A stretch of DNA of 64,000 bases from Candidatus Altimarinota bacterium (GTDB taxonomy: Bacteria > Patescibacteriota > Gracilibacteria > 1-14-2-50-48-13): NCBI GenBank assembly GCA_046314355.1, contig JBKBWQ010000001.1, positions 1,280,001 through 1,344,000 of the forward strand. Reading direction: 5' to 3'. A program made the position numbers and the translations under genes. Below the pieces are notes generated by a model that was not told the origin of the DNA, did not search any database, and saw only the letters and a program-made list of their open reading frames with translations. How positions within the stretch are numbered: the first letter of the stretch is position 1; every line of letters begins with the position of its first letter. Positions 1 to 64,000 of this stretch are shown here, in pieces.

Positions 1-1
1 T

Positions 2-769
2 TATGTTATCCTCCGTATTCCGGAAGAGGAACGTGAGGAAGTAGGAAAAATAGTGCTCAAACATGATTTTGAGACTGCTGAACATAATCCTCCAGTACTG
101 CTACGTAAAGCAACGGAAGCTGATATTTCACGAATTTCCTACCTTCAGGAGGAAGAGAAGAAGGCATTCTCTATGTTTATGCAGAAGATTGAAAAATACA
201 GACTAGATATGCAGCCTGTGACTGTATTTTTTTCCTTTGATGGAAAATATGCAGATCTGCTCTTTACCGCAAAGGAAAGAGTAGACTTTCGTGAACTCGT
301 AAAAGATCTAGCATCGTTTTTAAAGAAGAAAATATTTCTTGAGCAGGTTGGTCCCCGTGACCGTTCTGCCGTTGCAGGCGGATGCGGCACATGCGGACGT
401 ACTCTTTGCTGCTCCAGTTTTTTGAAGGATCCTCCTCCTGTTACTATGACCTCTGTCCGTAATCAGAATCTTTTCTTTAAGGACCGTGAGAAACTCACTG
501 GTCTTTGCGGAAAACTCAAGTGCTGTCTCAACTATGAGCTTGATGTGTACGAAGAGCTGGCAAAAGCCTTCCCGCCTATGCAGAGTGAGGTAAAGATCAT
601 CTCTACAGGCAAGATGGGGACTATTGTAGGCCGAAGCATCCTGGATCAGCAGGTAAAGGTACTTACAAGTGACGGCAACAGACCAGCATTGATACCGCTC
701 TCAGATATACACGTACTGAAGGCTGCCCGACATAGAGAACAAAGTGCGGTGGCGGAAGTACTCGAATAA
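2..769 (+). CDS. ricT: PSP1/RicT (YaaT) family Fe-S protein, 5'-truncated by window edge
   Basis: Motifs RVDFRELVKDLA, GGCGTCGRTLCC and GLCGKLKCCLNYE; frame is open from position 2, so the true start lies upstream of the window. Confidence 0.9.
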   Translation, partial: YVILRIPEEEREEVGKIVLKHDFETAEHNPPVLLRKATEADISRISYLQEEEKKAFSMFMQKIEKYRLDMQPVTVFFSFDGKYADLLFTAKERVDFRELVKDLASFLKKKIFLEQVGPRDRSAVAGGCGTCGRTLCCSSFLKDPPPVTMTSVRNQNLFFKDREKLTGLCGKLKCCLNYELDVYEELAKAFPPMQSEVKIISTGKMGTIVGRSILDQQVKVLTSDGNRPALIPLSDIHVLKAARHREQSAVAEVLE

Positions 770-783
770 TAACTCTCATTTCT

Positions 784-1128
784 ATGGATTGTTTATTTTG
801 CAAAATAGTATCAGGAGACATACCTGCACCGCGTATATACGAGGATGAAAACATAATCATTATTGAAGATCTTCACCCGAAGGCTCCTGTGCATGCTCTT
901 GTTATTCCTAAAAAACATATTGAAAGTATCGCACTCCTCAGAGAAGAAGATGCCGGGCTTGTAGGAGACATGCATATAGCAGCTGCAAAGACAGCAAAGG
1001 ATCATTATAAAATACCTGGATATAAAGTAATGTTTAATGTGAATAAGGAGGGAGGACAGGAGATCATGCATCTTCATTTACATTTGCTTGGAGGCGCAGA
1101 GCTTTCTATGCCTAACGCAGGACAATAA
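784..1128 (+). CDS. HIT family nucleotide-binding protein (HinT-like)
   Basis: DCLFCKI N-terminus and HLHLHLLGG histidine triad. Confidence 0.95.
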   Translation: MDCLFCKIVSGDIPAPRIYEDENIIIIEDLHPKAPVHALVIPKKHIESIALLREEDAGLVGDMHIAAAKTAKDHYKIPGYKVMFNVNKEGGQEIMHLHLHLLGGAELSMPNAGQ

Positions 1129-1129
1129 T

Positions 1130-1690
1130 ATGGATAAGCCAACTCTTATTATTATCAATGGTCTCTCTGCCACAGGAAAAAGCACACTCATAGACCGGAT
1201 TACTAGTGAATTTCATCTGCCGATCTTCTCTATGGATGTAGTCAAAGAGTATCTTTTTGATGAATTAGGTACAGATGATACAGAATGGTCAGCAGCACTT
1301 GGAAAAAGCTCTAGAGGGCTTATTTATATGAGTGCAAAGGAAGTACTCGCAGTGGGACAGTCATGCATTGTAGAGGGCTTGTTTGAGCCAGAAGAGAATA
1401 AGAAAAATATTGAATATATCCAGAAAAGTGCTTCCTGCAATCTTATACAGATCATATGTACAGCTGATAATGCAGAACGTATTCAGAGATGGAATGACCG
1501 TGTGAAAAGCGGCGACAGACATCCTGGTCATAATGACGAGATACTTACAGGAGAAAATTATGTGAACGCTCTTGAGGCTTGTGATCCTGTTGTTCCTTTA
1601 GAGGCACCTCTTTTATGCTATAGAAGTGATGCAGAGGACGCTGAAGGGGAACTAAATTCACTGATTTCTGCCCTTAAAGAGCTCCTATGA
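1130..1690 (+). CDS. P-loop kinase (AAA_33-like)
   Basis: Walker A GLSATGKST; RHPGH motif; ATG at 1130 just after the HIT stop preferred over the ORF-track start. Confidence 0.8.
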   Translation: MDKPTLIIINGLSATGKSTLIDRITSEFHLPIFSMDVVKEYLFDELGTDDTEWSAALGKSSRGLIYMSAKEVLAVGQSCIVEGLFEPEENKKNIEYIQKSASCNLIQIICTADNAERIQRWNDRVKSGDRHPGHNDEILTGENYVNALEACDPVVPLEAPLLCYRSDAEDAEGELNSLISALKELL

Positions 1691-2709
1691 TGCCACTTGT
1701 TACGGTTGGATTTATTAATTATTCTAATCCAAGCATAGGATACTCCAGTAAAAAGTATCTTAAGCTTTTTCTTGAAACCCTCGCTGCACAAACGTATGAG
1801 AATCTTGAAGTTATATGTCTTGATAACGGTTCCACAGATAATGAAGAATCACTTCAAATGATCAAAGAGTTCTATCCTGGAATAAAAATTATTAGAAATA
1901 AAGAAAATACAGGGTTCATTGCACATAATCAGATTATCGCTGAAGGCAAAGGAAAGTATTACTTATGCATAAATTTTGACCTACTCCTAGATCCCCATTA
2001 TATCAAGAATTTGGTGGATTTTGCGGAAGCCCACCCTGATGTTGGAACATTTGGAGGAAGTATTTACCGCTGGGATTTTGCAAAGAATGTTAAGACTGAA
2101 TATTTAGATGCGACTGGTATTACTATTTCTCCATCTCATCATTTACGTGAACGTGAAACTGGAGTACATGTACCATTTGTTGAAATAGAAAAAAGAAATC
2201 CGGAAGAGGTATTTGGAATATCCGGCGTAAGTGTGATGTTCAATAAACAGGCACTTGAAGATATTTATTCTGTATACAACTATTACTTTGATCCGCTTTT
2301 TGTCATTTATAAAGAAGAAGTGGATCTCATGTACCGACTCAGATGGCTCGGATGGAAATCTTGGTATATTCCAAGTGCATTAGCATGGCATGATCGGACA
2401 TTGGGAGAAAAGCAAAAATTTAGATTGAGAAATCTTACAATTCTTACAAACCGTAAACATAAGAGTGAGTACAATAGGAGACAGTCTATCCGGAATCATC
2501 TTTGTATACTCTATAAAAACTTTTCTTTCTCCTTTTCTTTAAAGGTAAAAGTTCTGACATTTTGGGATGAGATCAGGAAATTCTTTTGGGTGCTACTTTT
2601 TGAGAGCTTTGCGTTAAGTGCTTATAAGGATTTTTGGAGAATGAGGAAAGAGTTGAAAGTGAGCAAGAAGAGTGTAGCGCCGGAAGAGATTGAGAAGTTA
2701 ATGATGTAA
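1687..2709 (+). CDS. Glycosyltransferase family 2
   Basis: LDNGSTD, N.G...HN, NFD and YKEEVDLMYR motifs; ATGA overlap with the upstream gene. Confidence 0.9.
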   Translation: MMPLVTVGFINYSNPSIGYSSKKYLKLFLETLAAQTYENLEVICLDNGSTDNEESLQMIKEFYPGIKIIRNKENTGFIAHNQIIAEGKGKYYLCINFDLLLDPHYIKNLVDFAEAHPDVGTFGGSIYRWDFAKNVKTEYLDATGITISPSHHLRERETGVHVPFVEIEKRNPEEVFGISGVSVMFNKQALEDIYSVYNYYFDPLFVIYKEEVDLMYRLRWLGWKSWYIPSALAWHDRTLGEKQKFRLRNLTILTNRKHKSEYNRRQSIRNHLCILYKNFSFSFSLKVKVLTFWDEIRKFFWVLLFESFALSAYKDFWRMRKELKVSKKSVAPEEIEKLMM

Positions 2710-2724
2710 TAGAACAAGAAGAAG

Positions 2725-3312
2725 CCTGGAGCCGTCATCCAGCAGAGTGTTAAAATAGGAACATAAAGTATCTTGAACTGCAGGAACCATCAAACTCAAG
2801 CCAGGTAGAAAGCATATGAGCTATTATTTAAACGTGTTTATAGAAAATATCTACAACTCTGTTATAAAAGGGTATTTTCCTGCTTAAAATTTAGTAAGCT
2901 TTAAAAAAGCTTACGGCTTACTTATGACATACGCCTATATCCTCGCATCTGAAAAAAACGGTACCCTTTACACAGGGGTAACTATAGATTTAGAAAGACG
3001 ACTTTGGGAACATAAACAAGAATCTAGTAAGGCTTTAAAAAAAAATACAGAATCTGGAGGCTCGTGTATTTTGAATATTATGAATCAATAGTTGATGCAA
3101 TTCATCGTGAAAAACAGATCAAAAACAAGAAGCGAGATTGGAAGAAGAGGCTTATTCTTTCTTTCAATCCTGAGTGGAAAGATTTGAGTGAAGCAATGGG
3201 CGCTTAAGCTCAGTTTTGTTGTTTCAGAATTTTTTGTGTTTGGAGACCCCTCCCACAGTTCTATTATTGAATCTAAAGTTTCTGTGTCACTCTGCAGGAT
3301 GACGGCTCTAGG
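2725..3312. mobile_element. GIY-YIG nuclease cassette bounded by 25-bp inverted repeats (putative REP/MITE-like element)
   Basis: cctggagccgtcatccagcagagtg (2725-2749) vs cactctgcaggatgacggctctagg (3288-3312): reverse complements with 2 mismatches. Confidence 0.6.
2924..3207 (+). pseudogene. GIY-YIG nuclease (UPF0213-like), split by a -1 frameshift
   Basis: Frame 0 gives MTYAYILASEKNGTLYTGVTIDLERRLWEHK; the -1 frame continues GFKKKYRIWRLVYFEYYESIVDAIHREKQIKNKKRDWKKRLILSFNPEWKDL; junction at ggctttaaaaaaaaatac (~3031-3048); absent from the ORF track. Confidence 0.85.
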
Positions 3313-3471
3313 ATTTATTCTGCAAATCTTAAAAAGGGATTAGGTTTCTTATATCTATATTGATACATGAAGCAAGATAATGAACTAATCGTTTCACGCA
3401 GATAATGGTACTGGGACTCTGTCACTAACAATATGGCCTATTCAAAAAGGTTTACTTACCAACTAAAGAAT

Positions 3472-3527
3472 TTACTCTCTTACTCTCTTACTCTCTTACT
3501 CTCTTACTCTCTTACTCTCTTACTTAC
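3472..3527. repeat. Tandem repeat (TTACTCTC)x6 followed by TTACTTAC
   Basis: Read directly from the sequence. Confidence 0.95.
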
Positions 3528-3593
3528 TTCTTACACTAGACAAACCTCTTCTTTAGGATTATAACTCTCCACTATCATATAACTCATTTCTCT

Positions 3594-4328
3594 ATGGAAA
3601 CAGCGAGATCATATGTGGACGGATATGTAGGAAAAAAGATAGAAAGACTCTCCTCTGAAAAGGAGGAAGTAGCAAAGAAGCTTGCCTCTCTCGGGCTTGA
3701 GCATTTTCATAATGCGGTGGAGAAAATAGTAGATGATCAGGTGACAGAAGAGACGAAAAGACTAGAGAAAAATCAAAGAGGATTAGAGGAGCATTTGCAG
3801 AAGAATGGTATTAATAGAAAGCTAGAAGACACAGGGGTGTTTGAAGGGTCTAACACTGATGACGGAATGAGAGTCGTAGGTACTCATAATCATGCTACAG
3901 AAGAGACAGCTATCGATCAGAGAGAAATGGAAATGGCAGTAGAAAGTGGAGACTATACTAGAGTAAATCATATCTTAGCTCATGAGGAGACTCATGAAAA
4001 TTATCCAGGTCCAGATATATATCAGCAGGATCCTGAAATCCTTCAGAAAACTCTCATCGGTCTCTATGAAGGGTGGACTGAAGATAAAAATAGAGAAAAT
4101 TTAGGCACCGCTGTTCTGGAAGCATATGAGAAAGAGCGGGCATTGCTGAAAGAAACGGTGGAGAGAGCTGGCAATAAGGAGCATCTTGAAAAGGCATTGA
4201 AAGAAAAAGACTCCTTTGGAGCGCGTATTATTCTGCTTCACAGTCTGCAGCATACTCGTCCGGATCTGCTCGGAGGATACGATCCGACCTTTGAGTTTAT
4301 GCTCTATAAGAGTAAGAAAAATATATAG
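3594..4328 (+). CDS. Hypothetical protein with HExxH zincin-like motif
   Basis: ILAHEETHE followed by YEGWTE (possible third zinc ligand); N-terminal coiled coil. Confidence 0.6.
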   Translation: METARSYVDGYVGKKIERLSSEKEEVAKKLASLGLEHFHNAVEKIVDDQVTEETKRLEKNQRGLEEHLQKNGINRKLEDTGVFEGSNTDDGMRVVGTHNHATEETAIDQREMEMAVESGDYTRVNHILAHEETHENYPGPDIYQQDPEILQKTLIGLYEGWTEDKNRENLGTAVLEAYEKERALLKETVERAGNKEHLEKALKEKDSFGARIILLHSLQHTRPDLLGGYDPTFEFMLYKSKKNI

Positions 4329-4341
4329 ATCTGGAATTCAA

Positions 4342-4372
4342 GAAAAGCCTCCCTGTAGAAGAGAGGCTTTTC
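4342..4372. terminator. Bidirectional intrinsic terminator
   Basis: gaaaagcctc...gaggcttttc hairpin between convergent genes. Confidence 0.75.
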
Positions 4373-4415
4373 GGAGAACATTACTTTTTGATAACTCTAT
4401 TAGAGTTTGTCTCAA

Positions 4416-4988
4416 TTAATTGATGACAGACTTCTTGAAAAGAGTAATGGTTCTGATCTCTGGGATCACGTGGCAGACATCTTTTTCTAATTTTATAGTC
4501 TCAACATGATCAGCATATCCTGCTTTTTTCACTGTAAATTTATAATGACCTTTGCCTTCCCAGATGCCTGAATACATACCGTCATCACCTTCATCAAAAT
4601 TGGACTGCTGTGTGGAATCTGAAGTGAGATTCGCTGTCACAGTAGCTCCTTTCAAAGGATCACCATTCTCATCCTGAAGGATAATCTGAAGTCCGGATTT
4701 TGCTTCAAGAGTACAGGCTGTCGCCTCACTCTTTAGATCCTTTCCTAATAGAGAGGCAAATCGATCAAGAATTACTGCAAGTTCTGCACGGCTTACCTGA
4801 TTATTTGCTCTGAAAGACCCATCGGGATAACCTTTTATGACATCGTTATACGCGAGTTTTTCTACAGATGGTTTGAACCAGTCTGAAAAACTTCCTTGAT
4901 CAGAGAAGCTGCTGGTAGCAGCTACCGCAATGCCTGTAATACTAAAAATACTTATAACTCCTAGGGTGAGTAAGATATTCTTTTTCAT
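4416..4988 (-). CDS. Secreted SLH-domain protein with C-terminal beta-sandwich (carboxypeptidase-regulatory-like) domain
   Basis: Signal peptide; FSD...IKGYPDGSFRANNQVSRAELAVIL SLH motif; DENGDPLKGATVT. Confidence 0.8.
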   Translation of the reverse strand: MKKNILLTLGVISIFSITGIAVAATSSFSDQGSFSDWFKPSVEKLAYNDVIKGYPDGSFRANNQVSRAELAVILDRFASLLGKDLKSEATACTLEAKSGLQIILQDENGDPLKGATVTANLTSDSTQQSNFDEGDDGMYSGIWEGKGHYKFTVKKAGYADHVETIKLEKDVCHVIPEIRTITLFKKSVIN

Positions 4989-5060
4989 AAGAAATGAGTA
5001 AGGAATAATACTTCTCAGTATATACCGCTTAGAGAATATGTATAGTAAAATGAGTAGTCG

Positions 5061-5094
5061 AAAAAAGACCGCCTTGAGGAAGCGGTCTTTTCTT
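5061..5094 (-). terminator. Intrinsic terminator of the ERF gene
   Basis: aaaaaagaccgc-cttgaggaa-gcggtctttt. Confidence 0.75.
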
Positions 5095-5660
5095 TATGCA
5101 GTTACTTTTTCAAATGAATTACACTCATCGCATTTGTAAAATGCATTGTATGCTCTTCCAGTCTTCTTACTGATACCGGAAGGGACATATTTCATATATC
5201 CGTGAGTATCATCGAAGCTGCACATTTTGTGGTTCGGCAGGAAACTTGGAAGAGTGAGCTTTTCATTCTTTTCTACCTGCTCATCCTTCTCTGGATCATC
5301 ACCAGTAGGGATAAGGAATGAAGAAGTTAAGATATATTTAATGGCTCCTGTGATAGCCTTGTAGAGTGCTTTGTCGCCTTTATCTTCGCCAGATCCCATG
5401 AATTCTCCAGTAAGTTCTTCTCCTGACTCAAGATCGGTAAAGTAATATTTTACTTTTATGAGCAGAAGTGTGTCGTGTACCTGAGAGTCGATGACTTCTA
5501 GACGAAAGAGTATCTTTTGCGCTACAAGATGTTTATGGAGCGTTTCTTTTATAATTTTTTCTGAAGCATACTCATAATTGTGAAAATCATTTCTTTTGTC
5601 CTTTTCAATAAAAGGAACTGCTTTCATGATCGTATGCATCTTCGCGAGTAGATTTTTCAT
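5094..5660 (-). CDS. ERF family single-strand annealing protein with C-terminal Cys/His motif
   Basis: KDKRNDFHNYEYAS, GSGEDKGDKALYKAITGAIKY and GDDPE ERF motifs; C-terminal C..H..KTGRAY..FYKCDEC. Confidence 0.85.
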   Translation of the reverse strand: MKNLLAKMHTIMKAVPFIEKDKRNDFHNYEYASEKIIKETLHKHLVAQKILFRLEVIDSQVHDTLLLIKVKYYFTDLESGEELTGEFMGSGEDKGDKALYKAITGAIKYILTSSFLIPTGDDPEKDEQVEKNEKLTLPSFLPNHKMCSFDDTHGYMKYVPSGISKKTGRAYNAFYKCDECNSFEKVTA

Positions 5661-5856
5661 AGCTTTGAAAAATAATCAATAAAGTGTGCAGAGAAGGCTA
5701 CTTTGTGAAAATATTTTCAAAGGATGTATGAGAACTTATCCTTTTTTTAAGATAAATATAAAAAGTGAGGAAGAGTAAAATAATATAAGTTTTATTACAT
5801 GTTTATTATATATTTTACGTAAAAAATTGCAAGTATATGTCATAAAAATAACAGTA

Positions 5857-5885
5857 TTGACCTATGTTACTGTCAGGAGTATTCT
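5857..5885 (+). promoter_or_regulatory. Sigma70-like promoter
   Basis: TTGACC-17bp-TATTCT upstream of the 5915 ORF. Confidence 0.55.
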
Positions 5886-5914
5886 AAGGATAATTACCTC
5901 ATTACTTTGTTTTT

Positions 5915-6097
5915 ATGGCTAAGACTCCCATATCTACTCCTAAAAAGGAAACTTCAGATAAATATGAAGCAAAAATATGTATTTTTACATCTAAGGATAA
6001 ACGTGAAGCTCTTAAAGGAATATTAAAATCTGAAGGCAGGTCTCTTACAGGGGCTGTCAAATATTTGATAAAAAAAGAGTACGGAATCGAATTATAA
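5915..6097 (+). CDS. Small ribbon-helix-helix-like DNA-binding protein
   Basis: 60 aa, basic; beta-strand KICIF then helices REALKGILKSEGRSLTGAVKYLI; promoter upstream. Confidence 0.55.
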   Translation: MAKTPISTPKKETSDKYEAKICIFTSKDKREALKGILKSEGRSLTGAVKYLIKKEYGIEL

Positions 6098-6317
6098 TAG
6101 GTAGTAGAGTAGAGAAAATTAAAAATATTTAGAAGACGTAATGAATGTATTGTCAAGATGAGGAGAGGCTCTTTGTAAAATAGCTATAGTACTAGATTTT
6201 CTAAAGCATTTTTTTGTTTAGAAAGCTTAGTTTGGCTCTTAAGCTCACTTGTAATGGTTGATTTTCAGTAAAAATCGTGCATACTAAGAGTTGCTTTAGT
6301 TCTTCATCCCTATTCAC

Positions 6318-6578
6318 ATGGATAATCAAATTAGAAGAAACGATCCGCTAAAGACTTTTTCAGACATTCTTCTTCTTATAGGAGGTTTGAACTGGGGACT
6401 TACCGGACTCGGAAGATTGATAGCAGATCAGAACTGGAACGTTATAAACGTTGCATTAGGATCTGTTCCACAACTTGAGTGGTTTATCTACTTGCTAGTA
6501 GGTATCGCTGCTGTCTATAGCATTTATGCTTGGAATAGAGATGCAGCACATTATGGACGAACTGCACACATCCATTAG
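6318..6578 (+). CDS. DUF378 family membrane protein
   Basis: LLLIGGLNWGLTG ... IYLLVGIAAVY. Confidence 0.9.
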   Translation: MDNQIRRNDPLKTFSDILLLIGGLNWGLTGLGRLIADQNWNVINVALGSVPQLEWFIYLLVGIAAVYSIYAWNRDAAHYGRTAHIH

Positions 6579-6586
6579 GAAAACGT

Positions 6587-6629
6587 AAAAAGCACCCGCC
6601 GCGTCAAACGCGGTTGGGTGCTTTTTTTT
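6587..6629 (+). terminator. Intrinsic terminator
   Basis: aaaagcaccc-gccgcg...cgcgg-ttgggtgctttttttt. Confidence 0.8.
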
Positions 6630-6696
6630 ATCATTATGGTCTTCTTGAGTTTCCTGGATTTTCTGTCATACTGCAGAGGAACTTTTTTTCTCATCT

Positions 6697-7506
6697 ATGA
6701 AACTCTCTATTCTTTGTCTGAACTTAAGCATCCCCGGATACAGTACGACAGAAAAATATAATGCAATGCTTGAGTCATTCTATATGTACCCGCCCACTGT
6801 AGAATTTGAAATAATTATGGTAGATAACGGATCAAGCGATCATGCTTTGGAATCCTTAAGATCAAGATGGGGAGATAAAATCACTCACTATATACAGCTT
6901 CCAAAGAATGTTGGTTTTCAGAGAGGAAATAATGAAGGAGTGAAAAGAGCATCAGGGGAATACCTGGTATTCATGAACCCTGATATTACGATACAAAAAG
7001 GCACGATGGATGCACTGGTACAGTATATGGATAAACATCCTGAGGTGGCAGTCACAGGTCCTCAGCTTATTTATCCAAGCGGAGCAGTGCAGGATTCTTA
7101 TCGGCGTTTTATGAGACCGCTGGATTTTCTGATCAAAAGGATCAAACCTCTGCACAGAATCCCATACTTTAAAAAGCGTATGATGCAGTACCTGCTCTGG
7201 AAGATAGATAATACAAAAGTGCAGGAGATCGACTGGATTGTAGGTGCGTTCATGATTGTCAGGAAGAGTATGTTTGATGCAATAGGAGGATATGACAACC
7301 GTTTCTTTCTTTTTAATGGAGATACAGATCTCTGCAGACAGTTCTGGGAAAAGGGGTGGAAGGTCATCTATAATCCGATGATCACAGCTGGACATAAGGA
7401 ATCGCGCCTCTCAGGAAATGGATTCTTTGACGCATTGTTTAAGAAGACTGCATGGATACATGTATTTGATATGGTAAAGTATTTTTTGAAGTGGGGGATT
7501 AAGTAA
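6697..7506 (+). CDS. Glycosyltransferase family 2 (WbbL/rhamnosyltransferase-like)
   Basis: VDNGSSD, NVGFQRGNN, MNPD, WIVGAFM, GGYDNRFFLF..DTDLC. Confidence 0.9.
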   Translation: MKLSILCLNLSIPGYSTTEKYNAMLESFYMYPPTVEFEIIMVDNGSSDHALESLRSRWGDKITHYIQLPKNVGFQRGNNEGVKRASGEYLVFMNPDITIQKGTMDALVQYMDKHPEVAVTGPQLIYPSGAVQDSYRRFMRPLDFLIKRIKPLHRIPYFKKRMMQYLLWKIDNTKVQEIDWIVGAFMIVRKSMFDAIGGYDNRFFLFNGDTDLCRQFWEKGWKVIYNPMITAGHKESRLSGNGFFDALFKKTAWIHVFDMVKYFLKWGIK

Positions 7507-7645
7507 GCTGACGCTTACTAGTGACTAGATTTTGGTCGCTAGTAACTAGAATCTAGTGGGCGCTGGTTGGGGGACAGGATGAATGTTTAGAAGTATGAGT
7601 ATTAAAAAAGCACAGATAATACTATCTGTGCTTTTTACTGTCACT

Positions 7646-8884
7646 TTAGTACATTCTCGTATCCGTTGACTTAGCAAACTCAGCAAAGGTAATCTCATCC
7701 TTTGTAAGTGTAAAAGTAACTGTATCGCTATCTCCAAAAGTAAGAGTATTGCCCGCTAGACGTATGGCTGTAGGACCATACGAAAAGCCAAGGAGGAAAT
7801 TTTTATCTGCTTCTGAATCTCGTGATGCAAGGAAGGATTTCACTTTTGGTGAGATGGTGATGGTCCTCTCTTCCAAGTTTGGATTGCCTGTATTAACGAT
7901 CACTATACTCTCTAAATCTTTTAATGGATGGGAAGTATTGGCATCAATTTTTGAGATACCTTTATATGTTGCAAAAAAGATATCTCCGCTCTTCTGATCT
8001 TCAGTGATAAAGGATTCAAGCGTGATATTTTTAATGGATTTTCCCGTAAGAGAAGTAACTTTTATAGGACCGCTGGACGGCATATAGTCCCCCCACGGAC
8101 CTCTGTAGATCTCGTACGCGTGTCCAAACCAGGCTATTGTGCGTTCATTGATGCCGTCGTAGAGAAATGGAGAGTACGCGAGTTCGCCTTTTACATTTTT
8201 TGATGTACCTTCTGAGGAAGCATTGTAGTCTATAAAGTTGTTCTCAGGGGCAGCATTATTGACGCTAAGAAGCACATCTTTTGTACTATCATATGTGTAG
8301 AGTGCATCCGGTGTGGATGAGAAGTTTATAAAGACGCCTGGTCCAATCTCCTTAGAGACTTCTGCACCTTGCATTGTAAATACTATGAAAAGATAGCTTC
8401 CTTTTTTATTGAAAGCTTCTTTTGCATAAAGACCTTGATCCTTTTCTACAGCCAGCTGAACCTTTGTGTCATTGGCAGTGAAGGGAGTTATTTTCTGTGT
8501 ACTTGGCTGGTAGCTGTATACTTTGCTGTCTTTGATAATAAGAAGATAGTCCTTTGGCAAAGCATCTATCTCAAGAAATTCATATCCTGCAGGAGCTTTC
8601 ATCGAATTTGCGACGACATTGCCGTTTCCATCATTTTGACTAGCTTCACTGCATCGGTAGAAGGTACACCCTTCGCTGAAACTCACGAAGGTATCTTTTT
8701 TCAGGGAACGGGCTGCAAACTGTGCAGGTTTTTTCCCAGCTGCAGATTCAACAAGGGTGTTGAGATTTGTTTGATCAAGCGGTGGAGTATCCGTATTTAC
8801 ATTTATGTTGCTTACCTGTGTGGTATTGGCACATCCTGTAAAAATGATACTGATGACTAAAGAGGCGAGCAGCTGCTTTTTCAT
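7646..8884 (-). CDS. Hypothetical lipoprotein
   Basis: Lipobox FTGC after a hydrophobic leader; Asn-rich linker; 412-aa ORF. Confidence 0.7.
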   Translation of the reverse strand: MKKQLLASLVISIIFTGCANTTQVSNINVNTDTPPLDQTNLNTLVESAAGKKPAQFAARSLKKDTFVSFSEGCTFYRCSEASQNDGNGNVVANSMKAPAGYEFLEIDALPKDYLLIIKDSKVYSYQPSTQKITPFTANDTKVQLAVEKDQGLYAKEAFNKKGSYLFIVFTMQGAEVSKEIGPGVFINFSSTPDALYTYDSTKDVLLSVNNAAPENNFIDYNASSEGTSKNVKGELAYSPFLYDGINERTIAWFGHAYEIYRGPWGDYMPSSGPIKVTSLTGKSIKNITLESFITEDQKSGDIFFATYKGISKIDANTSHPLKDLESIVIVNTGNPNLEERTITISPKVKSFLASRDSEADKNFLLGFSYGPTAIRLAGNTLTFGDSDTVTFTLTKDEITFAEFAKSTDTRMY

Positions 8885-9002
8885 GAAGTAGAATATAAAG
8901 TATTAGTTCACATTATAAGCAAAAGTATTGAGAAAGGTTACATAAAAATGAATTTGCTAGAATGTATTGTCATTCTTGCTTCTGTACTTATAATTCCTTC
9001 AT

Positions 9003-10436
9003 ATGCTACAGCTACAAAACGTTACAATCAGCCATGGAGTACAGACATTTATTGAAAATGTTTCTTTTTCCATGGAAGGAAAAGCCAAGAAACGTATCGC
9101 TCTCTTGGGGGCAAACGGTACGGGAAAATCTTCTCTTTTGAAGGTGCTTGCGGGAATAGATGAACCTGCTGGAGGATCCCGTTCTCTGAGCCGTGAAATG
9201 ATCGGCTACGTGCCGCAGGAGCTGGTGATAGATGAACAGGTGAAATTGGGAGACTATATGGAGACTCTACTGGTGGAATCATGGATGAGCTACCGGATCG
9301 TGATCGCCCTGGATGAAGTGGGACTTGCAGAGGATATTTTAGAAAAGAATATCGGTATGCTCTCGGGCGGTGAAAAAGTACGTTTGAGTATTGCGATCGC
9401 TCTCCTCTCTGAACCTACGATCCTGCTGCTCGATGAGCCGACCAATCATCTCGATGATCAGGGCTTACTTTGGCTTGGTGAATTCCTGACTAGCTTCTCA
9501 GGATCTCTCCTTATGATTACTCATGACCGTGCTTTTATCAATACGTATCTGACAGAGCTTTGGGAGATCGATCTGCAGTATAAAGTGCTGCAGAAATTTA
9601 CTGGAAACTATGATGATTTCTTACTCCAGAAGGAAAAACTCTACGAAATAGCAATGCGAGACTATAAGCGTTACCAGGATCAGATAGATGAGGCAGCACT
9701 TTGGCTGAAGGAAAATGAATTTCATCCGAAGTTCAGATTCTCCGACCGTGTGATGGCAAAGAAAAAGCAGCTTGCAGATCTATTGGAAAAAAGACCTCCT
9801 GAGCCTATCCTCCGCAAATCTGTAAAATTCCTGAAGCCTCTCCAGACGAGTGAACAGAGACTTTTGAAACTCAATATTCAGGAAAAGAAGATAGGAGGAA
9901 ATATTATTCTGAAAGACAAAGAGATCATTATCCGTGTGGGAGACCGTATCCGGATCATGGGTGAAAACGGCAGCGGAAAGACTACGCTTCTCAGGATCCT
10001 TGCGAAGGCAGATAAGGATTTTACAGGTGAATATTCAGATGGAGTAAATCTCAAACTTGCATACTTGGAGCAAGGCGTCTCTCTTCCGCAGGATAAAAAA
10101 ATGCTGGATTATGTCCTGGACACAGTATACGGAGACCATACTTCACTCCGTCGTATGCTTGCGCATTATCTATTCAATGACAATCAGATGGATCAGAAGA
10201 TAGGTAACTTGAGCTTTGGTGAACAGAAACGTCTAGAACTTGCGATCATGCTTCAGCAAAAGCCAAATCTCCTGCTGATGGATGAGCCGACGAATCATCT
10301 TGATATCTTTGCCAGAGAGGATCTGGAGAAATTCCTCATTGAGGAGGCACCGAGTATTATTGTGATTACTCATGACGCGTATTTTGCTGATAAGATAGGA
10401 TTTACAAAGGAGATTGTTCTTGAAAAGGGCAGATAG
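9003..10436 (+). CDS. ABC-F family ATPase
   Basis: Two NBDs (GANGTGKS/LSGGE/LLLDEPTNHLD and GENGSGKT/LSFGE/LMDEPTNHLD); no TM segments. Confidence 0.92.
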   Translation: MLQLQNVTISHGVQTFIENVSFSMEGKAKKRIALLGANGTGKSSLLKVLAGIDEPAGGSRSLSREMIGYVPQELVIDEQVKLGDYMETLLVESWMSYRIVIALDEVGLAEDILEKNIGMLSGGEKVRLSIAIALLSEPTILLLDEPTNHLDDQGLLWLGEFLTSFSGSLLMITHDRAFINTYLTELWEIDLQYKVLQKFTGNYDDFLLQKEKLYEIAMRDYKRYQDQIDEAALWLKENEFHPKFRFSDRVMAKKKQLADLLEKRPPEPILRKSVKFLKPLQTSEQRLLKLNIQEKKIGGNIILKDKEIIIRVGDRIRIMGENGSGKTTLLRILAKADKDFTGEYSDGVNLKLAYLEQGVSLPQDKKMLDYVLDTVYGDHTSLRRMLAHYLFNDNQMDQKIGNLSFGEQKRLELAIMLQQKPNLLLMDEPTNHLDIFAREDLEKFLIEEAPSIIVITHDAYFADKIGFTKEIVLEKGR

Positions 10437-10604
10437 AAAAAAAGGGAACCTATGGGATTCCCCGTCCTTTTGTTTACTGGTGTTTTTTGTTTTGCAAACG
10501 TTATTATAGAGAGATTGGTAAAAAGAAGGTAAGAAAAGAAAAACTTTTCCTCTTCTTAATTTTAAGCTACAGTGAGGGATGACTTACTCTCTTATCCAAT
10601 GCCC

Positions 10605-11432
10605 ATGAGATACCTTCTACTTGCTGTAAGCTTTCTCTTCCTTGCGGGATGCGCGAATGAAAGCACGGTGAATACTACTGTTTCAAATGTAAATACGAAC
10701 ACAACTGTCACGTCCGCTGAACCTGTCATGACTACTTCTGCCAGCGGTAATCTCATACAGACTCAGGAAGTAACATACTATGGCAATGTGAAAGGATACC
10801 TGGCATATAATCCTGCACTTTCTTCACTGCGTCCGGCTGTGATAGTGGTGCACGAGTGGTGGGGACTGAATGATAATATGAGAGAGATCGCGATGAAGCT
10901 TGCTGACGAAGGATATGTAGCATTAGCGGTGGATCTCTATGATGGTAAACTTGCTACTACGCAGGATGAGGCTAGGACTTATTCTTCTGCGGCACGGGCA
11001 AACCCGGCGGAAGCTATGAAAAACCTAGATGCAGGTATCTCATATCTTAAGACGTTACAGAATGTAAATAAGGATCTCATAGGTGCGATCGGATACTGTT
11101 TCGGAGGTACATGGTCCTATGAACTTGCGAGACAGACGAAGGATCTGAAAGCTTCTGTGATGTATTATGGACAGTTTAAGCCGGAGGATCCGTTTACAAA
11201 CGCAGATACTGCTGTACTTGGACATTTTGGTGAAGCAGATACGAGTATTCCTCTTGCAAATGTAGAGAAGCTCAAAAGTACTTTGGCTGGTGTCTCTGCT
11301 CAGGATGTGATCTACACTTATCCAGGTGCGGGTCATGCCTTTGCAAACAAGGGTAGCGCAAACTATAAGGAAGAACCTGCGCAGCTTGCATGGGGAAGGA
11401 CGCTTGCATTTTTGAGAGATCACTTGAAATAA
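10605..11432 (+). CDS. Dienelactone hydrolase family lipoprotein
   Basis: Lipobox LAGC; HEWWGLN, GYCFGG nucleophile, AGHAF; start at 10599 or 10605. Confidence 0.9.
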   Translation: MRYLLLAVSFLFLAGCANESTVNTTVSNVNTNTTVTSAEPVMTTSASGNLIQTQEVTYYGNVKGYLAYNPALSSLRPAVIVVHEWWGLNDNMREIAMKLADEGYVALAVDLYDGKLATTQDEARTYSSAARANPAEAMKNLDAGISYLKTLQNVNKDLIGAIGYCFGGTWSYELARQTKDLKASVMYYGQFKPEDPFTNADTAVLGHFGEADTSIPLANVEKLKSTLAGVSAQDVIYTYPGAGHAFANKGSANYKEEPAQLAWGRTLAFLRDHLK

Positions 11433-11443
11433 GAAGTAATATA

Positions 11444-11477
11444 AAAAAGACTCCTCAATAGTTGAGGAGTCTTTTTT
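11444..11477. terminator. Bidirectional intrinsic terminator
   Basis: aaaaaagactcctcaa-tag-ttgaggagtctttttt. Confidence 0.9.
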
Positions 11478-11481
11478 AATA

Positions 11482-11814
11482 TCATGAGATGTTTTGGAGT
11501 TCCACTAATGTTTGTTTCATGTGTTTATTGAGTTCAGACAAATTTAAAGTTACTTTCTCATTCTTTTCATAAATACAAACTGGTGTAAGAAGATCATTAC
11601 GTTTTAGCAGAAAAATATATACTCTGTAGCCAGCTGATTTACCTCTGTTGTTTTTCTTTAAACGTATTTTGTAAATATTCCCAGAAATCTTTGCTGCAAG
11701 CAGTACATTAAATGTCTCAAAGGTTTTAATAAAGTTCTCTTTTAGAGCAGCATCTTTTTTACACAGTATTCTCAGCTGTTTCTTGAAATGCTGCGTAATA
11801 AAGACTTTATACAT
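11482..11814 (-). CDS. Type II toxin, RelE/HigB superfamily
   Basis: FKKQLR..., YKIRL...GKSAGYRVY...IYEKNEK pattern; overlaps the antitoxin stop. Confidence 0.8.
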   Translation of the reverse strand: MYKVFITQHFKKQLRILCKKDAALKENFIKTFETFNVLLAAKISGNIYKIRLKKNNRGKSAGYRVYIFLLKRNDLLTPVCIYEKNEKVTLNLSELNKHMKQTLVELQNIS

Positions 11815-12052
11815 CTGCAAGCTGAGCTTTGAGTGAAGTAGGTATTTTTCCTTTTTTATCCAACTGAATTAGTATATCTGAGAGTTCTTGGGAGAGCGCA
11901 TTAAGTTTTAATAGCTCACTATTCCTATGGTATTTATAGAATTTGATGAGAAATCTGAAAAACTCTGCTTTGCTGTCATAACCCTCATCCTGCATAAAGG
12001 TTTTTAACTCCTGATCGAAGGTTTCGTTCACTTTGAAAAATATTGAGGACAT
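11807..12052 (-). CDS. Cognate antitoxin, RHH/CopG-like
   Basis: SIFFKVN...EGYDSKAEFFRFLI; immediately upstream of the toxin. Confidence 0.75.
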   Translation of the reverse strand: MSSIFFKVNETFDQELKTFMQDEGYDSKAEFFRFLIKFYKYHRNSELLKLNALSQELSDILIQLDKKGKIPTSLKAQLADV

Positions 12053-12061
12053 AAGGAATAG

Positions 12062-12099
12062 TATATCAAATATATATCAATTATATAGTATATTGATAT
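12062..12099 (-). promoter_or_regulatory. Probable TA autorepression operator
   Basis: tatatcaa twice plus inverted ttgatat directly upstream of the antitoxin. Confidence 0.45.
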
Positions 12100-12254
12100 T
12101 TCTGTATACTGTTTTGAGCATACTTACATATATGACAGTCTGCAACCAGCTAGTGTAATTATATCTTATAAACAGGGACAGTTCATAAGTCTGTTTCAGG
12201 TTTCCAGTGAGATCTTAATGTGTTATAAATGACTTATGATTCCTCATATTTACT

Positions 12255-13217
12255 ATGCTCTCACGCTCAATCCTTAAGAAAATATATATAGCTTTTGGTA
12301 CACTGCTGGGAATACTTCTTTGTCTTCTCGGCTACTTACTTTTCCCCTATACACTTCCAGCTGCATCTGGAGAATTTACTCTCATAGCCCACCGCGGAGT
12401 GCATCAGACTTTTCCATTGGATGGGCTGGAAAATGATACCTGTACTGCGAGTATCATGAATACTCCTACTCACGAGTATCTGGAGAATACGATTCCTTCT
12501 ATCCGGAAAGCCTTTGAGAGCGGAGCTAATATAGTGGAAATAGATATTCATCCCACTACGGATAACAGACTCGCTGTCTTTCATGACTGGACCATTGACT
12601 GCAGGACAAATGGAAAAGGAGTGACTCGTGAACAAAGTATGGAGTACCTCAAGACTCTGGATATCGGATACGGATATACGGCGGATGGAGGGAAGACCTT
12701 TCCAATGCGGGGGAAAGGCATCGGTATGATGCCGACGATAGAGGAAGTGCTGGATGCTTTTCCAGGTAAGAAATTTGCGGTAAATCAGAAGGATACCTTT
12801 GATAGGACAACGGATCTATTGGCTTCAGTACTTGAAAAATATCCAGTAAACACACGGGAAAATATTTATTATTATACGGCTACAAAGCAGTATGAGCTGC
12901 TCAAGGCAAAGACCCCTGAAGTAAAAAAAGATATGCCCACACGCGGAGAAGAGAAAGCATGTATACCAGAATATCTGGGGATGCTCTTTACAGGAAAAGT
13001 CACCGAGAACTGTAGAAGATATATCATGGGAATCCCTGCCCGCTATCTGATATATGCACCAGGATGGCCGAATCTTTTTCTGATGAGAGCGAGGCAGGCG
13101 GACTTAAAAGTATATATTATAGATGTGGATAGCCGGGAAGAATATGAATACCTAAGATCATTGCCCATCGATGGTATTACGACGAATAAGATAGAGTTGA
13201 TGGATTCTTTTGAATAA
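12255..13217 (+). CDS. Glycerophosphodiester phosphodiesterase, membrane anchored
   Basis: N-terminal TM; IAHRG, ENTI, VEIDIH, VFHD, DGITTN. Confidence 0.92.
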   Translation: MLSRSILKKIYIAFGTLLGILLCLLGYLLFPYTLPAASGEFTLIAHRGVHQTFPLDGLENDTCTASIMNTPTHEYLENTIPSIRKAFESGANIVEIDIHPTTDNRLAVFHDWTIDCRTNGKGVTREQSMEYLKTLDIGYGYTADGGKTFPMRGKGIGMMPTIEEVLDAFPGKKFAVNQKDTFDRTTDLLASVLEKYPVNTRENIYYYTATKQYELLKAKTPEVKKDMPTRGEEKACIPEYLGMLFTGKVTENCRRYIMGIPARYLIYAPGWPNLFLMRARQADLKVYIIDVDSREEYEYLRSLPIDGITTNKIELMDSFE

Positions 13218-13257
13218 ATACAAAAGCCTGCTAGGATAAAAATATATATTTTATGTA

Positions 13258-13683
13258 ATGCCTATGCAGCCTCGACTCTCTCTCGTCACACTTGGTACTT
13301 TGGACTTCGATCGTGCAGTAAAATTCTATCGTGATGGTCTCGGGTGGGAAGCACAGCTTCATGAAGATACTGCTTTCTTTCAGCTGCCTGGGATTATTCT
13401 GAGTATTTATCCGAGAGAAAAGCTTGCGGCGGATGCTAAGATAAGTCCGGAAGGGAATGGTTTTTCAGGTATCACGCTTGCATACAACACTGGAAGCGAA
13501 GCAGAGGTAAATGAAGTATTTGAGACGGTAAAAAATCTTGGTGCAGAGATCATAAAAATACCTGAGAAAGTATTCTGGGGCGGATATAGCGGATATTTTA
13601 AGGATCCGGATGGTTTTCTTTGGGAGGTCGCTTTTAATCCTTTTTGGAAAATGCATGAGGATGGACGAGTAACATTGGCATAA
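13258..13683 (+). CDS. VOC/glyoxalase family protein
   Basis: SLVTLG...FYRDGLGW ... FWGGYSGYFKDPDGFLWEVA. Confidence 0.92.
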   Translation: MPMQPRLSLVTLGTLDFDRAVKFYRDGLGWEAQLHEDTAFFQLPGIILSIYPREKLAADAKISPEGNGFSGITLAYNTGSEAEVNEVFETVKNLGAEIIKIPEKVFWGGYSGYFKDPDGFLWEVAFNPFWKMHEDGRVTLA

Positions 13684-13731
13684 TAAAAGAGCTGTCATTG
13701 ATGACAACTCTTGTGTGGAAGATCATAGCCC

Positions 13732-14037
13732 TCACTGGATCTTTGAGAGAAAAAAATAGAGCGCTTTCCGCTCTGCATCTAGTTTTTTCTCATCCAATGG
13801 GAGTGATTTTGTTTCCTCTTTTTGTTTTAGACTAAGTAGAAAAGGCGGTATGGGTGCAGCATGAAATTCGAGAATACAGGAAGAGAATTTGAAGAGATAC
13901 TGATACGGAATCTTTTCTTCACCACTTTCTATAGACTCGAGATAAGTAGGTCCCAACTGCATTCTGAATGCTGCATCAAGGACATCAAGTCCAAGTGCTT
14001 CCCGTAAAGCCTTTAGTTCTTCAGCGAGAGTTTTCAT
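13732..14037 (-). CDS. XRE-family helix-turn-helix protein
   Basis: LAEELKALREALGL...AA......YLESIESGE; AAAGGAG SD ahead of ATG 14037. Confidence 0.75.
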   Translation of the reverse strand: MKTLAEELKALREALGLDVLDAAFRMQLGPTYLESIESGEEKIPYQYLFKFSSCILEFHAAPIPPFLLSLKQKEETKSLPLDEKKLDAERKALYFFLSKIQ

Positions 14038-14186
14038 TTTGTATTCTCCTTTTTTATATATTTTTTGTGAGTATAGTAAGTACACTGCTGAATGTACAAC
14101 AGATCGGCTGTGAAAGAGGCAAATATGACAGAGTTTTGACCCATCAGACTTGCTGAAAATACTATTTATGAGATAAGAACTATTTT

Positions 14187-15488
14187 GTGGAAATCGATCA
14201 TAATCCGGAACTAGATCGCGCACTTCATCTGCTGGATAATACTTCAAGTCACGTGATCCTCACAGGTCGCGCGGGTACAGGTAAATCCACGCTTCTTACC
14301 TATTTTCGTCTACATACGAAAAAGAAAGCTGTGGTACTTGCGCCAACTGGTATTGCTGCGGTGAATGTGCAGGGAGAGACGATCCATTCTTTTTGCGGAT
14401 TCAAGCCGAGTGTCACGCTTTTTTCTGCTTTGAAAAGGGCAAAGAATCTCAAGAAAAAGGAGAGGGAAATGTATAAGGCGGTCCAAATGATAGTAATTGA
14501 TGAGATCTCGATGGTGAGAGCTGATCTTCTGGATATAGTGGATAGATTTCTCAGAAAAGCAGTGGGAGATGAAGCTCCTTTTGGAGGAAAACAGATGGTA
14601 TTTATAGGAGATCTGTATCAGCTTCCTCCAGTCCTGCGTGAGGAAGATAAGGAAGACTATGCGGTATTTTATAAGACTCCATATTTTTTCAGCTCCCAGG
14701 TCATCAAGGAAATGCTCTGGTCTGCATTCCCGCCAGAACACGTGGAGCTGACACGCATCTACCGTCAGGAGCAGCAGGAGTTTATAGAACTGCTCAATGC
14801 TATCCGTGATGGATCCTGTACACAAAGAGACATAACGAAACTTAACGAACGCAAGATACAGCTCCCGCCTGAATCAAATGCTATTCATCTCACTGCCACC
14901 AATAAGCAGGCCGATATAGAAAATCAGACAAGGCTTGATGATCTCGACGAGGCTCTGGAAATGTATCAGGCGAAGGTCACTGGAGATATTGATGAACGTA
15001 TTTTTCCTGTAAAAGATGTGCTGGAGATCAAAAAAGGCGCACGGATCATGATGACCAATAACGAGACAGACGGCAGGTGGCAGAATGGATCACTAGGCAC
15101 AGTAATAAATTGTGATGAAAACGGGATAGAAGTACACCTGGATAACGGACGAATCTGTGAGATAGATCCTTTTAGATGGGACATGTATCATACGGTGCTG
15201 GATGAAGAAAAGGGACAACTGGAGCAGAAATCTGTAGGATCATTTACACAGTATCCCATCAAACTTGCCTGGGCGATCACTATTCACAAGAGTCAGGGAC
15301 AGACCTTTGATGAAGTGCTCATAGATCTCGGATGGGGAGCCTTTGCGGAGGGTCAGACTTATGTGGCGCTATCCCGGTGCAGGACTTTTGAAGGGATTTA
15401 TCTCAAGAAAGCACTGCAGATGAGGGATGTGAAAGTGGATTTGAGGATCGGGGCTTTTTTTGAAGTATTGAAAATGAAGAAGATATAA
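14187..15488 (+). CDS. PIF1/RecD-like SF1B helicase
   Basis: GRAGTGKS, APTGIAA, TIHSF, IDEISMV, GDLYQLPPV, AITIHKSQGQT, YVALSR. Confidence 0.93.
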   Translation: MEIDHNPELDRALHLLDNTSSHVILTGRAGTGKSTLLTYFRLHTKKKAVVLAPTGIAAVNVQGETIHSFCGFKPSVTLFSALKRAKNLKKKEREMYKAVQMIVIDEISMVRADLLDIVDRFLRKAVGDEAPFGGKQMVFIGDLYQLPPVLREEDKEDYAVFYKTPYFFSSQVIKEMLWSAFPPEHVELTRIYRQEQQEFIELLNAIRDGSCTQRDITKLNERKIQLPPESNAIHLTATNKQADIENQTRLDDLDEALEMYQAKVTGDIDERIFPVKDVLEIKKGARIMMTNNETDGRWQNGSLGTVINCDENGIEVHLDNGRICEIDPFRWDMYHTVLDEEKGQLEQKSVGSFTQYPIKLAWAITIHKSQGQTFDEVLIDLGWGAFAEGQTYVALSRCRTFEGIYLKKALQMRDVKVDLRIGAFFEVLKMKKI

Positions 15489-15531
15489 AAAAGCCCGGGA
15501 AGAGCTTTCCCGGAAGTTCTGCATACACATA

Positions 15532-15999
15532 TTATTTCTGTATGCTTTTTTGTGTGTTTATCAATTTGTATACATCTTCATATACCTCATCGACGCAACG
15601 TAGTGTGAAATACGCCACAGCACCCTTTACAAGTAATGCCATAGCAATACATAGAAGAAATATATTCCCCTCAGTTCTATAGAGTAACATTCCTATAAAG
15701 CTGAGAAAAGCAGAAACGCCTCCAAATCCTCCTATAACTATAATGTCACTAAATATACCAACCATATACTCTCTGGATGACACGCCATCAGTGTCCAACC
15801 TTATAAGCATAGTAACAGGTCCTCTTTTCCAATGAAGTGTTGCCACAAGCGTGTAGAGAGCTCCCATTGGAACGATATTTTTAAGCGCACTATATGTAAA
15901 ATGCTGAGCATTCATGCCCTCATAGAGACATATAATATCGGGAGTCAAGACTCCTAAGAACAATATCAGTACTTCAAAGTATGAAGTATTCTTCATCAC
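15532..15999 (-). CDS. Orphan ~4-TM membrane protein (SD-led cassette A)
   Basis: Hydrophobic segments; AAGGAGG SD; own promoter. Confidence 0.7.
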   Translation of the reverse strand: MMKNTSYFEVLILFLGVLTPDIICLYEGMNAQHFTYSALKNIVPMGALYTLVATLHWKRGPVTMLIRLDTDGVSSREYMVGIFSDIIVIGGFGGVSAFLSFIGMLLYRTEGNIFLLCIAMALLVKGAVAYFTLRCVDEVYEDVYKLINTQKSIQK

Positions 16000-16032
16000 T
16001 ATTTTCCTCCTTCTTTTTATTTTAGTGTTCGC

Positions 16033-16060
16033 AAAATACTCTAAATAAATAATTTGTCAA
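16033..16060 (-). promoter_or_regulatory. Sigma70-like promoter
   Basis: TTGACA-16bp-TATTTT. Confidence 0.6.
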
Positions 16061-16178
16061 AATTTCTACAGGAAAAGGCATGTATAGAGGTCATGCAAAA
16101 ACATTATTTTTACCTTTCTCGAATGTACAGACTTACGATATACTTCTTCTGTTATTCTATATCTTCTCTTAAGTTCTC

Positions 16179-16586
16179 ATGTCCCAAGACTTCCTCATAT
16201 TACTGCTGGTAACACTTACATCACTCCTTGTCTGCTTTATATTTTCAGTCGTCATCGGTCTCAAACGAAGAAAACATAAGATCGCTGCACCTGCTATGGT
16301 AGGACACCCTGAGGTAGAAAGTGCGATACGCGTGCATTACAATACTATTGAGCAGATCATTCTCTTCCTCCCATCTCTCTGGATGTTCTGGTATCTCGTA
16401 TCTCCACTTTGGGCAAATATCCTGGGTATGATCTGGATAGTAGGACGAGTGCTCTACGCTCTCGGATACTACAACTCTCCGCTTAAAAGATATCCTGGTC
16501 ATCTTTTGACTCTTCTTCCGCTCTTTATCCTCATGTTTGGAAGTATGTTTGTCATCATCGCGCAGCTTGTAGGTATGCGGATGTAA
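16179..16586 (+). CDS. MAPEG family membrane protein
   Basis: RRKHKIAAPAMVGHPEVESAIRVHYNTIEQ ... GRVLYALGY. Confidence 0.9.
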   Translation: MSQDFLILLLVTLTSLLVCFIFSVVIGLKRRKHKIAAPAMVGHPEVESAIRVHYNTIEQIILFLPSLWMFWYLVSPLWANILGMIWIVGRVLYALGYYNSPLKRYPGHLLTLLPLFILMFGSMFVIIAQLVGMRM

Positions 16587-16600
16587 GAGAGTATATGTAG

Positions 16601-16633
16601 AAAAGGATCTCTAGAGATAGAGATCCTTTTTTT
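16601..16633. terminator. Bidirectional intrinsic terminator
   Basis: aaaaggatctcta-gaga-tagagatccttttttt. Confidence 0.85.
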
Positions 16634-16643
16634 GTACTGTGTT

Positions 16644-17099
16644 TTAATTCATATTTTTGTAATATTGAGTCTGCCGCTCAGTTCTTATGTACTGAAAGAG
16701 GTAGAGTGTAACCATGGCTGCCTGGGTAGTAAAACTGAACCTCAGATGCCAGATCTTATCTAAATGCATCTCAGGATCTGCATATGTCCCCGCAGTGTAA
16801 GCTGCATAGCTGATCAGCATGCCGCATACGGCAGCACAGCCAGCAGATACGAATACTGATCTCTTAAAGCGCTTCCAAACAGCTGGGCTTAAGCCATAGC
16901 GTTTGTTGAGCATCTGATAGAGCATGGTCTTCACCGCAACTTCCATCATAAAGACTAAAGTTACTGTATAGGGTATACCTGCTATAAGACATATAAGGAG
17001 TGGAAAGCCTACCTGTCCCATATAAAATGATAAGGTATGCAGTGCCAGTAATCCTAGTACCAATATTGTTGTTTGCATGAACATTAACCCCAATTCCAT
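16644..17099 (-). CDS. Orphan ~4-TM membrane protein (SD-led cassette B)
   Basis: Hydrophobic segments; AAAGGAGG SD; own promoter. Confidence 0.7.
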   Translation of the reverse strand: MELGLMFMQTTILVLGLLALHTLSFYMGQVGFPLLICLIAGIPYTVTLVFMMEVAVKTMLYQMLNKRYGLSPAVWKRFKRSVFVSAGCAAVCGMLISYAAYTAGTYADPEMHLDKIWHLRFSFTTQAAMVTLYLFQYIRTERQTQYYKNMN

Positions 17100-17133
17100 A
17101 TTGTTTTCCTCCTTTGTTTGTATGTGTGGAGGT

Positions 17134-17161
17134 AAAGTAGTCTTTTTATAAGATTTGTCAA
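17134..17161 (-). promoter_or_regulatory. Sigma70-like promoter
   Basis: TTGACA-16bp-TACTTT. Confidence 0.65.
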
Positions 17162-17321
17162 TTGATGTGAGTGGAGATAAGAAATATATAATAAAAACAG
17201 AGATTTCCCCTCAAAAGAAGTCTCTGTTTTATTTATGTACATATGATTACTATTATACTGTAGTTTTACAGTATAACAAAGAAAAAAGAGACCTTTTGAG
17301 AAGTCCCTTTGAGCATTTGTA

Positions 17322-17828
17322 TTATTTTAACGAATTTTTAGTTTTATGTATTTTAATTTTTTCCTCAAGATTTTCCAATGTGTGTATCACGTTGTATATA
17401 ATGAGGACGATGCTGAGATGGGTGATGATAAGGTAGATGAAGCTGCCGAAGTATACTCCGTACTTTACGCAAAGCCCGCCTTCATAGGCACATACAGCAA
17501 CCACTGCTCCGAGGGTGCCAGTAGTTATAATGCTATATACAAGATTATCCATGTAGAAAGTTTTTTCCTCCTCAGTAGGCGCCCTACGCTTGGTCTGCTC
17601 TTCGTAGAGCTGCCTCCAGGTATCTACTTCAAAGATACCTACAAATACTAAAGCGCATACAAATCCTAGAGAGCAAAAGTCCATAGGTTCATATTCTAAA
17701 GATGATATTATCCCTAAAAAGAATAAGAAAGCAGTACCGAAGATGAAACAATATTTGCATAAGTCGGCTTTGTACTTTACCTCCGGTGAGATAGCAGAAT
17801 ATTTTTCATAGATCTCTTCCTCTGTCAT
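17322..17828 (-). CDS. Orphan ~4-TM membrane protein (SD-led cassette C)
   Basis: Hydrophobic segments; AAAGGAGG SD before ATG 17828. Confidence 0.7.
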   Translation of the reverse strand: MTEEEIYEKYSAISPEVKYKADLCKYCFIFGTAFLFFLGIISSLEYEPMDFCSLGFVCALVFVGIFEVDTWRQLYEEQTKRRAPTEEEKTFYMDNLVYSIITTGTLGAVVAVCAYEGGLCVKYGVYFGSFIYLIITHLSIVLIIYNVIHTLENLEEKIKIHKTKNSLK

Positions 17829-17865
17829 ACACCCCTCCTTTTTTTCAAAAATATTTGTTTTGCAT

Positions 17866-17893
17866 AGCATAGAGATAAGCAGAAAGATGTCAA
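17866..17893 (-). promoter_or_regulatory. Sigma70-like promoter
   Basis: TTGACA-16bp-TATGCT. Confidence 0.65.
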
Positions 17894-17955
17894 TGGTTTG
17901 AAATGGAGATGTGGAGAAGTATCAAATGCAGTTTTAAAGTGGGATACTGAACTCA

Positions 17956-17983
17956 TTGACAAATGTAAAAATATGTCTATAAG
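17956..17983 (+). promoter_or_regulatory. Sigma70-like promoter
   Basis: TTGACA-16bp-TATAAG. Confidence 0.6.
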
Positions 17984-18017
17984 TTGTTTAAAAAAATATT
18001 AGAAAGGAGAAATAAAA

Positions 18018-18629
18018 ATGACAACAGTAGATGGAAAGACATTGATCTCTATGGTGCTGGAAAATGGAATGGATCATAAAAAGTTTCTGGAACTCATAGA
18101 TACGGGATGCAGGGGAAATGATATCCTGACCATGCCTATCTCTCTAGAATATCTGGAAGCGGAACTGATCCTGGTACAGGAGCTCATAGAACAGAGTAAT
18201 ATGAACTTCTCCATCAAGCAGGAGAAAGTAAAAGCATTTACTTTGAAGACAAATGAGTACGAGAAAGTTTTGCTCTCTAGTCCGAGTCTAGAGCAAAAGG
18301 CATTTGCAGGAAAAATCATACGATTCTTCCGCCTGCTCGTACGCGGAGTGACGGTCAAACCGGTATCTGATCAGAAGGATCTGTTGGGATATGAAGCGTT
18401 CAATCTCTATATGGCTTGCAAGTGCTATCTGGAAGTACAGGCGATCTATAATGCATATCAAAGGACTCTCGCGATCTGTCCCGAAGAATTGCTCGCAAGG
18501 GCAATGGTAAGTGATATCGTAGCTCTGTATAAAAGACTGCGTGAGACAAAATTAGGAATCGTAGAAATGTCTTGGCGGCATTGCCTTACAATCGATAGAT
18601 TGGTGAGGATGATGGAGTCTGGACGGTGA
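18018..18629 (+). CDS. Orphan soluble alpha-helical protein (SD-led cassette D)
   Basis: 203-aa ORF; AAAGGAG SD; promoter upstream and hairpin plus T-run at ~18637-18663. Confidence 0.7.
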   Translation: MTTVDGKTLISMVLENGMDHKKFLELIDTGCRGNDILTMPISLEYLEAELILVQELIEQSNMNFSIKQEKVKAFTLKTNEYEKVLLSSPSLEQKAFAGKIIRFFRLLVRGVTVKPVSDQKDLLGYEAFNLYMACKCYLEVQAIYNAYQRTLAICPEELLARAMVSDIVALYKRLRETKLGIVEMSWRHCLTIDRLVRMMESGR

Positions 18630-18767
18630 AAGGAATGAGGGGGCAGGGATGCTCCTTTTTTTTGTAGATTGGTAAAAAGAAGATGAAATATTATTTTAGC
18701 TGTAAATAAATCTATGCAGAAGTAAAATGTAGTCTAAGAAAGAAAAACTATACTTCACCTCACATAC

Positions 18768-19124
18768 ATGTCACAAGATCCAAGGTTTCAAAAAGTTATT
18801 GATCGTATCAATAACTTTAGAGAAGCACGAGAATGGAAACAGTTCCACAGTCCAAAGAACTTAGCGATGTCTCTTGCTATGGAAGCTAGTGAGGTAATGG
18901 AGTTTTTTCAATGGTGTTCTACGGAAGAAGCACGGGAAGTAGTAAAGAAAAAAAATGATGCTTTGAGTGAAGAACTAGCAGATGTAGGTATCTATCTCCT
19001 TCAGCTTTGTGAAGAGTCTGGAGTGGATTTACTCTCGGCTATAGAAAGAAAAATGGATATTAATGAGAGCAAATATCCAGTAGAAAAAGCTAAAGGAAAT
19101 GCTACAAAATATAACGAACTATAA
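18768..19124 (+). CDS. MazG-like nucleotide pyrophosphohydrolase (dCTPase-type)
   Basis: FREAREWKQFHSPKNLAMSLAMEASEVME...EELADV...KMDINESKYPV. Confidence 0.93.
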   Translation: MSQDPRFQKVIDRINNFREAREWKQFHSPKNLAMSLAMEASEVMEFFQWCSTEEAREVVKKKNDALSEELADVGIYLLQLCEESGVDLLSAIERKMDINESKYPVEKAKGNATKYNEL

Positions 19125-19125
19125 T

Positions 19126-20970
19126 ATGATTCTCTACAAAGCAACGGCAGGTGAGTTTTGTGAAGCAGTGGATGATAATAAGATTGCAGATTTAGTGGAG
19201 AAGACTTTTGCTGTAAAGCTTGGACATCGAGTAAATCAAAGTCAGAAAAGAGCATTCATCAATTCTCTTCCAGCTATGGAGAGAGTTCTCAGACGTGCTG
19301 CTGTTCCTAGTGATTGTGGAATTTTGATTGAATATATTATCCCTCTAACTTCTAATCGTATCGATTTTGTGATTGCAGGGGAAGACAGTATGGGTAAGAA
19401 AAATGTAGTAATCATCGAATTGAAACAGTGGGACTTGGCTCAAAGCACTGATATGGATGGAGTTGTAAAAACTTTTATTGGTGGAGGAAATATAGAGACT
19501 ACACATCCAAGTTACCAAGCAAATTCATATAAAACTTTTCTGGGAGATTTTAATGAGCATATTTTTAACGGAACTATAAGAGCATATGCCTGTGCATATC
19601 TTCATAATTATCCCCTCCATAATCCTGAACCATTGAAGGCGGAGATTTATCAAAATGTGATCGAAGAAGCTCCTCTTTATTTGAAAGATGATGTCTCTCT
19701 TCTTGCAGATTTTATACAGAAGCATGTGGGAAAAGGAAAAGGCATGAATATTTTATATGAAGTGGATTCAGGAAAGATTCGTCCAAGTAAACAGCTTATT
19801 GATTATGTTTCTAGTATGTATCAAGGAAACCAGGAGTTTGTGCTGCTTGATGAACAGAAGATTGCTTATGAAACTGCGAAGAATATAGCAAAAAAGAATG
19901 AAGGGAAATCCGTAATCATTATCAATGGTGGACCTGGAACTGGTAAATCAGTGCTTTCAATGAATCTTCTTGGAGGACTTCTCAAGGAGAATCTCAATGT
20001 GGCTTTTGTAGCTCCAAATGCTTCTTATCGCGATACTCTTATTGATAAATTGGCACAGAATGAAAGAAGGACTAGATTGTATCACTTATTCAAAGGATCT
20101 GCAGGATTTACACATGAGAACGCCGATATGTTTGATGTACTTGTAGTAGATGAAGCGCATCGTTTGAAGAAGCGTGGCGCTTATCAGTATAAAGGTGAGA
20201 ATCAAGTGGAGGATCTTGTGAAAGTTGCAAAGACTACGATCTTCTTTATTGATGATGATCAGATGATTCGTCCTGACGATATTGGATCTGTAAAAGAGAT
20301 CAGAAGAGTAGCTGAAAAGTTTGGTGCACAGATCTCTGAGATAGAGTTAGTAGCTCAGTTTCGATGTGCGGGTGCTGAAGGGTATGTGAATTGGGTGAAT
20401 GATATTTTACAGATTAAAGAGACTGCAAACTTTGATGGATGGGATCAGAAGGACTTTGATTTCAAAATCTTTGATAATCCAAATGAGATGCGAGCGGCTA
20501 TTCAGAAGAAGCATGAGGAAGGATATAATGCTCGAATGCTTGCTGGATATGCATGGAAGTGGACAGGGCAGAAAGATGGTAATGCGAATGGTGAAGTGAA
20601 TGATGTGGTGATTCCGGTGTTTGACTTTAGTATGCCGTGGAATAGTCGAAAGGTGGGGACTACTTGGGCGAGCGATCCGAGAGGGATTCATCAGCTTGGA
20701 TGTGTACATACTTCTCAGGGATTGGAGTTTGATTATGTGGGAATTATTGTGGGAAAAGATCTAAGTTTTGACCCTGTTAGTTTAAAGTACACGACTGATT
20801 GGAGTGAATATAAGGATGCTACGGGAAAAAAGGGATTGAAAGATAATCCTGAGGAGTTGAATCGGTTTGTGAGGAATATTTATAGGGTATTAATGACGAG
20901 GGGGAAGAAGGGGTGTTATGTGTATTTTATGGATGAGGAGGTTAAAAAACAGTTTAAGGATATTAAATAG
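19126..20970 (+). CDS. DUF2075 family nuclease-helicase
   Basis: N-terminal EY.IP..RIDF..IIELKQW nuclease-like motif; GGPGTGKS; VDEAHRL; QFRCAG; HTSQGLEFDYVG; YRVLMTRG. Confidence 0.9.
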   Translation: MILYKATAGEFCEAVDDNKIADLVEKTFAVKLGHRVNQSQKRAFINSLPAMERVLRRAAVPSDCGILIEYIIPLTSNRIDFVIAGEDSMGKKNVVIIELKQWDLAQSTDMDGVVKTFIGGGNIETTHPSYQANSYKTFLGDFNEHIFNGTIRAYACAYLHNYPLHNPEPLKAEIYQNVIEEAPLYLKDDVSLLADFIQKHVGKGKGMNILYEVDSGKIRPSKQLIDYVSSMYQGNQEFVLLDEQKIAYETAKNIAKKNEGKSVIIINGGPGTGKSVLSMNLLGGLLKENLNVAFVAPNASYRDTLIDKLAQNERRTRLYHLFKGSAGFTHENADMFDVLVVDEAHRLKKRGAYQYKGENQVEDLVKVAKTTIFFIDDDQMIRPDDIGSVKEIRRVAEKFGAQISEIELVAQFRCAGAEGYVNWVNDILQIKETANFDGWDQKDFDFKIFDNPNEMRAAIQKKHEEGYNARMLAGYAWKWTGQKDGNANGEVNDVVIPVFDFSMPWNSRKVGTTWASDPRGIHQLGCVHTSQGLEFDYVGIIVGKDLSFDPVSLKYTTDWSEYKDATGKKGLKDNPEELNRFVRNIYRVLMTRGKKGCYVYFMDEEVKKQFKDIK

Positions 20971-20999
20971 GAGAATTTTTTAATCTATCTTAAAAATGT

Positions 21000-21236
21000 T
21001 TAAAAAAAATAACTACTAATAGATATTAGTACAGGTTTAAGAATATTGTTCCAAATTGTCGGAAGATTTAGAGTGCCCACTGCTCCTCCCGTTAACCAGA
21101 GGAGGTTTTTTAGTAAATCTCTTCCAATAATTAAAAATTCTCCTTTTGGTTTGTTAATAATAGCTAAATCGATGTCTCTTTTATAGACATATTTATTACA
21201 TTTTTGAGTGTAGCTTTTTTGAGATGTTGATGCCAT
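21000..21236 (-). CDS. Small hypothetical protein, hydrophobic C-terminal half
   Basis: 78-aa ORF only; no recognised motif. Confidence 0.35.
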   Translation of the reverse strand: MASTSQKSYTQKCNKYVYKRDIDLAIINKPKGEFLIIGRDLLKNLLWLTGGAVGTLNLPTIWNNILKPVLISISSYFF

Positions 21237-21266
21237 ATATTGCTTTTTAGAATTATATTTTTTGTT

Positions 21267-21710
21267 CTAAAAAGGCACATCTTCGATTGAAATTTCTTCT
21301 TCTTGTTCTCGATCTGTTATTTTTTGATTCGGTAACCTAAACTCACCCTCACCTGTGAAGATTAACTCATCTCGATTATCACTTTTTCTCTTTAAGTATG
21401 CGTAAAGAGCTTTTTCATTTAAATCGTCCTTCCATCCGATATTTTTCATTTCCGTAAAGATTTCCCTGTATGAAGAACTTTGACCTAATCTTTCAAGTGC
21501 TCTTACTATAAAGGGCCATTTATCGATGTTTCTATTTTTTCGATGTTGCTCTTCATCTATTCCAAATTGCTCAAACATTTCTAAAGCATGTTTAAGTTTA
21601 AAGTACTCTTGTTCTAGTTTATTTAGCTCACTTTGTTTTGTTTCGTAAAGCTGTTTGATAGTTTCAAACTTGTCCTTTATAAGTGTTTCAGGTAAGATTC
21701 TCTCGCTCAT
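21267..21710 (-). CDS. Coiled-coil + winged-helix-like protein with SSB-type acidic C-terminal tail
   Basis: Heptad N-terminus; IVRALERLGQSSSYREIF...ALYAYLKR...GEFRL; ends EEEISIEDVPF. Confidence 0.7.
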   Translation of the reverse strand: MSERILPETLIKDKFETIKQLYETKQSELNKLEQEYFKLKHALEMFEQFGIDEEQHRKNRNIDKWPFIVRALERLGQSSSYREIFTEMKNIGWKDDLNEKALYAYLKRKSDNRDELIFTGEGEFRLPNQKITDREQEEEISIEDVPF

Positions 21711-22263
21711 AGAAATATGAGAATAAATGAATAAATGTGTCTACTTTGATCTAGTTTAAGCATCTTGATCTTAGCAGGCATGTTTACTCGTGTCAAATTT
21801 TAGACATGCTTTACGGGTACGCGTAACTTGTGATTATTAAGAATATGTTTACTGTAAATGCTTAACGTGAGTTACGAATCGTTATTTTTTTCGTAACTTT
21901 TATATAAAAACGTTCTAGATATGTTTCTTAAGTAATAATTTTTAAAATTTGTAGTATTAATATGCTTCCACTTTACTTACATAGAGGGGCAATTTTATTC
22001 TATAAATATTTTCTACGTACTAATAAAAATTTTGCTTTCTCAGAAGATCTAAATACCTATCGATGGTTCTGAAATGCATTTTAATAAGAAAATATAAGTT
22101 ATACAGTATACATCTTTGTATGAATTGAGAAAGCCTAGAGATTCCTTCTCGTATTTTCAGCGATATAGAAGGAGTGTTAGGAATTTGATTTTTCCCTTAT
22201 TTTCTCTTCCATTCAAGCAAGTCCTCACGTACAATCCCCACACTAACCTAAAATTATACGCTC

Positions 22264-23772
<1,509 letters not shown>

Positions 23773-23775
23773 AGA

Positions 23776-24351
23776 TTACCTTACTTGATGATCTAGAGAG
23801 ACTTTGCGCTTATACACTTCGCTGAAATATGCTCTTAGATCCTCGGCTGTTACCTGAGCAATCTCTGCTTTATCATAGAGCTGAATAATCCAATCATTTG
23901 AGAAGTATAAACAAATAACTTCTACAAGTTCGATAAAAAGATTTGAAAGAATCTGAATCTGTTCATAAGTGCTCTTTGCTTCGGGAAGTTCCTGTACAAG
24001 AGATTGTATAGCTGATTTCCGCGTCTCATTGCGCATATTTTTTTGTACTGTGAGATAGTCTACACAGGCAAAAAGTGCATCCTGGTGCCTTAGGATATTA
24101 TAAGTATCCAGATAATCCTCTAGAGATTTCCTGGTAATTTTAAACTCTCTAGGGTTTTTCGGAAACTTTCCAATACGAGTTAAGGTATCCTTCATGAGAG
24201 AAGCGTCATATTGATTTTCCCTTGAAACGAAAGACGTGAATTCTTTAAAAAACGCATAGTGCTGTGTACAAAACTGCAGTGTGAGCAGCTGATTCTTTGT
24301 ACAAATCTCATCAATGGTCTCTTGTCTTGGGTAATAGGGAAGCTCGTGCAT
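23776..24351 (-). CDS. Hypothetical alpha-helical protein
   Basis: ~191-aa ORF; no recognised motif. Confidence 0.6.
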   Translation of the reverse strand: MHELPYYPRQETIDEICTKNQLLTLQFCTQHYAFFKEFTSFVSRENQYDASLMKDTLTRIGKFPKNPREFKITRKSLEDYLDTYNILRHQDALFACVDYLTVQKNMRNETRKSAIQSLVQELPEAKSTYEQIQILSNLFIELVEVICLYFSNDWIIQLYDKAEIAQVTAEDLRAYFSEVYKRKVSLDHQVR

Positions 24352-24458
24352 AGGTACATACAAAATTTAGTGCCAGAATACTAATTAATATTTAGTATAA
24401 AGCAATGTTTTTTTATATATACAAGCACTCAAGAAAGAAAAATATCACACTCTATTTT

Positions 24459-27335
24459 CTATAGATCCTTCATGAGATATCCAGAAATCTTTTCTCCAAG
24501 TCTCTTCATTCCGAGGTCTCCAGGATGTGACAGGATACCAGCTATATTTGCCTTTACCTGTTCCTGATTGAACCCTGATCCAAGTTTAGTTTCAAAGTGA
24601 AAAGGAGCTGCACATGGATTCTTTGCTACTTCAGCTAGGTTCATGAGTACGATATGTCCGCATGGCTTTGAAGTGGGATCTGACGAGATGCCTGTAGTAT
24701 CTATAAATGTCACAGTTGGAAATTCCTTGAGTACTTCCTGGATCACAGTATTTTTTGATCCAGTAAGCGGCTCATACCATCCGCTGAGTGCGTATATTTT
24801 TGCATTTGTTCTGTTTTGGATGCTTTTGATCAGATCCCGGTACTGATTTTTAAATTCAGCAAGCCGTATTTGATATGCAGCTGGAGTCTCGTCCTTCACA
24901 TATTGGAGATCATTCTCTGAGAGCTGGATGACGAGATACTCAGGGGCTAATTTCTGTATAGTCTGCTGTATGTTTTCATTGAGATAGCCTGCGACATTGC
25001 CAGCTGAAGGGACATCTTTTCCTGAAAAAGAGACAGTGACGTTTTTACCAGCATTTTTTAGAAGTTTTTCCACTTGATGCACATAGTCATTCTCAATGGA
25101 AGTTGCTGCCATTCCCCAGTTGCCGGACCAAGGGAGATTATTGGTAGGACTTGCCGGGGCATGGTGCGTAAGACTATTTCCTATGAAAAGAATCTTAGCA
25201 GGAAGTTTTTCTATAATGATAGGAGCAATGGTCTCTGGTGAGACATTTAAAGTAAATGCCTTGATGGCTTGTGCAAGGGGGCCAAACCATTTGGATGCTA
25301 TCTTTTCTTCTCCAGAGGAATTTGGATGGACATCATCCTGAAGATCCTTGCCTGTGATATCTGTCCACTGATCCACAAGAATAATAGGTGAAGTCTTGGT
25401 AGTAAGCTTTGCTGCAAGATCAGTAAGCATCGTGTTGTATTCGATCACCTTTCCTTGAGCGTGATAGTTACTATACCAGATAGTAGTCGGTATGATCTTC
25501 GCCATCAGGATGACCGCTTTGGGGTTTTGGGTTCGTATCTTTGATATGATAGTCTTCATGTTTTCTACCGCCGCTGAAAGTGGAGTTGACTGGTTTTTAA
25601 GGATATCGTTTGTACCTAGGTGGATCACCACAATGTCAGGATTGGCATCCTTGATCCATGTGTCAAAGCTATAGCTGCTGTTACCATTTATACCCTTCAA
25701 GATATCTCCTGTAGTCCAGCCTGCATGTCCTTCATTATCTGCATCATAGTAAAGAAGTGTATTGGGAGCTCCTTCACGGGCGTTACCGCTTCCTACGAAG
25801 TCAAAGGGTAGGCTTGCGTTTGTGAGCTTCTGCCAGAGTTTGAAGCGGTATCCTCCGTCTTTTGGTGCTGCGTAAGAGTGCTCTGTAATAGAATCTCCCA
25901 GGAGCATGATCCGAGGTTTCCGTTCATTACTCTGTGAAATAATTTCTGTTACACCAATACTTTGCAGAGCTTTTTTATACCGGTCATCTTGAAGTCTGCC
26001 CTCATTCTTTCCGGAAAATTGATAATGAGTATAGGCGGAAGAAATGAGACCTTTTTTCATAACATCAGCAATATCCTGAAAGGCTGAGAGATATAGCTCT
26101 TCGCGGAAGCCGTCATTGAGAGCGCTCACAGCATCTCTATACTCCTGGGTATTTAGTTTTCCTTCAGCTTTTCCTGCATATGTATAATGAAAGAGAGCAG
26201 ATGGAAGAGTGCCGTTTTTTATAGCCTCTTTTATGGTAGGATAAGCCATGATATACGCGTCTGTTGAGAATCCCACATTGAGAGCTTGAGCGGCATGACT
26301 ATACTGTTCATTCTTAAGTTTTTCTTCAGCTTTCCCTGTCTTGAGATAGTGATCAAGAGCGGAAGCATATTTTCCCTCTTTGATAGCTGTCTTGACCTCA
26401 GGAAAAGCTGTCTGATACCGTACAGCATGAAAGCCTTCAGCTGCTGCCTGTGCTGCATTTTTATACTGCTGCTGCTCGAGTCTTTTTTCTGATTTACCCG
26501 CGTAGACATAGTGAAAGTAGCCTGAATACTGCTTTGTTTTGTCTCCGAATTCTACACTTTTCTCTACGTCAGGATAAGCTGTAAGATAGACCTCTTCGTC
26601 ATAGCCTGCATTGACTGCAAGAGCTGCTTTTAGATATGCGATCCTTGTGGTTGTGTAGAAATTCCCAAGATTATTTTTTTGAAAATTATATCCATTCATG
26701 AGATCAGACTCTGTTTCCTGGAGTCTGTATTTATATTCATTCTGGGATTTTGCCTCAAGAAGTAGTACAAGCCGGTAAGCCTTTGCCTGGAAGGATTGGT
26801 TGTTCTTTTGTGTGACGGCTGCGAGATTTGTTTTTGTAAGGGCGTATCCATACCGCGGATCAGTGAGTCTCTTCTCTTTTTTTCCTGCATAAAAGTAATG
26901 AAAATATCCTGAATGAAGACCGGTAGATGTCCCATTTATGATGGCTTGAGTGACATCCGGATTGGCTGCAAGATATGTTTCTTCATCGTATCCTTCTGCT
27001 ATATCGACTGCAGCTTTTTTATATAATTCCAAAATCTGGGAGTAGCCGGATTTACTTAACTCTTTCGTATACTCACTTTTGAGAGCTTCTGCAGACATAT
27101 TTCTTTTTGCTGTATATTCATTTTGAGAAGGTGACAAAAAGAGCAGAGCAGTCCTCAAAGCCTCAGGCTGAAACTGTGTGGAAATGTTTGAATTCGTCTG
27201 CTGAGTGAGGATGTCACTTTGCCAGTATCCTCCGTTCTGTCCGGAGTACAAGCCTATCATAAGTAGGGGTAAGGCGAGGAGCGTAATATTCCGGATACCG
27301 CGTCTGATTTTGAGATTTTTTGTGTTTTTGTTCAT
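24459..27335 (-). CDS. Secreted/anchored protein with five ~45-aa YL..YPDV...HY...GK.E repeats and two SGNH hydrolase domains
   Basis: N-terminal TM; repeats such as GYDEETYLAANPDV...HYFYAGKKEKRL; SGNH1 LGDSITE/LGTND/DDVHP; SGNH2 IGNSLT/QLSEN/SHPGD. Confidence 0.85.
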   Translation of the reverse strand: MNKNTKNLKIRRGIRNITLLALPLLMIGLYSGQNGGYWQSDILTQQTNSNISTQFQPEALRTALLFLSPSQNEYTAKRNMSAEALKSEYTKELSKSGYSQILELYKKAAVDIAEGYDEETYLAANPDVTQAIINGTSTGLHSGYFHYFYAGKKEKRLTDPRYGYALTKTNLAAVTQKNNQSFQAKAYRLVLLLEAKSQNEYKYRLQETESDLMNGYNFQKNNLGNFYTTTRIAYLKAALAVNAGYDEEVYLTAYPDVEKSVEFGDKTKQYSGYFHYVYAGKSEKRLEQQQYKNAAQAAAEGFHAVRYQTAFPEVKTAIKEGKYASALDHYLKTGKAEEKLKNEQYSHAAQALNVGFSTDAYIMAYPTIKEAIKNGTLPSALFHYTYAGKAEGKLNTQEYRDAVSALNDGFREELYLSAFQDIADVMKKGLISSAYTHYQFSGKNEGRLQDDRYKKALQSIGVTEIISQSNERKPRIMLLGDSITEHSYAAPKDGGYRFKLWQKLTNASLPFDFVGSGNAREGAPNTLLYYDADNEGHAGWTTGDILKGINGNSSYSFDTWIKDANPDIVVIHLGTNDILKNQSTPLSAAVENMKTIISKIRTQNPKAVILMAKIIPTTIWYSNYHAQGKVIEYNTMLTDLAAKLTTKTSPIILVDQWTDITGKDLQDDVHPNSSGEEKIASKWFGPLAQAIKAFTLNVSPETIAPIIIEKLPAKILFIGNSLTHHAPASPTNNLPWSGNWGMAATSIENDYVHQVEKLLKNAGKNVTVSFSGKDVPSAGNVAGYLNENIQQTIQKLAPEYLVIQLSENDLQYVKDETPAAYQIRLAEFKNQYRDLIKSIQNRTNAKIYALSGWYEPLTGSKNTVIQEVLKEFPTVTFIDTTGISSDPTSKPCGHIVLMNLAEVAKNPCAAPFHFETKLGSGFNQEQVKANIAGILSHPGDLGMKRLGEKISGYLMKDL

Positions 27336-27473
27336 AAAAGTGGAAGAGATTTTATATCATTATATCATATTTTATTAATTTGTATTGTTTGAGACTTCTG
27401 AATATCAAGAGCATATCCTTGCATTGAGGGGCTTTTTTTGCTTTAGTAGAAGGTACTATCCGCTATTTCCCTC

Positions 27474-27905
27474 ATGCTCTACTTCCAGCCTCCTTCCGAC
27501 TTCTCACCATCCTTCGATGTGGTTGCCTGCTATATCACCTGCGGCTCCGAGATCCTCTTCATTCAGCGTCATGAAGCCAAGGACCATGGGCGTACCTGGG
27601 ATCTGCCGGGCGGAAAGATCAATGAAGGGGAGTATCCGCTGGATGCAGTGGTCAGGGAAGTCTTTGAGGAGACAGGGCTTATCTTTGAACCAAAGGACTT
27701 TGAGTTTTTGAAAAAAGTATTTGTACGTCTGCCTGAATGCGATTTTGAACATAATGTCTTTCAAGTGAAGATTCCTGAAAAATATAGAATTACACTCTCT
27801 CCTGAAGAGCATACGAGTTTTACGTGGGTGACACCTTTGGAGGCACTCAAGATGCCATTGGTGCCGGATGAGGATCAGTGTATCAGATATTTTTTTAGAC
27901 TTTAA
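27474..27905 (+). CDS. NUDIX hydrolase
   Basis: PGGKINEGEYPLDAVVREVFEETGL Nudix box; EHTSFTW. Confidence 0.95.
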   Translation: MLYFQPPSDFSPSFDVVACYITCGSEILFIQRHEAKDHGRTWDLPGGKINEGEYPLDAVVREVFEETGLIFEPKDFEFLKKVFVRLPECDFEHNVFQVKIPEKYRITLSPEEHTSFTWVTPLEALKMPLVPDEDQCIRYFFRL

Positions 27906-27936
27906 AAAAAGCCCCGCAGATCTGCGGGGCTTTTTT
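27904..27936. terminator. Bidirectional intrinsic terminator
   Basis: aaaaaaagccccgcag-at-ctgcggggctttttt. Confidence 0.92.
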
Positions 27937-27939
27937 CTA

Positions 27940-30087
27940 TTAGTACTGTATCCGGCGGAAAAGAGCCGCTGTGATCTTTGCTCCTTCTGCTCTTGAGATA
28001 CTTCTGTCAGGGAATGCTTCCTCCGCCACGTCTATGAGATTGAGTGCTTGAGCATCTCTGATGAATGGGTATTGCCATGAATCCTTTTGGACATCCTTAT
28101 ACTCGGTGCTTGTTCCATAAGGTAAAAGCGCGGTACTCAATGGGTTTGAGTTTTCCGCTGCGTACATCATAATCTTCATGAATTCTGCTCTTGTCACAGG
28201 TTCTCCTGGAGCAAAGGTAGATGCAGTCTTACCTGAGATGATTTTGAGATCTTGAGCTAGTGCTACATATTTTGCATACCATTCGTTCGTTGATACATCA
28301 GTAAATGACAGCGTACTTGCCTCAGGATGCAGAGCTTTGTACTGTGCAAGTGTCTTATCTGCAGTAGTTTCTGAATAAAATGTCCGGATAGCGAGTGCTA
28401 CTGCTTCTGATCTCGTCAGAGTACCCGCCGGCTCAAACTGTGTAGGTGTCCTGCCTGTGAGAAATCCTCTTACATAGAGAAGCTCTACATTGTAGTAATA
28501 CCAATAGTCGTCATTATTTATGTCTGTGAAAGGCATGGTTGGTTCTTCTACAGGTATGGATCCAGGAATTTTTTCCAGATAGAGTGTGTTGCTGAGAGCT
28601 GATACATGTTTCTGTTCATCAATGTAATAGACTCCAAGTGTACCGCTTTCCATACTTACAATATTCATATCATATTTTGCCGTACCTCCTGCTGTATTTG
28701 TAGTGGTGAATTTTTTCATACAATCCACCTGGTGGTCATAGCACTGTCCTCCGAAGGAACCCCTCTCAAAACGTTTCTCCATTTCTGCCTGATCAAGCTG
28801 CTCTCCAGTATAAAACCTCACACGGTAAGAAAGATTTGGAAGCGGCTCAGTCCATTGCAGGGAATAGACGTTTCTTGTCTGACCGGAGAGCTTGAGATCA
28901 GTCACCGCAGGATGCTCTGATGCATGTGAATCTATCGTAATATTACTTCGGTACAGTTCATTGTCTTTTGTGATGTAGAGCATGGCATAGGATGTAAAAC
29001 GAATGTCATTGCCGTATATGAGTGGCATATCGCTTCCTCTTGTATTCCAGACATCGCTGTCAAAGAAACTGTAGGTATTTACCTCCATATTCTCCATGCA
29101 GCCTTTTCCAAAGCATCCCACTACCTTTGATGTAGCAATATCCTTATGTGGAGTCTGAAAGGTAACTGTATCCTGTACTCTATTAAATATAAGATCGCTG
29201 TGTCCTTCTTGTACTTCACTTACTTTAAGCTGAGAATCATAATTGCTGCTTACAAAAAGCGGCTCAGAAAGAGGACTTATGGTCCCATCCATGTTAAAAT
29301 AAATGCCTGCCCAGCCTTTTTCGTTGAGTTCGGGAATCTTTGCTGATATTTCACTGCCTTCATACCAGATATTCTTTAGGCATGTATTTGCGGCTTTCTC
29401 AGCAAGTATACATGTAGATATGCTCGGATCTTTTTTCTCTACGAGAGATACAAATTCATCTGCAGAGAGAGTAGTATCATTTGAATAAACTATATAAAAC
29501 GTCTTATCATGTCCGTCAGCCTGCCAGATTAGTTTTCCTTTGCTGTAGGCTATATTTGCAATATTCTCATGTGCTTCACCTGGAAACGGTACGGAAGGAT
29601 CTTTGAAAGGACTGAACTCTTCAGTGCTGATATAAATAACATTGCTGATATTTGATACCTCACCTTCAATAGTAGTATACCGTACAGCATAAGTACCCTT
29701 TGAAAGAGTATCCGTGCGGACAAATATATTCGTTGATTCTGCTACATTTTTTTTGTATACATTTTTTATACAGATGTCGCTTTTTTCTTTAGAAAAACTG
29801 CAGGAAACATAAGGAAGTTTTGCTGAGAGATGGTTACGGAAATCCGACACACTGAGCTTTTCATCTGGGTAGAATAAGATCTCGTAGCTGGTGATTGGAG
29901 TGTCATAGCCTGGAAAGTAGATATTGCTTGGCCAGCTGAATCCAGTAGGAGTAAAGGTAAAATTCTGAATACTTGGGAGCGGATACGTCTCGCTCTGTAC
30001 TGCGGAGAGGGAGAAAAAAGCCGTACTAAGTGCAATAATAGAGAGTGCTAGTATGTAGAATAGCTTTCTAACGATAGTGTTCGCCAT
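27940..30087 (-). CDS. Secreted surface protein with repeated FN3-like domains and three C-terminal SLH domains
   Basis: Signal peptide; three Cys-containing modules ending (V/I)S(N/P/A)(I/L)S(N/E); PFTD..TRSEAV, FTDV..WY..TRAEFMK, YKDV..SRAEGAK. Confidence 0.85.
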   Translation of the reverse strand: MANTIVRKLFYILALSIIALSTAFFSLSAVQSETYPLPSIQNFTFTPTGFSWPSNIYFPGYDTPITSYEILFYPDEKLSVSDFRNHLSAKLPYVSCSFSKEKSDICIKNVYKKNVAESTNIFVRTDTLSKGTYAVRYTTIEGEVSNISNVIYISTEEFSPFKDPSVPFPGEAHENIANIAYSKGKLIWQADGHDKTFYIVYSNDTTLSADEFVSLVEKKDPSISTCILAEKAANTCLKNIWYEGSEISAKIPELNEKGWAGIYFNMDGTISPLSEPLFVSSNYDSQLKVSEVQEGHSDLIFNRVQDTVTFQTPHKDIATSKVVGCFGKGCMENMEVNTYSFFDSDVWNTRGSDMPLIYGNDIRFTSYAMLYITKDNELYRSNITIDSHASEHPAVTDLKLSGQTRNVYSLQWTEPLPNLSYRVRFYTGEQLDQAEMEKRFERGSFGGQCYDHQVDCMKKFTTTNTAGGTAKYDMNIVSMESGTLGVYYIDEQKHVSALSNTLYLEKIPGSIPVEEPTMPFTDINNDDYWYYYNVELLYVRGFLTGRTPTQFEPAGTLTRSEAVALAIRTFYSETTADKTLAQYKALHPEASTLSFTDVSTNEWYAKYVALAQDLKIISGKTASTFAPGEPVTRAEFMKIMMYAAENSNPLSTALLPYGTSTEYKDVQKDSWQYPFIRDAQALNLIDVAEEAFPDRSISRAEGAKITAALFRRIQY

Positions 30088-30151
30088 TGTGGTGAAGAAA
30101 GGGGATAGACTATCTACCTTATAGCCCTTTTACAGGAAATCACAATAAAAC

Positions 30152-31210
30152 TTACTGCAGAAAGAAGAGATAAATAAACATCAGCATGAGCAGTATGATA
30201 CCAATCATGAGTAATTGATTTGTTCTCTTCGCCTTTTTCAGCTCCTGGGTGGTCTGCATATACTCTTGCTCCCGCTTGAGTTTCTCTAAGGCTGCAGTCT
30301 CTAAATCCAGCTTTCTCTGTTTCTCAAACTGCTCCTCCATCTGCTTGATCATCAGTGCCTTGCTCTGGCTCATCTCAGTAACAGCATCTTCTACGGTCTG
30401 TTTGAAAAAATGTCCCAATGCGGTAGGTGTGGTCATAGGAAGGTCTGATACCTTATCCACCCAGTGAGTATCATCAGCATGACCAATAGCGGAGATCACC
30501 ATAGGGCTCATCTGTGAGACCATGGATACGAGATCTGTATGATTGAAAATCTCAAGCCCTGATCCTCCTCCCCGCACAAGAGCAATAATATGGTAGTCGT
30601 CATTATCCACAGCTTCGAGCTGATCGAGCATATCTTCCACAGAGCTCATGTTCATTCTGAATTCATGGAATTCATAAAATTCTCCTGCGGCGTCGATGGC
30701 TTCTTTGAAGTCCTGATCCACGATGGAATTATGACCGTACAGCAGCGCTACTCTCACAGGTTCATTTTTGTACACATTCTTTTTGATAAAGCCAGCGATA
30801 TCTCTATGACCGAGAGTGAGCTTCTGCTGAATGATTTTTACAATCTGCTGTTCTTCGTCAGACATAGTTTTTTCTTGTTCTCCGAGAAGTTTTGTGACCA
30901 CAAATCGCAGACAGATATTTCCATCTTTTGTGGCAGTACGCTCCACAAAGCCAAGAAACTGATAGATACCCTCATCATTGAGCAGGGGGCGAAGTACGGA
31001 CGGCATCTTCAGTGTCATCTGGTATTCACTAAGGCTTTCTTTGATCCGGTCATAATAATATCCTCCGTAATCCCGCCCGTTATAGCGTTCATACACACCC
31101 TCAAGGACGATGAGACGCTGCTCTTCCTTTACTTTGATGACATTATTATAAATCCCGATCAGAGAGGCGGGCGTATAGTATTCTGTAGATATTTCTGTAT
31201 CTTTTTCCAT
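30152..31210 (-). CDS. Exonuclease VII large-subunit-like protein with C-terminal TM helix
   Basis: IALVRGGGSG, VISAIGHADD, TTPTALG; coiled coil followed by LLMIGIILLMLMFIYLFFLQ. Confidence 0.8.
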   Translation of the reverse strand: MEKDTEISTEYYTPASLIGIYNNVIKVKEEQRLIVLEGVYERYNGRDYGGYYYDRIKESLSEYQMTLKMPSVLRPLLNDEGIYQFLGFVERTATKDGNICLRFVVTKLLGEQEKTMSDEEQQIVKIIQQKLTLGHRDIAGFIKKNVYKNEPVRVALLYGHNSIVDQDFKEAIDAAGEFYEFHEFRMNMSSVEDMLDQLEAVDNDDYHIIALVRGGGSGLEIFNHTDLVSMVSQMSPMVISAIGHADDTHWVDKVSDLPMTTPTALGHFFKQTVEDAVTEMSQSKALMIKQMEEQFEKQRKLDLETAALEKLKREQEYMQTTQELKKAKRTNQLLMIGIILLMLMFIYLFFLQ

Positions 31211-31418
31211 AAAATGAGGACTCATAAAATCATATCTTATTATGGAGAGATTCCGTACCAGTAGCAATATATTTATCTTTTGGTAGGCGGACTTTGTTGA
31301 AAAAAATCAGCTTTATGCTAGATTTATATGAGAAATCTATATAAAACTGTAGTGAGAGGGGAATATTGACTTATTATAAAAAAAGTATATTAAGTATAAA
31401 ATATTATGAGCAGAAATT

Positions 31419-31892
31419 ATGAAAGACAATGTATGGATGCCGAAAAAACAGGTGGATGTGATTATTCAGCAAGAGCGGATGTCCAAGGATAATCTTGCTA
31501 TGCTTACACTTGAGATTGGGATATACAAGGAGCTCCTGCTCAGCACAAGCTCTATGCATGTTGATATCTATGATGAAAATGTCCTGAATGCAGATAAAGC
31601 ATTTAGTATTTTTTTCGGCAGACAGCATGTCAAACACCCTTCTGATCTGCGAAGAAACCGTGCATTCTTTGTACATGTCTGGAAGAGAGTAGAGCAGGAT
31701 CTCCAGCATCAGCCGAAAAGTGAACAATTCCAAGCTTTCTTAGATGAGATCAAAAAAGCCGAAATCCCATCTACCGGTGAGACTGAGCTAGAGGAAAAGG
31801 TAGCCGAAGCTTTTAAACTGATTATCCAGATCAGGCTTTGGAGAGATCCTGAGCTGGAAGCAATGATTGACAAGGGCTCGGAGTGTGAATGA
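31419..31892 (+). CDS. Hypothetical protein
   Basis: 157-aa ORF with AT-rich promoter-like upstream region. Confidence 0.55.
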   Translation: MKDNVWMPKKQVDVIIQQERMSKDNLAMLTLEIGIYKELLLSTSSMHVDIYDENVLNADKAFSIFFGRQHVKHPSDLRRNRAFFVHVWKRVEQDLQHQPKSEQFQAFLDEIKKAEIPSTGETELEEKVAEAFKLIIQIRLWRDPELEAMIDKGSECE

Positions 31893-31989
31893 TCGTGTAC
31901 ATACTTAGTAGTTAGGGAAATTTTCCTTATATGAAAAAAGTGCAATAGGCTCAGAGCGTACCAAAAGACATCTCTGCTTAATGCCTGGG

Positions 31990-32140
31990 TGTCCCTCTAC
32001 GCCAAAAAGAACTAGAAACTTATAGTTCAGGTGTAGGCTACGAGGGACATTCTTCGCTGTATATAATAAAAAACTTCATTCATGAAGTTTCATTTCTTTC
32101 TGGCTGTGCCATTCGTAGCTTCGTGAGAAGCGAAGAATGG
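31990..32140. repeat. Nested imperfect palindromes (REP-like) in the tRNA 3' trailer
   Basis: tgtccctc...gagggaca (31990-32049); cattcttcgct (32048-32058) / agcgaagaatg (32129-32139); aacttcat/atgaagtt hairpin between them. Confidence 0.65.
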
Positions 32141-32215
32141 TGGATCCAAAGGGACTCGAACCCTTGACCTCCTCGGTGCAAACGAGGCGCTCTAGCCAAA
32201 CTGAGCTATGGACCC
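32138..32215 (-). tRNA. tRNA-Ala(TGC)
   Basis: GGGTCCA acceptor stem with G3:U70, anticodon arm CCTCG-TTTGCAC-CGAGG, TTCGAGT T-loop, encoded CCA. Confidence 0.98.
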
Positions 32216-32221
32216 TAATTG

Positions 32222-32482
32222 TTACTGTGCTTCTATGCCTCGTGATGGTAGTACTGGTCGTGAGAAGACACTTTTTAGAAAGGCTTCAGCAGTACCAGTC
32301 ATGTAGATGAAGGAAGTGATGATGACCAAGATGCCTACTATCCGGATACCCATATAGGTACCTCCTGTGCCGAAAAGTTTTTCAGCCCAGCCCCATGTGC
32401 CGACCATAGGCCGTACCTGCATGTGATAGCGAATCATCAGGAAACCAATTCCCATTCCCAAGAGACCGATAAATATTCTCAT
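32222..32482 (-). CDS. Small 2-TM membrane protein
   Basis: MRIFIGLLGMGIGFLMI...G..GWAEKLFGTGGTY..IRIVGILVII; probably co-transcribed with the tRNA. Confidence 0.75.
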   Translation of the reverse strand: MRIFIGLLGMGIGFLMIRYHMQVRPMVGTWGWAEKLFGTGGTYMGIRIVGILVIITSFIYMTGTAEAFLKSVFSRPVLPSRGIEAQ

Positions 32483-32564
32483 AAAGGAATTCTTACCATT
32501 GAAGATCAAAAAAGCTAGCTCACTATAATAGAGAGTTTTTTGTAATGCAAGATATTTTTACTTT

Positions 32565-32608
32565 AAAAAGAGTCCCTAGCCGCTTTTAGACGGCTGGGAC
32601 TCTTTTTT
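32565..32608 (-). terminator. Intrinsic terminator of the giant gene
   Basis: aaaaagagtccc-tagccg...cggctgggactctttttt. Confidence 0.85.
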
Positions 32609-32625
32609 ATGTACTACCTTTGATG

Positions 32626-35600
32626 TTAGAGAGAGCGGCTGAGAGCTGCTTCTTTCTTTCTTTTGTCTCTTCTCCACCAGATATATCCAGTAAGAGAAGT
32701 GGCAATAGCGAGAAGTCCAAGATTGAACCAAAGGTTATCAAATGGATTATCTCCTGCTGATGCTTTCAGTGCTGTTGTCTCTACTCGTTTGAAAGGGAAT
32801 GTAGTAGTTGTAGACTTCAGATGAAGCTTCGTATTCTCTGCAGTAAGGTAGACTGTATGATCTCCGAACTCAAGTTCCCGAGGCGCCTTTGTGGCAAAGT
32901 TTGCCTGAGGAGTATCTGCAATCAATGATGATGAGAAGATGAGTGATCTAAATGTAAGTTCTACGATAGAGTCATAGAGCGCTTCTCCTCGTACTACTGG
33001 CTGTGCACTAGTAGTAGTTACAAGAGCTGATTTACTAGTTTGCTCATTTGGTAGAATCTTATGGTCATCAAGATGGGTTACGCTTGGTACCGGAAGTTCA
33101 ATAGTCTGGTCGACGATGACTGAGATACCGCTTGTCTCCTGGATAAGGTTTCCTGCAGAGTCTTTTACTGCTGCATAGATTGTATAAGATCCGTTATCAA
33201 GATCAGGAGTCATAAGAAGGAATTTACCTTGATCATCCGTAGTGACACTTCCGAGGAAGAAGAGTTCCTTCGATCCTGTAGGCTGCATATAGACAGCGAC
33301 CACTGTATTTGGATGAGCTGTGACACCCTTCACAAGGATATTTGCTGAAGTGGAGATATCACCGCTGTTAAGGTTTGTAAACTTCATAACCTTTGGTGCT
33401 TTACCATCATTTGGTACAAGCGGATCAGTACCGAGGTCAAGGACCTCTTCACCATCTGAGATTCCGTCTCCATCTGTATCCTTGATAAGCGGGTTCGTAC
33501 CGTAGAAGTACTCAAGTGCATCTGATGTACCGTCTCCATCTGTATCTCGTGTTCCGAGAGTGACGGCTGCGGATTTCTTAAAGAGTCCGTTTTCATCAAG
33601 ATCATTTGGGAAGTACTTTCGTACCCATGCATCGTCGATACCGTCTCCATCAAAGTCTGCAGGATAATTCTGTTTATCAAGCGGATCTGTGTTAGATGAG
33701 AGGACCTCCTGTCCATCAGAGAAGCCGTCCTTGTCAGTATCTATTGTAAGTGGATTTGTCTTATACTTCTTTACCTCAAGACCATCGGAGAGTCCATCAG
33801 CATCACTATCCTGGTTCTTTGGATCTGTATGGAATTTGATCACTTCATCGTAATCTGAGAGACCGTCTCCGTCAGTGTCTGCATCGCTTGGATTTGTACC
33901 AATTCTTGACTCTTCACCATCGGTGAGTCCGTCTTTGTCGGCATCCTTATTTGGGCTAGCGATTCCGATCTGATTAAAGTACATCTTTTCCCATGCATCA
34001 GAGAGACCATTACCGTCTGTATCTGTAGCGGATTCTGGAAGAAGGGAAGTAAGTGTAATTGTCTCAGGGACTACAAGAGGCTTGTCTGCCTTTTCTTCCA
34101 CTGTAGTATAAGTGATCTCTCCAATACGGAGTTCTTCTATATCAGGGTAAGTAAAGGTATCGATCTTATCATCATCAGCCTCAGAGAGTACTGGTTCGAT
34201 AGTCAGTGTACATTCAGATGCGCTCGCCTTGAGAGGCTTCTTGATTCTACATGCATCTCCGATTCCATTTCCGAGACTATCTCTCTGATCAGGATTTGGT
34301 ACTGTAGGACAGTTGTCTATCTCATCAGGGATACAATCCTGGTCAAGGTCGATACTGTACCGGGCATCAAATGGGAAGGAATCTTCTCTATTGATAATAC
34401 CGTCGTTATCGATATCAGAGTCACTTGCATCAGGGAGACCGTCTTTATCTCGATCTCTATCCTCTGCTGGGATTGTGAGGTTATAGCCAGGTACTGGACA
34501 ATAACTTCCTCCTCTTTCTGTAACCACATCCACATCCTTATCATTTTCAGCCTGAGTCTCAGATTCAGGAACGTCTACTATAGGCTCCACTGCGTTGATA
34601 TTTGTATTCTTTGTTGGTGGTGTACATGCATCACCTCCACTTGTGGTAGTGGTAATAGTATCGTATCCAACAAGGATATGCAGCGGCGGCATAGGGAACC
34701 GTCCGCAGAATTGGAATGTAGGTGAGACTACCACACAGATATCTCGATCTGGCTGTGGGAAATCAATGTAACGAGGGACGAGAACGGTATCTGTAGTTCC
34801 AGCTATCGGATCTCCTGGGATACACTGTTCTCCAGGACCTCCAAGTGTTCCGCTTCCTCCTCCTAGTATACCACCAGCTCCACTTCCAGCTCCACCTGAT
34901 CCTCCGCCGTAGCCGGATCCTCCGCCGTAAAGCCTTCCGCCTCCGCCAATTCCTACACAATAGTATTCACCATTGGACATATAACAACTTCCTCCATCAT
35001 AGATATCTCCGCCGCTTTGCTTGATAGTCTCAAGAGCTGAACCGTAGATACACTGTTTGAATTGATCTGAGTCCTGACCATACTGGGTAAGAAGATCTCC
35101 ACAGCTTCCGCCGTCAACGTCAGCAACGCCCTTCTTTGTAAGCTCTTCGATACCTTCGATGTTTCCTGGATCTCCTACTGTACACTGATCATCTCCAGGA
35201 GTTCTAATATCCATTTCGATAGTACTTTCCTTACATGGTGATCCATCCTCTGCGACACCTACGATCTTGATATGGAAAGTAGAATCCTTGTCGAGATCAT
35301 ACAAGAAGATTCTATCAGGGTATGATCCAAGGATAATACCTTCTGAAGTCTGACCACCCTTACTAAGATACATGATCTGGTTTGCGAGTGTCTTTGTGTC
35401 ACTGCCTTTCCAGTTGACTGGAACTGCATATCGCACATCTTCACTACATGAATTGCCAACTGATACATTTTCCAAGTTATTCACCTTTATATACTTTGTA
35501 GGTGTAGCAGCTCTCATATCCCGAGCTGGTAGTCCACATGTCGTACCACCAGTTGATGCTGGCTTCTGAGGCATTGGTACACAGCTAGTCTGTGATGATC

Positions 35601-38600
35601 CAGATGATTTGATACAGACATCATCATCCTCTTCTTTCGGTTCTTCCGGCTCCTCTTGATCGATCGTAAGTGTCGTGAACGTTCCATAAGCGATACTCTC
35701 AGGACATGCGATACCTGAGCTGTTTGTAGTAACTACTTTCACCGTATATTTTGTCCCAGCATTAAGATCTGAGAGGAGAATACCTGATGTATCTTTACCT
35801 AGAGATACTGCAGTACTTTCATGATTTCCTGAAGTAACTGTGACAAGCTGACCATTTGCGTTTACAGATCCACTTGGGGTCCAGCTTACAAAAAGACTAT
35901 TTGTAGTTGGTGTTGCCTTCATTCCTGTTACTGCCGCTGGACAAGTAAGTGCTGCCACTGCTGCAGCATTGTCCTTAGGAGCAGGATCAGAATGACAGAA
36001 TGTGAGCCCTCCGATGATAGAACATACTGGTGCGTGACTGAGGGTGCTGCCTACTGCTGGTGTACCTATCACTGAGCTTGGGATACCAGGTGTTGTAGGA
36101 GGTAATGGCGTAGTTGAACTATTTGTATTTGTTGGAAGCGGTGTGTAGCCTCCGTTTGAATTACCTGGGTTGGCATTAAGATTTGCAAGTGTACCAGTAT
36201 TAGAATTCACTAGCCCAGCAGGATTATTGCTGTTTGGCATAGTCATATTACTCTGTGGAGGAATATTTGCATTCTGGTAGTTTGCATCATTTGTGATGTT
36301 ATGATTATTCACATTCGCTGCAGGTATAGTATTCTGGTTTGCTGCATTATGGAGTTCGTTCTCATTTTCGTTACCTGGAGCAGAAGGTGTTCCAGAACTT
36401 CCTCCGCCTCCTCCGAGTACTGGCGGCTGCGGCATCGTCGTAAATGAGAATGATGTATCAAGAGTATTTGGTGTAGCTGCGAGATCCTGAACGTTTACTT
36501 CTACTACTATAGTTGTAGCGTATGGATAGTCGAAGCTTGGTGTAAATCCAACAGTTACTCCGTTTGCAATATTAGTTGATGCACAATCGAATGTTGGCTG
36601 ACACATACCATTTACGATGGCAGGTGTACCATTAACTATCACATTAAGCGTAGTCGCATCAAGTCCAGTCTCTGCATCAGTAAGCGGAATACTTACAGAT
36701 GATCTGAGAGGTGCCGCACTTGAATTGTGAACAGGAGTAGTTGCTCCCATGACTGGAGGGTAGATATCCGGTGCTCTAAAGTGTGCTGCTGGATCGCTGA
36801 ATGGTCCTTCAGATCCATTATCATCCCAGAACTTAATTCTCCAGAAATATTCAATATCGTAGGCAAGTGTCGTAGGTGTAATAGTAATATCTTCAGTTCT
36901 AGATCCGTTTGTCACCACGTCTGCAATAAGTATCGCGAGTCTAGGTGCGACCGGCATCCATGATGTAGAAGCAACAAGTGTCGGAACTTCTCTAGGCATA
37001 AGCATAGCGAGTGTGCTTCCTGCGCTTCCATTATCGTAGACAAGGTCTACAAACTGGTCGTCCGTTGCAATCTGCAATCTATATTTAGATGCCGTATCTG
37101 TTCCGTCTGGATCTGAGAATACTGCTGAGAAGACTACATCAGGGTTTGCAAGATCTGTAGGATCTACTTCTCCAGTTTGTGCTCCGTCTGCAGCTGTATT
37201 TACATAGAGATCCACAGGGGCAGTCGGAGTACTATTGAGAGAGATATGGAAACTTGCATTTGAGTATTCGCTTGGTCCTGCAGTGGTAAAGAATCTGATT
37301 CTCCAGAAATAAGTGGTGTTATCAAGGAGAGTTACAGGAATCGCTATATCTTCACTTCTTGAACCTGCGGCAAGAGATGATGTAAGTGGTGTTCCTGTAG
37401 ATCCGCTATCGTAGTCTATAGTAGAGAAGTCATTTACGGTACTAAGCTGTACTTGATAATCTGTAGCTTCATATGATCCTGGGTCAGTATGTACTGCACT
37501 TACCACCACATCAGTTTCATTAAGAGAGAATGGATTTACAAGACCTGCTTGAGATCCTTCTGTCTGGGTATTTGCATACAATGTTGCAGGAGCTCCTGGT
37601 GCAGTCTGAGTAGTAAATGTGATATCTCCATTGAAGATGTTAGGGCTTGTTGCTGTATCCCGGATAGATACATGAAGTGAATAGGTAGTATTCAATGCAA
37701 GGGCAGTATCAGGCTGGATCTCCGCATGAAGACGTTTTGAATCAGACTGAGTAATATTACATGTGAATCCTGTCTGACACATTCCGTTGATAATCACAGG
37801 AGTGCTATCAAGTGATACCTGGAATGAAGAGAGAGAAAGGTTTGTGAGGACATCTGCAAGATCAAAGACAAGTGGTGTTGCAGGGATAACTCCTACATCT
37901 CCATCTTCTGGTGTACTAGTACCTTCAAAGGCTGGCGCGTCATGGTCTGGTATAAAGAATGACTGGGCAGCAGTGTATGGTCCTTCTGTGCCATCAGGAA
38001 GTTCATCATCCCAGAGTTTCATTCTCCAATAGTACGTAGTCTCATGATCAGGCTGATAGATTCCAGGAAGGATATCTCCAGTTCTCTGACCAGCAGTGAC
38101 TTGACTTGGAAGAGAAGCTTTTCCACTATCATATGTAGTAGTTGAGAAATCTGATACAGTAGCTATCTGAAGCTGGTAGTATGCTGCTTTGTCTCCTGTA
38201 TTTACATCATTGTATATTGCAGAGAAAGCAAGACTTGAACTTGAAAGATCTGTAGGGTTTGTATAATTGGACTGTGCTCCTGTAACACTATCATTTACGT
38301 AAGGTGTAGTCGGTGCTGTTGGCGCCTGATTGAGTCCTATAGTAAACGGATGTACTGGGGAGTATGTGCTCCAGAATCCTGTGGAATCCTTAAACTGTAT
38401 TCTCCAATAGTATGTAGTGGCATCAGTAAGAGTCATTCCAATGCTGATATCTTCTGAACGTCCATCATCGAGTACTGGACTTCCAAGTGTAGTTCCTGCG
38501 GCCCCACTGTCATAGATCATTGTAGAAAGACCTGAGTCTGTACCTACCTGGATTCTATAAGCAACTGCCTGATCTGCTTCCACATCATGTGAGATAGCAG

Positions 38601-41600
38601 AGAAGACTACGTTGAGAGAGTTCAGCTGTTCTGGATCTGTAAGACCTGTCTGAGCTCCTGCGGCTTGAGTGTTTACAAAGAGATCAGTTGGCGGTAGATC
38701 TGACTCAATACGGAATGTATTCGTAGTAGAGAATGCACCTTCCAGATCATTGGTATCCCAGAACTTGATTTTCCAATAATATGTAGTGTAGTTGCTGTAA
38801 GCAAGTATTGGTGCAAAGTCAGGAGTTCTAGTGTTGTCTGCAAGAGGACTTGCAAGAGCAGTACCAGCAGCGCCGCTGTCATGCATAATACTTGTAAATG
38901 CTGCATCTGATGCGATCATCAAACGGTACTTTGTAGCATCTTCACCTTCAGGATCATGATAGACAGCTGAGAAGGCAAGATTTGTTGTATCAAGGGTAGG
39001 TGTAGAGAGACCACTTTGTGCTGTCTCTGAAACACTATTTGTGTAGAGTCCGTCTGGTGCGCTTGGAGCTCCATTTACCTGAATAGTAAATGTGTTCGCA
39101 GCTGAGTATGCACCTTCCTTATCATGACTATCCCAAGTCTTTATTCTCCAATAGTAAGTAGTGTAATCAGTATAGCTCACTGTAGGATTGATATCCGGAG
39201 TTCGCTCGTTGTCTGCTACTGGAGTTACAAATGCTGTACCTGCTGCTCCATTGTCATAGATAGTACTTGCAAAGTTAGAGACTGTAGAGATCTGAAGTCT
39301 ATACTTAGTGGCGGTATCGCTATCCACATCATGATGAAGTGCTGAGAAAGACACATTCATTGAATTTAATGTTGGATCTGTATATCCAGACTGAGCACCT
39401 TCGTCACTTCTATTTGCGAAGAGTCCGTTTGGAGCAAGAGGTGCTCTATTGAATGTAAAGTATGCTGCAGATACTCCGCTTGGAGAGAATGCTCCTGCGC
39501 TATCAGTAGTATCCCAGAATTTTATTCTCCAATAGTAGGTAGTATTTTCATCAAATGCAGTCGTAGGTATCGTAATATCAGGGGTTCGATCTCCGTTTGC
39601 AAGAGGAAGTGCGAGTAGGGTACCTCCTGAACCACTGTCATAGATAGTACTTGTGAAGTTCTGATCACTAGAGATCTGAAGCTGGTATTTTGTTGCATTA
39701 TCACTATCCGGATCATTGTGGATAGCTGAGAACGCGAGATCCATAGTGGTGAGTGATGTAGGATTTACTACTCCTGCCTGGGCAGTTTCTGCTACGGTGT
39801 TAGAGTAGAGACCACTAGGAGAAGTAGGAGCCTGATTTGTCTGTACACTAAATTGTGCAGTAGTAGAGAATGCACCTTCAAGATTATTAATATCCCAGAA
39901 TTTGATTCTCCAGTAATACTGTGATCCATTTGTATATGTAATAGCTGGTGCTAAGTCTGCTGTACGTGCATTATCTGCAACTGTGATGGCAGTTCCTGTA
40001 GATCCACTATCATAGAGGGTAGTAGCAAAAGTATTATCTGTAGATACTTGAAGTCGATATTTAGATGCAGCATCAGCATCAGGATCGTGATATTTTGCTG
40101 AGAAGACAATATTTGTTGAGTTCAAATTTGTAGGGTTTGTAATCCCTGTCTGCGCAGTAGCGGCTGCCGTATTAGCAAAGAGTACGTCCGGCGCAGTTGG
40201 ACTCTGATTAACAATGTAGTTAAAAGGAAGAGTAAATGAAGAATGGAGAGGAACAGAGAATCCTTTATTGTTCGCATCATCCCAGAACTGGAGCATTACA
40301 TAGTAAGTGGTATTTGGTGTCAAAGTTGGACTTACGAGTATATCCGGAGTTCTTGTTCCACTGGCGACAGGAGAAGCAAAGGCGATACCGTTTATACCAC
40401 TGTCATAGACAACAGAATAGTAGAATGTTGTATCAGCCGCGATTACTAGTCTATATTTAGATGCTGCATTTCCGTTAATATCCTTATAGAGGGCAGATAC
40501 TGCAAGTGCATTTGAGTTTAATACTGTTGGTGTGAGGCTTCCTGTCTGAGCTGTATTTGCCTGTGTATTTACAAATACATTTTCAGGTGCATTTGGTCCG
40601 ATATTTTCAGTACTTCCGCAATTCTGAGCAGTACATCGAGCAAACCGGATTCCTCCAGATCGTGCATATGTGATACGTGGAAGATCATCCTGACCTATGA
40701 AGAGTGAACTTCTATAACCTGAACCTGCTGCTGCATCAATAGTAGAGATAGTTCTATTTGAACAATCAGCATTCGTACATGTAGCATATCTAAGGCTTGT
40801 CCCGTTATAGTGGTAGCTTATTCTTGCAAATCCGTCTGCGCCGAAGTCAAATCCTTCCGTATAGCTTGAAGCCATATTTGTGAAACGATCGATTGGCATT
40901 CTTGTAGAAGACGTACATGCACTGTCAGTACATCTATAGTACATGATAAATCCGCCATCAGCATTTCCTGTTTCGTAAGTTAAATGAAGCCTATCAGAAG
41001 GATCAAGACGGACATTAAGTGTTGAATCTCCACCTACACCTGCGGTATCTGTAAGTACCACTGGAACAGCAGCAGAACATGTAGGATTAGCACAATCAAT
41101 GATTGCAACTTTCTGTGCATTATTTACATAAACAATTTTATGTGTGCCAGTAGATGTAGTCAGAAGTGTTTTTACCATTCCAACCCCGCCACCTGCGGTA
41201 TTTACAGTGTTAATCGTCGGTGATGTACAATCCTGATTTGAACAAGTAATGTATTCAAGAATGTTTGCACCTATATTAGTAGAGACAAAGGTTGGGATAT
41301 CTGAGGCACTAAGTACCATTGAATTTCCGTAACCCACTGCATTCGCTCCTCCGACTCCTGTTCTGATATTTGTAATTACTGGAGCAGAACAGTCTTCGTC
41401 TGTACATCGTGCAAGACGTAGAGCTGTATTGCCGCCATTGTTAGATTGATAATAGATTCGAGCAAAGCCATCTGAGCCCATTATGAGCTGAGTATAGTTA
41501 TTTGAACCTGCTGTAGCATCGACTGAGGTAGTCTTTTTAAGACTACAATCATCATTGAGACATCGTACGTAAGACACTGTGGTCCCAAGTCCTACGATTC

Positions 41601-44600
41601 TTCCAAATCCATCAGCACCTTTGACCATAACTGGTGTACCTGAGGTAAAGCCAGTAACAGTTGTGAGTGAAGCTGGTATGGCTGTACCTATATTAAATGA
41701 AGCTCCTGCTGAGAATGGGCTAGCAAGTCCTCCCGCATCTATAAATGAGACTCTCCAATAAAGAGTTTGTCCTTCCATTGGTTTGTAGGCAGCAAACATA
41801 TCCTGGCTTCTATTGCCTGAAGTCGGAGGAGTTGTGAATGCTGTACCTGCGGCTCCTGCATCATACACGATATCGCTGAATGCGTTGTCTGTAGCAAGCT
41901 GGATTCTATATTTTGCTGCAATATCACCGCTGTCTGCGTCGTTGTAGACTGCACTGAATGCGACACTCGCACTCTGAAGATTTGTAGGATTTGTCTGTCC
42001 TGACTGGGCAGTCGTAATATTTGTATTAGAGTAAAGCGCAGTTGGTGCGGTTGGAGCATTTGTACCATTACCTGTTGTGAACTGCTGTGTAGCTGAGTAT
42101 GCACCTTCTGCGTTACTTACGTCCCAGAACTTGATTCTCCAGTAGTAGGTAGTATTTACGCTAAAGCTGTAAGGAACAGCTATGTCAGAAGATCTTGTAT
42201 TGCTTGCAAATGATGTAAGGGATGTACCTGCAGCTCCATTATCATAGACTGTGCTTGCAAAATTATTTACAGTAGAGAATTGTACCCGATACTTGTTTGC
42301 ATTTCCAAGATCTGGATCGTTATGGACTGCTGAGACTACAAGATTTGTATTTGAGATACTTGTAGGATTAATTAGTCCACTCTGAGCAGTATTTGCCGCT
42401 GTATTAATATATGGAGTAGTTGGTGCTTCAGGAGTAAGGTTGATAGTAGTACCACAAGTGGCATTTGTACATCGTGCAGCTTTTGTATAAAGAATCCGTG
42501 CGAATCCGTCAGCTGCGATCTTGAGCCCTGACTGAGTGCTGAATGCTGCTGCATCTACCGTACTCTTAGTTCGAGAACTACAGTTGGCAGAAAGACATGC
42601 AATATATCTAGGTACATATCCTCCATCTGAATAAGTAATCTTAGGGAATCCATCTGTACCATTTGCTATACCTACAGCAAGTGTTGTTGCAGGATTGTTT
42701 TGCGTATCGAGTGCAATAGAAGTAGATGTTGAACAGTCTACGTTACTACACTTAATACCCATGATGGAGTTTGTATTTGATCTTGTTACAATGAACGGTA
42801 TATCTGATCCATCTAACACAAGATTTGCATAATCTACTGCAGTCACACCTGCAATAACCTGAGTTGTCGGCGAAGTACAGTTTGCGTCAGTACACTTCAT
42901 ATAAGTAAGTGCATTTCCGCTTCGGATAACTGCAATTCTAGGGAAGCCGTCTGCTGCGATCTGCATACCTCCTCTGACTGAACCCATAGTACCTGGAAGT
43001 GTAGTAGCGATACTAGTAGTACAAGTATCGTTTACACAACGAGTATACTCATAGCTGCTGTTAGAGCTGTTTACATAGAGGATTCGTGGAAGATTATCAT
43101 TTCCAAGAGCCATTCTGATGTAGTATCCAGTGAATCCTGTGGCTGCTACTGTTGTACCAGCTGTTGTGGTACAATCAGCATTTGTACATTTGATGTATTT
43201 GAGATCAGCGTTTGAACTATCCTGATATGCTATAAATGGTACATCACCTGTTCCAAGTACAATATCCGCTGCTCCAACAGATACTGCTGAATCAAGGATA
43301 GTAGTAACCTTTAATGAACAGTCTGCGTTCTGACATCTTGTATATTTAAATCCTGGACTGTTTGCAGAGAGATATCTTGGGAATCCGTCAGACCCAAGTG
43401 CAATTCCGTATGGATTTGTTGTACCTCCTAAAGAAGTAATAGAAGGGTTTAGGTTAGAACCAATAGTAAACTGTGCGGCAGCAGAGAATGCTCCTTCAAG
43501 ATTTCCCGCATCAAAGAACTTAATTCTCCAATAATAAGTTTCACCTTCCATTGGTTTGATGACAGCTGCGATATCTGAACTTCTAGAACCTGCATTTACT
43601 GCTGTCATAGTTGTACCAGCAGATCCGCTGTCGTATACGAGACCTGTGAATCCTGAGTCTGTAGCGACCTGAATCTGATATTTTGTAGCAGTATCACCTG
43701 GATCCGTATCATTATAAAGGGCGCTGAATACCACGCTTCCGCTCTGTAAGCTTGATGGATTAGTAAGTCCTGACTGTGCAGTAGCTACGTGAGTATTACT
43801 GTAAAGACTTGTTGGTGCCGTAGGTGGGATTGTCCCTGAACCTGTTGTGAACTGTGCTGTAGCTGAGTATGCACTTGTTGCATTTCCGCTGTCTATGAAT
43901 GCAATTCTCCAGTAATACGTTGTATTAATATTAAACGTAAATGGTATATCGAGATTTGCAGAACGTGCATTGTTTGCAAGAGAAGGCATGAATGTTCCAG
44001 AAGATGTGTTGTCATATACAGTTGAAGCAAAGTTGCTTACCGTAGAGAACTGAACACGGTACTTATTTGAAGTATTTATATCAGGATCATGGTATACAGC
44101 TGAGACTGTGAGGTTGGTATTTGCAAGTCCAGTAGGATTTACTGATCCGCTCTGAGCTCCATTAGCTTGAGTATTGATATATAAGTCAGTAGGAGAATCA
44201 GGAGTGATATTAAGTGGTGTCCCACATGTAGAGTTTGTACATCGTGCATATCGTGCAGTGTTTGAACTTACAGAGTACATAAATCTTGGGAATCCATCAG
44301 GAGCAAGAGTAAAACTACTTCTGTATGCTCCAGTAGAAGCATCGATCTGGGAGGTCTGACGTGTATCACATGAGAAAGAGAGACATGATGTATATCTAAG
44401 ATTTCCAGCGCTGCTTACATAACTGAATTTTGCAAATCCGTCTGTACCCTTTGCAATGCCTCCGTAAATGAAGGTGGCAGGGTTGCTCATCGTATCAAGA
44501 GCTCTATAATCAAATGTACTACAGTCAGCCACGGTACATGTTGCTGAACGTAGAGAATATGGAGCAGTATTTGATTCAAATACCATAAATGGCAGATTGG

Positions 44601-47600
44601 AACCGTTCAGGATCATGTTTACGAAACCAAGACCGCTTGTACCCGTAAGTGTGTAGATATTTGTTGCGCCACAATTCGCATCATTACATTTTACAAAGAT
44701 AATCGCACCTGCGGAATCAGCGAGAGCAAGTCTTGGGAACCCGTCAGTACCGAAAGCAATAGATCCTCTGGCATTAGAGTTCGTTACAACGATGTTATTT
44801 GTTACATTAGTAGTACATGTAATATTTGTACACTTTGTGAATATGAAATTGCCAGTACTGATATTTTTATAAAGTATCCGTGCAAATCCGTCAGATCCAA
44901 CTTCCATATTGAGATAGTATCCTGTGAATCCTGCAGATGCTACTGTAGTGATTTCAGGAGTAGTACATGCATTATCAGTACAATGAAGATATTTAAGATC
45001 TGCATTAGTAGAATCCTGGTAAGCAATGATAGGAAATCCATCGGAGCCCATCTTAATCGCTGCCATACCTGCTACTGCGGAAGCGTTATCAAGAATAGTG
45101 ATTGTTCGAATAGAACAGTCAGCATTCTGACAGAATACGTAATTGAGCTTGCTTGTATTATTGTCTGTATAGAGCAGTCTTCCAAAGCCGTCTGTACCAG
45201 TAGTCATAGCTGTATAGTACACTGATGTACTTGAGACATTGAGGTTGGTAAGGGACGCTGGAATATTGCTTCCTACAGTAAACTGTGCAGCGGTAGAGAA
45301 AGCTCCTTCAAGATTTCCTGCATCAAAGAATTTGATTCTCCAATAATACGTTTCACCTTCCATTGGCTTGATCACAGCTGCGATATCTGGAGACCGGGCA
45401 CCGATAGCAGTAGTAGTCATAGTTGTACCAGCAGATCCGCTGTCATAGACGAGACCAGTAAAGCCAGAGTCTGTAGCTACTTGAAGCTGATATTTTGATG
45501 TGCTATCTCCTGGATCGTTGTCGGCATAGACTGCGCTGAATACCACACTTCCGCTCTGTAAGCTGGATGGATTAGTCTGTCCAGACTGAGATGTAGCCGT
45601 ATGAATGTTTGCGAAAAGGTTTGTAGGTGCACTTGGAGCAATAGTTCCAGCTCCAGTAGTAAATGTAGCAGTTGAGGAGTATGTACCAGTAGCATTTGAT
45701 GAGTCTATAAAGAGAATTCTCCAATAGTACTGAGTATTGATATTAAATGTTGTAGGAACTGAGATGTCTGATGATCTTGCACCATGTGCAACGGGTGACA
45801 TATCAGTATTTCCACTATCATACACAGTGCTTGCAAAAGTGTTCACAGCTGATACCTGAAGTCGATATTTCGTTGCATTCTGTGCTTCGGGATCTGAGTT
45901 AATGGCAGAGAACACGAGGGAGCTATTGGAAATACCAGTTGGATTTGCGAGACCACTCTGTGCAGTATTAGCAGCAGTATTCACAAAGAGATTACTTGGT
46001 GAATCTGGTGCAAGATTTGTAGTTGGTCCGCAGATCGAGTTTGTACACCGTGCAAACTTAAGATCACCGTTATTATTATCATGATATGCAATCCGTGCAA
46101 ATCCATCTGATCCAGTGATTACTGAAGTCTGTACTCCAGTGAATGCTCCGGAATCAATGATTGTTTTAGTACGTGAAGAACAACTTGTATTTGAACAAAC
46201 GATAAGTCCAAGATTTCCATCAATGGGCGCAGCTGCAGCTTCAGTTATCTGTGCAAATCCATTGCTTGCGATGATAATATCTGGTCTATAAAGGAGAGAG
46301 TTTGTTGCAAGAGTATCAAGGGCAACCGTATTTAGAGTAGAACAAGTGGCATTAAGACATTCTACATATTGTAGAACATTTCCTGCTCCATGGTATACAA
46401 TTCGAGGTAGATTCGAACTATTGAGGGCAATAGCCGGAGACATATTTGCACTTGCACCTAGCGGAGATGAGAGAGTAGTAGAAGTCTTTAGAGTACAGTC
46501 TGCATTTGTACATGTTTCAAGTACTATTGTAGGTGTAGAAGTATTATTTCCGTATCTTACAATTCTTGCAAAACCGTCAGTTCCAAGGGCAAGGTCAGAA
46601 TACACACCTGATGTGGCAATCTGAGTTTTTACGTTTGTACTACAATCTGCATTTGTACACTGTACATATTTAGCTCCTCCACCTACTCCATAATAATTTA
46701 TTCGAAGAAAGTTATCAGATCCCATAGCAACTGAAGGGTACATTCCGTAACTATCAATGGAACTACTTGTTGAAGTAGTACAATCATCATTGGTACAGAT
46801 TGTAAGCCGAGGAATATTACCACTTTGTATATATACGATTCGTGCGAATCCGTCAGTACCGATAGTAATTCCTGTATTCATAGCAAGTACGCTTGTTGCC
46901 ACTTGGTTAGAAACAGAAGTGCTACAATCTGCGTTTGTACATCTAGTATATCTGAGGGCACTGTTGCTTGCGTCATAATGACTGATTCTTGCAAATCCGT
47001 CTGATCCGAGAGCAATAGAATTAAACCGTCCAACTATATTTGCCGTATCCACAGAAACTGTATTTGCACTAAAGGCACTTGCCATAGTAAAAGTTGCAGC
47101 ACTTGCTCCTGAAGGAGAGAACGCACCTATACCGCCATTTACATCAAAGAACTTAATTCTCCAGTAATAAGTAGTGCTTTCTGTTAATGACGCACTTGTA
47201 GATATATTTGCTGAACGTGCTCCTGATGCAAAATTTGTAATAGGTGTTCCTGCAGAACCTGAATCATAGATGATTGAGCTGAAGTTATCATCAGTGGCAA
47301 TCTGGATCTGGTACATGTTTGCAGCGTTACTCTCTGTATCGTTATGAATAGCTGAAAAGACAAGATTTGCTGTACCTAGGTTAGTAGGATTTGTAAGTCC
47401 GCTTTGAGCTCCGTTGGCTGCAGTATTAGCATAAAGAGTTGTTGGAGATGCAGGAGCTGAGTTTGCCGATCCACAATAATCATTGGAACACTGGATATAC
47501 TCTAGATCACCGCCCGTATTATCATAATAGGCTACTCGAGGAAATCCTGTAGGGCTTAATGCGAGCGCAGGGAACTGACCAGTGAAGCCTGTAGAATCAA

Positions 47601-50600
47601 GTACGCTTATTGATTTTGTTATACATTCTGGATCTAGACAACGTACGTAACGGAGATCGCCATTAGTAGCATCATAGTGTGTGATTCTTGGATTATCATC
47701 TTGCCCCATCTCTAGAGATGTTTGTAAACCAACTGTATTTGCCGTATCTACAGAAGAGATGATACTACTAGAACATGAAGCGTTTGTACATCGTGCAAAT
47801 TTAAGATCGCCGTTGGTAACGTCCTGATATGATATTCTTGCAAATCCATGGGTCCATATGGCAATAGATGTGTATGATCCTACATCTCCTACTGTATCCA
47901 AAGTGGTGATGCTGCTAGCAGAACATTCAGCATTAGAACATTGTGCATATTTTAGATCACCATTTGTAACATCTTTATAAGAAATCCGTGCAAATTCATC
48001 AGCACCGATGGCAATGGATGTGTGGTCACCAACATTTCCGGTTGTATCGACAGCATTAATGACACTACTAGAACATGATGTATTAAGACATTGTACGTAT
48101 TTGAGATCACCGTTTGTCACATCCTTATAGGCAATTCGTGCAAATCCATCAGCTGCTATGGTCATAGAAGTATACTGACCAACATTTCCAACTGAATCAA
48201 TAGTCGTAAGTACACTAGTAGAACATGCTGCATTCGTACACTGAGCAAACTTCAAATTCTGATTCGTTGCATCGTAATAAGAGATTCGTGCGAACCCATC
48301 TGGAGCCATTGCTATAGAAGTATAGTCACCGACTGAACCAGTACTATCTACTGTTGTTAGTGTCTTAAGTGAACATGTTGCATTGGTACACTGAGCAAAT
48401 TTTAAATCATAGTTTGTTGAGTCACGGTAACTGATACGTGAGAAGCCATCGGATGCTATGACATGTGCTGTCTGATCACCTACATTATTAGTGGAATCAA
48501 CTGTCGTCAGTAAAGGTGATAGATTTGCATTTGTTTTGAAAGAAGCTGCTGTTACACCAGATGGAGAGAATGAACCTTCACTTCCATTTGTATCCCAGAA
48601 CTTAATTCTCCAATAGTAGGTAGTATTTTCTGCAAAGGTAGCCGTTGTAGAAATATTTCCTGAACGGGCATTGTTTGAGATAGTTGAGATAGCTGTACCG
48701 GCGGCGCCGCTATCAAATACGATGGCACTGAAAGCATCATCTGTTGCTACCTGGATACGGTATTTATTTGCTGCAAGACTATCAAGAGAGCTATGAATAG
48801 CAGAAAACACTACGTTGATAGAACTTAGTGTTGTTGGGTTAGTTAACCCTGACTGTGCTCCTGTCGTGCTGATGTTTGAGAAAAGGGCAGTTGGCGCTGT
48901 TGGTGGGACACCTCCACAGGTTTTACTAATACAATGGAGCATCTTAAGATATCCTCCTCCTCTATAAATAATATTTGGAAATCCGCTGCTGTTGATATCA
49001 AGCGCTGTTGCTGAAGTTCCATTACCGCTCTCATAAGTAAGATTAGTTCTAGAAGTACAAGTGCTGTCAGAACAATACATATATTCCGCACCGTAACTGA
49101 TATGCACAGCATCATCTGCATCTATTTTCATAGAAATCGGATTTCCTCCAGTTTGTGTGCTGGCACTTGCATCGAGTGAAATAGGAGTAGATCCTGTACA
49201 AGCTGAGTTAAGACATTGGATATATTTAAGTGTACTTCCAGCAATATAGGCTATTCTTGGAAATCCATCGCTAGCGAGTGCTATAGATGAATAAGATCCT
49301 CCAAATGGAGTGGTATTATCGATAGTTGTAATATTGCTTGAAGAACAGTCGATATTGAGACATTCTGCATATTTCAATGTATACGCTCCATCTTCAATAT
49401 AAGATATTCTCGGTAAATTTGGAGTAGGCGCTGTGGAAGGTGTAAGTACCATAGAAGCCATTCTTCCAGTAAATCCTGTGGATTCTATTGTTGTTCTTAC
49501 CTTTGTGCTACATGTATCATTTGTACATCGTGCAAACTCAAGATCGGCACTTCCGCCGTCTCTATAGACAATACGTGCAAAGCCATCTGTTCCAATTTCC
49601 ATATCGTGCTCTGAACCTACACCTATACCTGAATCCACTGCGGTACTAGTCTTAGTTGAACAGTCCGCTGCAGTACATTTTATAAAGTAGAGAGTTGTAT
49701 TTGTTTGATTATAGGAAGTGATTCTAGGAAATCCATCTAGTCCCATTGCAATGTTATTACTTGGTCCAGCACTTGTGCCATCTCCTCCATCTAGGATAAG
49801 AGGAGTTGTTTTTTGTGAACAAGAGAGGTTCAGACACTGTGTATATTTCAAATCCTGAGCACTTGGATCATAGTATGCGATTCTGCTGAATCCTGAGCTA
49901 TCTAATGCAATAGACATGACAGGAGATAATGTTCCTCCTGAAATCATGTTATCTACAACACTGATTGTTGGTGCAACATCCTGTGCGATCGTGAAAGTAG
50001 CAGCACTTGATCCTGATGGAGAGAATACCCCTTCAGTTCCATTAATATCCCAGAATTTCACTCTCCAATAATAAGGAGTGCCTACGGAAAGTACATGAGC
50101 AGTTGAGGGTCTAAGATTTGAAGATCTTGCTCCCTCTGCAGCTGAGGTTGTTTCACCAGCGGCTCCTGTGTCAAAGACGATAGTATTAAAGGCGTTATCT
50201 GTTGCAATCTGTATGCGGTATTTATTTGCAGCTTCTCCTTCTGCGTCATTATGTATAGCTGAGAAAGCGAGTTGAATTGAAGCAAGATTAGTGGGGTTGA
50301 CATTACCTGTCTGAGCACCCGTATAACTTGTATTTACGAAAAGTGATGTAGGACTAGATGGTCCTGATGTAGGAGAACAATTTATATCTCCACACTTAGT
50401 GAACCGTAGATCTCCATTAGTGAGATCATAATGAAGGATCTGCGGAATTCCTGTTGAATCAACTGAGATAGAAGGATAAAGACCCACATTATTTGTTGTT
50501 TCAATTGAATTTGTATTTGCACTTCCACATGCATCACTACTACATACTGCATATCGTAGATCTCCGTTTGTCTGATCATAGTATGCAATGATTGGGATTC

Positions 50601-51549
50601 CACCTTGTCCGATAGTAATTGAGCTATAGTTAAGAGCATTTCCTGTAGCTTCAACTGTTGAGGTAGTAGGCGTTGTACAAGCACTATCAGTACATTTTAC
50701 ATATTTTAAATTATTGCTAGCTGAATCTACGTATGAAATTCTTACAAATCCATCGGTACCAGTGGTCATACTATACGAAGTAGAATAACTAGTCGTTGCG
50801 ATAGTGGCAGTAGTATTTCCTGATGAACATGTTGTATTTCCACACTGTAGATACTTGATTGAAGTATCTGACGTATTGTAGTAAAGGATTCGAGGATTGC
50901 TGCTTGCATCCATATTCATGAATGTTGGAGCTGTCCCAACAGTACCTGTGTTAACAATAGTACTTACTGTATTACCACTGTTACATGCAGCTACACCACA
51001 TCTTATAAATTTTAGATTATTATTTGTTGAATCAATATATGCGATTCGTGCAAAAATGTCAGAAGAGGCAATAGCTATTGATGGATATTTTCCTACATCC
51101 CCTACCATATCTAGAGTAGTAATAGTATTAGCTCCATTACAACCGACAGCTCCACATCTTAGATATTTTAAATTCGTATTCGTCTGATCATAATAGACCA
51201 TACGTAAAAGATTGTCAGAAGGCTGTACGAAAGATGGATATTTACCTACATCCCCTGTAGTATCCAGCGTAAAGTTAAACGGCAAAGGTGATGTACATCG
51301 TGTGTTACTACATGTACCAAATTTTAGATCACCTCCACTAACTCCGTAATAAACATATCTTGCAAATCCTGATGAATCGACTTGTAGAAATGGAAATTGA
51401 CCTACATCAGCGGTCGAATCTATGGCGGTATTGCCGTAAGCCAACGCTGAATTAATCATCTTTGCGAAGAAAGAGAAATTCCATACGCTGAGGGAAATTA
51501 CGAGGATTCCTAGCACAGTAAAGAGATTTCTTTTGTTTTTGTGTGTCAT
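32626..51549 (-). CDS. Giant (6,307 aa) surface adhesin-like protein: 7 beta-propellers, 18 FN3-like modules, Ig-like domains, thrombospondin-3-like Ca repeats, C-terminal TM anchor
   Basis: Signal peptide ending SALA; ~50-aa blades ending C-x4-C; YYWRIKFWD-type modules; DxDxDG repeats; LWFNLGLLAIATSLTGYIWW-RRDKRKK anchor. Confidence 0.93.
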   Translation of the reverse strand: MTHKNKRNLFTVLGILVISLSVWNFSFFAKMINSALAYGNTAIDSTADVGQFPFLQVDSSGFARYVYYGVSGGDLKFGTCSNTRCTSPLPFNFTLDTTGDVGKYPSFVQPSDNLLRMVYYDQTNTNLKYLRCGAVGCNGANTITTLDMVGDVGKYPSIAIASSDIFARIAYIDSTNNNLKFIRCGVAACNSGNTVSTIVNTGTVGTAPTFMNMDASSNPRILYYNTSDTSIKYLQCGNTTCSSGNTTATIATTSYSTSYSMTTGTDGFVRISYVDSASNNLKYVKCTDSACTTPTTSTVEATGNALNYSSITIGQGGIPIIAYYDQTNGDLRYAVCSSDACGSANTNSIETTNNVGLYPSISVDSTGIPQILHYDLTNGDLRFTKCGDINCSPTSGPSSPTSLFVNTSYTGAQTGNVNPTNLASIQLAFSAIHNDAEGEAANKYRIQIATDNAFNTIVFDTGAAGETTSAAEGARSSNLRPSTAHVLSVGTPYYWRVKFWDINGTEGVFSPSGSSAATFTIAQDVAPTISVVDNMISGGTLSPVMSIALDSSGFSRIAYYDPSAQDLKYTQCLNLSCSQKTTPLILDGGDGTSAGPSNNIAMGLDGFPRITSYNQTNTTLYFIKCTAADCSTKTSTAVDSGIGVGSEHDMEIGTDGFARIVYRDGGSADLEFARCTNDTCSTKVRTTIESTGFTGRMASMVLTPSTAPTPNLPRISYIEDGAYTLKYAECLNIDCSSSNITTIDNTTPFGGSYSSIALASDGFPRIAYIAGSTLKYIQCLNSACTGSTPISLDASASTQTGGNPISMKIDADDAVHISYGAEYMYCSDSTCTSRTNLTYESGNGTSATALDINSSGFPNIIYRGGGYLKMLHCISKTCGGVPPTAPTALFSNISTTGAQSGLTNPTTLSSINVVFSAIHSSLDSLAANKYRIQVATDDAFSAIVFDSGAAGTAISTISNNARSGNISTTATFAENTTYYWRIKFWDTNGSEGSFSPSGVTAASFKTNANLSPLLTTVDSTNNVGDQTAHVIASDGFSRISYRDSTNYDLKFAQCTNATCSLKTLTTVDSTGSVGDYTSIAMAPDGFARISYYDATNQNLKFAQCTNAACSTSVLTTIDSVGNVGQYTSMTIAADGFARIAYKDVTNGDLKYVQCLNTSCSSSVINAVDTTGNVGDHTSIAIGADEFARISYKDVTNGDLKYAQCSNAECSASSITTLDTVGDVGSYTSIAIWTHGFARISYQDVTNGDLKFARCTNASCSSSIISSVDTANTVGLQTSLEMGQDDNPRITHYDATNGDLRYVRCLDPECITKSISVLDSTGFTGQFPALALSPTGFPRVAYYDNTGGDLEYIQCSNDYCGSANSAPASPTTLYANTAANGAQSGLTNPTNLGTANLVFSAIHNDTESNAANMYQIQIATDDNFSSIIYDSGSAGTPITNFASGARSANISTSASLTESTTYYWRIKFFDVNGGIGAFSPSGASAATFTMASAFSANTVSVDTANIVGRFNSIALGSDGFARISHYDASNSALRYTRCTNADCSTSVSNQVATSVLAMNTGITIGTDGFARIVYIQSGNIPRLTICTNDDCTTSTSSSIDSYGMYPSVAMGSDNFLRINYYGVGGGAKYVQCTNADCSTNVKTQIATSGVYSDLALGTDGFARIVRYGNNTSTPTIVLETCTNADCTLKTSTTLSSPLGASANMSPAIALNSSNLPRIVYHGAGNVLQYVECLNATCSTLNTVALDTLATNSLLYRPDIIIASNGFAQITEAAAAPIDGNLGLIVCSNTSCSSRTKTIIDSGAFTGVQTSVITGSDGFARIAYHDNNNGDLKFARCTNSICGPTTNLAPDSPSNLFVNTAANTAQSGLANPTGISNSSLVFSAINSDPEAQNATKYRLQVSAVNTFASTVYDSGNTDMSPVAHGARSSDISVPTTFNINTQYYWRILFIDSSNATGTYSSTATFTTGAGTIAPSAPTNLFANIHTATSQSGQTNPSSLQSGSVVFSAVYADNDPGDSTSKYQLQVATDSGFTGLVYDSGSAGTTMTTTAIGARSPDIAAVIKPMEGETYYWRIKFFDAGNLEGAFSTAAQFTVGSNIPASLTNLNVSSTSVYYTAMTTGTDGFGRLLYTDNNTSKLNYVFCQNADCSIRTITILDNASAVAGMAAIKMGSDGFPIIAYQDSTNADLKYLHCTDNACTTPEITTVASAGFTGYYLNMEVGSDGFARILYKNISTGNFIFTKCTNITCTTNVTNNIVVTNSNARGSIAFGTDGFPRLALADSAGAIIFVKCNDANCGATNIYTLTGTSGLGFVNMILNGSNLPFMVFESNTAPYSLRSATCTVADCSTFDYRALDTMSNPATFIYGGIAKGTDGFAKFSYVSSAGNLRYTSCLSFSCDTRQTSQIDASTGAYRSSFTLAPDGFPRFMYSVSSNTARYARCTNSTCGTPLNITPDSPTDLYINTQANGAQSGSVNPTGLANTNLTVSAVYHDPDINTSNKYRVQFSTVSNFASTVYDNTSSGTFMPSLANNARSANLDIPFTFNINTTYYWRIAFIDSGNATSAYSATAQFTTGSGTIPPTAPTSLYSNTHVATAQSGLTNPSSLQSGSVVFSALYNDTDPGDTATKYQIQVATDSGFTGLVYDSGSAGTTMTAVNAGSRSSDIAAVIKPMEGETYYWRIKFFDAGNLEGAFSAAAQFTIGSNLNPSITSLGGTTNPYGIALGSDGFPRYLSANSPGFKYTRCQNADCSLKVTTILDSAVSVGAADIVLGTGDVPFIAYQDSSNADLKYIKCTNADCTTTAGTTVAATGFTGYYIRMALGNDNLPRILYVNSSNSSYEYTRCVNDTCTTSIATTLPGTMGSVRGGMQIAADGFPRIAVIRSGNALTYMKCTDANCTSPTTQVIAGVTAVDYANLVLDGSDIPFIVTRSNTNSIMGIKCSNVDCSTSTSIALDTQNNPATTLAVGIANGTDGFPKITYSDGGYVPRYIACLSANCSSRTKSTVDAAAFSTQSGLKIAADGFARILYTKAARCTNATCGTTINLTPEAPTTPYINTAANTAQSGLINPTSISNTNLVVSAVHNDPDLGNANKYRVQFSTVNNFASTVYDNGAAGTSLTSFASNTRSSDIAVPYSFSVNTTYYWRIKFWDVSNAEGAYSATQQFTTGNGTNAPTAPTALYSNTNITTAQSGQTNPTNLQSASVAFSAVYNDADSGDIAAKYRIQLATDNAFSDIVYDAGAAGTAFTTPPTSGNRSQDMFAAYKPMEGQTLYWRVSFIDAGGLASPFSAGASFNIGTAIPASLTTVTGFTSGTPVMVKGADGFGRIVGLGTTVSYVRCLNDDCSLKKTTSVDATAGSNNYTQLIMGSDGFARIYYQSNNGGNTALRLARCTDEDCSAPVITNIRTGVGGANAVGYGNSMVLSASDIPTFVSTNIGANILEYITCSNQDCTSPTINTVNTAGGGVGMVKTLLTTSTGTHKIVYVNNAQKVAIIDCANPTCSAAVPVVLTDTAGVGGDSTLNVRLDPSDRLHLTYETGNADGGFIMYYRCTDSACTSSTRMPIDRFTNMASSYTEGFDFGADGFARISYHYNGTSLRYATCTNADCSNRTISTIDAAAGSGYRSSLFIGQDDLPRITYARSGGIRFARCTAQNCGSTENIGPNAPENVFVNTQANTAQTGSLTPTVLNSNALAVSALYKDINGNAASKYRLVIAADTTFYYSVVYDSGINGIAFASPVASGTRTPDILVSPTLTPNTTYYVMLQFWDDANNKGFSVPLHSSFTLPFNYIVNQSPTAPDVLFANTAAATAQTGITNPTNLNSTNIVFSAKYHDPDADAASKYRLQVSTDNTFATTLYDSGSTGTAITVADNARTADLAPAITYTNGSQYYWRIKFWDINNLEGAFSTTAQFSVQTNQAPTSPSGLYSNTVAETAQAGVVNPTSLTTMDLAFSAIHNDPDSDNATKYQLQISSDQNFTSTIYDSGSGGTLLALPLANGDRTPDITIPTTAFDENTTYYWRIKFWDTTDSAGAFSPSGVSAAYFTFNRAPLAPNGLFANRSDEGAQSGYTDPTLNSMNVSFSALHHDVDSDTATKYRLQISTVSNFASTIYDNGAAGTAFVTPVADNERTPDINPTVSYTDYTTYYWRIKTWDSHDKEGAYSAANTFTIQVNGAPSAPDGLYTNSVSETAQSGLSTPTLDTTNLAFSAVYHDPEGEDATKYRLMIASDAAFTSIMHDSGAAGTALASPLADNTRTPDFAPILAYSNYTTYYWKIKFWDTNDLEGAFSTTNTFRIESDLPPTDLFVNTQAAGAQTGLTDPEQLNSLNVVFSAISHDVEADQAVAYRIQVGTDSGLSTMIYDSGAAGTTLGSPVLDDGRSEDISIGMTLTDATTYYWRIQFKDSTGFWSTYSPVHPFTIGLNQAPTAPTTPYVNDSVTGAQSNYTNPTDLSSSSLAFSAIYNDVNTGDKAAYYQLQIATVSDFSTTTYDSGKASLPSQVTAGQRTGDILPGIYQPDHETTYYWRMKLWDDELPDGTEGPYTAAQSFFIPDHDAPAFEGTSTPEDGDVGVIPATPLVFDLADVLTNLSLSSFQVSLDSTPVIINGMCQTGFTCNITQSDSKRLHAEIQPDTALALNTTYSLHVSIRDTATSPNIFNGDITFTTQTAPGAPATLYANTQTEGSQAGLVNPFSLNETDVVVSAVHTDPGSYEATDYQVQLSTVNDFSTIDYDSGSTGTPLTSSLAAGSRSEDIAIPVTLLDNTTYFWRIRFFTTAGPSEYSNASFHISLNSTPTAPVDLYVNTAADGAQTGEVDPTDLANPDVVFSAVFSDPDGTDTASKYRLQIATDDQFVDLVYDNGSAGSTLAMLMPREVPTLVASTSWMPVAPRLAILIADVVTNGSRTEDITITPTTLAYDIEYFWRIKFWDDNGSEGPFSDPAAHFRAPDIYPPVMGATTPVHNSSAAPLRSSVSIPLTDAETGLDATTLNVIVNGTPAIVNGMCQPTFDCASTNIANGVTVGFTPSFDYPYATTIVVEVNVQDLAATPNTLDTSFSFTTMPQPPVLGGGGGSSGTPSAPGNENENELHNAANQNTIPAANVNNHNITNDANYQNANIPPQSNMTMPNSNNPAGLVNSNTGTLANLNANPGNSNGGYTPLPTNTNSSTTPLPPTTPGIPSSVIGTPAVGSTLSHAPVCSIIGGLTFCHSDPAPKDNAAAVAALTCPAAVTGMKATPTTNSLFVSWTPSGSVNANGQLVTVTSGNHESTAVSLGKDTSGILLSDLNAGTKYTVKVVTTNSSGIACPESIAYGTFTTLTIDQEEPEEPKEEDDDVCIKSSGSSQTSCVPMPQKPASTGGTTCGLPARDMRAATPTKYIKVNNLENVSVGNSCSEDVRYAVPVNWKGSDTKTLANQIMYLSKGGQTSEGIILGSYPDRIFLYDLDKDSTFHIKIVGVAEDGSPCKESTIEMDIRTPGDDQCTVGDPGNIEGIEELTKKGVADVDGGSCGDLLTQYGQDSDQFKQCIYGSALETIKQSGGDIYDGGSCYMSNGEYYCVGIGGGGRLYGGGSGYGGGSGGAGSGAGGILGGGSGTLGGPGEQCIPGDPIAGTTDTVLVPRYIDFPQPDRDICVVVSPTFQFCGRFPMPPLHILVGYDTITTTTSGGDACTPPTKNTNINAVEPIVDVPESETQAENDKDVDVVTERGGSYCPVPGYNLTIPAEDRDRDKDGLPDASDSDIDNDGIINREDSFPFDARYSIDLDQDCIPDEIDNCPTVPNPDQRDSLGNGIGDACRIKKPLKASASECTLTIEPVLSEADDDKIDTFTYPDIEELRIGEITYTTVEEKADKPLVVPETITLTSLLPESATDTDGNGLSDAWEKMYFNQIGIASPNKDADKDGLTDGEESRIGTNPSDADTDGDGLSDYDEVIKFHTDPKNQDSDADGLSDGLEVKKYKTNPLTIDTDKDGFSDGQEVLSSNTDPLDKQNYPADFDGDGIDDAWVRKYFPNDLDENGLFKKSAAVTLGTRDTDGDGTSDALEYFYGTNPLIKDTDGDGISDGEEVLDLGTDPLVPNDGKAPKVMKFTNLNSGDISTSANILVKGVTAHPNTVVAVYMQPTGSKELFFLGSVTTDDQGKFLLMTPDLDNGSYTIYAAVKDSAGNLIQETSGISVIVDQTIELPVPSVTHLDDHKILPNEQTSKSALVTTTSAQPVVRGEALYDSIVELTFRSLIFSSSLIADTPQANFATKAPRELEFGDHTVYLTAENTKLHLKSTTTTFPFKRVETTALKASAGDNPFDNLWFNLGLLAIATSLTGYIWWRRDKRKKEAALSRSL

Positions 51550-51675
51550 AAATGTGTTTTTGGGGATATGCCTTCTTATCAGTATACATCAACTACCTCT
51601 ATTTTTCAAAAAAAACCTTTCCTAGACGTTGCAAAAAAACTCGATTATACTTTCCGTACATTTTTATATTTACTT

Positions 51676-52248
51676 ATGGATATGCTCGAAGAACAAATAT
51701 TTACTATTTTTGACACAGAGACTACAGGTTTTAATGCGCAAAGTGGAGATAAGATTATTGAGATCGCTGCTATAAAGATGCAGGGAGGGAAGATCATTGA
51801 AGGACAGACCTTTGATATGCTGGTAAACCCTGAGAGAGCTATTCCTTTTGAATCTACTCAGGTAAATAAAATCACAGATGATATGGTCAAAGATGCTCCT
51901 ACTATTGGATTGGTACTTCCACAGTTTATGGATTTCATAGGTGATAGTATTCTTGTGGCACATAATGCTGAGTTTGATATGGCTTTCTTAAATGAAGCCT
52001 TATTCATGACAAATCCTTTTGCACAAGCTCCAGAAGCTATTTGTACAAAGATTCTTTCAAGAAAACTAAATCCCAATGAAAAGTTTCATAATCTCGATAC
52101 TCTTACCTATAGATACAAGATTGAAGCTCCTGCAGAAGGACGCCACCGTGCTCTGACAGATGTATATATGCTCGCGAAAGTTTTTGAAAAATTACTAGAA
52201 GAAGCGAGAGTGACGACGGTGGATGAACTGAAAAAATTAGCGAGGTAA
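51676..52248 (+). CDS. DnaQ/PolC-type 3'-5' exonuclease (DEDDh)
   Basis: FDTETTG, IIEIAA, VAHNAEFD, HRALTD. Confidence 0.93.
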   Translation: MDMLEEQIFTIFDTETTGFNAQSGDKIIEIAAIKMQGGKIIEGQTFDMLVNPERAIPFESTQVNKITDDMVKDAPTIGLVLPQFMDFIGDSILVAHNAEFDMAFLNEALFMTNPFAQAPEAICTKILSRKLNPNEKFHNLDTLTYRYKIEAPAEGRHRALTDVYMLAKVFEKLLEEARVTTVDELKKLAR

Positions 52249-52250
52249 CA

Positions 52251-52395
52251 GTTATTGCGGCTCGCTAATTGGACTCAATAATTAGGGCTCACATAATTAA
52301 CTAATTGAGCTCAATGATCGCAGCCCAATTAAGAGCCCTTAATGATTGAGCCTAATGATAAGAGCCTAATAACGTGCGCCCAATTACCGAGCCCC
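52251..52395. repeat. Degenerate array of ~10 13-14-bp units (AAT(G/A)ATT..GAGC(C/T)C-like), partly palindromic
   Basis: Units include aataattagggctc, ctaattgagctc, aattaagagccct, aatgattgagcct, aatgataagagcct and aattaccgagccc. Confidence 0.7.
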
Positions 52396-52418
52396 TTTAC
52401 TTCCTTACCTCCCCCTCC

Positions 52419-53687
52419 TTGCTCTCTTCTCTCATCAGTTTTGCAAAAAAAGATCTCTTTCAAAAAAAAGTCCACTTCTGGATTGGAGTGATTTCTATTG
52501 CTCTAGGAACTGCTTTTTCCTTGGTCTTTATTGCGGTAATAGGCAGCATGTACAGGATATCTGAAGAGAAGGCGGGTACGTTGAGTGAGAACGAGATTCG
52601 TGTGACTCCTCTCTACAGGATAGGGTTTCTAAATGTAACGAAGACTGAACAGAAGAAAATAGATGACAGCAGTGTAGAGGCTATCCGCACTTTACCAGAG
52701 GTGCAGGGAATAAAGCGTGAAACCATAGCTCAATTTCCTACGTCTCTTGAGATCAGTCTTTTTAATACCAGCTTTGAGACGGATAGTCCTATCTATGGGA
52801 TTGAAGATGATGAATTCTTAGCAAAAGCGGCTTCAAAGGATATGAGTGGACCAGAGCCTGTGCTTCTTTCTTCAGATCTTTTGGATATATATAATATTGG
52901 TATAGCGCAAGCCATCAATAAGCCGCAGCTCAACGAGCAGTTCCTTGTGGGGCTACCCTTTACTTTAAAGCTTGGCTACTCTTCTTTTTTTAAAGACCAG
53001 ATATCTGATAAGCAGCAGATAAAACCTGCACGGATAGTGGGTATATCTGAAGGGCTTTCCATCGTGGGACTTACTCTTCCTATTTCCAGAGTTCTTGAAT
53101 TAAATAGAGCTTATCTAGGAGACGAATTTGAGCCTGTATACTCAAGAGTAACAGTCACTGTAAAGCCGGGAATAGATTATAAGATTGTGAAAGAGAAGAT
53201 AAAAAATATGGGATTTGACGCAGCTTCCTACGAGGATCAGCTTGCGCCTGTAAAGTCTCAGCTTGCTTTTGTATCTGCGCTTTTGCTTGGTATTGTAGCT
53301 GTTGTACTGGTCTTTATCGTGCTCAATTTCTTCTTTCTCTTTTATAGTCAGCTTGAAGCAAAACACTATATGATCAGTCTTCTCCGTGTGTTTGGAGCGG
53401 GACAGAGAGATATTTTTCTTTTATTTATTGTACAGATGACCTACATAGCTGTGGCGGGTATGATTTTGGGACTCATCCTTGGAGGAGCTGCGATTATTCT
53501 TATAAACATTATACTTCTGAGAGATTTTCCTTTTGTACAAGATCTGATCGGAACTCCGCTTACCCTTGGGTGGCAGGATCCTATTCTGCTTATCTGCGTA
53601 CTCTACTTTATAGTGCTTCTTGCTGTCTTATATCCTGCATGGAGAGGATCTACTTTACTGCCGAGAGATGTGCTGGCAAATAGCTAG
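52419..53687 (+). CDS. MacB/FtsX-family ABC transporter permease
   Basis: N-terminal TM, large extracytoplasmic domain, LLRVFGAGQRDIF, three C-terminal TMs, YPAWR; TTG 52419 likely start. Confidence 0.88.
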   Translation: MLSSLISFAKKDLFQKKVHFWIGVISIALGTAFSLVFIAVIGSMYRISEEKAGTLSENEIRVTPLYRIGFLNVTKTEQKKIDDSSVEAIRTLPEVQGIKRETIAQFPTSLEISLFNTSFETDSPIYGIEDDEFLAKAASKDMSGPEPVLLSSDLLDIYNIGIAQAINKPQLNEQFLVGLPFTLKLGYSSFFKDQISDKQQIKPARIVGISEGLSIVGLTLPISRVLELNRAYLGDEFEPVYSRVTVTVKPGIDYKIVKEKIKNMGFDAASYEDQLAPVKSQLAFVSALLLGIVAVVLVFIVLNFFFLFYSQLEAKHYMISLLRVFGAGQRDIFLLFIVQMTYIAVAGMILGLILGGAAIILINIILLRDFPFVQDLIGTPLTLGWQDPILLICVLYFIVLLAVLYPAWRGSTLLPRDVLANS

Positions 53688-53730
<43 letters not shown>

Positions 53731-53738
53731 GGGCATTT

Positions 53739-54863
53739 CTATACTATTACTCTCCTTATGGTTTCTGAGAGTTTTACCAAGATTTCATAATTGATAGTTT
53801 TTGCGGTAATGGCCAAGGTATCGATACTATTTGGATCGGTCTTGTGTTCGCTGATGACGGTAACTTCGTCTCCTCTTTGGATTTTATGAGTACCTGCATT
53901 GAGACACGTGAGATTCATGCAGACTCTTCCAGCGATCTGTAGAGATTTATCATACCAAGTGACTCTATATTTATTTGAAAGTTTTCTTGTAAGTCCCTCA
54001 TAGTAACCGAAAGGAATGACTGCTAGTGTGGTATTTTCCTGAGCTTCAAAGGTACCGTTATAGCTTACTTTGTCTCCCTTTTTTAATGCTATTGTATTGA
54101 TAACTGTGGAGATGCATCTAAGTGCAGGTTTGAGAGTATCGTAGGATTTCCTCTCAGGATGCTCCTCCGCAAAGGTATGGTAGCCGAATAATCCAATCCC
54201 TATTCTCATAGAGTTTATTCTCGCATCCACTGGGAAAAATGCTCCGTGTGTAGCGCCGAGATGAACATATTTTGGATGCAGGTCTGACTGCTTCAGGATG
54301 TGCAGCGCTTGGGTAAAGCAGTCTGCCTGTTTTTGTGTGAAAGCAGGATCTGTATTATCGCTATCTGCAAAGTGAGAGAATATACCTTCTAGTGTGAGAA
54401 AAGGATATTTTTTAAAGTATCCAAGATATGTGGATAGATCCTGTACTTCTAACCCCTGGCGGTTCATACCTGTATTTATTTTGAGATGAATGCGTACTTT
54501 CTTTTTCATAGCAGCTAAAATATCCATGGTCTCCAGATCGTAGACTGTGAGACTCACTTTTTTCAGATTCATGAGCGGAAGGTTCTGGGGAGGCGTATAG
54601 CCGATGAGCAGTACTTTTTTTGAAGAATGTTGTAGTACTTTTGCTGCTTCATAATAGCTATCTACTGCTATCATTGCGCAGTCTGTTTCTTCCAGGATGG
54701 AGGATATCTGCTGTATGCCATGTCCATATGCATTGGATTTTAGTACTGCAATGATAGATTGGTTTTCTGCTCTTTTTCTAAAAAATTCATAGTTATGAAG
54801 AATATTCTCCTGAATAATCTCAATGCGGTTAAGCGTCTTAAGTCTTTTTCTAAAAAAAAGCAT
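53739..54863 (-). CDS. alr: Alanine racemase
   Basis: AVLKSNAYGHG PLP-lysine motif, HLKINTGMNRQG, SHF, GRVCMN, TINYEIL. Confidence 0.95.
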   Translation of the reverse strand: MLFFRKRLKTLNRIEIIQENILHNYEFFRKRAENQSIIAVLKSNAYGHGIQQISSILEETDCAMIAVDSYYEAAKVLQHSSKKVLLIGYTPPQNLPLMNLKKVSLTVYDLETMDILAAMKKKVRIHLKINTGMNRQGLEVQDLSTYLGYFKKYPFLTLEGIFSHFADSDNTDPAFTQKQADCFTQALHILKQSDLHPKYVHLGATHGAFFPVDARINSMRIGIGLFGYHTFAEEHPERKSYDTLKPALRCISTVINTIALKKGDKVSYNGTFEAQENTTLAVIPFGYYEGLTRKLSNKYRVTWYDKSLQIAGRVCMNLTCLNAGTHKIQRGDEVTVISEHKTDPNSIDTLAITAKTINYEILVKLSETIRRVIV

Positions 54864-54981
54864 AAATTTATGTAAGGAATCTATCTGAATAGTAGTGAGT
54901 ATAGAACAAAAGAGAAGAATCTTAGCTTCACAAAAACCTCTACTGTATGTATACTTGTAGATCACATCTAATTGCAGCTTT

Positions 54982-55533
54982 ATGGAATCCGTCCCTTACA
55001 TCTTTGACTTCAAGAACATATTTCTCGGAAACTTTCCTCCGGAAGTGTTCTTTGAAATATTTATCAGAGTCATGATAGTATATATCTATGCTTTAGTTTT
55101 GCTCAGACTTTGCGGAAGGCGTACTAAACGAAAACTCTCTTTTTCAGAGGTACTTATCATTGTAGCTCTTGGACCAACTATAGGGAATGCTATGTTCTCT
55201 ACGGCTGAGCCGCTCTTTCATGCGATTTTTATTATTACGGTAATTGTCCTTTTTCAGAATATCTTGTCTGCAGTAACCCGCAGAAGTGAAAGAATGCGCA
55301 GACTTTTGGAAGGGAACTCTGAATTGATTATCAAGGATGGAGTCATCCTTGAGTCCGTCCTTCAAAAAAGCAGCTATGCCCGAGAGGATCTATATTCATC
55401 TTTAAGAAGACGGGGGATAAGAAATATAAATGAAGTGGAGCTGGCATATATAGAAACCAATGGAGAGCTCAGTGTCTTCCGTCTCAAGCAGCCGTCTTTT
55501 ATCTCTGATACACCGATTCTTCCTCTTACCTAA
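54982..55533 (+). CDS. DUF421 (YetF) membrane protein
   Basis: LRLCGRR...LS..E; LEG..ELIIKDG; LRRRGI; AYIETNGELSV. Confidence 0.9.
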   Translation: MESVPYIFDFKNIFLGNFPPEVFFEIFIRVMIVYIYALVLLRLCGRRTKRKLSFSEVLIIVALGPTIGNAMFSTAEPLFHAIFIITVIVLFQNILSAVTRRSERMRRLLEGNSELIIKDGVILESVLQKSSYAREDLYSSLRRRGIRNINEVELAYIETNGELSVFRLKQPSFISDTPILPLT

Positions 55534-55541
55534 AAACATAT

Positions 55542-56597
55542 ATGACTACACTTGAAGTACCCGATCCTCGTGATACCGCAAAAGAAGCTGGGCTGCATTA
55601 TATTCATGATGATATTCCCGGTATTCAGAGAAAAAAATCGGGGAAGCACTTTGCCTATTTTTCACTTTCCGGAGAGAGAATAAAAGATGAAAAGGAAATC
55701 TCACGTATCAATAAACTGCGTATCCCGCCCGCATGGAAAGGAGTATGGATTTCACCAGATCCAAAAGGACATCTGCAGGCAACGGGTTATGATGATAGAA
55801 AGAGAAAACAATACCGCTATCATGCAGATTGGAGCATGAAGAGAAATGAAAATAAATTTAACCGCATGATAGCTTTTTCAAAGAAACTTCCCCACATAAG
55901 AGCACAGGTGGACAAGGACCTTTCCAGACCAGGTCTCTCAAAGGAAAAAGTTCTTGCTACCATCATCAGGCTTCTTGAATTTTCCTGCATACGTATAGGT
56001 AATGAAGAATATGCACAGAGCAATGCATCCTATGGATTGACCACCATGAAAAACCGTCATGTGGATGTGGAGGGAAGTACGATCGTGTTTCACTTTAAAG
56101 GGAAAAGTAATGTGAAGCACAACATTACTATCAAGGATAGAAAACTTGCCAGGATTATCGCAAACTGCAAAGATCTGCCTGGACAGAGATTATTTGAGTA
56201 TGAAGATGAAAGTGGTGGTGTGCACTTGGTCCATTCCGATGATGTAAATAACTATCTCAAAACCATTACAAACGATCACTTCACCGCCAAGGATTTTCGT
56301 ACCTGGATGGGGACGGCTCTTGCGGCATTGGAACTGAAAAAGATTGTTCCCTTTGAAACTGAAGCACAGGCTCATAAGAATTTCCTGGAAGCAGTGAAAG
56401 CAGTAGCTTCAATACTTGGCAATCGTCCTGCTACATGCAGAAAATATTATATTCATCCTGCCATAGAGCAGTTTTATATGGAAAAGACCCTTTCGGATCT
56501 TATGAATTATGAAAAGAAGATAGAGAAGAAGGGGCTGTATGCCTACGAGGAAAGTGTAGTAAAGATTCTGAAGCAGTATGAAACTAGCAAAAAATAG
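55542..56597 (+). CDS. DNA topoisomerase IB (bacterial/poxvirus-like)
   Basis: IPPAW, GHLQATG, RKQYRYH, IRIGNEEY, FKGK, KDFRTW, LGNRPATCRKYYIHP catalytic motifs. Confidence 0.95.
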   Translation: MTTLEVPDPRDTAKEAGLHYIHDDIPGIQRKKSGKHFAYFSLSGERIKDEKEISRINKLRIPPAWKGVWISPDPKGHLQATGYDDRKRKQYRYHADWSMKRNENKFNRMIAFSKKLPHIRAQVDKDLSRPGLSKEKVLATIIRLLEFSCIRIGNEEYAQSNASYGLTTMKNRHVDVEGSTIVFHFKGKSNVKHNITIKDRKLARIIANCKDLPGQRLFEYEDESGGVHLVHSDDVNNYLKTITNDHFTAKDFRTWMGTALAALELKKIVPFETEAQAHKNFLEAVKAVASILGNRPATCRKYYIHPAIEQFYMEKTLSDLMNYEKKIEKKGLYAYEESVVKILKQYETSKK

Positions 56598-56604
56598 CTT
56601 TCTT

Positions 56605-58989
56605 TTACTTCTTAGCTAGAGCAATTGAAAGGATCTTTGCAGCTTCACCACGTGTGATGGAAGCATTTGGTCTAAAGAGAGCAGCTTTATCTATAAGTCC
56701 TTTCTCAAGAGCTACTGCAATGTATGGAGCTGCCCAGTCCTGTGCTCGTACATCTGTGAAAGGAATGGATGCGGTTCCCCGAATCCCTGGGAACATTGAG
56801 TTTATCACCACCTTGATAAATTCTGCACGAGTGATATCTCTAGCAGGTTCAAAAAGCCCAGCCTGTGTTCCGCTGAAAATATTCTGTTCCCGGGCAAGTC
56901 CCACAAATTTTGCGTACCAGCTCTGCATCGGTACATCAGGAAACCCTAGGTAGGTGAATGCAGGATTCTTCTTTTTAAAATCATTGATATAGATGTCTGA
57001 GGCGGAGGTCTGATTTGTTGCTGCAATAATAAGTTTTGCTGCTTCGGCCCTATTGAGCTGCCCATTTGGCACAAACGTAGTAGCAGTTCGTCCCTGAATG
57101 ATTCCTTTACTAGAGAGTTCTGCGATATATGTTTTTGCAAAATGCGTGGAAATATCTGTGAATAGTGGGGCAGATGGACGTACATTGGTAACCACTGATG
57201 TATTTGCATTTTGTGAAGGAATAAAGCTTCCTCCTGCATAGCTACCTCCTGCATAGCTACCTCCTCCGGAGCTTCCTGTGGAATAGTTAGGGAGAGAGGG
57301 CGTTCCTACCGGAGCATTATTTTGTGTCGTATTTGGTGGTGTTGGTGGAGTATTCTGATTTGGAATTTGAGGGATGCTCGTATTCGTAATCGGGTTTGAA
57401 TTCTGCGTAGGATTAGTAGTTACAGGAGGAACATTCTCTGGTTCTTCCGGTATGGTATTTTCGCTACCCTGTGGTGTTGTAGGTTCTTCTGCTTCTTCAT
57501 CCACAATAATATTCCCATTTGTAGGAGTGTTCTTATTATCATTAGGAACTACTTTTTCTTTTGTCCGGCTGCAAAGAGCTGTATGACCATACATACAGTT
57601 TTTAAAATCCTCTACGGCTTCAAGTTTCCCGAAGCCCCATTTTTTTGTCGGCATCAGATATGCACCTTCTCCCATTTCATTCCAGGACTGGATGGTAAGC
57701 ATCTGAAAAGGAAGATCCTGCTTCTTCTTTGTCAAGAATCGGCCAGCGAGTTCCAGAAGTTCTCTAAACTGCTGAGGATCATCCTGTATAAATTGTGTTC
57801 GTGAATCATAACTCCAAGGTTCCATATTACGGCCTACGAATACTGTAGGGAAGTATGGGATAGGAGTAACTGTAGAGGCCATTGCCGTATAGAGACTTGC
57901 AACGGTTTCCTTATATCTTGTAAAGACAGCAGGACCTCCTACATTTACATTAAAGTGTGTCCAGCCGGTTACTGCATCAGCACCTAATGTTCTAGCTTTA
58001 GTAAGAGCACTTGTGGAGAAATCATCATTTATAAAGAAAATGTAGCCTGAATACTCTGCTTTAAGTTTATCCATATATGCTTTTACGAGACAGTCTGTCC
58101 ACGGAGAATTGTTGGTAGTTGGGTATGCACCGCAAGCTTGAGTCTCAGGTGAAAAACTGGGGGAAGCAAACTCAGTATGTGTGGTCTTTAGCAGAGCGAG
58201 AGCGGTCTGATCTGTAAATATACAGTCTGCCCAGGCAGGTCGGGAGGAAGTACTTGCCGGAAAAGTTCCGCATGCAGTAGAGTTAAGCTGAGTACTTAAA
58301 GTATTCTGTGTGCCTTTTAGCAATATCGCATCTCTGAATGCTTTCTTTGTGGCATTCAGGAAATTGGATTTGAGATATGTTGGACTCCAGAAAACTATGA
58401 TATTTTTCCCATCCGGAGTTTTGAGGTAGTTAGGATCTGAAAAGTACTCATTCTTCCAGTAATTCGCAAGATTCATGAGCTCAGCCATGGATTGTCCATC
58501 TGTGTAGGTATCATGATTTGCCCACACGAGATTAAATTTCAGACGGTTATTGTTTACCTTTTTGAAGTTTTTAATGGCATATGCTGAGGTCTGCCGCTCA
58601 GTAGAATATGTAGGGTTACCAAGAGGTTCACTAAACTGTTCAAGCCACATATAATCTATCCCATGGGAACTTGCCCATTCTATCTCTTTATCCATAAACG
58701 CCTCTGATCCAGTATCTTCCCAGCCTGTAACATACTCTCTTTCAGGATTATTTTTTCTCAAATTATAAGTAGCATTCCATGCATTTGCATCTTCACGCCA
58801 TCCTGGAAAGTAATACATACCTATGAGAGGTTTGTCCTTTGACAGTGCAACAGTTGAACCTGAAGAAGTAATAAGATTGGACTGAAAAAGACCTCCGTTC
58901 AAATCAAAGAGAACTACTCCAGCTGTGATAAGTGTAACCGCGAAGAGAGTGCCGAGAAGAATTTTATTTTTATGTAGAAAAGTATTCAT
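56605..58989 (-). CDS. GH99-like (WbsX) glycoside hydrolase with Pro/Asn/Thr linker and three SLH domains
   Basis: GMYYFPGW, EIEWASSHGID, LVWANH, SWNEMGEG; C-terminal FTD..NRAEAAK / TRAEFIK / TRGEAAK. Confidence 0.85.
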   Translation of the reverse strand: MNTFLHKNKILLGTLFAVTLITAGVVLFDLNGGLFQSNLITSSGSTVALSKDKPLIGMYYFPGWREDANAWNATYNLRKNNPEREYVTGWEDTGSEAFMDKEIEWASSHGIDYMWLEQFSEPLGNPTYSTERQTSAYAIKNFKKVNNNRLKFNLVWANHDTYTDGQSMAELMNLANYWKNEYFSDPNYLKTPDGKNIIVFWSPTYLKSNFLNATKKAFRDAILLKGTQNTLSTQLNSTACGTFPASTSSRPAWADCIFTDQTALALLKTTHTEFASPSFSPETQACGAYPTTNNSPWTDCLVKAYMDKLKAEYSGYIFFINDDFSTSALTKARTLGADAVTGWTHFNVNVGGPAVFTRYKETVASLYTAMASTVTPIPYFPTVFVGRNMEPWSYDSRTQFIQDDPQQFRELLELAGRFLTKKKQDLPFQMLTIQSWNEMGEGAYLMPTKKWGFGKLEAVEDFKNCMYGHTALCSRTKEKVVPNDNKNTPTNGNIIVDEEAEEPTTPQGSENTIPEEPENVPPVTTNPTQNSNPITNTSIPQIPNQNTPPTPPNTTQNNAPVGTPSLPNYSTGSSGGGSYAGGSYAGGSFIPSQNANTSVVTNVRPSAPLFTDISTHFAKTYIAELSSKGIIQGRTATTFVPNGQLNRAEAAKLIIAATNQTSASDIYINDFKKKNPAFTYLGFPDVPMQSWYAKFVGLAREQNIFSGTQAGLFEPARDITRAEFIKVVINSMFPGIRGTASIPFTDVRAQDWAAPYIAVALEKGLIDKAALFRPNASITRGEAAKILSIALAKK

Positions 58990-58996
58990 AAATGAA

Positions 58997-60304
58997 TTAT
59001 CTCAGATGAGAAGTAAGGAGATCAATGTATGCAGTGCCGTATGTTTTTGTCGGGAGCAGCAGGTTACCTGTTTTGTAATTATTCCAGTCTCCTGCAGTGA
59101 CGAGATATCCTTCAGGATAGGTTCTCTGAAAGATTGCTTCAACAGTATCCAGCAGAGATTCGTATAATTTTGGTGAACCTGCCATGACAGTAGTATCAAA
59201 ACTATTTTCCATATAGAAACTATCATGTGCCACGATCATTGAAGGGAATACAGGTATACCTGGTTTGAGTTTCAGTGCACTATTCCAGAGACGGACTGCT
59301 GATTCTCTGAATGTCTCGTAATATACCCATGAGGAAGTCTGTTTAACCCATGGCAGATATTTGTCCCCGATAACACCTTTAAAGCCCAAAGATACGAGTG
59401 TATTTGCTCTCTCTGAGATCACAGGCTTGTTTTTTAGGTACTGTGCAAAGTAGTTTGCGTTGAAGAGTCTATACTCTGTACTGCCTCCTCCGACCGGACT
59501 AATGCTACAGTGAGAAAGTGGATTGAATCCATTCGCATAGACAAGATTTTCAATGTCATTAAATGCTTTTCCATATACTTCCTTGTCACAAGGGAAGAGA
59601 GCGCTTTCCTGGATTAATCCGTTTACTGCTGAGGAAAGTCCTGTACCTGAGAGACCGGCAACAGCCGTAGTGGTTGCTGGTGTTTTAAAAAGATCAGACA
59701 CTGCGTAGAATCGTAGTTGAGCGTATGCTGGATCCTTTAGAAGAGTGGAGAGCTGACTCCTTTCTTCTGGAGTTGCAGTATTAAAATCATATGAAATATA
59801 GACCGGTATACCTGCTGAAGCGCTTTTGAAAAGGGTTGTTTCGCCGCTTATAGCAGAAACTGCTGTTTTCCACTGTTCTTGAAAGAGAATAATATCTTTC
59901 AAAGCGAACTGCGGTATAAAGCGAAATTCACCTTCATTCAATAAGGACTTCATACGTGAGAATGCCTGTGTTTCTGCTATTCCAGTATTATTTACGGTAA
60001 GTGGAAGTATAAAATACTTGAGACCTGTAGTTTTTGCAGCAAGTATTTCTTTTTTTATAAAGGCTGTTGTACCAACCTCCGTATACCCCTCCTTCGGAGC
60101 ACGCTCAGGGTACACTATTCTGAGATCATTTTCCCCACTTATCCATGAGGGATTTTCAGTAGCATAGGAGAGATCATAATACGCTCCTGCCTGAACGCCA
60201 TCTGAAGTACTTTGAGCGGTACTTTGCATAGGTGTGGCAAAGATACTGGTAGAGAGTGTCAGAAGGGTGATAATAAACAGTGTTTTTTTGTGTAGTATAT
60301 GCAT
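58997..60304 (-). CDS. Secreted GH99/WbsX-like protein with degenerate active-site motif
   Basis: Signal peptide; GAYY, PERAP.EGY, EI.AAK..GL.YF, FPSMIV, DWNNYKTG..LLPTK.YG are collinear with the neighbouring gene. Confidence 0.65.
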   Translation of the reverse strand: MHILHKKTLFIITLLTLSTSIFATPMQSTAQSTSDGVQAGAYYDLSYATENPSWISGENDLRIVYPERAPKEGYTEVGTTAFIKKEILAAKTTGLKYFILPLTVNNTGIAETQAFSRMKSLLNEGEFRFIPQFALKDIILFQEQWKTAVSAISGETTLFKSASAGIPVYISYDFNTATPEERSQLSTLLKDPAYAQLRFYAVSDLFKTPATTTAVAGLSGTGLSSAVNGLIQESALFPCDKEVYGKAFNDIENLVYANGFNPLSHCSISPVGGGSTEYRLFNANYFAQYLKNKPVISERANTLVSLGFKGVIGDKYLPWVKQTSSWVYYETFRESAVRLWNSALKLKPGIPVFPSMIVAHDSFYMENSFDTTVMAGSPKLYESLLDTVEAIFQRTYPEGYLVTAGDWNNYKTGNLLLPTKTYGTAYIDLLTSHLR

Positions 60305-60312
60305 GGTAATAT

Positions 60313-62280
60313 TTATTTTACGTAGAAGCATTCAGGTTTCTCCGGAGTGGAGACACAGGAGATAAAGTCTGCAATAGAACTCAGCGTTGACGTTCGTGCT
60401 TCAGAAGGCACGAGAGTAGATCCGTGAAGATAATCATTCCATGAATCCATCAGAATGAGTTGATGGACAGGCTGGAGATAAGTAATAGCATTCTTTGCAG
60501 TATGCAGTGCTGTTGTGAGAGCGGTATCTATATTGCTAGTAAGCGTCACGCCTCCTGTCATATCTTCCCGACCTGTAAGTACTGAAGGGAATAATGCAAA
60601 ACCTATGCTTGCTCCGGGAGCTTTTTCTGTAGTAATATCATTCAGCTCTGTCTCCATCACTTTCTGATAGATATCATATGGTGCAGTGTTCCAGCCCTCT
60701 TTACTTTTAAAGGTAGAGAGATAATTTCTCTTCATTGCACCTTCAAAACCAAGACCGTAAAGGTATCTTGTCCATGTAGGTCTTGGGGTGTCTGTACCTG
60801 AACGTGTTTCTGTAAAATCTCTGCTGTCATCAAAGAGAATAATACTAAACGCATTGAGTTGAGACTGTAGTATGGCAGTAAGTGCTTTGATATTTTCTGG
60901 AGTGAGCTTTTTTTGCTCAAGGAGATTATATGATGAGAGAAAAATGATCGGCTGTCCTGTAGCAGTTTTTAGATATGCCTGTTGTGAAGTATGATTTTTA
61001 AGAGAAAGTACTCTTGTCTTGAATGCTTCAGGAGAAGCTACGTCTGCCTCTGTCAGATTCCAAAGTAGTGCAAAGTCCATCTGTCCGTTGCTCTGGGAAA
61101 CAAAATCAGAGATGCTTTCTTCCTGCATACTTTGTCCTGCAGCCATTGCCGCATCCCATGACCACTCTAGAGCAAAGAAGTTGAGATGAGCCTTTGATGC
61201 TTCATTGATATCGCGCTTCATCCGTTCTGTATTTGAAAGCGTAGAGAAATCTGCAGGGAGGTATTTTGCTTTTGCAGAGAGAAGTGTATTTTTTTCTGCC
61301 TGATCTTTCCATGAGGAACTATAAATAGCTCCATAGCGTAATGGTTTTGGAGTTGGTACCAGGGTCTGGTTACCCGAAATGAGCCGAAGATCTACATCAT
61401 CAATGAAGACAGTAGCATTTTTTCCTCCATAATATCTTTCAAGCTGCTCGGGAGTTGTGCAGCCATTACTATGACTTGCCTCATCTTTTTTAAAACAGAT
61501 CTTCTGAAATTGAATACCCATGCCTGGAAGAGGTACGATGGCAGGTCCCCCGATAGCACTGGTTTGTTCACGAGTAGGTCTTTTATCTCCGGAGATAGTG
61601 AATGTACAGCTTATTTTCTGCCAGGTATTCCATATTTCACTGTCCTTACCATGGTATTTTCTGCTCACAGTAGTACTTCCCGGAACAGGACTCAGCTCAT
61701 TTTCTTTTGCGCTGTCGAGTCTGAAGAGGTTGTAAATGTTAGCATTGTTTGCACTTACCTTTGAGAGAGTTGGGTCATCATTCTTTACACATGATGCATT
61801 ACCCATGGTAAAATTTCCGGACCCCACATCTACTTGTATTCCTTCAGCATAGTAATCTGTATCTGCTTTCGTAAGGGCACCTCTGTCGGCTTTGAGATAT
61901 GCTGTGAGCTGATAAGTGCTTCCTATTTCCGGAATAATCCTTACTGTCTGTCTGAGATGAAGTCCTGAGAGTGCTACAGATTTGTTTCCTGATCTTTTCT
62001 GGAGAGTTGTAATATGTGCATCTGCAATATTTTGTGTATTTGTAGGAGACCTTGTCCAGGGATTGTTTTCATATGGTGCGGCGACACCGCCTATCTCAGT
62101 TTCTTCAAAACCGCCATCTCCTAGAAGATTCCCTGAAGCAGAGACTGGAGAGTATCCTCCTCTTTGCATATCTACGGATGCCCTCAGGAGATTTCCCTGT
62201 ACCGAAAAACCCAGCAATCCTATGCAGAGAACGGTAAGTCCTGCATGAAATGCTTTGTGTTTGAGAAAAGAAGCGTTCAT
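60313..62280 (-). CDS. Secreted protein: CBM-like jelly-roll plus degenerate GH99/WbsX-like domain
   Basis: NLLGDGGFE...FIDDVDL CBM-like bracket; GAIY...W, DI.EA..AHLNFFALEW, FALLW, SWNDYLHG..LVP. Confidence 0.65.
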   Translation of the reverse strand: MNASFLKHKAFHAGLTVLCIGLLGFSVQGNLLRASVDMQRGGYSPVSASGNLLGDGGFEETEIGGVAAPYENNPWTRSPTNTQNIADAHITTLQKRSGNKSVALSGLHLRQTVRIIPEIGSTYQLTAYLKADRGALTKADTDYYAEGIQVDVGSGNFTMGNASCVKNDDPTLSKVSANNANIYNLFRLDSAKENELSPVPGSTTVSRKYHGKDSEIWNTWQKISCTFTISGDKRPTREQTSAIGGPAIVPLPGMGIQFQKICFKKDEASHSNGCTTPEQLERYYGGKNATVFIDDVDLRLISGNQTLVPTPKPLRYGAIYSSSWKDQAEKNTLLSAKAKYLPADFSTLSNTERMKRDINEASKAHLNFFALEWSWDAAMAAGQSMQEESISDFVSQSNGQMDFALLWNLTEADVASPEAFKTRVLSLKNHTSQQAYLKTATGQPIIFLSSYNLLEQKKLTPENIKALTAILQSQLNAFSIILFDDSRDFTETRSGTDTPRPTWTRYLYGLGFEGAMKRNYLSTFKSKEGWNTAPYDIYQKVMETELNDITTEKAPGASIGFALFPSVLTGREDMTGGVTLTSNIDTALTTALHTAKNAITYLQPVHQLILMDSWNDYLHGSTLVPSEARTSTLSSIADFISCVSTPEKPECFYVK

Positions 62281-62445
62281 ATGTGTTTTTGTTATGTCTT
62301 CCTATTGTATCATGGTGCTATTTTCTTTGTAAAGAATGTGAGTACAGCCGTATCTACTTTAGTCAGGCGTAAAACCTCCTCTTGATTTGGATCTCTATTC
62401 AGACTAGACTTTCTCTGACTTTAGATACTTGTGATTATTATATAT

Positions 62446-63495
62446 ATGAAGGCAGTTCTTCTCGCAGCAGGAAAGAGTACACGTACTTATCCTCTTACTA
62501 CCAATATTCCAAAACCTCTTCTGCCTATTATAGGAAAAGAAATTATTTCGTATACTATTGATGGTCTCTCTGATGAGATCGTAGAATGGTATATTATTCT
62601 AGGCTTTGAAGGCGAAAAGGTGCAGGAGTATCTCAAGGAAAAATATCCGGCGCTTATTCTTCATTTTATCCATCAAAAGGGAATGAGAGGTACCGGAGAA
62701 GCTCTAGCTCTGCTCTCTGAAGAACTTAAAGGAGAATCTTTTATAGTGCTTAATGGAGATGATCTTTATTTCCCTGAGGATGTAAAAGGTCTGATGAAAT
62801 CAGATACAAAATACGGAGTACTCGCAGCTCATGCTGAGGATCCATCAAGATTTGGAGTATTTCGCATTCAGGGTGAAACACTTATTGAGCTTATAGAAAA
62901 ACCAGCGGAATACATCTCCAACCTTGTAAATGTAGGTGTATATAAGCTTCATGGAGATATTTTTAAATATGAATTAACTCTCTCTCCTAGAGGTGAATAT
63001 GAGATTGTGGAGTATATTAATAGGCTGCTCCGGGATGGAGAAGAGGTGAGAGTAGAAAAGATGGAAGGATATTGGCTTCCTATTACGTACCCTTGGGATA
63101 TTTTAAAGGCGCAGAGACATTTATTGGAAAAAGGAGATGTGAGAAATATTATCCCTGTCAGTGCGGAGCTTCACTCTACGGCGTATATTGGACAGAATGT
63201 GGTCATAGGTGAGCACTGTGTGATCGGAGAAAACGTGGAACTTGAAGATGTCTGCCTCTTTGATTATGTAAAAATAGATGCAAACTCCCGCATACACGGA
63301 TCTGTGATTGCAAAGAATGTGCATATTACAGAGACGACTATTGTGGATGGCGCAAGTTCAGGATTTATTATGCTGCCGATCGGAGGTAAAGAGCATGTCT
63401 CTATCAATCCTGAATATAAGGGAATCTTTACTGAGTCACATCTCGAAGTCTCTGGGTTCTATGTAGAGCCTACTTTCATTATCAAAAAAGTATAA
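62446..63495 (+). CDS. Sugar-phosphate nucleotidyltransferase with hexapeptide C-terminus (GlmU-like)
   Basis: KAVLLAAGKSTRTYPLT..PKPLLPI, LNGDD, EKP, SPRGEYEI, IGQNVVIGEHCVIG. Confidence 0.9.
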   Translation: MKAVLLAAGKSTRTYPLTTNIPKPLLPIIGKEIISYTIDGLSDEIVEWYIILGFEGEKVQEYLKEKYPALILHFIHQKGMRGTGEALALLSEELKGESFIVLNGDDLYFPEDVKGLMKSDTKYGVLAAHAEDPSRFGVFRIQGETLIELIEKPAEYISNLVNVGVYKLHGDIFKYELTLSPRGEYEIVEYINRLLRDGEEVRVEKMEGYWLPITYPWDILKAQRHLLEKGDVRNIIPVSAELHSTAYIGQNVVIGEHCVIGENVELEDVCLFDYVKIDANSRIHGSVIAKNVHITETTIVDGASSGFIMLPIGGKEHVSINPEYKGIFTESHLEVSGFYVEPTFIIKKV

Positions 63496-63496
63496 T

Positions 63497-63901
63497 ATGA
63501 ACTACTGGCTTGTAAAAACAGAACCCAGCACTTTTTCTTATAGCGATCTTGAAAAGGATAAGAAAGCAGTATGGGATGGAGTACGCAATTACCAGGCACG
63601 GAATAACCTGAAACTTATGAAAAAAGGAGATCAGGTGTTTGTCTATCATTCAGTGGATCAAAAGGCAATCGTGGGTATAGCAGAAGTGAGCAAAGAATAT
63701 TATCCAGATCCGACCATTGATGACGACCGCTGGGTAGTAGTAGAAATCGTTCCCGTGAGAGCAGCCAAGACACCGATTACGCTAGATCAGATCAAGTCTG
63801 CGAAGGGCTTGGAAAATATGGTGGTAGTCCGTAATTCCAGACTTTCAGTACAGCCCGTAAAGAAAGAAGAATTTGATGCTATCTTAAAAATGGGAGTGTA
63901 A
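63497..63901 (+). CDS. EVE domain protein
   Basis: YWLVKTEP..FS, WDGVRNYQARNNL, YHS, SRLSVQPV. Confidence 0.95.
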   Translation: MNYWLVKTEPSTFSYSDLEKDKKAVWDGVRNYQARNNLKLMKKGDQVFVYHSVDQKAIVGIAEVSKEYYPDPTIDDDRWVVVEIVPVRAAKTPITLDQIKSAKGLENMVVVRNSRLSVQPVKKEEFDAILKMGV

Positions 63902-64000
63902 TCTTTTCTCTCTCTTTTTTATTTTTCCAATACGCGCTATACTATCCATATACACGTTTGTCACTAAATTATTGCTATGTATAAAAAAATTTTTGCTGGA

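What the first reader, a model, noticed from the sequence alone, without database searches (positions are those of the whole stretch)
13732..18663. Cluster of autonomous orphan genes with strong SD sites in an otherwise SD-less window
Seen: five orphan-like genes (XRE-HTH 14037, membrane proteins 15999/17099/17828, soluble 18018) have A-rich leaders with AAGGAG(G). Four have an exact TTGACA -35 with the same 16-bp spacer to a -10-like hexamer, and each is monocistronic with a downstream hairpin. Other genes examined, including the interleaved MAPEG and PIF1, have pyrimidine/AT-rich leaders without SD (e.g. ctcatttct-ATG). Inference: a second gene class with its own expression grammar. These may be recently captured cassettes, or genes built to be read by a different (host-type) translation apparatus, which would be notable for an epibiont. 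This is my best candidate for an undescribed system in the window.
Basis: partly seen in the sequence, partly recalled or inferred. Interest (0 to 1): 0.75.

Follow-up and report, generated by a model that had tools for sequence, protein, structure and literature searches.

The report
Shine-Dalgarno-led orphan genes in SD-poor genome
Five small genes without known relatives carry textbook bacterial start signals in a genome whose other genes almost never use them, and they belong to a genome-wide set of young, lineage-specific genes, while the ribosomal protein gene rpsU keeps the strongest such signal of all.

Summary
All five genes (starts 14037-, 15999-, 17099-, 17828-, 18018+) have a 7-8 nt Shine-Dalgarno (SD) site, and all have a downstream hairpin. 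Four have TTGACA-16 bp-TAnnn(T/G).

The genome (1.69 Mb, code 11, no uL30 found, best named EF-Tu hit a Ca. Gracilibacteria MAG) is SD-poor. About 90% of starts lack even a 4-mer SD, fewer than at internal control ATGs, although the 16S tail is the canonical GGAUCACCUCCUUUC.

About 79 ORFs (roughly 20-25 expected by chance) form a real SD-led minority. The window cluster is its densest spot (5 of 8 genes).

Compared with other genes, the class is:
- shorter and more often monocistronic;
- about 7-fold richer in consensus sigma-70 promoters;
- poorer in Pfam hits (22/60 vs 14/20);
- less codon-adapted;
- largely missing from the sister genus (13/80 vs 734/1283 with a homolog).

The four window orphans tested match only themselves in billion-protein searches.

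rpsU (bS21) has the strongest SD in this genome (12 nt, -20.3 kcal/mol) and in the sister genus (13 nt). One relative with a changed 16S tail has a matching changed rpsU SD.

Best reading: a young accessory gene layer with self-sufficient canonical signals, read by an anti-SD that the lineage keeps for a Bacteroidia-like rpsU circuit. The host-ribosome idea is unsupported.

The parts
13732..14037 (-). SD-led gene 1, 101 aa, weak XRE-type helix-turn-helix
   Evidence: ORF. Pfam HTH_31 at 24.5 bits and HTH_3 at 22.8 bits, both just under the curated cut-offs. One weak hit in 150 class genomes.
14046..14051 (-). SD (AAGGAG) of gene 1, 8 nt before ATG
   Evidence: Read. A 7-nt AAAGGAG match to the 16S tail, -9.3 kcal/mol.
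14070..14098 (-). Promoter-like site of gene 1 (TGTACA-17-TATACT), not an exact -35
13687..13712 (-). Terminator-like hairpin after gene 1, also directly after the glyoxalase gene on the other strand
   Evidence: 11 pairs.
15532..15999 (-). SD-led gene 2 (M1), 155 aa, about 3 hydrophobic spans, orphan
   Evidence: No Pfam or PHROG hit. Only a self hit in the 5.8-billion-protein search.
16006..16012 (-). SD (AAGGAGG) of M1, 6 nt before GTG
   Evidence: -12.6 kcal/mol.
16033..16060 (-). Promoter of M1: TTGACA-16-TATTTT
15494..15514 (-). Terminator-like hairpin after M1, shared with the convergent PIF1 gene
16644..17099 (-). SD-led gene 3 (M2), 151 aa, about 3 hydrophobic spans, orphan
   Evidence: No Pfam or PHROG hit. 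Only a self hit. GC3 0.45 and synonymous-codon score -0.016.
17108..17115 (-). SD (AAAGGAGG) of M2, 8 nt before ATG
   Evidence: 8 nt, -12.1 kcal/mol.
17134..17161 (-). Promoter of M2: TTGACA-16-TACTTT
16598..16633 (.). Bidirectional hairpin between the MAPEG gene and M2
   Evidence: Fold energies -22.3 and -16.8 kcal/mol on the two strands.
17322..17828 (-). SD-led gene 4 (M3), 168 aa, 4 hydrophobic spans, orphan
   Evidence: Only a self hit. Weak hit to phrog_24948 at 3.6e-5. No viral relative.
17834..17840 (-). SD (AAGGAGG) of M3, 5 nt before ATG
17866..17893 (-). Promoter of M3: TTGACA-16-TATGCT
17285..17310 (-). Terminator-like hairpin after M3
18018..18629 (+). SD-led gene 5 (S), 203 aa, soluble, predicted all-helical, orphan
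   Evidence: Only a self hit among 1.84 billion representatives with full HMMER. No hit in genome contigs or viral contigs. Atlas gave nothing. Single-sequence AlphaFold model has pLDDT 57.9.
18002..18009 (+). SD (GAAAGGAG) of S, 8 nt before ATG
   Evidence: 8 nt, -11.7 kcal/mol.
17956..17983 (+). Promoter of S: TTGACA-16-TATAAG
   Evidence: One search's pattern reads the same -35 with an 18-bp spacer to TAAGTT.
18637..18658 (+). Terminator-like hairpin after S
14187..15488 (+). Interleaved SD-less gene: PIF1/Dda-like helicase
   Evidence: Pfam PIF1 at 3.6e-31. No SD before the GTG start. Homolog in the sister genus at 35% identity.
16179..16586 (+). Interleaved SD-less gene: MAPEG family membrane protein
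   Evidence: Pfam MAPEG at 1.2e-22. The leader ...ttctcttaagttctcATG has no SD.
7507..32137 (.). Variable region of about 24.6 kb that holds the cluster. Its two flanks lie about 160 bp apart in the sister genus G002, and it ends at a tRNA-Ala gene.
   Evidence: Window gene 6697-7506 matches G002 C1:229293-230087 and gene 32222-32422 matches G002 C1:230250-230390. tRNA-Ala lies at 32138-32215. No integrase and no flanking direct repeat were found.

Best explanation
The five genes are real, separately transcribed accessory genes. Each unit has a consensus sigma-70-type promoter, an A-rich leader of about 25-45 nt, a 7-8 nt SD placed 5-8 nt before the start, an ORF of 101-203 aa, and an intrinsic terminator. 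They are translated by ordinary SD/anti-SD pairing with the organism's own 16S tail.

They stand out because the rest of the genome, a CPR/Gracilibacteria-like bacterium, starts translation without SD, from G-depleted leaders with T at -1. Together the five form the densest cluster of a genome-wide minority of about 79 candidates. Roughly 55-60 remain after subtracting chance, about 4-5% of genes.

This minority is the youngest layer of the genome. Its genes are lineage-specific, are mostly without known families, and fit the native codon usage worst. I infer that they were acquired horizontally or arose recently. I also infer that they persist with strong, self-sufficient signals because a newcomer gene cannot rely on the diffuse native start context.

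The anti-SD they use is retained in this lineage because rpsU (bS21) depends on it through an extended SD, as in Bacteroidia.

Shown here: the motifs, their excess over chance, the class properties, the absence from the sister genus, and the rpsU SD with its covariation. Inferred: the acquisition, actual transcription and translation, and the protein functions. My guess at function is one small regulator, three small membrane proteins and one helical soluble protein, lying in a flexible region that also holds RelE, PIF1 and MazG/Schlafen-like genes.
For: The SD-led class is real.
- 6-mer SDs occur at 4.6% of first-ATG starts against 0.3% of internal ATGs.
- AAGGAG precedes a plausible start in 62/1401 occurrences and AGGAGG in 39/937, against about 0.8% for permuted hexamers.
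- The spacer after GGAG peaks at 6-8 nt.

Most genes are SD-less.
- 89.7-90.7% of starts lack a 4-mer SD, against 78% of internal controls.
- In 464 reliable starts, G is 2-9% at positions -21 to -1 and T is 63% at -1.
- The anti-SD is canonical.

The class has distinct properties.
- TTGACA-N15-18-TAnnnT lies within 150 nt in 20% against 3.1%.
- Among genes with an upstream gap of at least 80 nt, TTGACA is present in 33% against 5%.
- 88% against 65% are monocistron-like.
- The leader motif AAATAAAA occurs in 16/80 against 20/1283.
- Median length is 177 against 248 aa.
- Pfam hits: 22/60 against 14/20 length-matched controls, P=0.018.

The class is young or foreign.
- A homolog in same-family genus G002 exists for 13/80 against 734/1283, P=3e-13. 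Below 250 aa the figures are 6/59 against 284/649.
- The synonymous-codon score is 0.079 for SD-led genes without a G002 homolog, 0.116 for other genes without one, and 0.137 for conserved genes. An off-frame control scores -0.159, so the SD-led ORFs are coding but poorly adapted.
- M2, M3 and S have GC3 of 0.43-0.48 against a genome value of about 0.31.

The window genes are orphans.
- S, M1, M2 and M3 gave self hits only.
- The HTH protein gave 1 weak hit in 150 class genomes.
- There is no paralogy among the five.

The signals suit the organism's own machinery.
- The rRNA promoter is TTGACT-17-TAAGAT.
- rpsU has a 12-nt SD at -20.3 kcal/mol, the strongest in the genome.
- The same holds in G002: 13 nt, -22.1 kcal/mol.

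The cluster lies in a tRNA-Ala-adjacent region of about 24.6 kb that has no counterpart at that place in G002.
Against: - No donor or any homolog was found for the four orphans tested, so horizontal origin is not shown. De novo origin or very fast divergence fits equally well.
- Mean GC and GC3 of the class are close to the genome's (GC 37.5 vs 38.6%; GC3 0.31 vs 0.32). That argues against very recent import from distant donors for many members.
- The shared leader motif and the promoter type, which matches the rRNA promoter, suggest a native design rather than many foreign ones.
- T at -1 is still raised among SD-led genes (33/80).
- Most accessory genes are not SD-led (549 of 616 without a G002 homolog). 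Youth alone therefore does not give an SD.
- About 20-25 of the 79 candidates are expected by chance. Some are clearly internal sites in core genes (HisRS, MurB, RmuC, Na/Ca exchanger).
- At least one length-matched control (L140) may itself be SD-led from a longer start.
- Gene calls are home-made.
- There are no expression data.
Confidence: 0.6

Rival explanations
1. The class is a bS21-gated regulon. As in Bacteroidia, the anti-SD would normally be held on the 30S platform with the help of bS21, so ordinary ribosomes ignore SDs. Ribosomes that lack bS21 would expose the anti-SD and preferentially translate rpsU and the ~60 other SD-led genes, including these five. The class would then be a conditionally translated set. 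This can hold together with the young-gene reading.
For: - The anti-SD is canonical, yet SDs at starts are rarer than at internal control sites.
- rpsU has the strongest SD in this genome (12 nt, -20.3 kcal/mol) and in the sister genus (13 nt, -22.1 kcal/mol).
- Extended or strong SDs occur at rpsU in about 9-10 of 24 class relatives with a bS21 hit.
- In G034 the 16S tail reads GGACCACCCCTTAA and the rpsU leader has the matching TAAGGGGTGG (10 nt, -19.1 kcal/mol). This is compensatory change.
- The same pattern underlies the Flavobacterium model. I read passages of PMC7797042 and PMC9976891 and the abstracts of PMC13000453 and PMC13000457.
Against: - The Bacteroidia protein signatures are not seen. 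By alignment to E. coli bS21, position 54 is Met, not the signature Tyr, and the C-terminal part is still basic by my own count of its residues (compared).
- bS18 and bS6 contact residues were not compared.
- In F. johnsoniae only an extended SD responds to loss of bS21 (passage). The five genes have 7-8 nt SDs.
- SD-led genes other than rpsU are not conserved in the sister genus, unlike a long-standing regulon.
- No ribosome structure or biochemistry exists for this lineage.
Confidence: 0.25
2. The class is a native high-expression design. SD-led genes would simply be those the cell needs to express strongly from single-gene units, with a consensus promoter and a strong SD. Gene age or origin would play no part.
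For: - The promoter type equals that of the rRNA operon.
- The leader motif is shared.
- GC and GC3 are near native values.
- SD spacing is canonical.
Against: - Highly expressed core genes have no SD: EF-Tu, bS6 and bS18.
- The class has the lowest codon adaptation, the opposite of what is usual for highly expressed genes.
- It is nearly absent from the sister genus.
Confidence: 0.1
3. The genes are meant for expression in the host cell of an epibiont, using the host's SD-dependent ribosomes.
For: Only circumstantial. The organism is probably a CPR bacterium, a group generally predicted to be symbionts according to the abstract of PMC6851277, and the signals are of the general bacterial type.
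Against: - The organism's own 16S tail pairs perfectly with these SDs.
- Its own rpsU and rRNA promoter use the same signals.
- No transfer machinery is linked to the cluster.
- Three of the five products are small membrane proteins without export or injection signals that I could see.
Confidence: 0.02
4. The pattern is an artefact: chance ORFs beside chance motifs, binning contamination or an assembly chimera.
For: - The dicodon scores of the five are low (3.4-9.6), and M3 was not called by my gene caller.
- Several small contigs (C5, C8, C9) carry GGAGGT-led ORFs and could be contamination (contamination estimate 3.4%).
Against: - All five lie on the 1.62-Mb main contig.
- One run holds every sampled word of the stretch, though it may be the run from which this genome was assembled.
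- The motifs exceed permuted controls 5-8 fold.
- Promoter, SD, ORF and terminator stand in the right order five times in 5 kb.
- The class's synonymous-codon score is far above the off-frame control.
- M1-M3 have 3-4 regularly spaced hydrophobic spans.
Confidence: 0.03

Closest known systems
Bacteroidia (Flavobacterium johnsoniae) anti-SD sequestration with rpsU autoregulation (Jha 2021, PMC7797042; McNutt 2023, PMC9976891)
   Same: - The 16S anti-SD is canonical while the genome avoids SDs.
- rpsU carries an extended SD that is the strongest in the genome (about -20 kcal/mol in both systems).
- The rpsU SD changes together with the 16S tail in a variant relative.
   Different: - The lineage is different: CPR/Gracilibacteria-like, not Bacteroidota.
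- The signature bS21 Tyr54 and the less basic C-terminal part are not seen.
- Flavobacteriales typically have one strongly SD-led gene, whereas this genome has about 60 more.
- The native start context here is T at -1 with G-depleted leaders, not the upstream adenines described for Bacteroidia (abstract of PMC13000457).
- No biochemistry or structure is available.
SD-scarce CPR lineages listed in a survey of prokaryotic initiation (PLoS One 2024, PMC10783764; passages read)
   Same: Candidatus Absconditabacteria (SR1) and Peregrinibacteria genomes are listed there as SD-scarce. This genome and its sister genus are SD-scarce too.
   Different: The listed CPR examples are in the group without a conserved CCUCC, whereas this genome has it. 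The passages I read mention neither an SD-led minority class nor rpsU in CPR. Supplementary tables could not be opened and may hold more.
Genomic islands and flexible regions next to tRNA genes
   Same: The cluster lies in about 24.6 kb that has no counterpart at the same place in the sister genus. The region ends at tRNA-Ala and holds a RelE-like toxin, helicases and hydrolases.
   Different: No integrase, no flanking direct repeat and no clear single boundary were found. Some genes inside have homologs elsewhere in the sister genome, so the region probably grew by several events.
Firmicute-type expression signals (TTGACA/TATAAT, AAAGGAGG, intrinsic terminator; recalled from general knowledge)
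   Same: The motifs and spacings are of that kind.
   Different: No Firmicute or phage homolog was found for any of the five. The organism's own rRNA promoter and rpsU use the same motifs.

Membership tests
Canonical SD-led translation initiation region | A purine-rich motif complementary to the organism's own 16S 3' tail | tested here: met
   16S tail ...GGATCACCTCCTTTC. Matches of 7-8 nt at -9.3 to -12.6 kcal/mol for four of the five genes. The fifth, 17828, was read as AAGGAGG.
Canonical SD-led translation initiation region | Spacing of about 5-9 nt to an ATG, GTG or TTG that opens the ORF | tested here: met
   Spacers of 5-8 nt in the five genes. The class-wide peak is at 6-8 nt after GGAG.
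Canonical SD-led translation initiation region | Demonstrated ribosome binding or translation from that start | not testable with these tools
   No RNA run is listed for this stretch, and there are no proteomic data.
Sigma-70-type promoter | -35 TTGACA, 16-18 bp spacer, -10 TAnnnT | tested here: met
   Exact TTGACA with a 16-bp spacer in four of the five genes. The scanner lists two of them at 10/12 matches. Gene 14037 has only a 9/12 site.
Sigma-70-type promoter | Mapped transcription start | not testable with these tools
   No RNA data.
Bacteroidia-type anti-SD sequestration and bS21 autoregulation | Canonical anti-SD kept while SDs at starts are rarer than chance | tested here: met
   about 10% of starts against about 22% of internal controls have a 4-mer or longer SD.
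Bacteroidia-type anti-SD sequestration and bS21 autoregulation | rpsU has an extended SD, an outlier in the genome | tested here: met
   12 nt, -20.3 kcal/mol, rank 1. In sister genus G002: 13 nt, -22.1 kcal/mol, rank 1.
Bacteroidia-type anti-SD sequestration and bS21 autoregulation | Covariation of the rpsU SD with variant 16S tails | tested here: met
   G034 has the tail GGACCACCCCTTAA and the leader TAAGGGGTGG-aaat-ATG. This is one clear case. Relatives with other variant tails (G010, G019, G028) show no rpsU SD.
Bacteroidia-type anti-SD sequestration and bS21 autoregulation | bS21 signature Tyr54 and a less basic C-terminal part; bS18 Phe50, Asn56 and Gln58; a bS6 C-terminal helix with Trp100 and Arg103 | tested here: inconclusive
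   For bS21, alignment to E. coli puts Met at position 54, with Tyr at 57 and 58. By my own count the C-terminal part has 10 basic and 3 acidic residues. The F. johnsoniae chain was not among the printed alignments. bS18 (68 aa) and bS6 (162 aa, long C-terminal tail) were found but not compared residue by residue.
Bacteroidia-type anti-SD sequestration and bS21 autoregulation | Ribosomes blind to SD unless bS21 is missing | not testable with these tools
   Needs biochemistry or a structure.
tRNA-targeting integrative island | Integrase gene and direct repeats of the tRNA end | tested here: not met
   No integrase among the proteins scanned. No matching direct repeat between about 7.5 kb and 32.2 kb.
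Integron gene cassettes | Promoterless ORFs separated by attC repeats next to intI | tested here: not met
   Each gene has its own promoter. There are no recurring repeats and no integrase.
XRE-family HTH regulator (gene 14037) | Pfam HTH_3 or HTH_31 above the gathering score | tested here: inconclusive
   HTH_31 scores 24.5 bits (cut-off 27) and HTH_3 scores 22.8 bits (cut-off 23).
CPR (Patescibacteria), Gracilibacteria-related | Small genome, no uL30, and nearest named relatives in that group | tested here: met
   Genome of 1.69 Mb. No uL30 found in a 98%-complete genome. The best named EF-Tu hit is a Ca. Gracilibacteria MAG at 77%. Class relatives are 0.7-2.0 Mb. TGA is a stop here, ending 98/1362 genes, with none in a 6307-codon ORF. 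No phylogeny was built.

The most novel reading that the evidence does not exclude
A CPR (Gracilibacteria-class) lineage runs a Bacteroidia-like circuit in which bS21 controls access to the 16S anti-SD, evolved independently or with different contact residues. In this genome the circuit has been taken over by the flexible gene pool. About 60 young, lineage-specific genes, including the five here, carry SDs and consensus promoters. They would be translated mainly by the bS21-free ribosome subpopulation, a specialised-ribosome channel that separates newcomer genes from the SD-less native proteome.
Probability: 0.2. Interest if true: 0.85.

Novelty: new variant of a known kind. Interest (0 to 1): 0.62.

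Why it matters
SD-independent initiation with a retained anti-SD has been explained mechanistically only in Bacteroidia. There, one gene (rpsU) uses the SD for autoregulation.

Here the same genomic signature appears in a distant, uncultured CPR lineage. SDs are avoided, rpsU has a 12-13 nt SD, and a variant 16S tail is matched by a variant rpsU SD. This suggests that the circuit is older or more easily evolved than thought. My three paper searches found no report of it in CPR.

The genome also offers a natural contrast between two start-signal grammars. About 95% of genes are SD-less. A few dozen are SD-led, and nearly all of those are lineage-specific.

This makes two questions testable:
- Does an SD-poor host filter or channel the expression of newly arrived genes through the anti-SD?
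- Can SD presence serve as a marker of gene age in such genomes?

For annotation, it warns that gene finders trained on the majority grammar will miss or mis-start these genes. The public protein set has M2 as 144 aa, whereas the SD-led start gives 151 aa.

Tried and rejected
Donor and homolog searches
- Protein S found no relative in genome contigs. It matched only itself among 1.84 billion representatives. It found no viral relative, and the Atlas gave no usable hit.
- M3, M1 and M2 matched only themselves. M3 found no viral relative.
- The whole 5-kb stretch, searched by distant blastn, gave one 77-bp match inside PIF1 among phages and nothing among plasmids.
- DNA of 12-21 kb against 40 relatives matched only PIF1, glyoxalase and a few short pieces.

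Paralogy and repeats
- The five share no detectable similarity with each other or with other SD-led proteins.
- Cassette repeats, att sites and an integrase were not found.

Structure
- A single-sequence AlphaFold model of S has pLDDT 57.9 and is all-helical. It is too poor for a fold search, so none was run.

Expression
- No RNA holder is listed for the stretch. The one holder is a DNA run labelled hot springs metagenome and may be the source.

Other tools and methods
- Rfam and tRNA scans of the window found only tRNA-Ala.
- The start-by-coding-potential gene caller trims N-termini and under-counts SDs. I replaced it with a tolerance rule plus permuted-motif controls.
- A first motif test without a 5'-end constraint was too noisy.
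- I considered an alternative genetic code (TGA as Gly, as in many Gracilibacteria) and rejected it.
- Supplementary files of the papers were closed. The tables of PMC10783764 and PMC9976891 may list SD use in more CPR genomes.

Full report
WHAT IS THERE

The window is G000:C1:1280001-1344000, part of a 1.62-Mb contig in a 1.69-Mb genome of 38% GC.

Between 13.7 and 18.7 kb lie five ORFs of 101-203 aa, interleaved with a PIF1-like helicase and a MAPEG protein. Read directly, each of the five has a purine block matching AAGGAG(G) 5-8 nt before its start codon. Four have an exact TTGACA followed after 16 bp by TATTTT, TACTTT, TATGCT or TATAAG. The fifth, the HTH gene at 14037, has only TGTACA-17-TATACT.

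Terminator-like hairpins follow four of them in the consensus scan. The fifth folds at -22.3 and -16.8 kcal/mol on the two strands and is shared with the convergent MAPEG gene.

PIF1, MAPEG and the MazG-like gene have no SD.

IS THE REST REALLY SD-LESS, AND IS THE ANTI-SD PRESENT?

The single 16S gene ends ...GGATCACCTCCTTTC, the canonical anti-SD.

I built my own crude gene set of 1362 ORFs covering 87% of the genome. In it, 89.7% of first-ATG starts have no 4-mer SD in the -13 to -3 zone, against 78.2% of internal in-frame ATGs. SD-like words are thus under-represented at starts.

6-mer SDs behave the other way: 4.6% of starts against 0.3% of internal ATGs. A second caller based on dicodon scores gave the same picture.

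In 464 starts that are positionally unambiguous, G is only 2-9% at positions -21 to -1 and T is 63% at -1. EF-Tu, bS6 and bS18 have such leaders.

TGA is a stop codon. It ends 98 of 1362 ORFs and does not occur in a 6307-codon ORF.

The organism is probably a CPR bacterium related to Gracilibacteria:
- The best named EF-Tu relative is a Ca. Gracilibacteria MAG at 77%.
- Class relatives are 0.7-2.0 Mb.
- uL30 was not found in a 98%-complete genome. According to passages of PMC9297842, all CPR lack uL30.

A REAL MINORITY CLASS

AAGGAG lies 4-10 nt upstream of a start near the 5' end of an ORF of at least 60 aa in 68 of 1401 occurrences. The 19 other permutations of the same letters do so in 0.6-2.3%.

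A second criterion required a start whose dicodon suffix score is within 5 units of the ORF's best. It gave AAGGAG 62/1401, AGGAGG 39/937 and GGAGGT 15/680, against a median control rate of 0.8%.

The union is 79 ORFs, plus the 17828 gene, which my caller missed and I added by hand. From the control rate, some 20-25 of these are chance. Several are visibly internal sites in core genes: HisRS, MurB, RmuC and a Na/Ca exchanger.

The spacer after GGAG peaks at 6-8 nt, as expected for working SDs.

PROPERTIES OF THE CLASS

Against 1283 other genes, SD-led genes:
- are shorter (median 177 vs 248 aa);
- have lower dicodon scores (0.10 vs 0.16 per codon, also when length-matched);
- carry TTGACA-N15-18-TAnnnT within 150 nt in 20% against 3.1%.

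Among genes with at least 80 nt of upstream spacer, TTGACA is present in 33% against 5%. SD-led genes are monocistron-like in 88% against 65%.

About 15 more SD-led genes, rpsU among them, have a -35 with one mismatch. Their leaders share an A-rich word, AAATAAAA, in 16/80 against 20/1283.

The rRNA operon itself has TTGACT-17-TAAGAT. The promoter type is therefore the organism's own strong type, not a foreign one.

Pfam hits at E<=0.001 were found for 22 of the 60 SD-led proteins scanned, out of 75 lying outside the window. For length-matched random non-SD proteins the figure was 14 of 20, Fisher P=0.018. One control (L140) may itself be SD-led from a longer start.

SD-led genes cluster modestly. 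There are 16 neighbouring pairs within two genes against 7.7 expected (P=0.0014). The window's five-in-eight is the genome maximum (P about 0.015).

AGE AND ORIGIN

I fetched the whole genome of G002, a different genus of the same family (1.27 Mb, 48% GC), and searched all my proteins against it.

Only 13 of 80 SD-led proteins have a hit at E<=1e-5, against 734 of 1283 others (P=3e-13). Below 250 aa the figures are 6/59 against 284/649. Of the 13, several are the suspected false SD calls. rpsU is a true one, at 70% identity.

Put the other way, 1.7% of conserved genes and 10.9% of non-conserved genes are SD-led.

A score of synonymous codon choice, which is independent of amino-acid content, falls across three groups:
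- 0.137 for conserved genes;
- 0.116 for non-conserved, non-SD genes;
- 0.079 for non-conserved, SD-led genes.

An off-frame control scores -0.159. The SD-led ORFs are therefore coding but fit the native codon usage worst.

M2, M3 and S have GC3 of 0.43-0.48 against about 0.31 for the genome, and scores near zero.

The five window genes are orphans:
- S matches only itself among 1.84 billion representatives scanned by HMMER.
- M1, M2 and M3 match only themselves in the 5.8-billion-protein search.
- The HTH protein has one weak domain-level hit in 150 class genomes.
- No phage, plasmid or viral-contig relative was found.

The cluster sits in about 24.6 kb (7.5-32.1 kb) whose flanks lie about 160 bp apart in G002. 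The region ends at tRNA-Ala. It also holds a RelE-like toxin, two ABC-F proteins, hydrolases, an SLH protein and a MazG/Schlafen-like helicase pair.

It has no integrase and no flanking repeat. I read it as a flexible region that grew by several events.

THE rpsU LINK

The gene for bS21 (C1:435210-435419, minus strand) is preceded by GAAAGGAGGTGA. This is 12 contiguous nucleotides complementary to the 16S tail, at -20.3 kcal/mol. It is the strongest in the genome; the next is 10 nt at -15.8 kcal/mol.

In G002, rpsU has 13 nt at -22.1 kcal/mol, again rank 1. That genome shows almost no other SD enrichment: AAGGAG 29/1123 against a 2.0% control rate. It has the same G-depleted, T(-1) start context. 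Its next two strongest SDs precede small ORFs with no homolog in G000.

Among the 40 relatives searched, 24 have a bS21 hit. About 9-10 of these have a strong SD at rpsU.

G034 has a variant 16S tail, GGACCACCCCTTAA, and the matching leader TAAGGGGTGG-aaat-ATG: 10 nt, -19.1 kcal/mol against its own tail. This is compensatory change. It argues that rpsU translation depends on pairing with the 16S tail in this class.

The combination of a retained anti-SD, avoided SDs and an extended SD at rpsU is what defines the Bacteroidia system. There, bS21, bS18 and bS6 hold the 16S tail, and ribosomes lacking bS21 translate rpsU. I read passages of PMC7797042 and PMC9976891 and the abstracts of PMC13000453 and PMC13000457.

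In Flavobacteriales, rpsU is typically the only such gene (passage). Here there are dozens more.

The protein signatures of Bacteroidia were not seen in bS21. By alignment to E. coli, position 54 is Met, and by my own count of residues the C-terminal part is basic. If a sequestration mechanism exists here, it need not be homologous.

HOW IT MOST LIKELY WORKS

Each of the five units is transcribed from its own strong sigma-70-type promoter and terminated by its own, or a shared, hairpin. It is translated by SD/anti-SD pairing with the organism's own ribosome.

The class is best explained as the youngest layer of the gene pool, either acquired or newly arisen. Its members carry complete, self-sufficient signals, while older genes use the lineage's SD-less grammar (confidence 0.6).

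That is the most interesting open point.

A plain high-expression class (0.1), host-directed expression (0.02) and an artefact (0.03) fit the data poorly.

The protein functions remain guesses: a small HTH regulator, three small polytopic membrane proteins and a helical soluble protein, in a region with toxin-antitoxin and helicase genes.

WHAT IS KNOWN AND WHAT IS NEW

SD scarcity in SR1 and Peregrinibacteria genomes is in print (PMC10783764, passages). The rpsU circuit is in print for Bacteroidota.

I ran three full-text searches:
- bS21 + Shine-Dalgarno + Bacteroidia;
- Gracilibacteria + Shine-Dalgarno;
- candidate phyla radiation, Shine-Dalgarno and rpsU, at least two of the three terms.

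None found a report of an rpsU extended SD, or of an SD-led accessory class, in CPR. Supplements were closed, and subscription journals are not covered.

I rate the finding a new variant of a known kind.

LIMITS

- Gene calls are home-made.
- There are no expression data.
- The taxonomy rests on one protein's best named hit, genome traits and the absence of uL30.
- The comparison genome is a different genus, so 'young' means younger than that split.

Noticed in passing
G000:C1:435210-435419 (-), outside the window; relatives' loci L150-L173: rpsU (bS21) has a 12-nt SD (GAAAGGAGGTGA, -20.3 kcal/mol), the strongest in the genome. The sister genus G002 has 13 nt. G034 has a variant 16S tail and a matching variant rpsU SD.
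   Followed up: yes
whole genome; 464 reliable starts: The native start context is unusual. T is 63% at -1 and C is raised at -2. G is only 2-9% from -21 to -1, and there is a T-rich stretch around -16 to -12. Several leaders contain CCTCC-like pyrimidine words. The same context is seen in sister genus G002.
   Followed up: partly
window 32626-51549 (-): A single ORF of 6307 codons with a good coding score. It has only a weak partial match in the sister genus (31% over a short stretch).
   Followed up: no
window 11482-12052 (-): A RelE-family toxin ORF (112 aa, Pfam 6.2e-9) overlaps a small upstream ORF (81 aa). This is a likely toxin-antitoxin pair inside the flexible region.
   Followed up: no
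window 18768-20970 (+): A MazG-like pyrophosphatase is directly followed by a Schlafen-group-3/DUF2075-type helicase. The pair is also adjacent in sister genus G002 (C7:48421-50317). Possibly a defence-type module.
   Followed up: no
window 9003-10436 (+) and 22264-23727 (+): Two ABC-F (ribosomal-protection-like/EttA-like) paralogs lie within 13 kb, both inside the flexible region. Both score below the equivalog cut-off.
   Followed up: no
window 23711-23784: A tetranucleotide microsatellite, (AGTA)n, of about 16 units starts within the last codons of the second ABC-F gene, spans its stop at 23727 and runs into the 3' end of the convergent gene 23776-24363.
   Followed up: no
G000:C1:1408036-1410913 (+): A three-gene run in which each gene has its own AGGAGG(T) SD: an F420-0:gamma-glutamyl ligase-like protein, an archaeal-type AdoMet synthetase (PF01941) and a P-loop protein. 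It is a candidate imported operon.
   Followed up: no
G000:C1:1598337-1600241 (-): Three consecutive orphan genes (202, 177 and 171 aa), each with TTGACA-N16/18-TAnnnT, an 'aaataaaaatta'-like leader and an SD. This is a second cluster built like the one in the window.
   Followed up: partly
small contigs C5, C8, C9 (3-4 kb each): Several ORFs are led by GGAGGT or AGGAGG, and the contigs have slightly higher GC (40-41%). They may be mobile-element fragments or binning contamination.
   Followed up: no
G000:C1:117560-118189 (-) and C1:1195430-1195753 (+): Two SD-led small proteins carry only an RNA polymerase alpha C-terminal domain (209 aa) or only sigma-70 region 4 (107 aa). They may modulate transcription.
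   Followed up: no
G000:C1:1240418-1240906 (+): bS6 is 162 aa, with a long charged C-terminal tail beyond the Pfam domain. bS18 is only 68 aa. Both lack an SD. This bears on whether the 30S platform differs in this lineage.
   Followed up: partly
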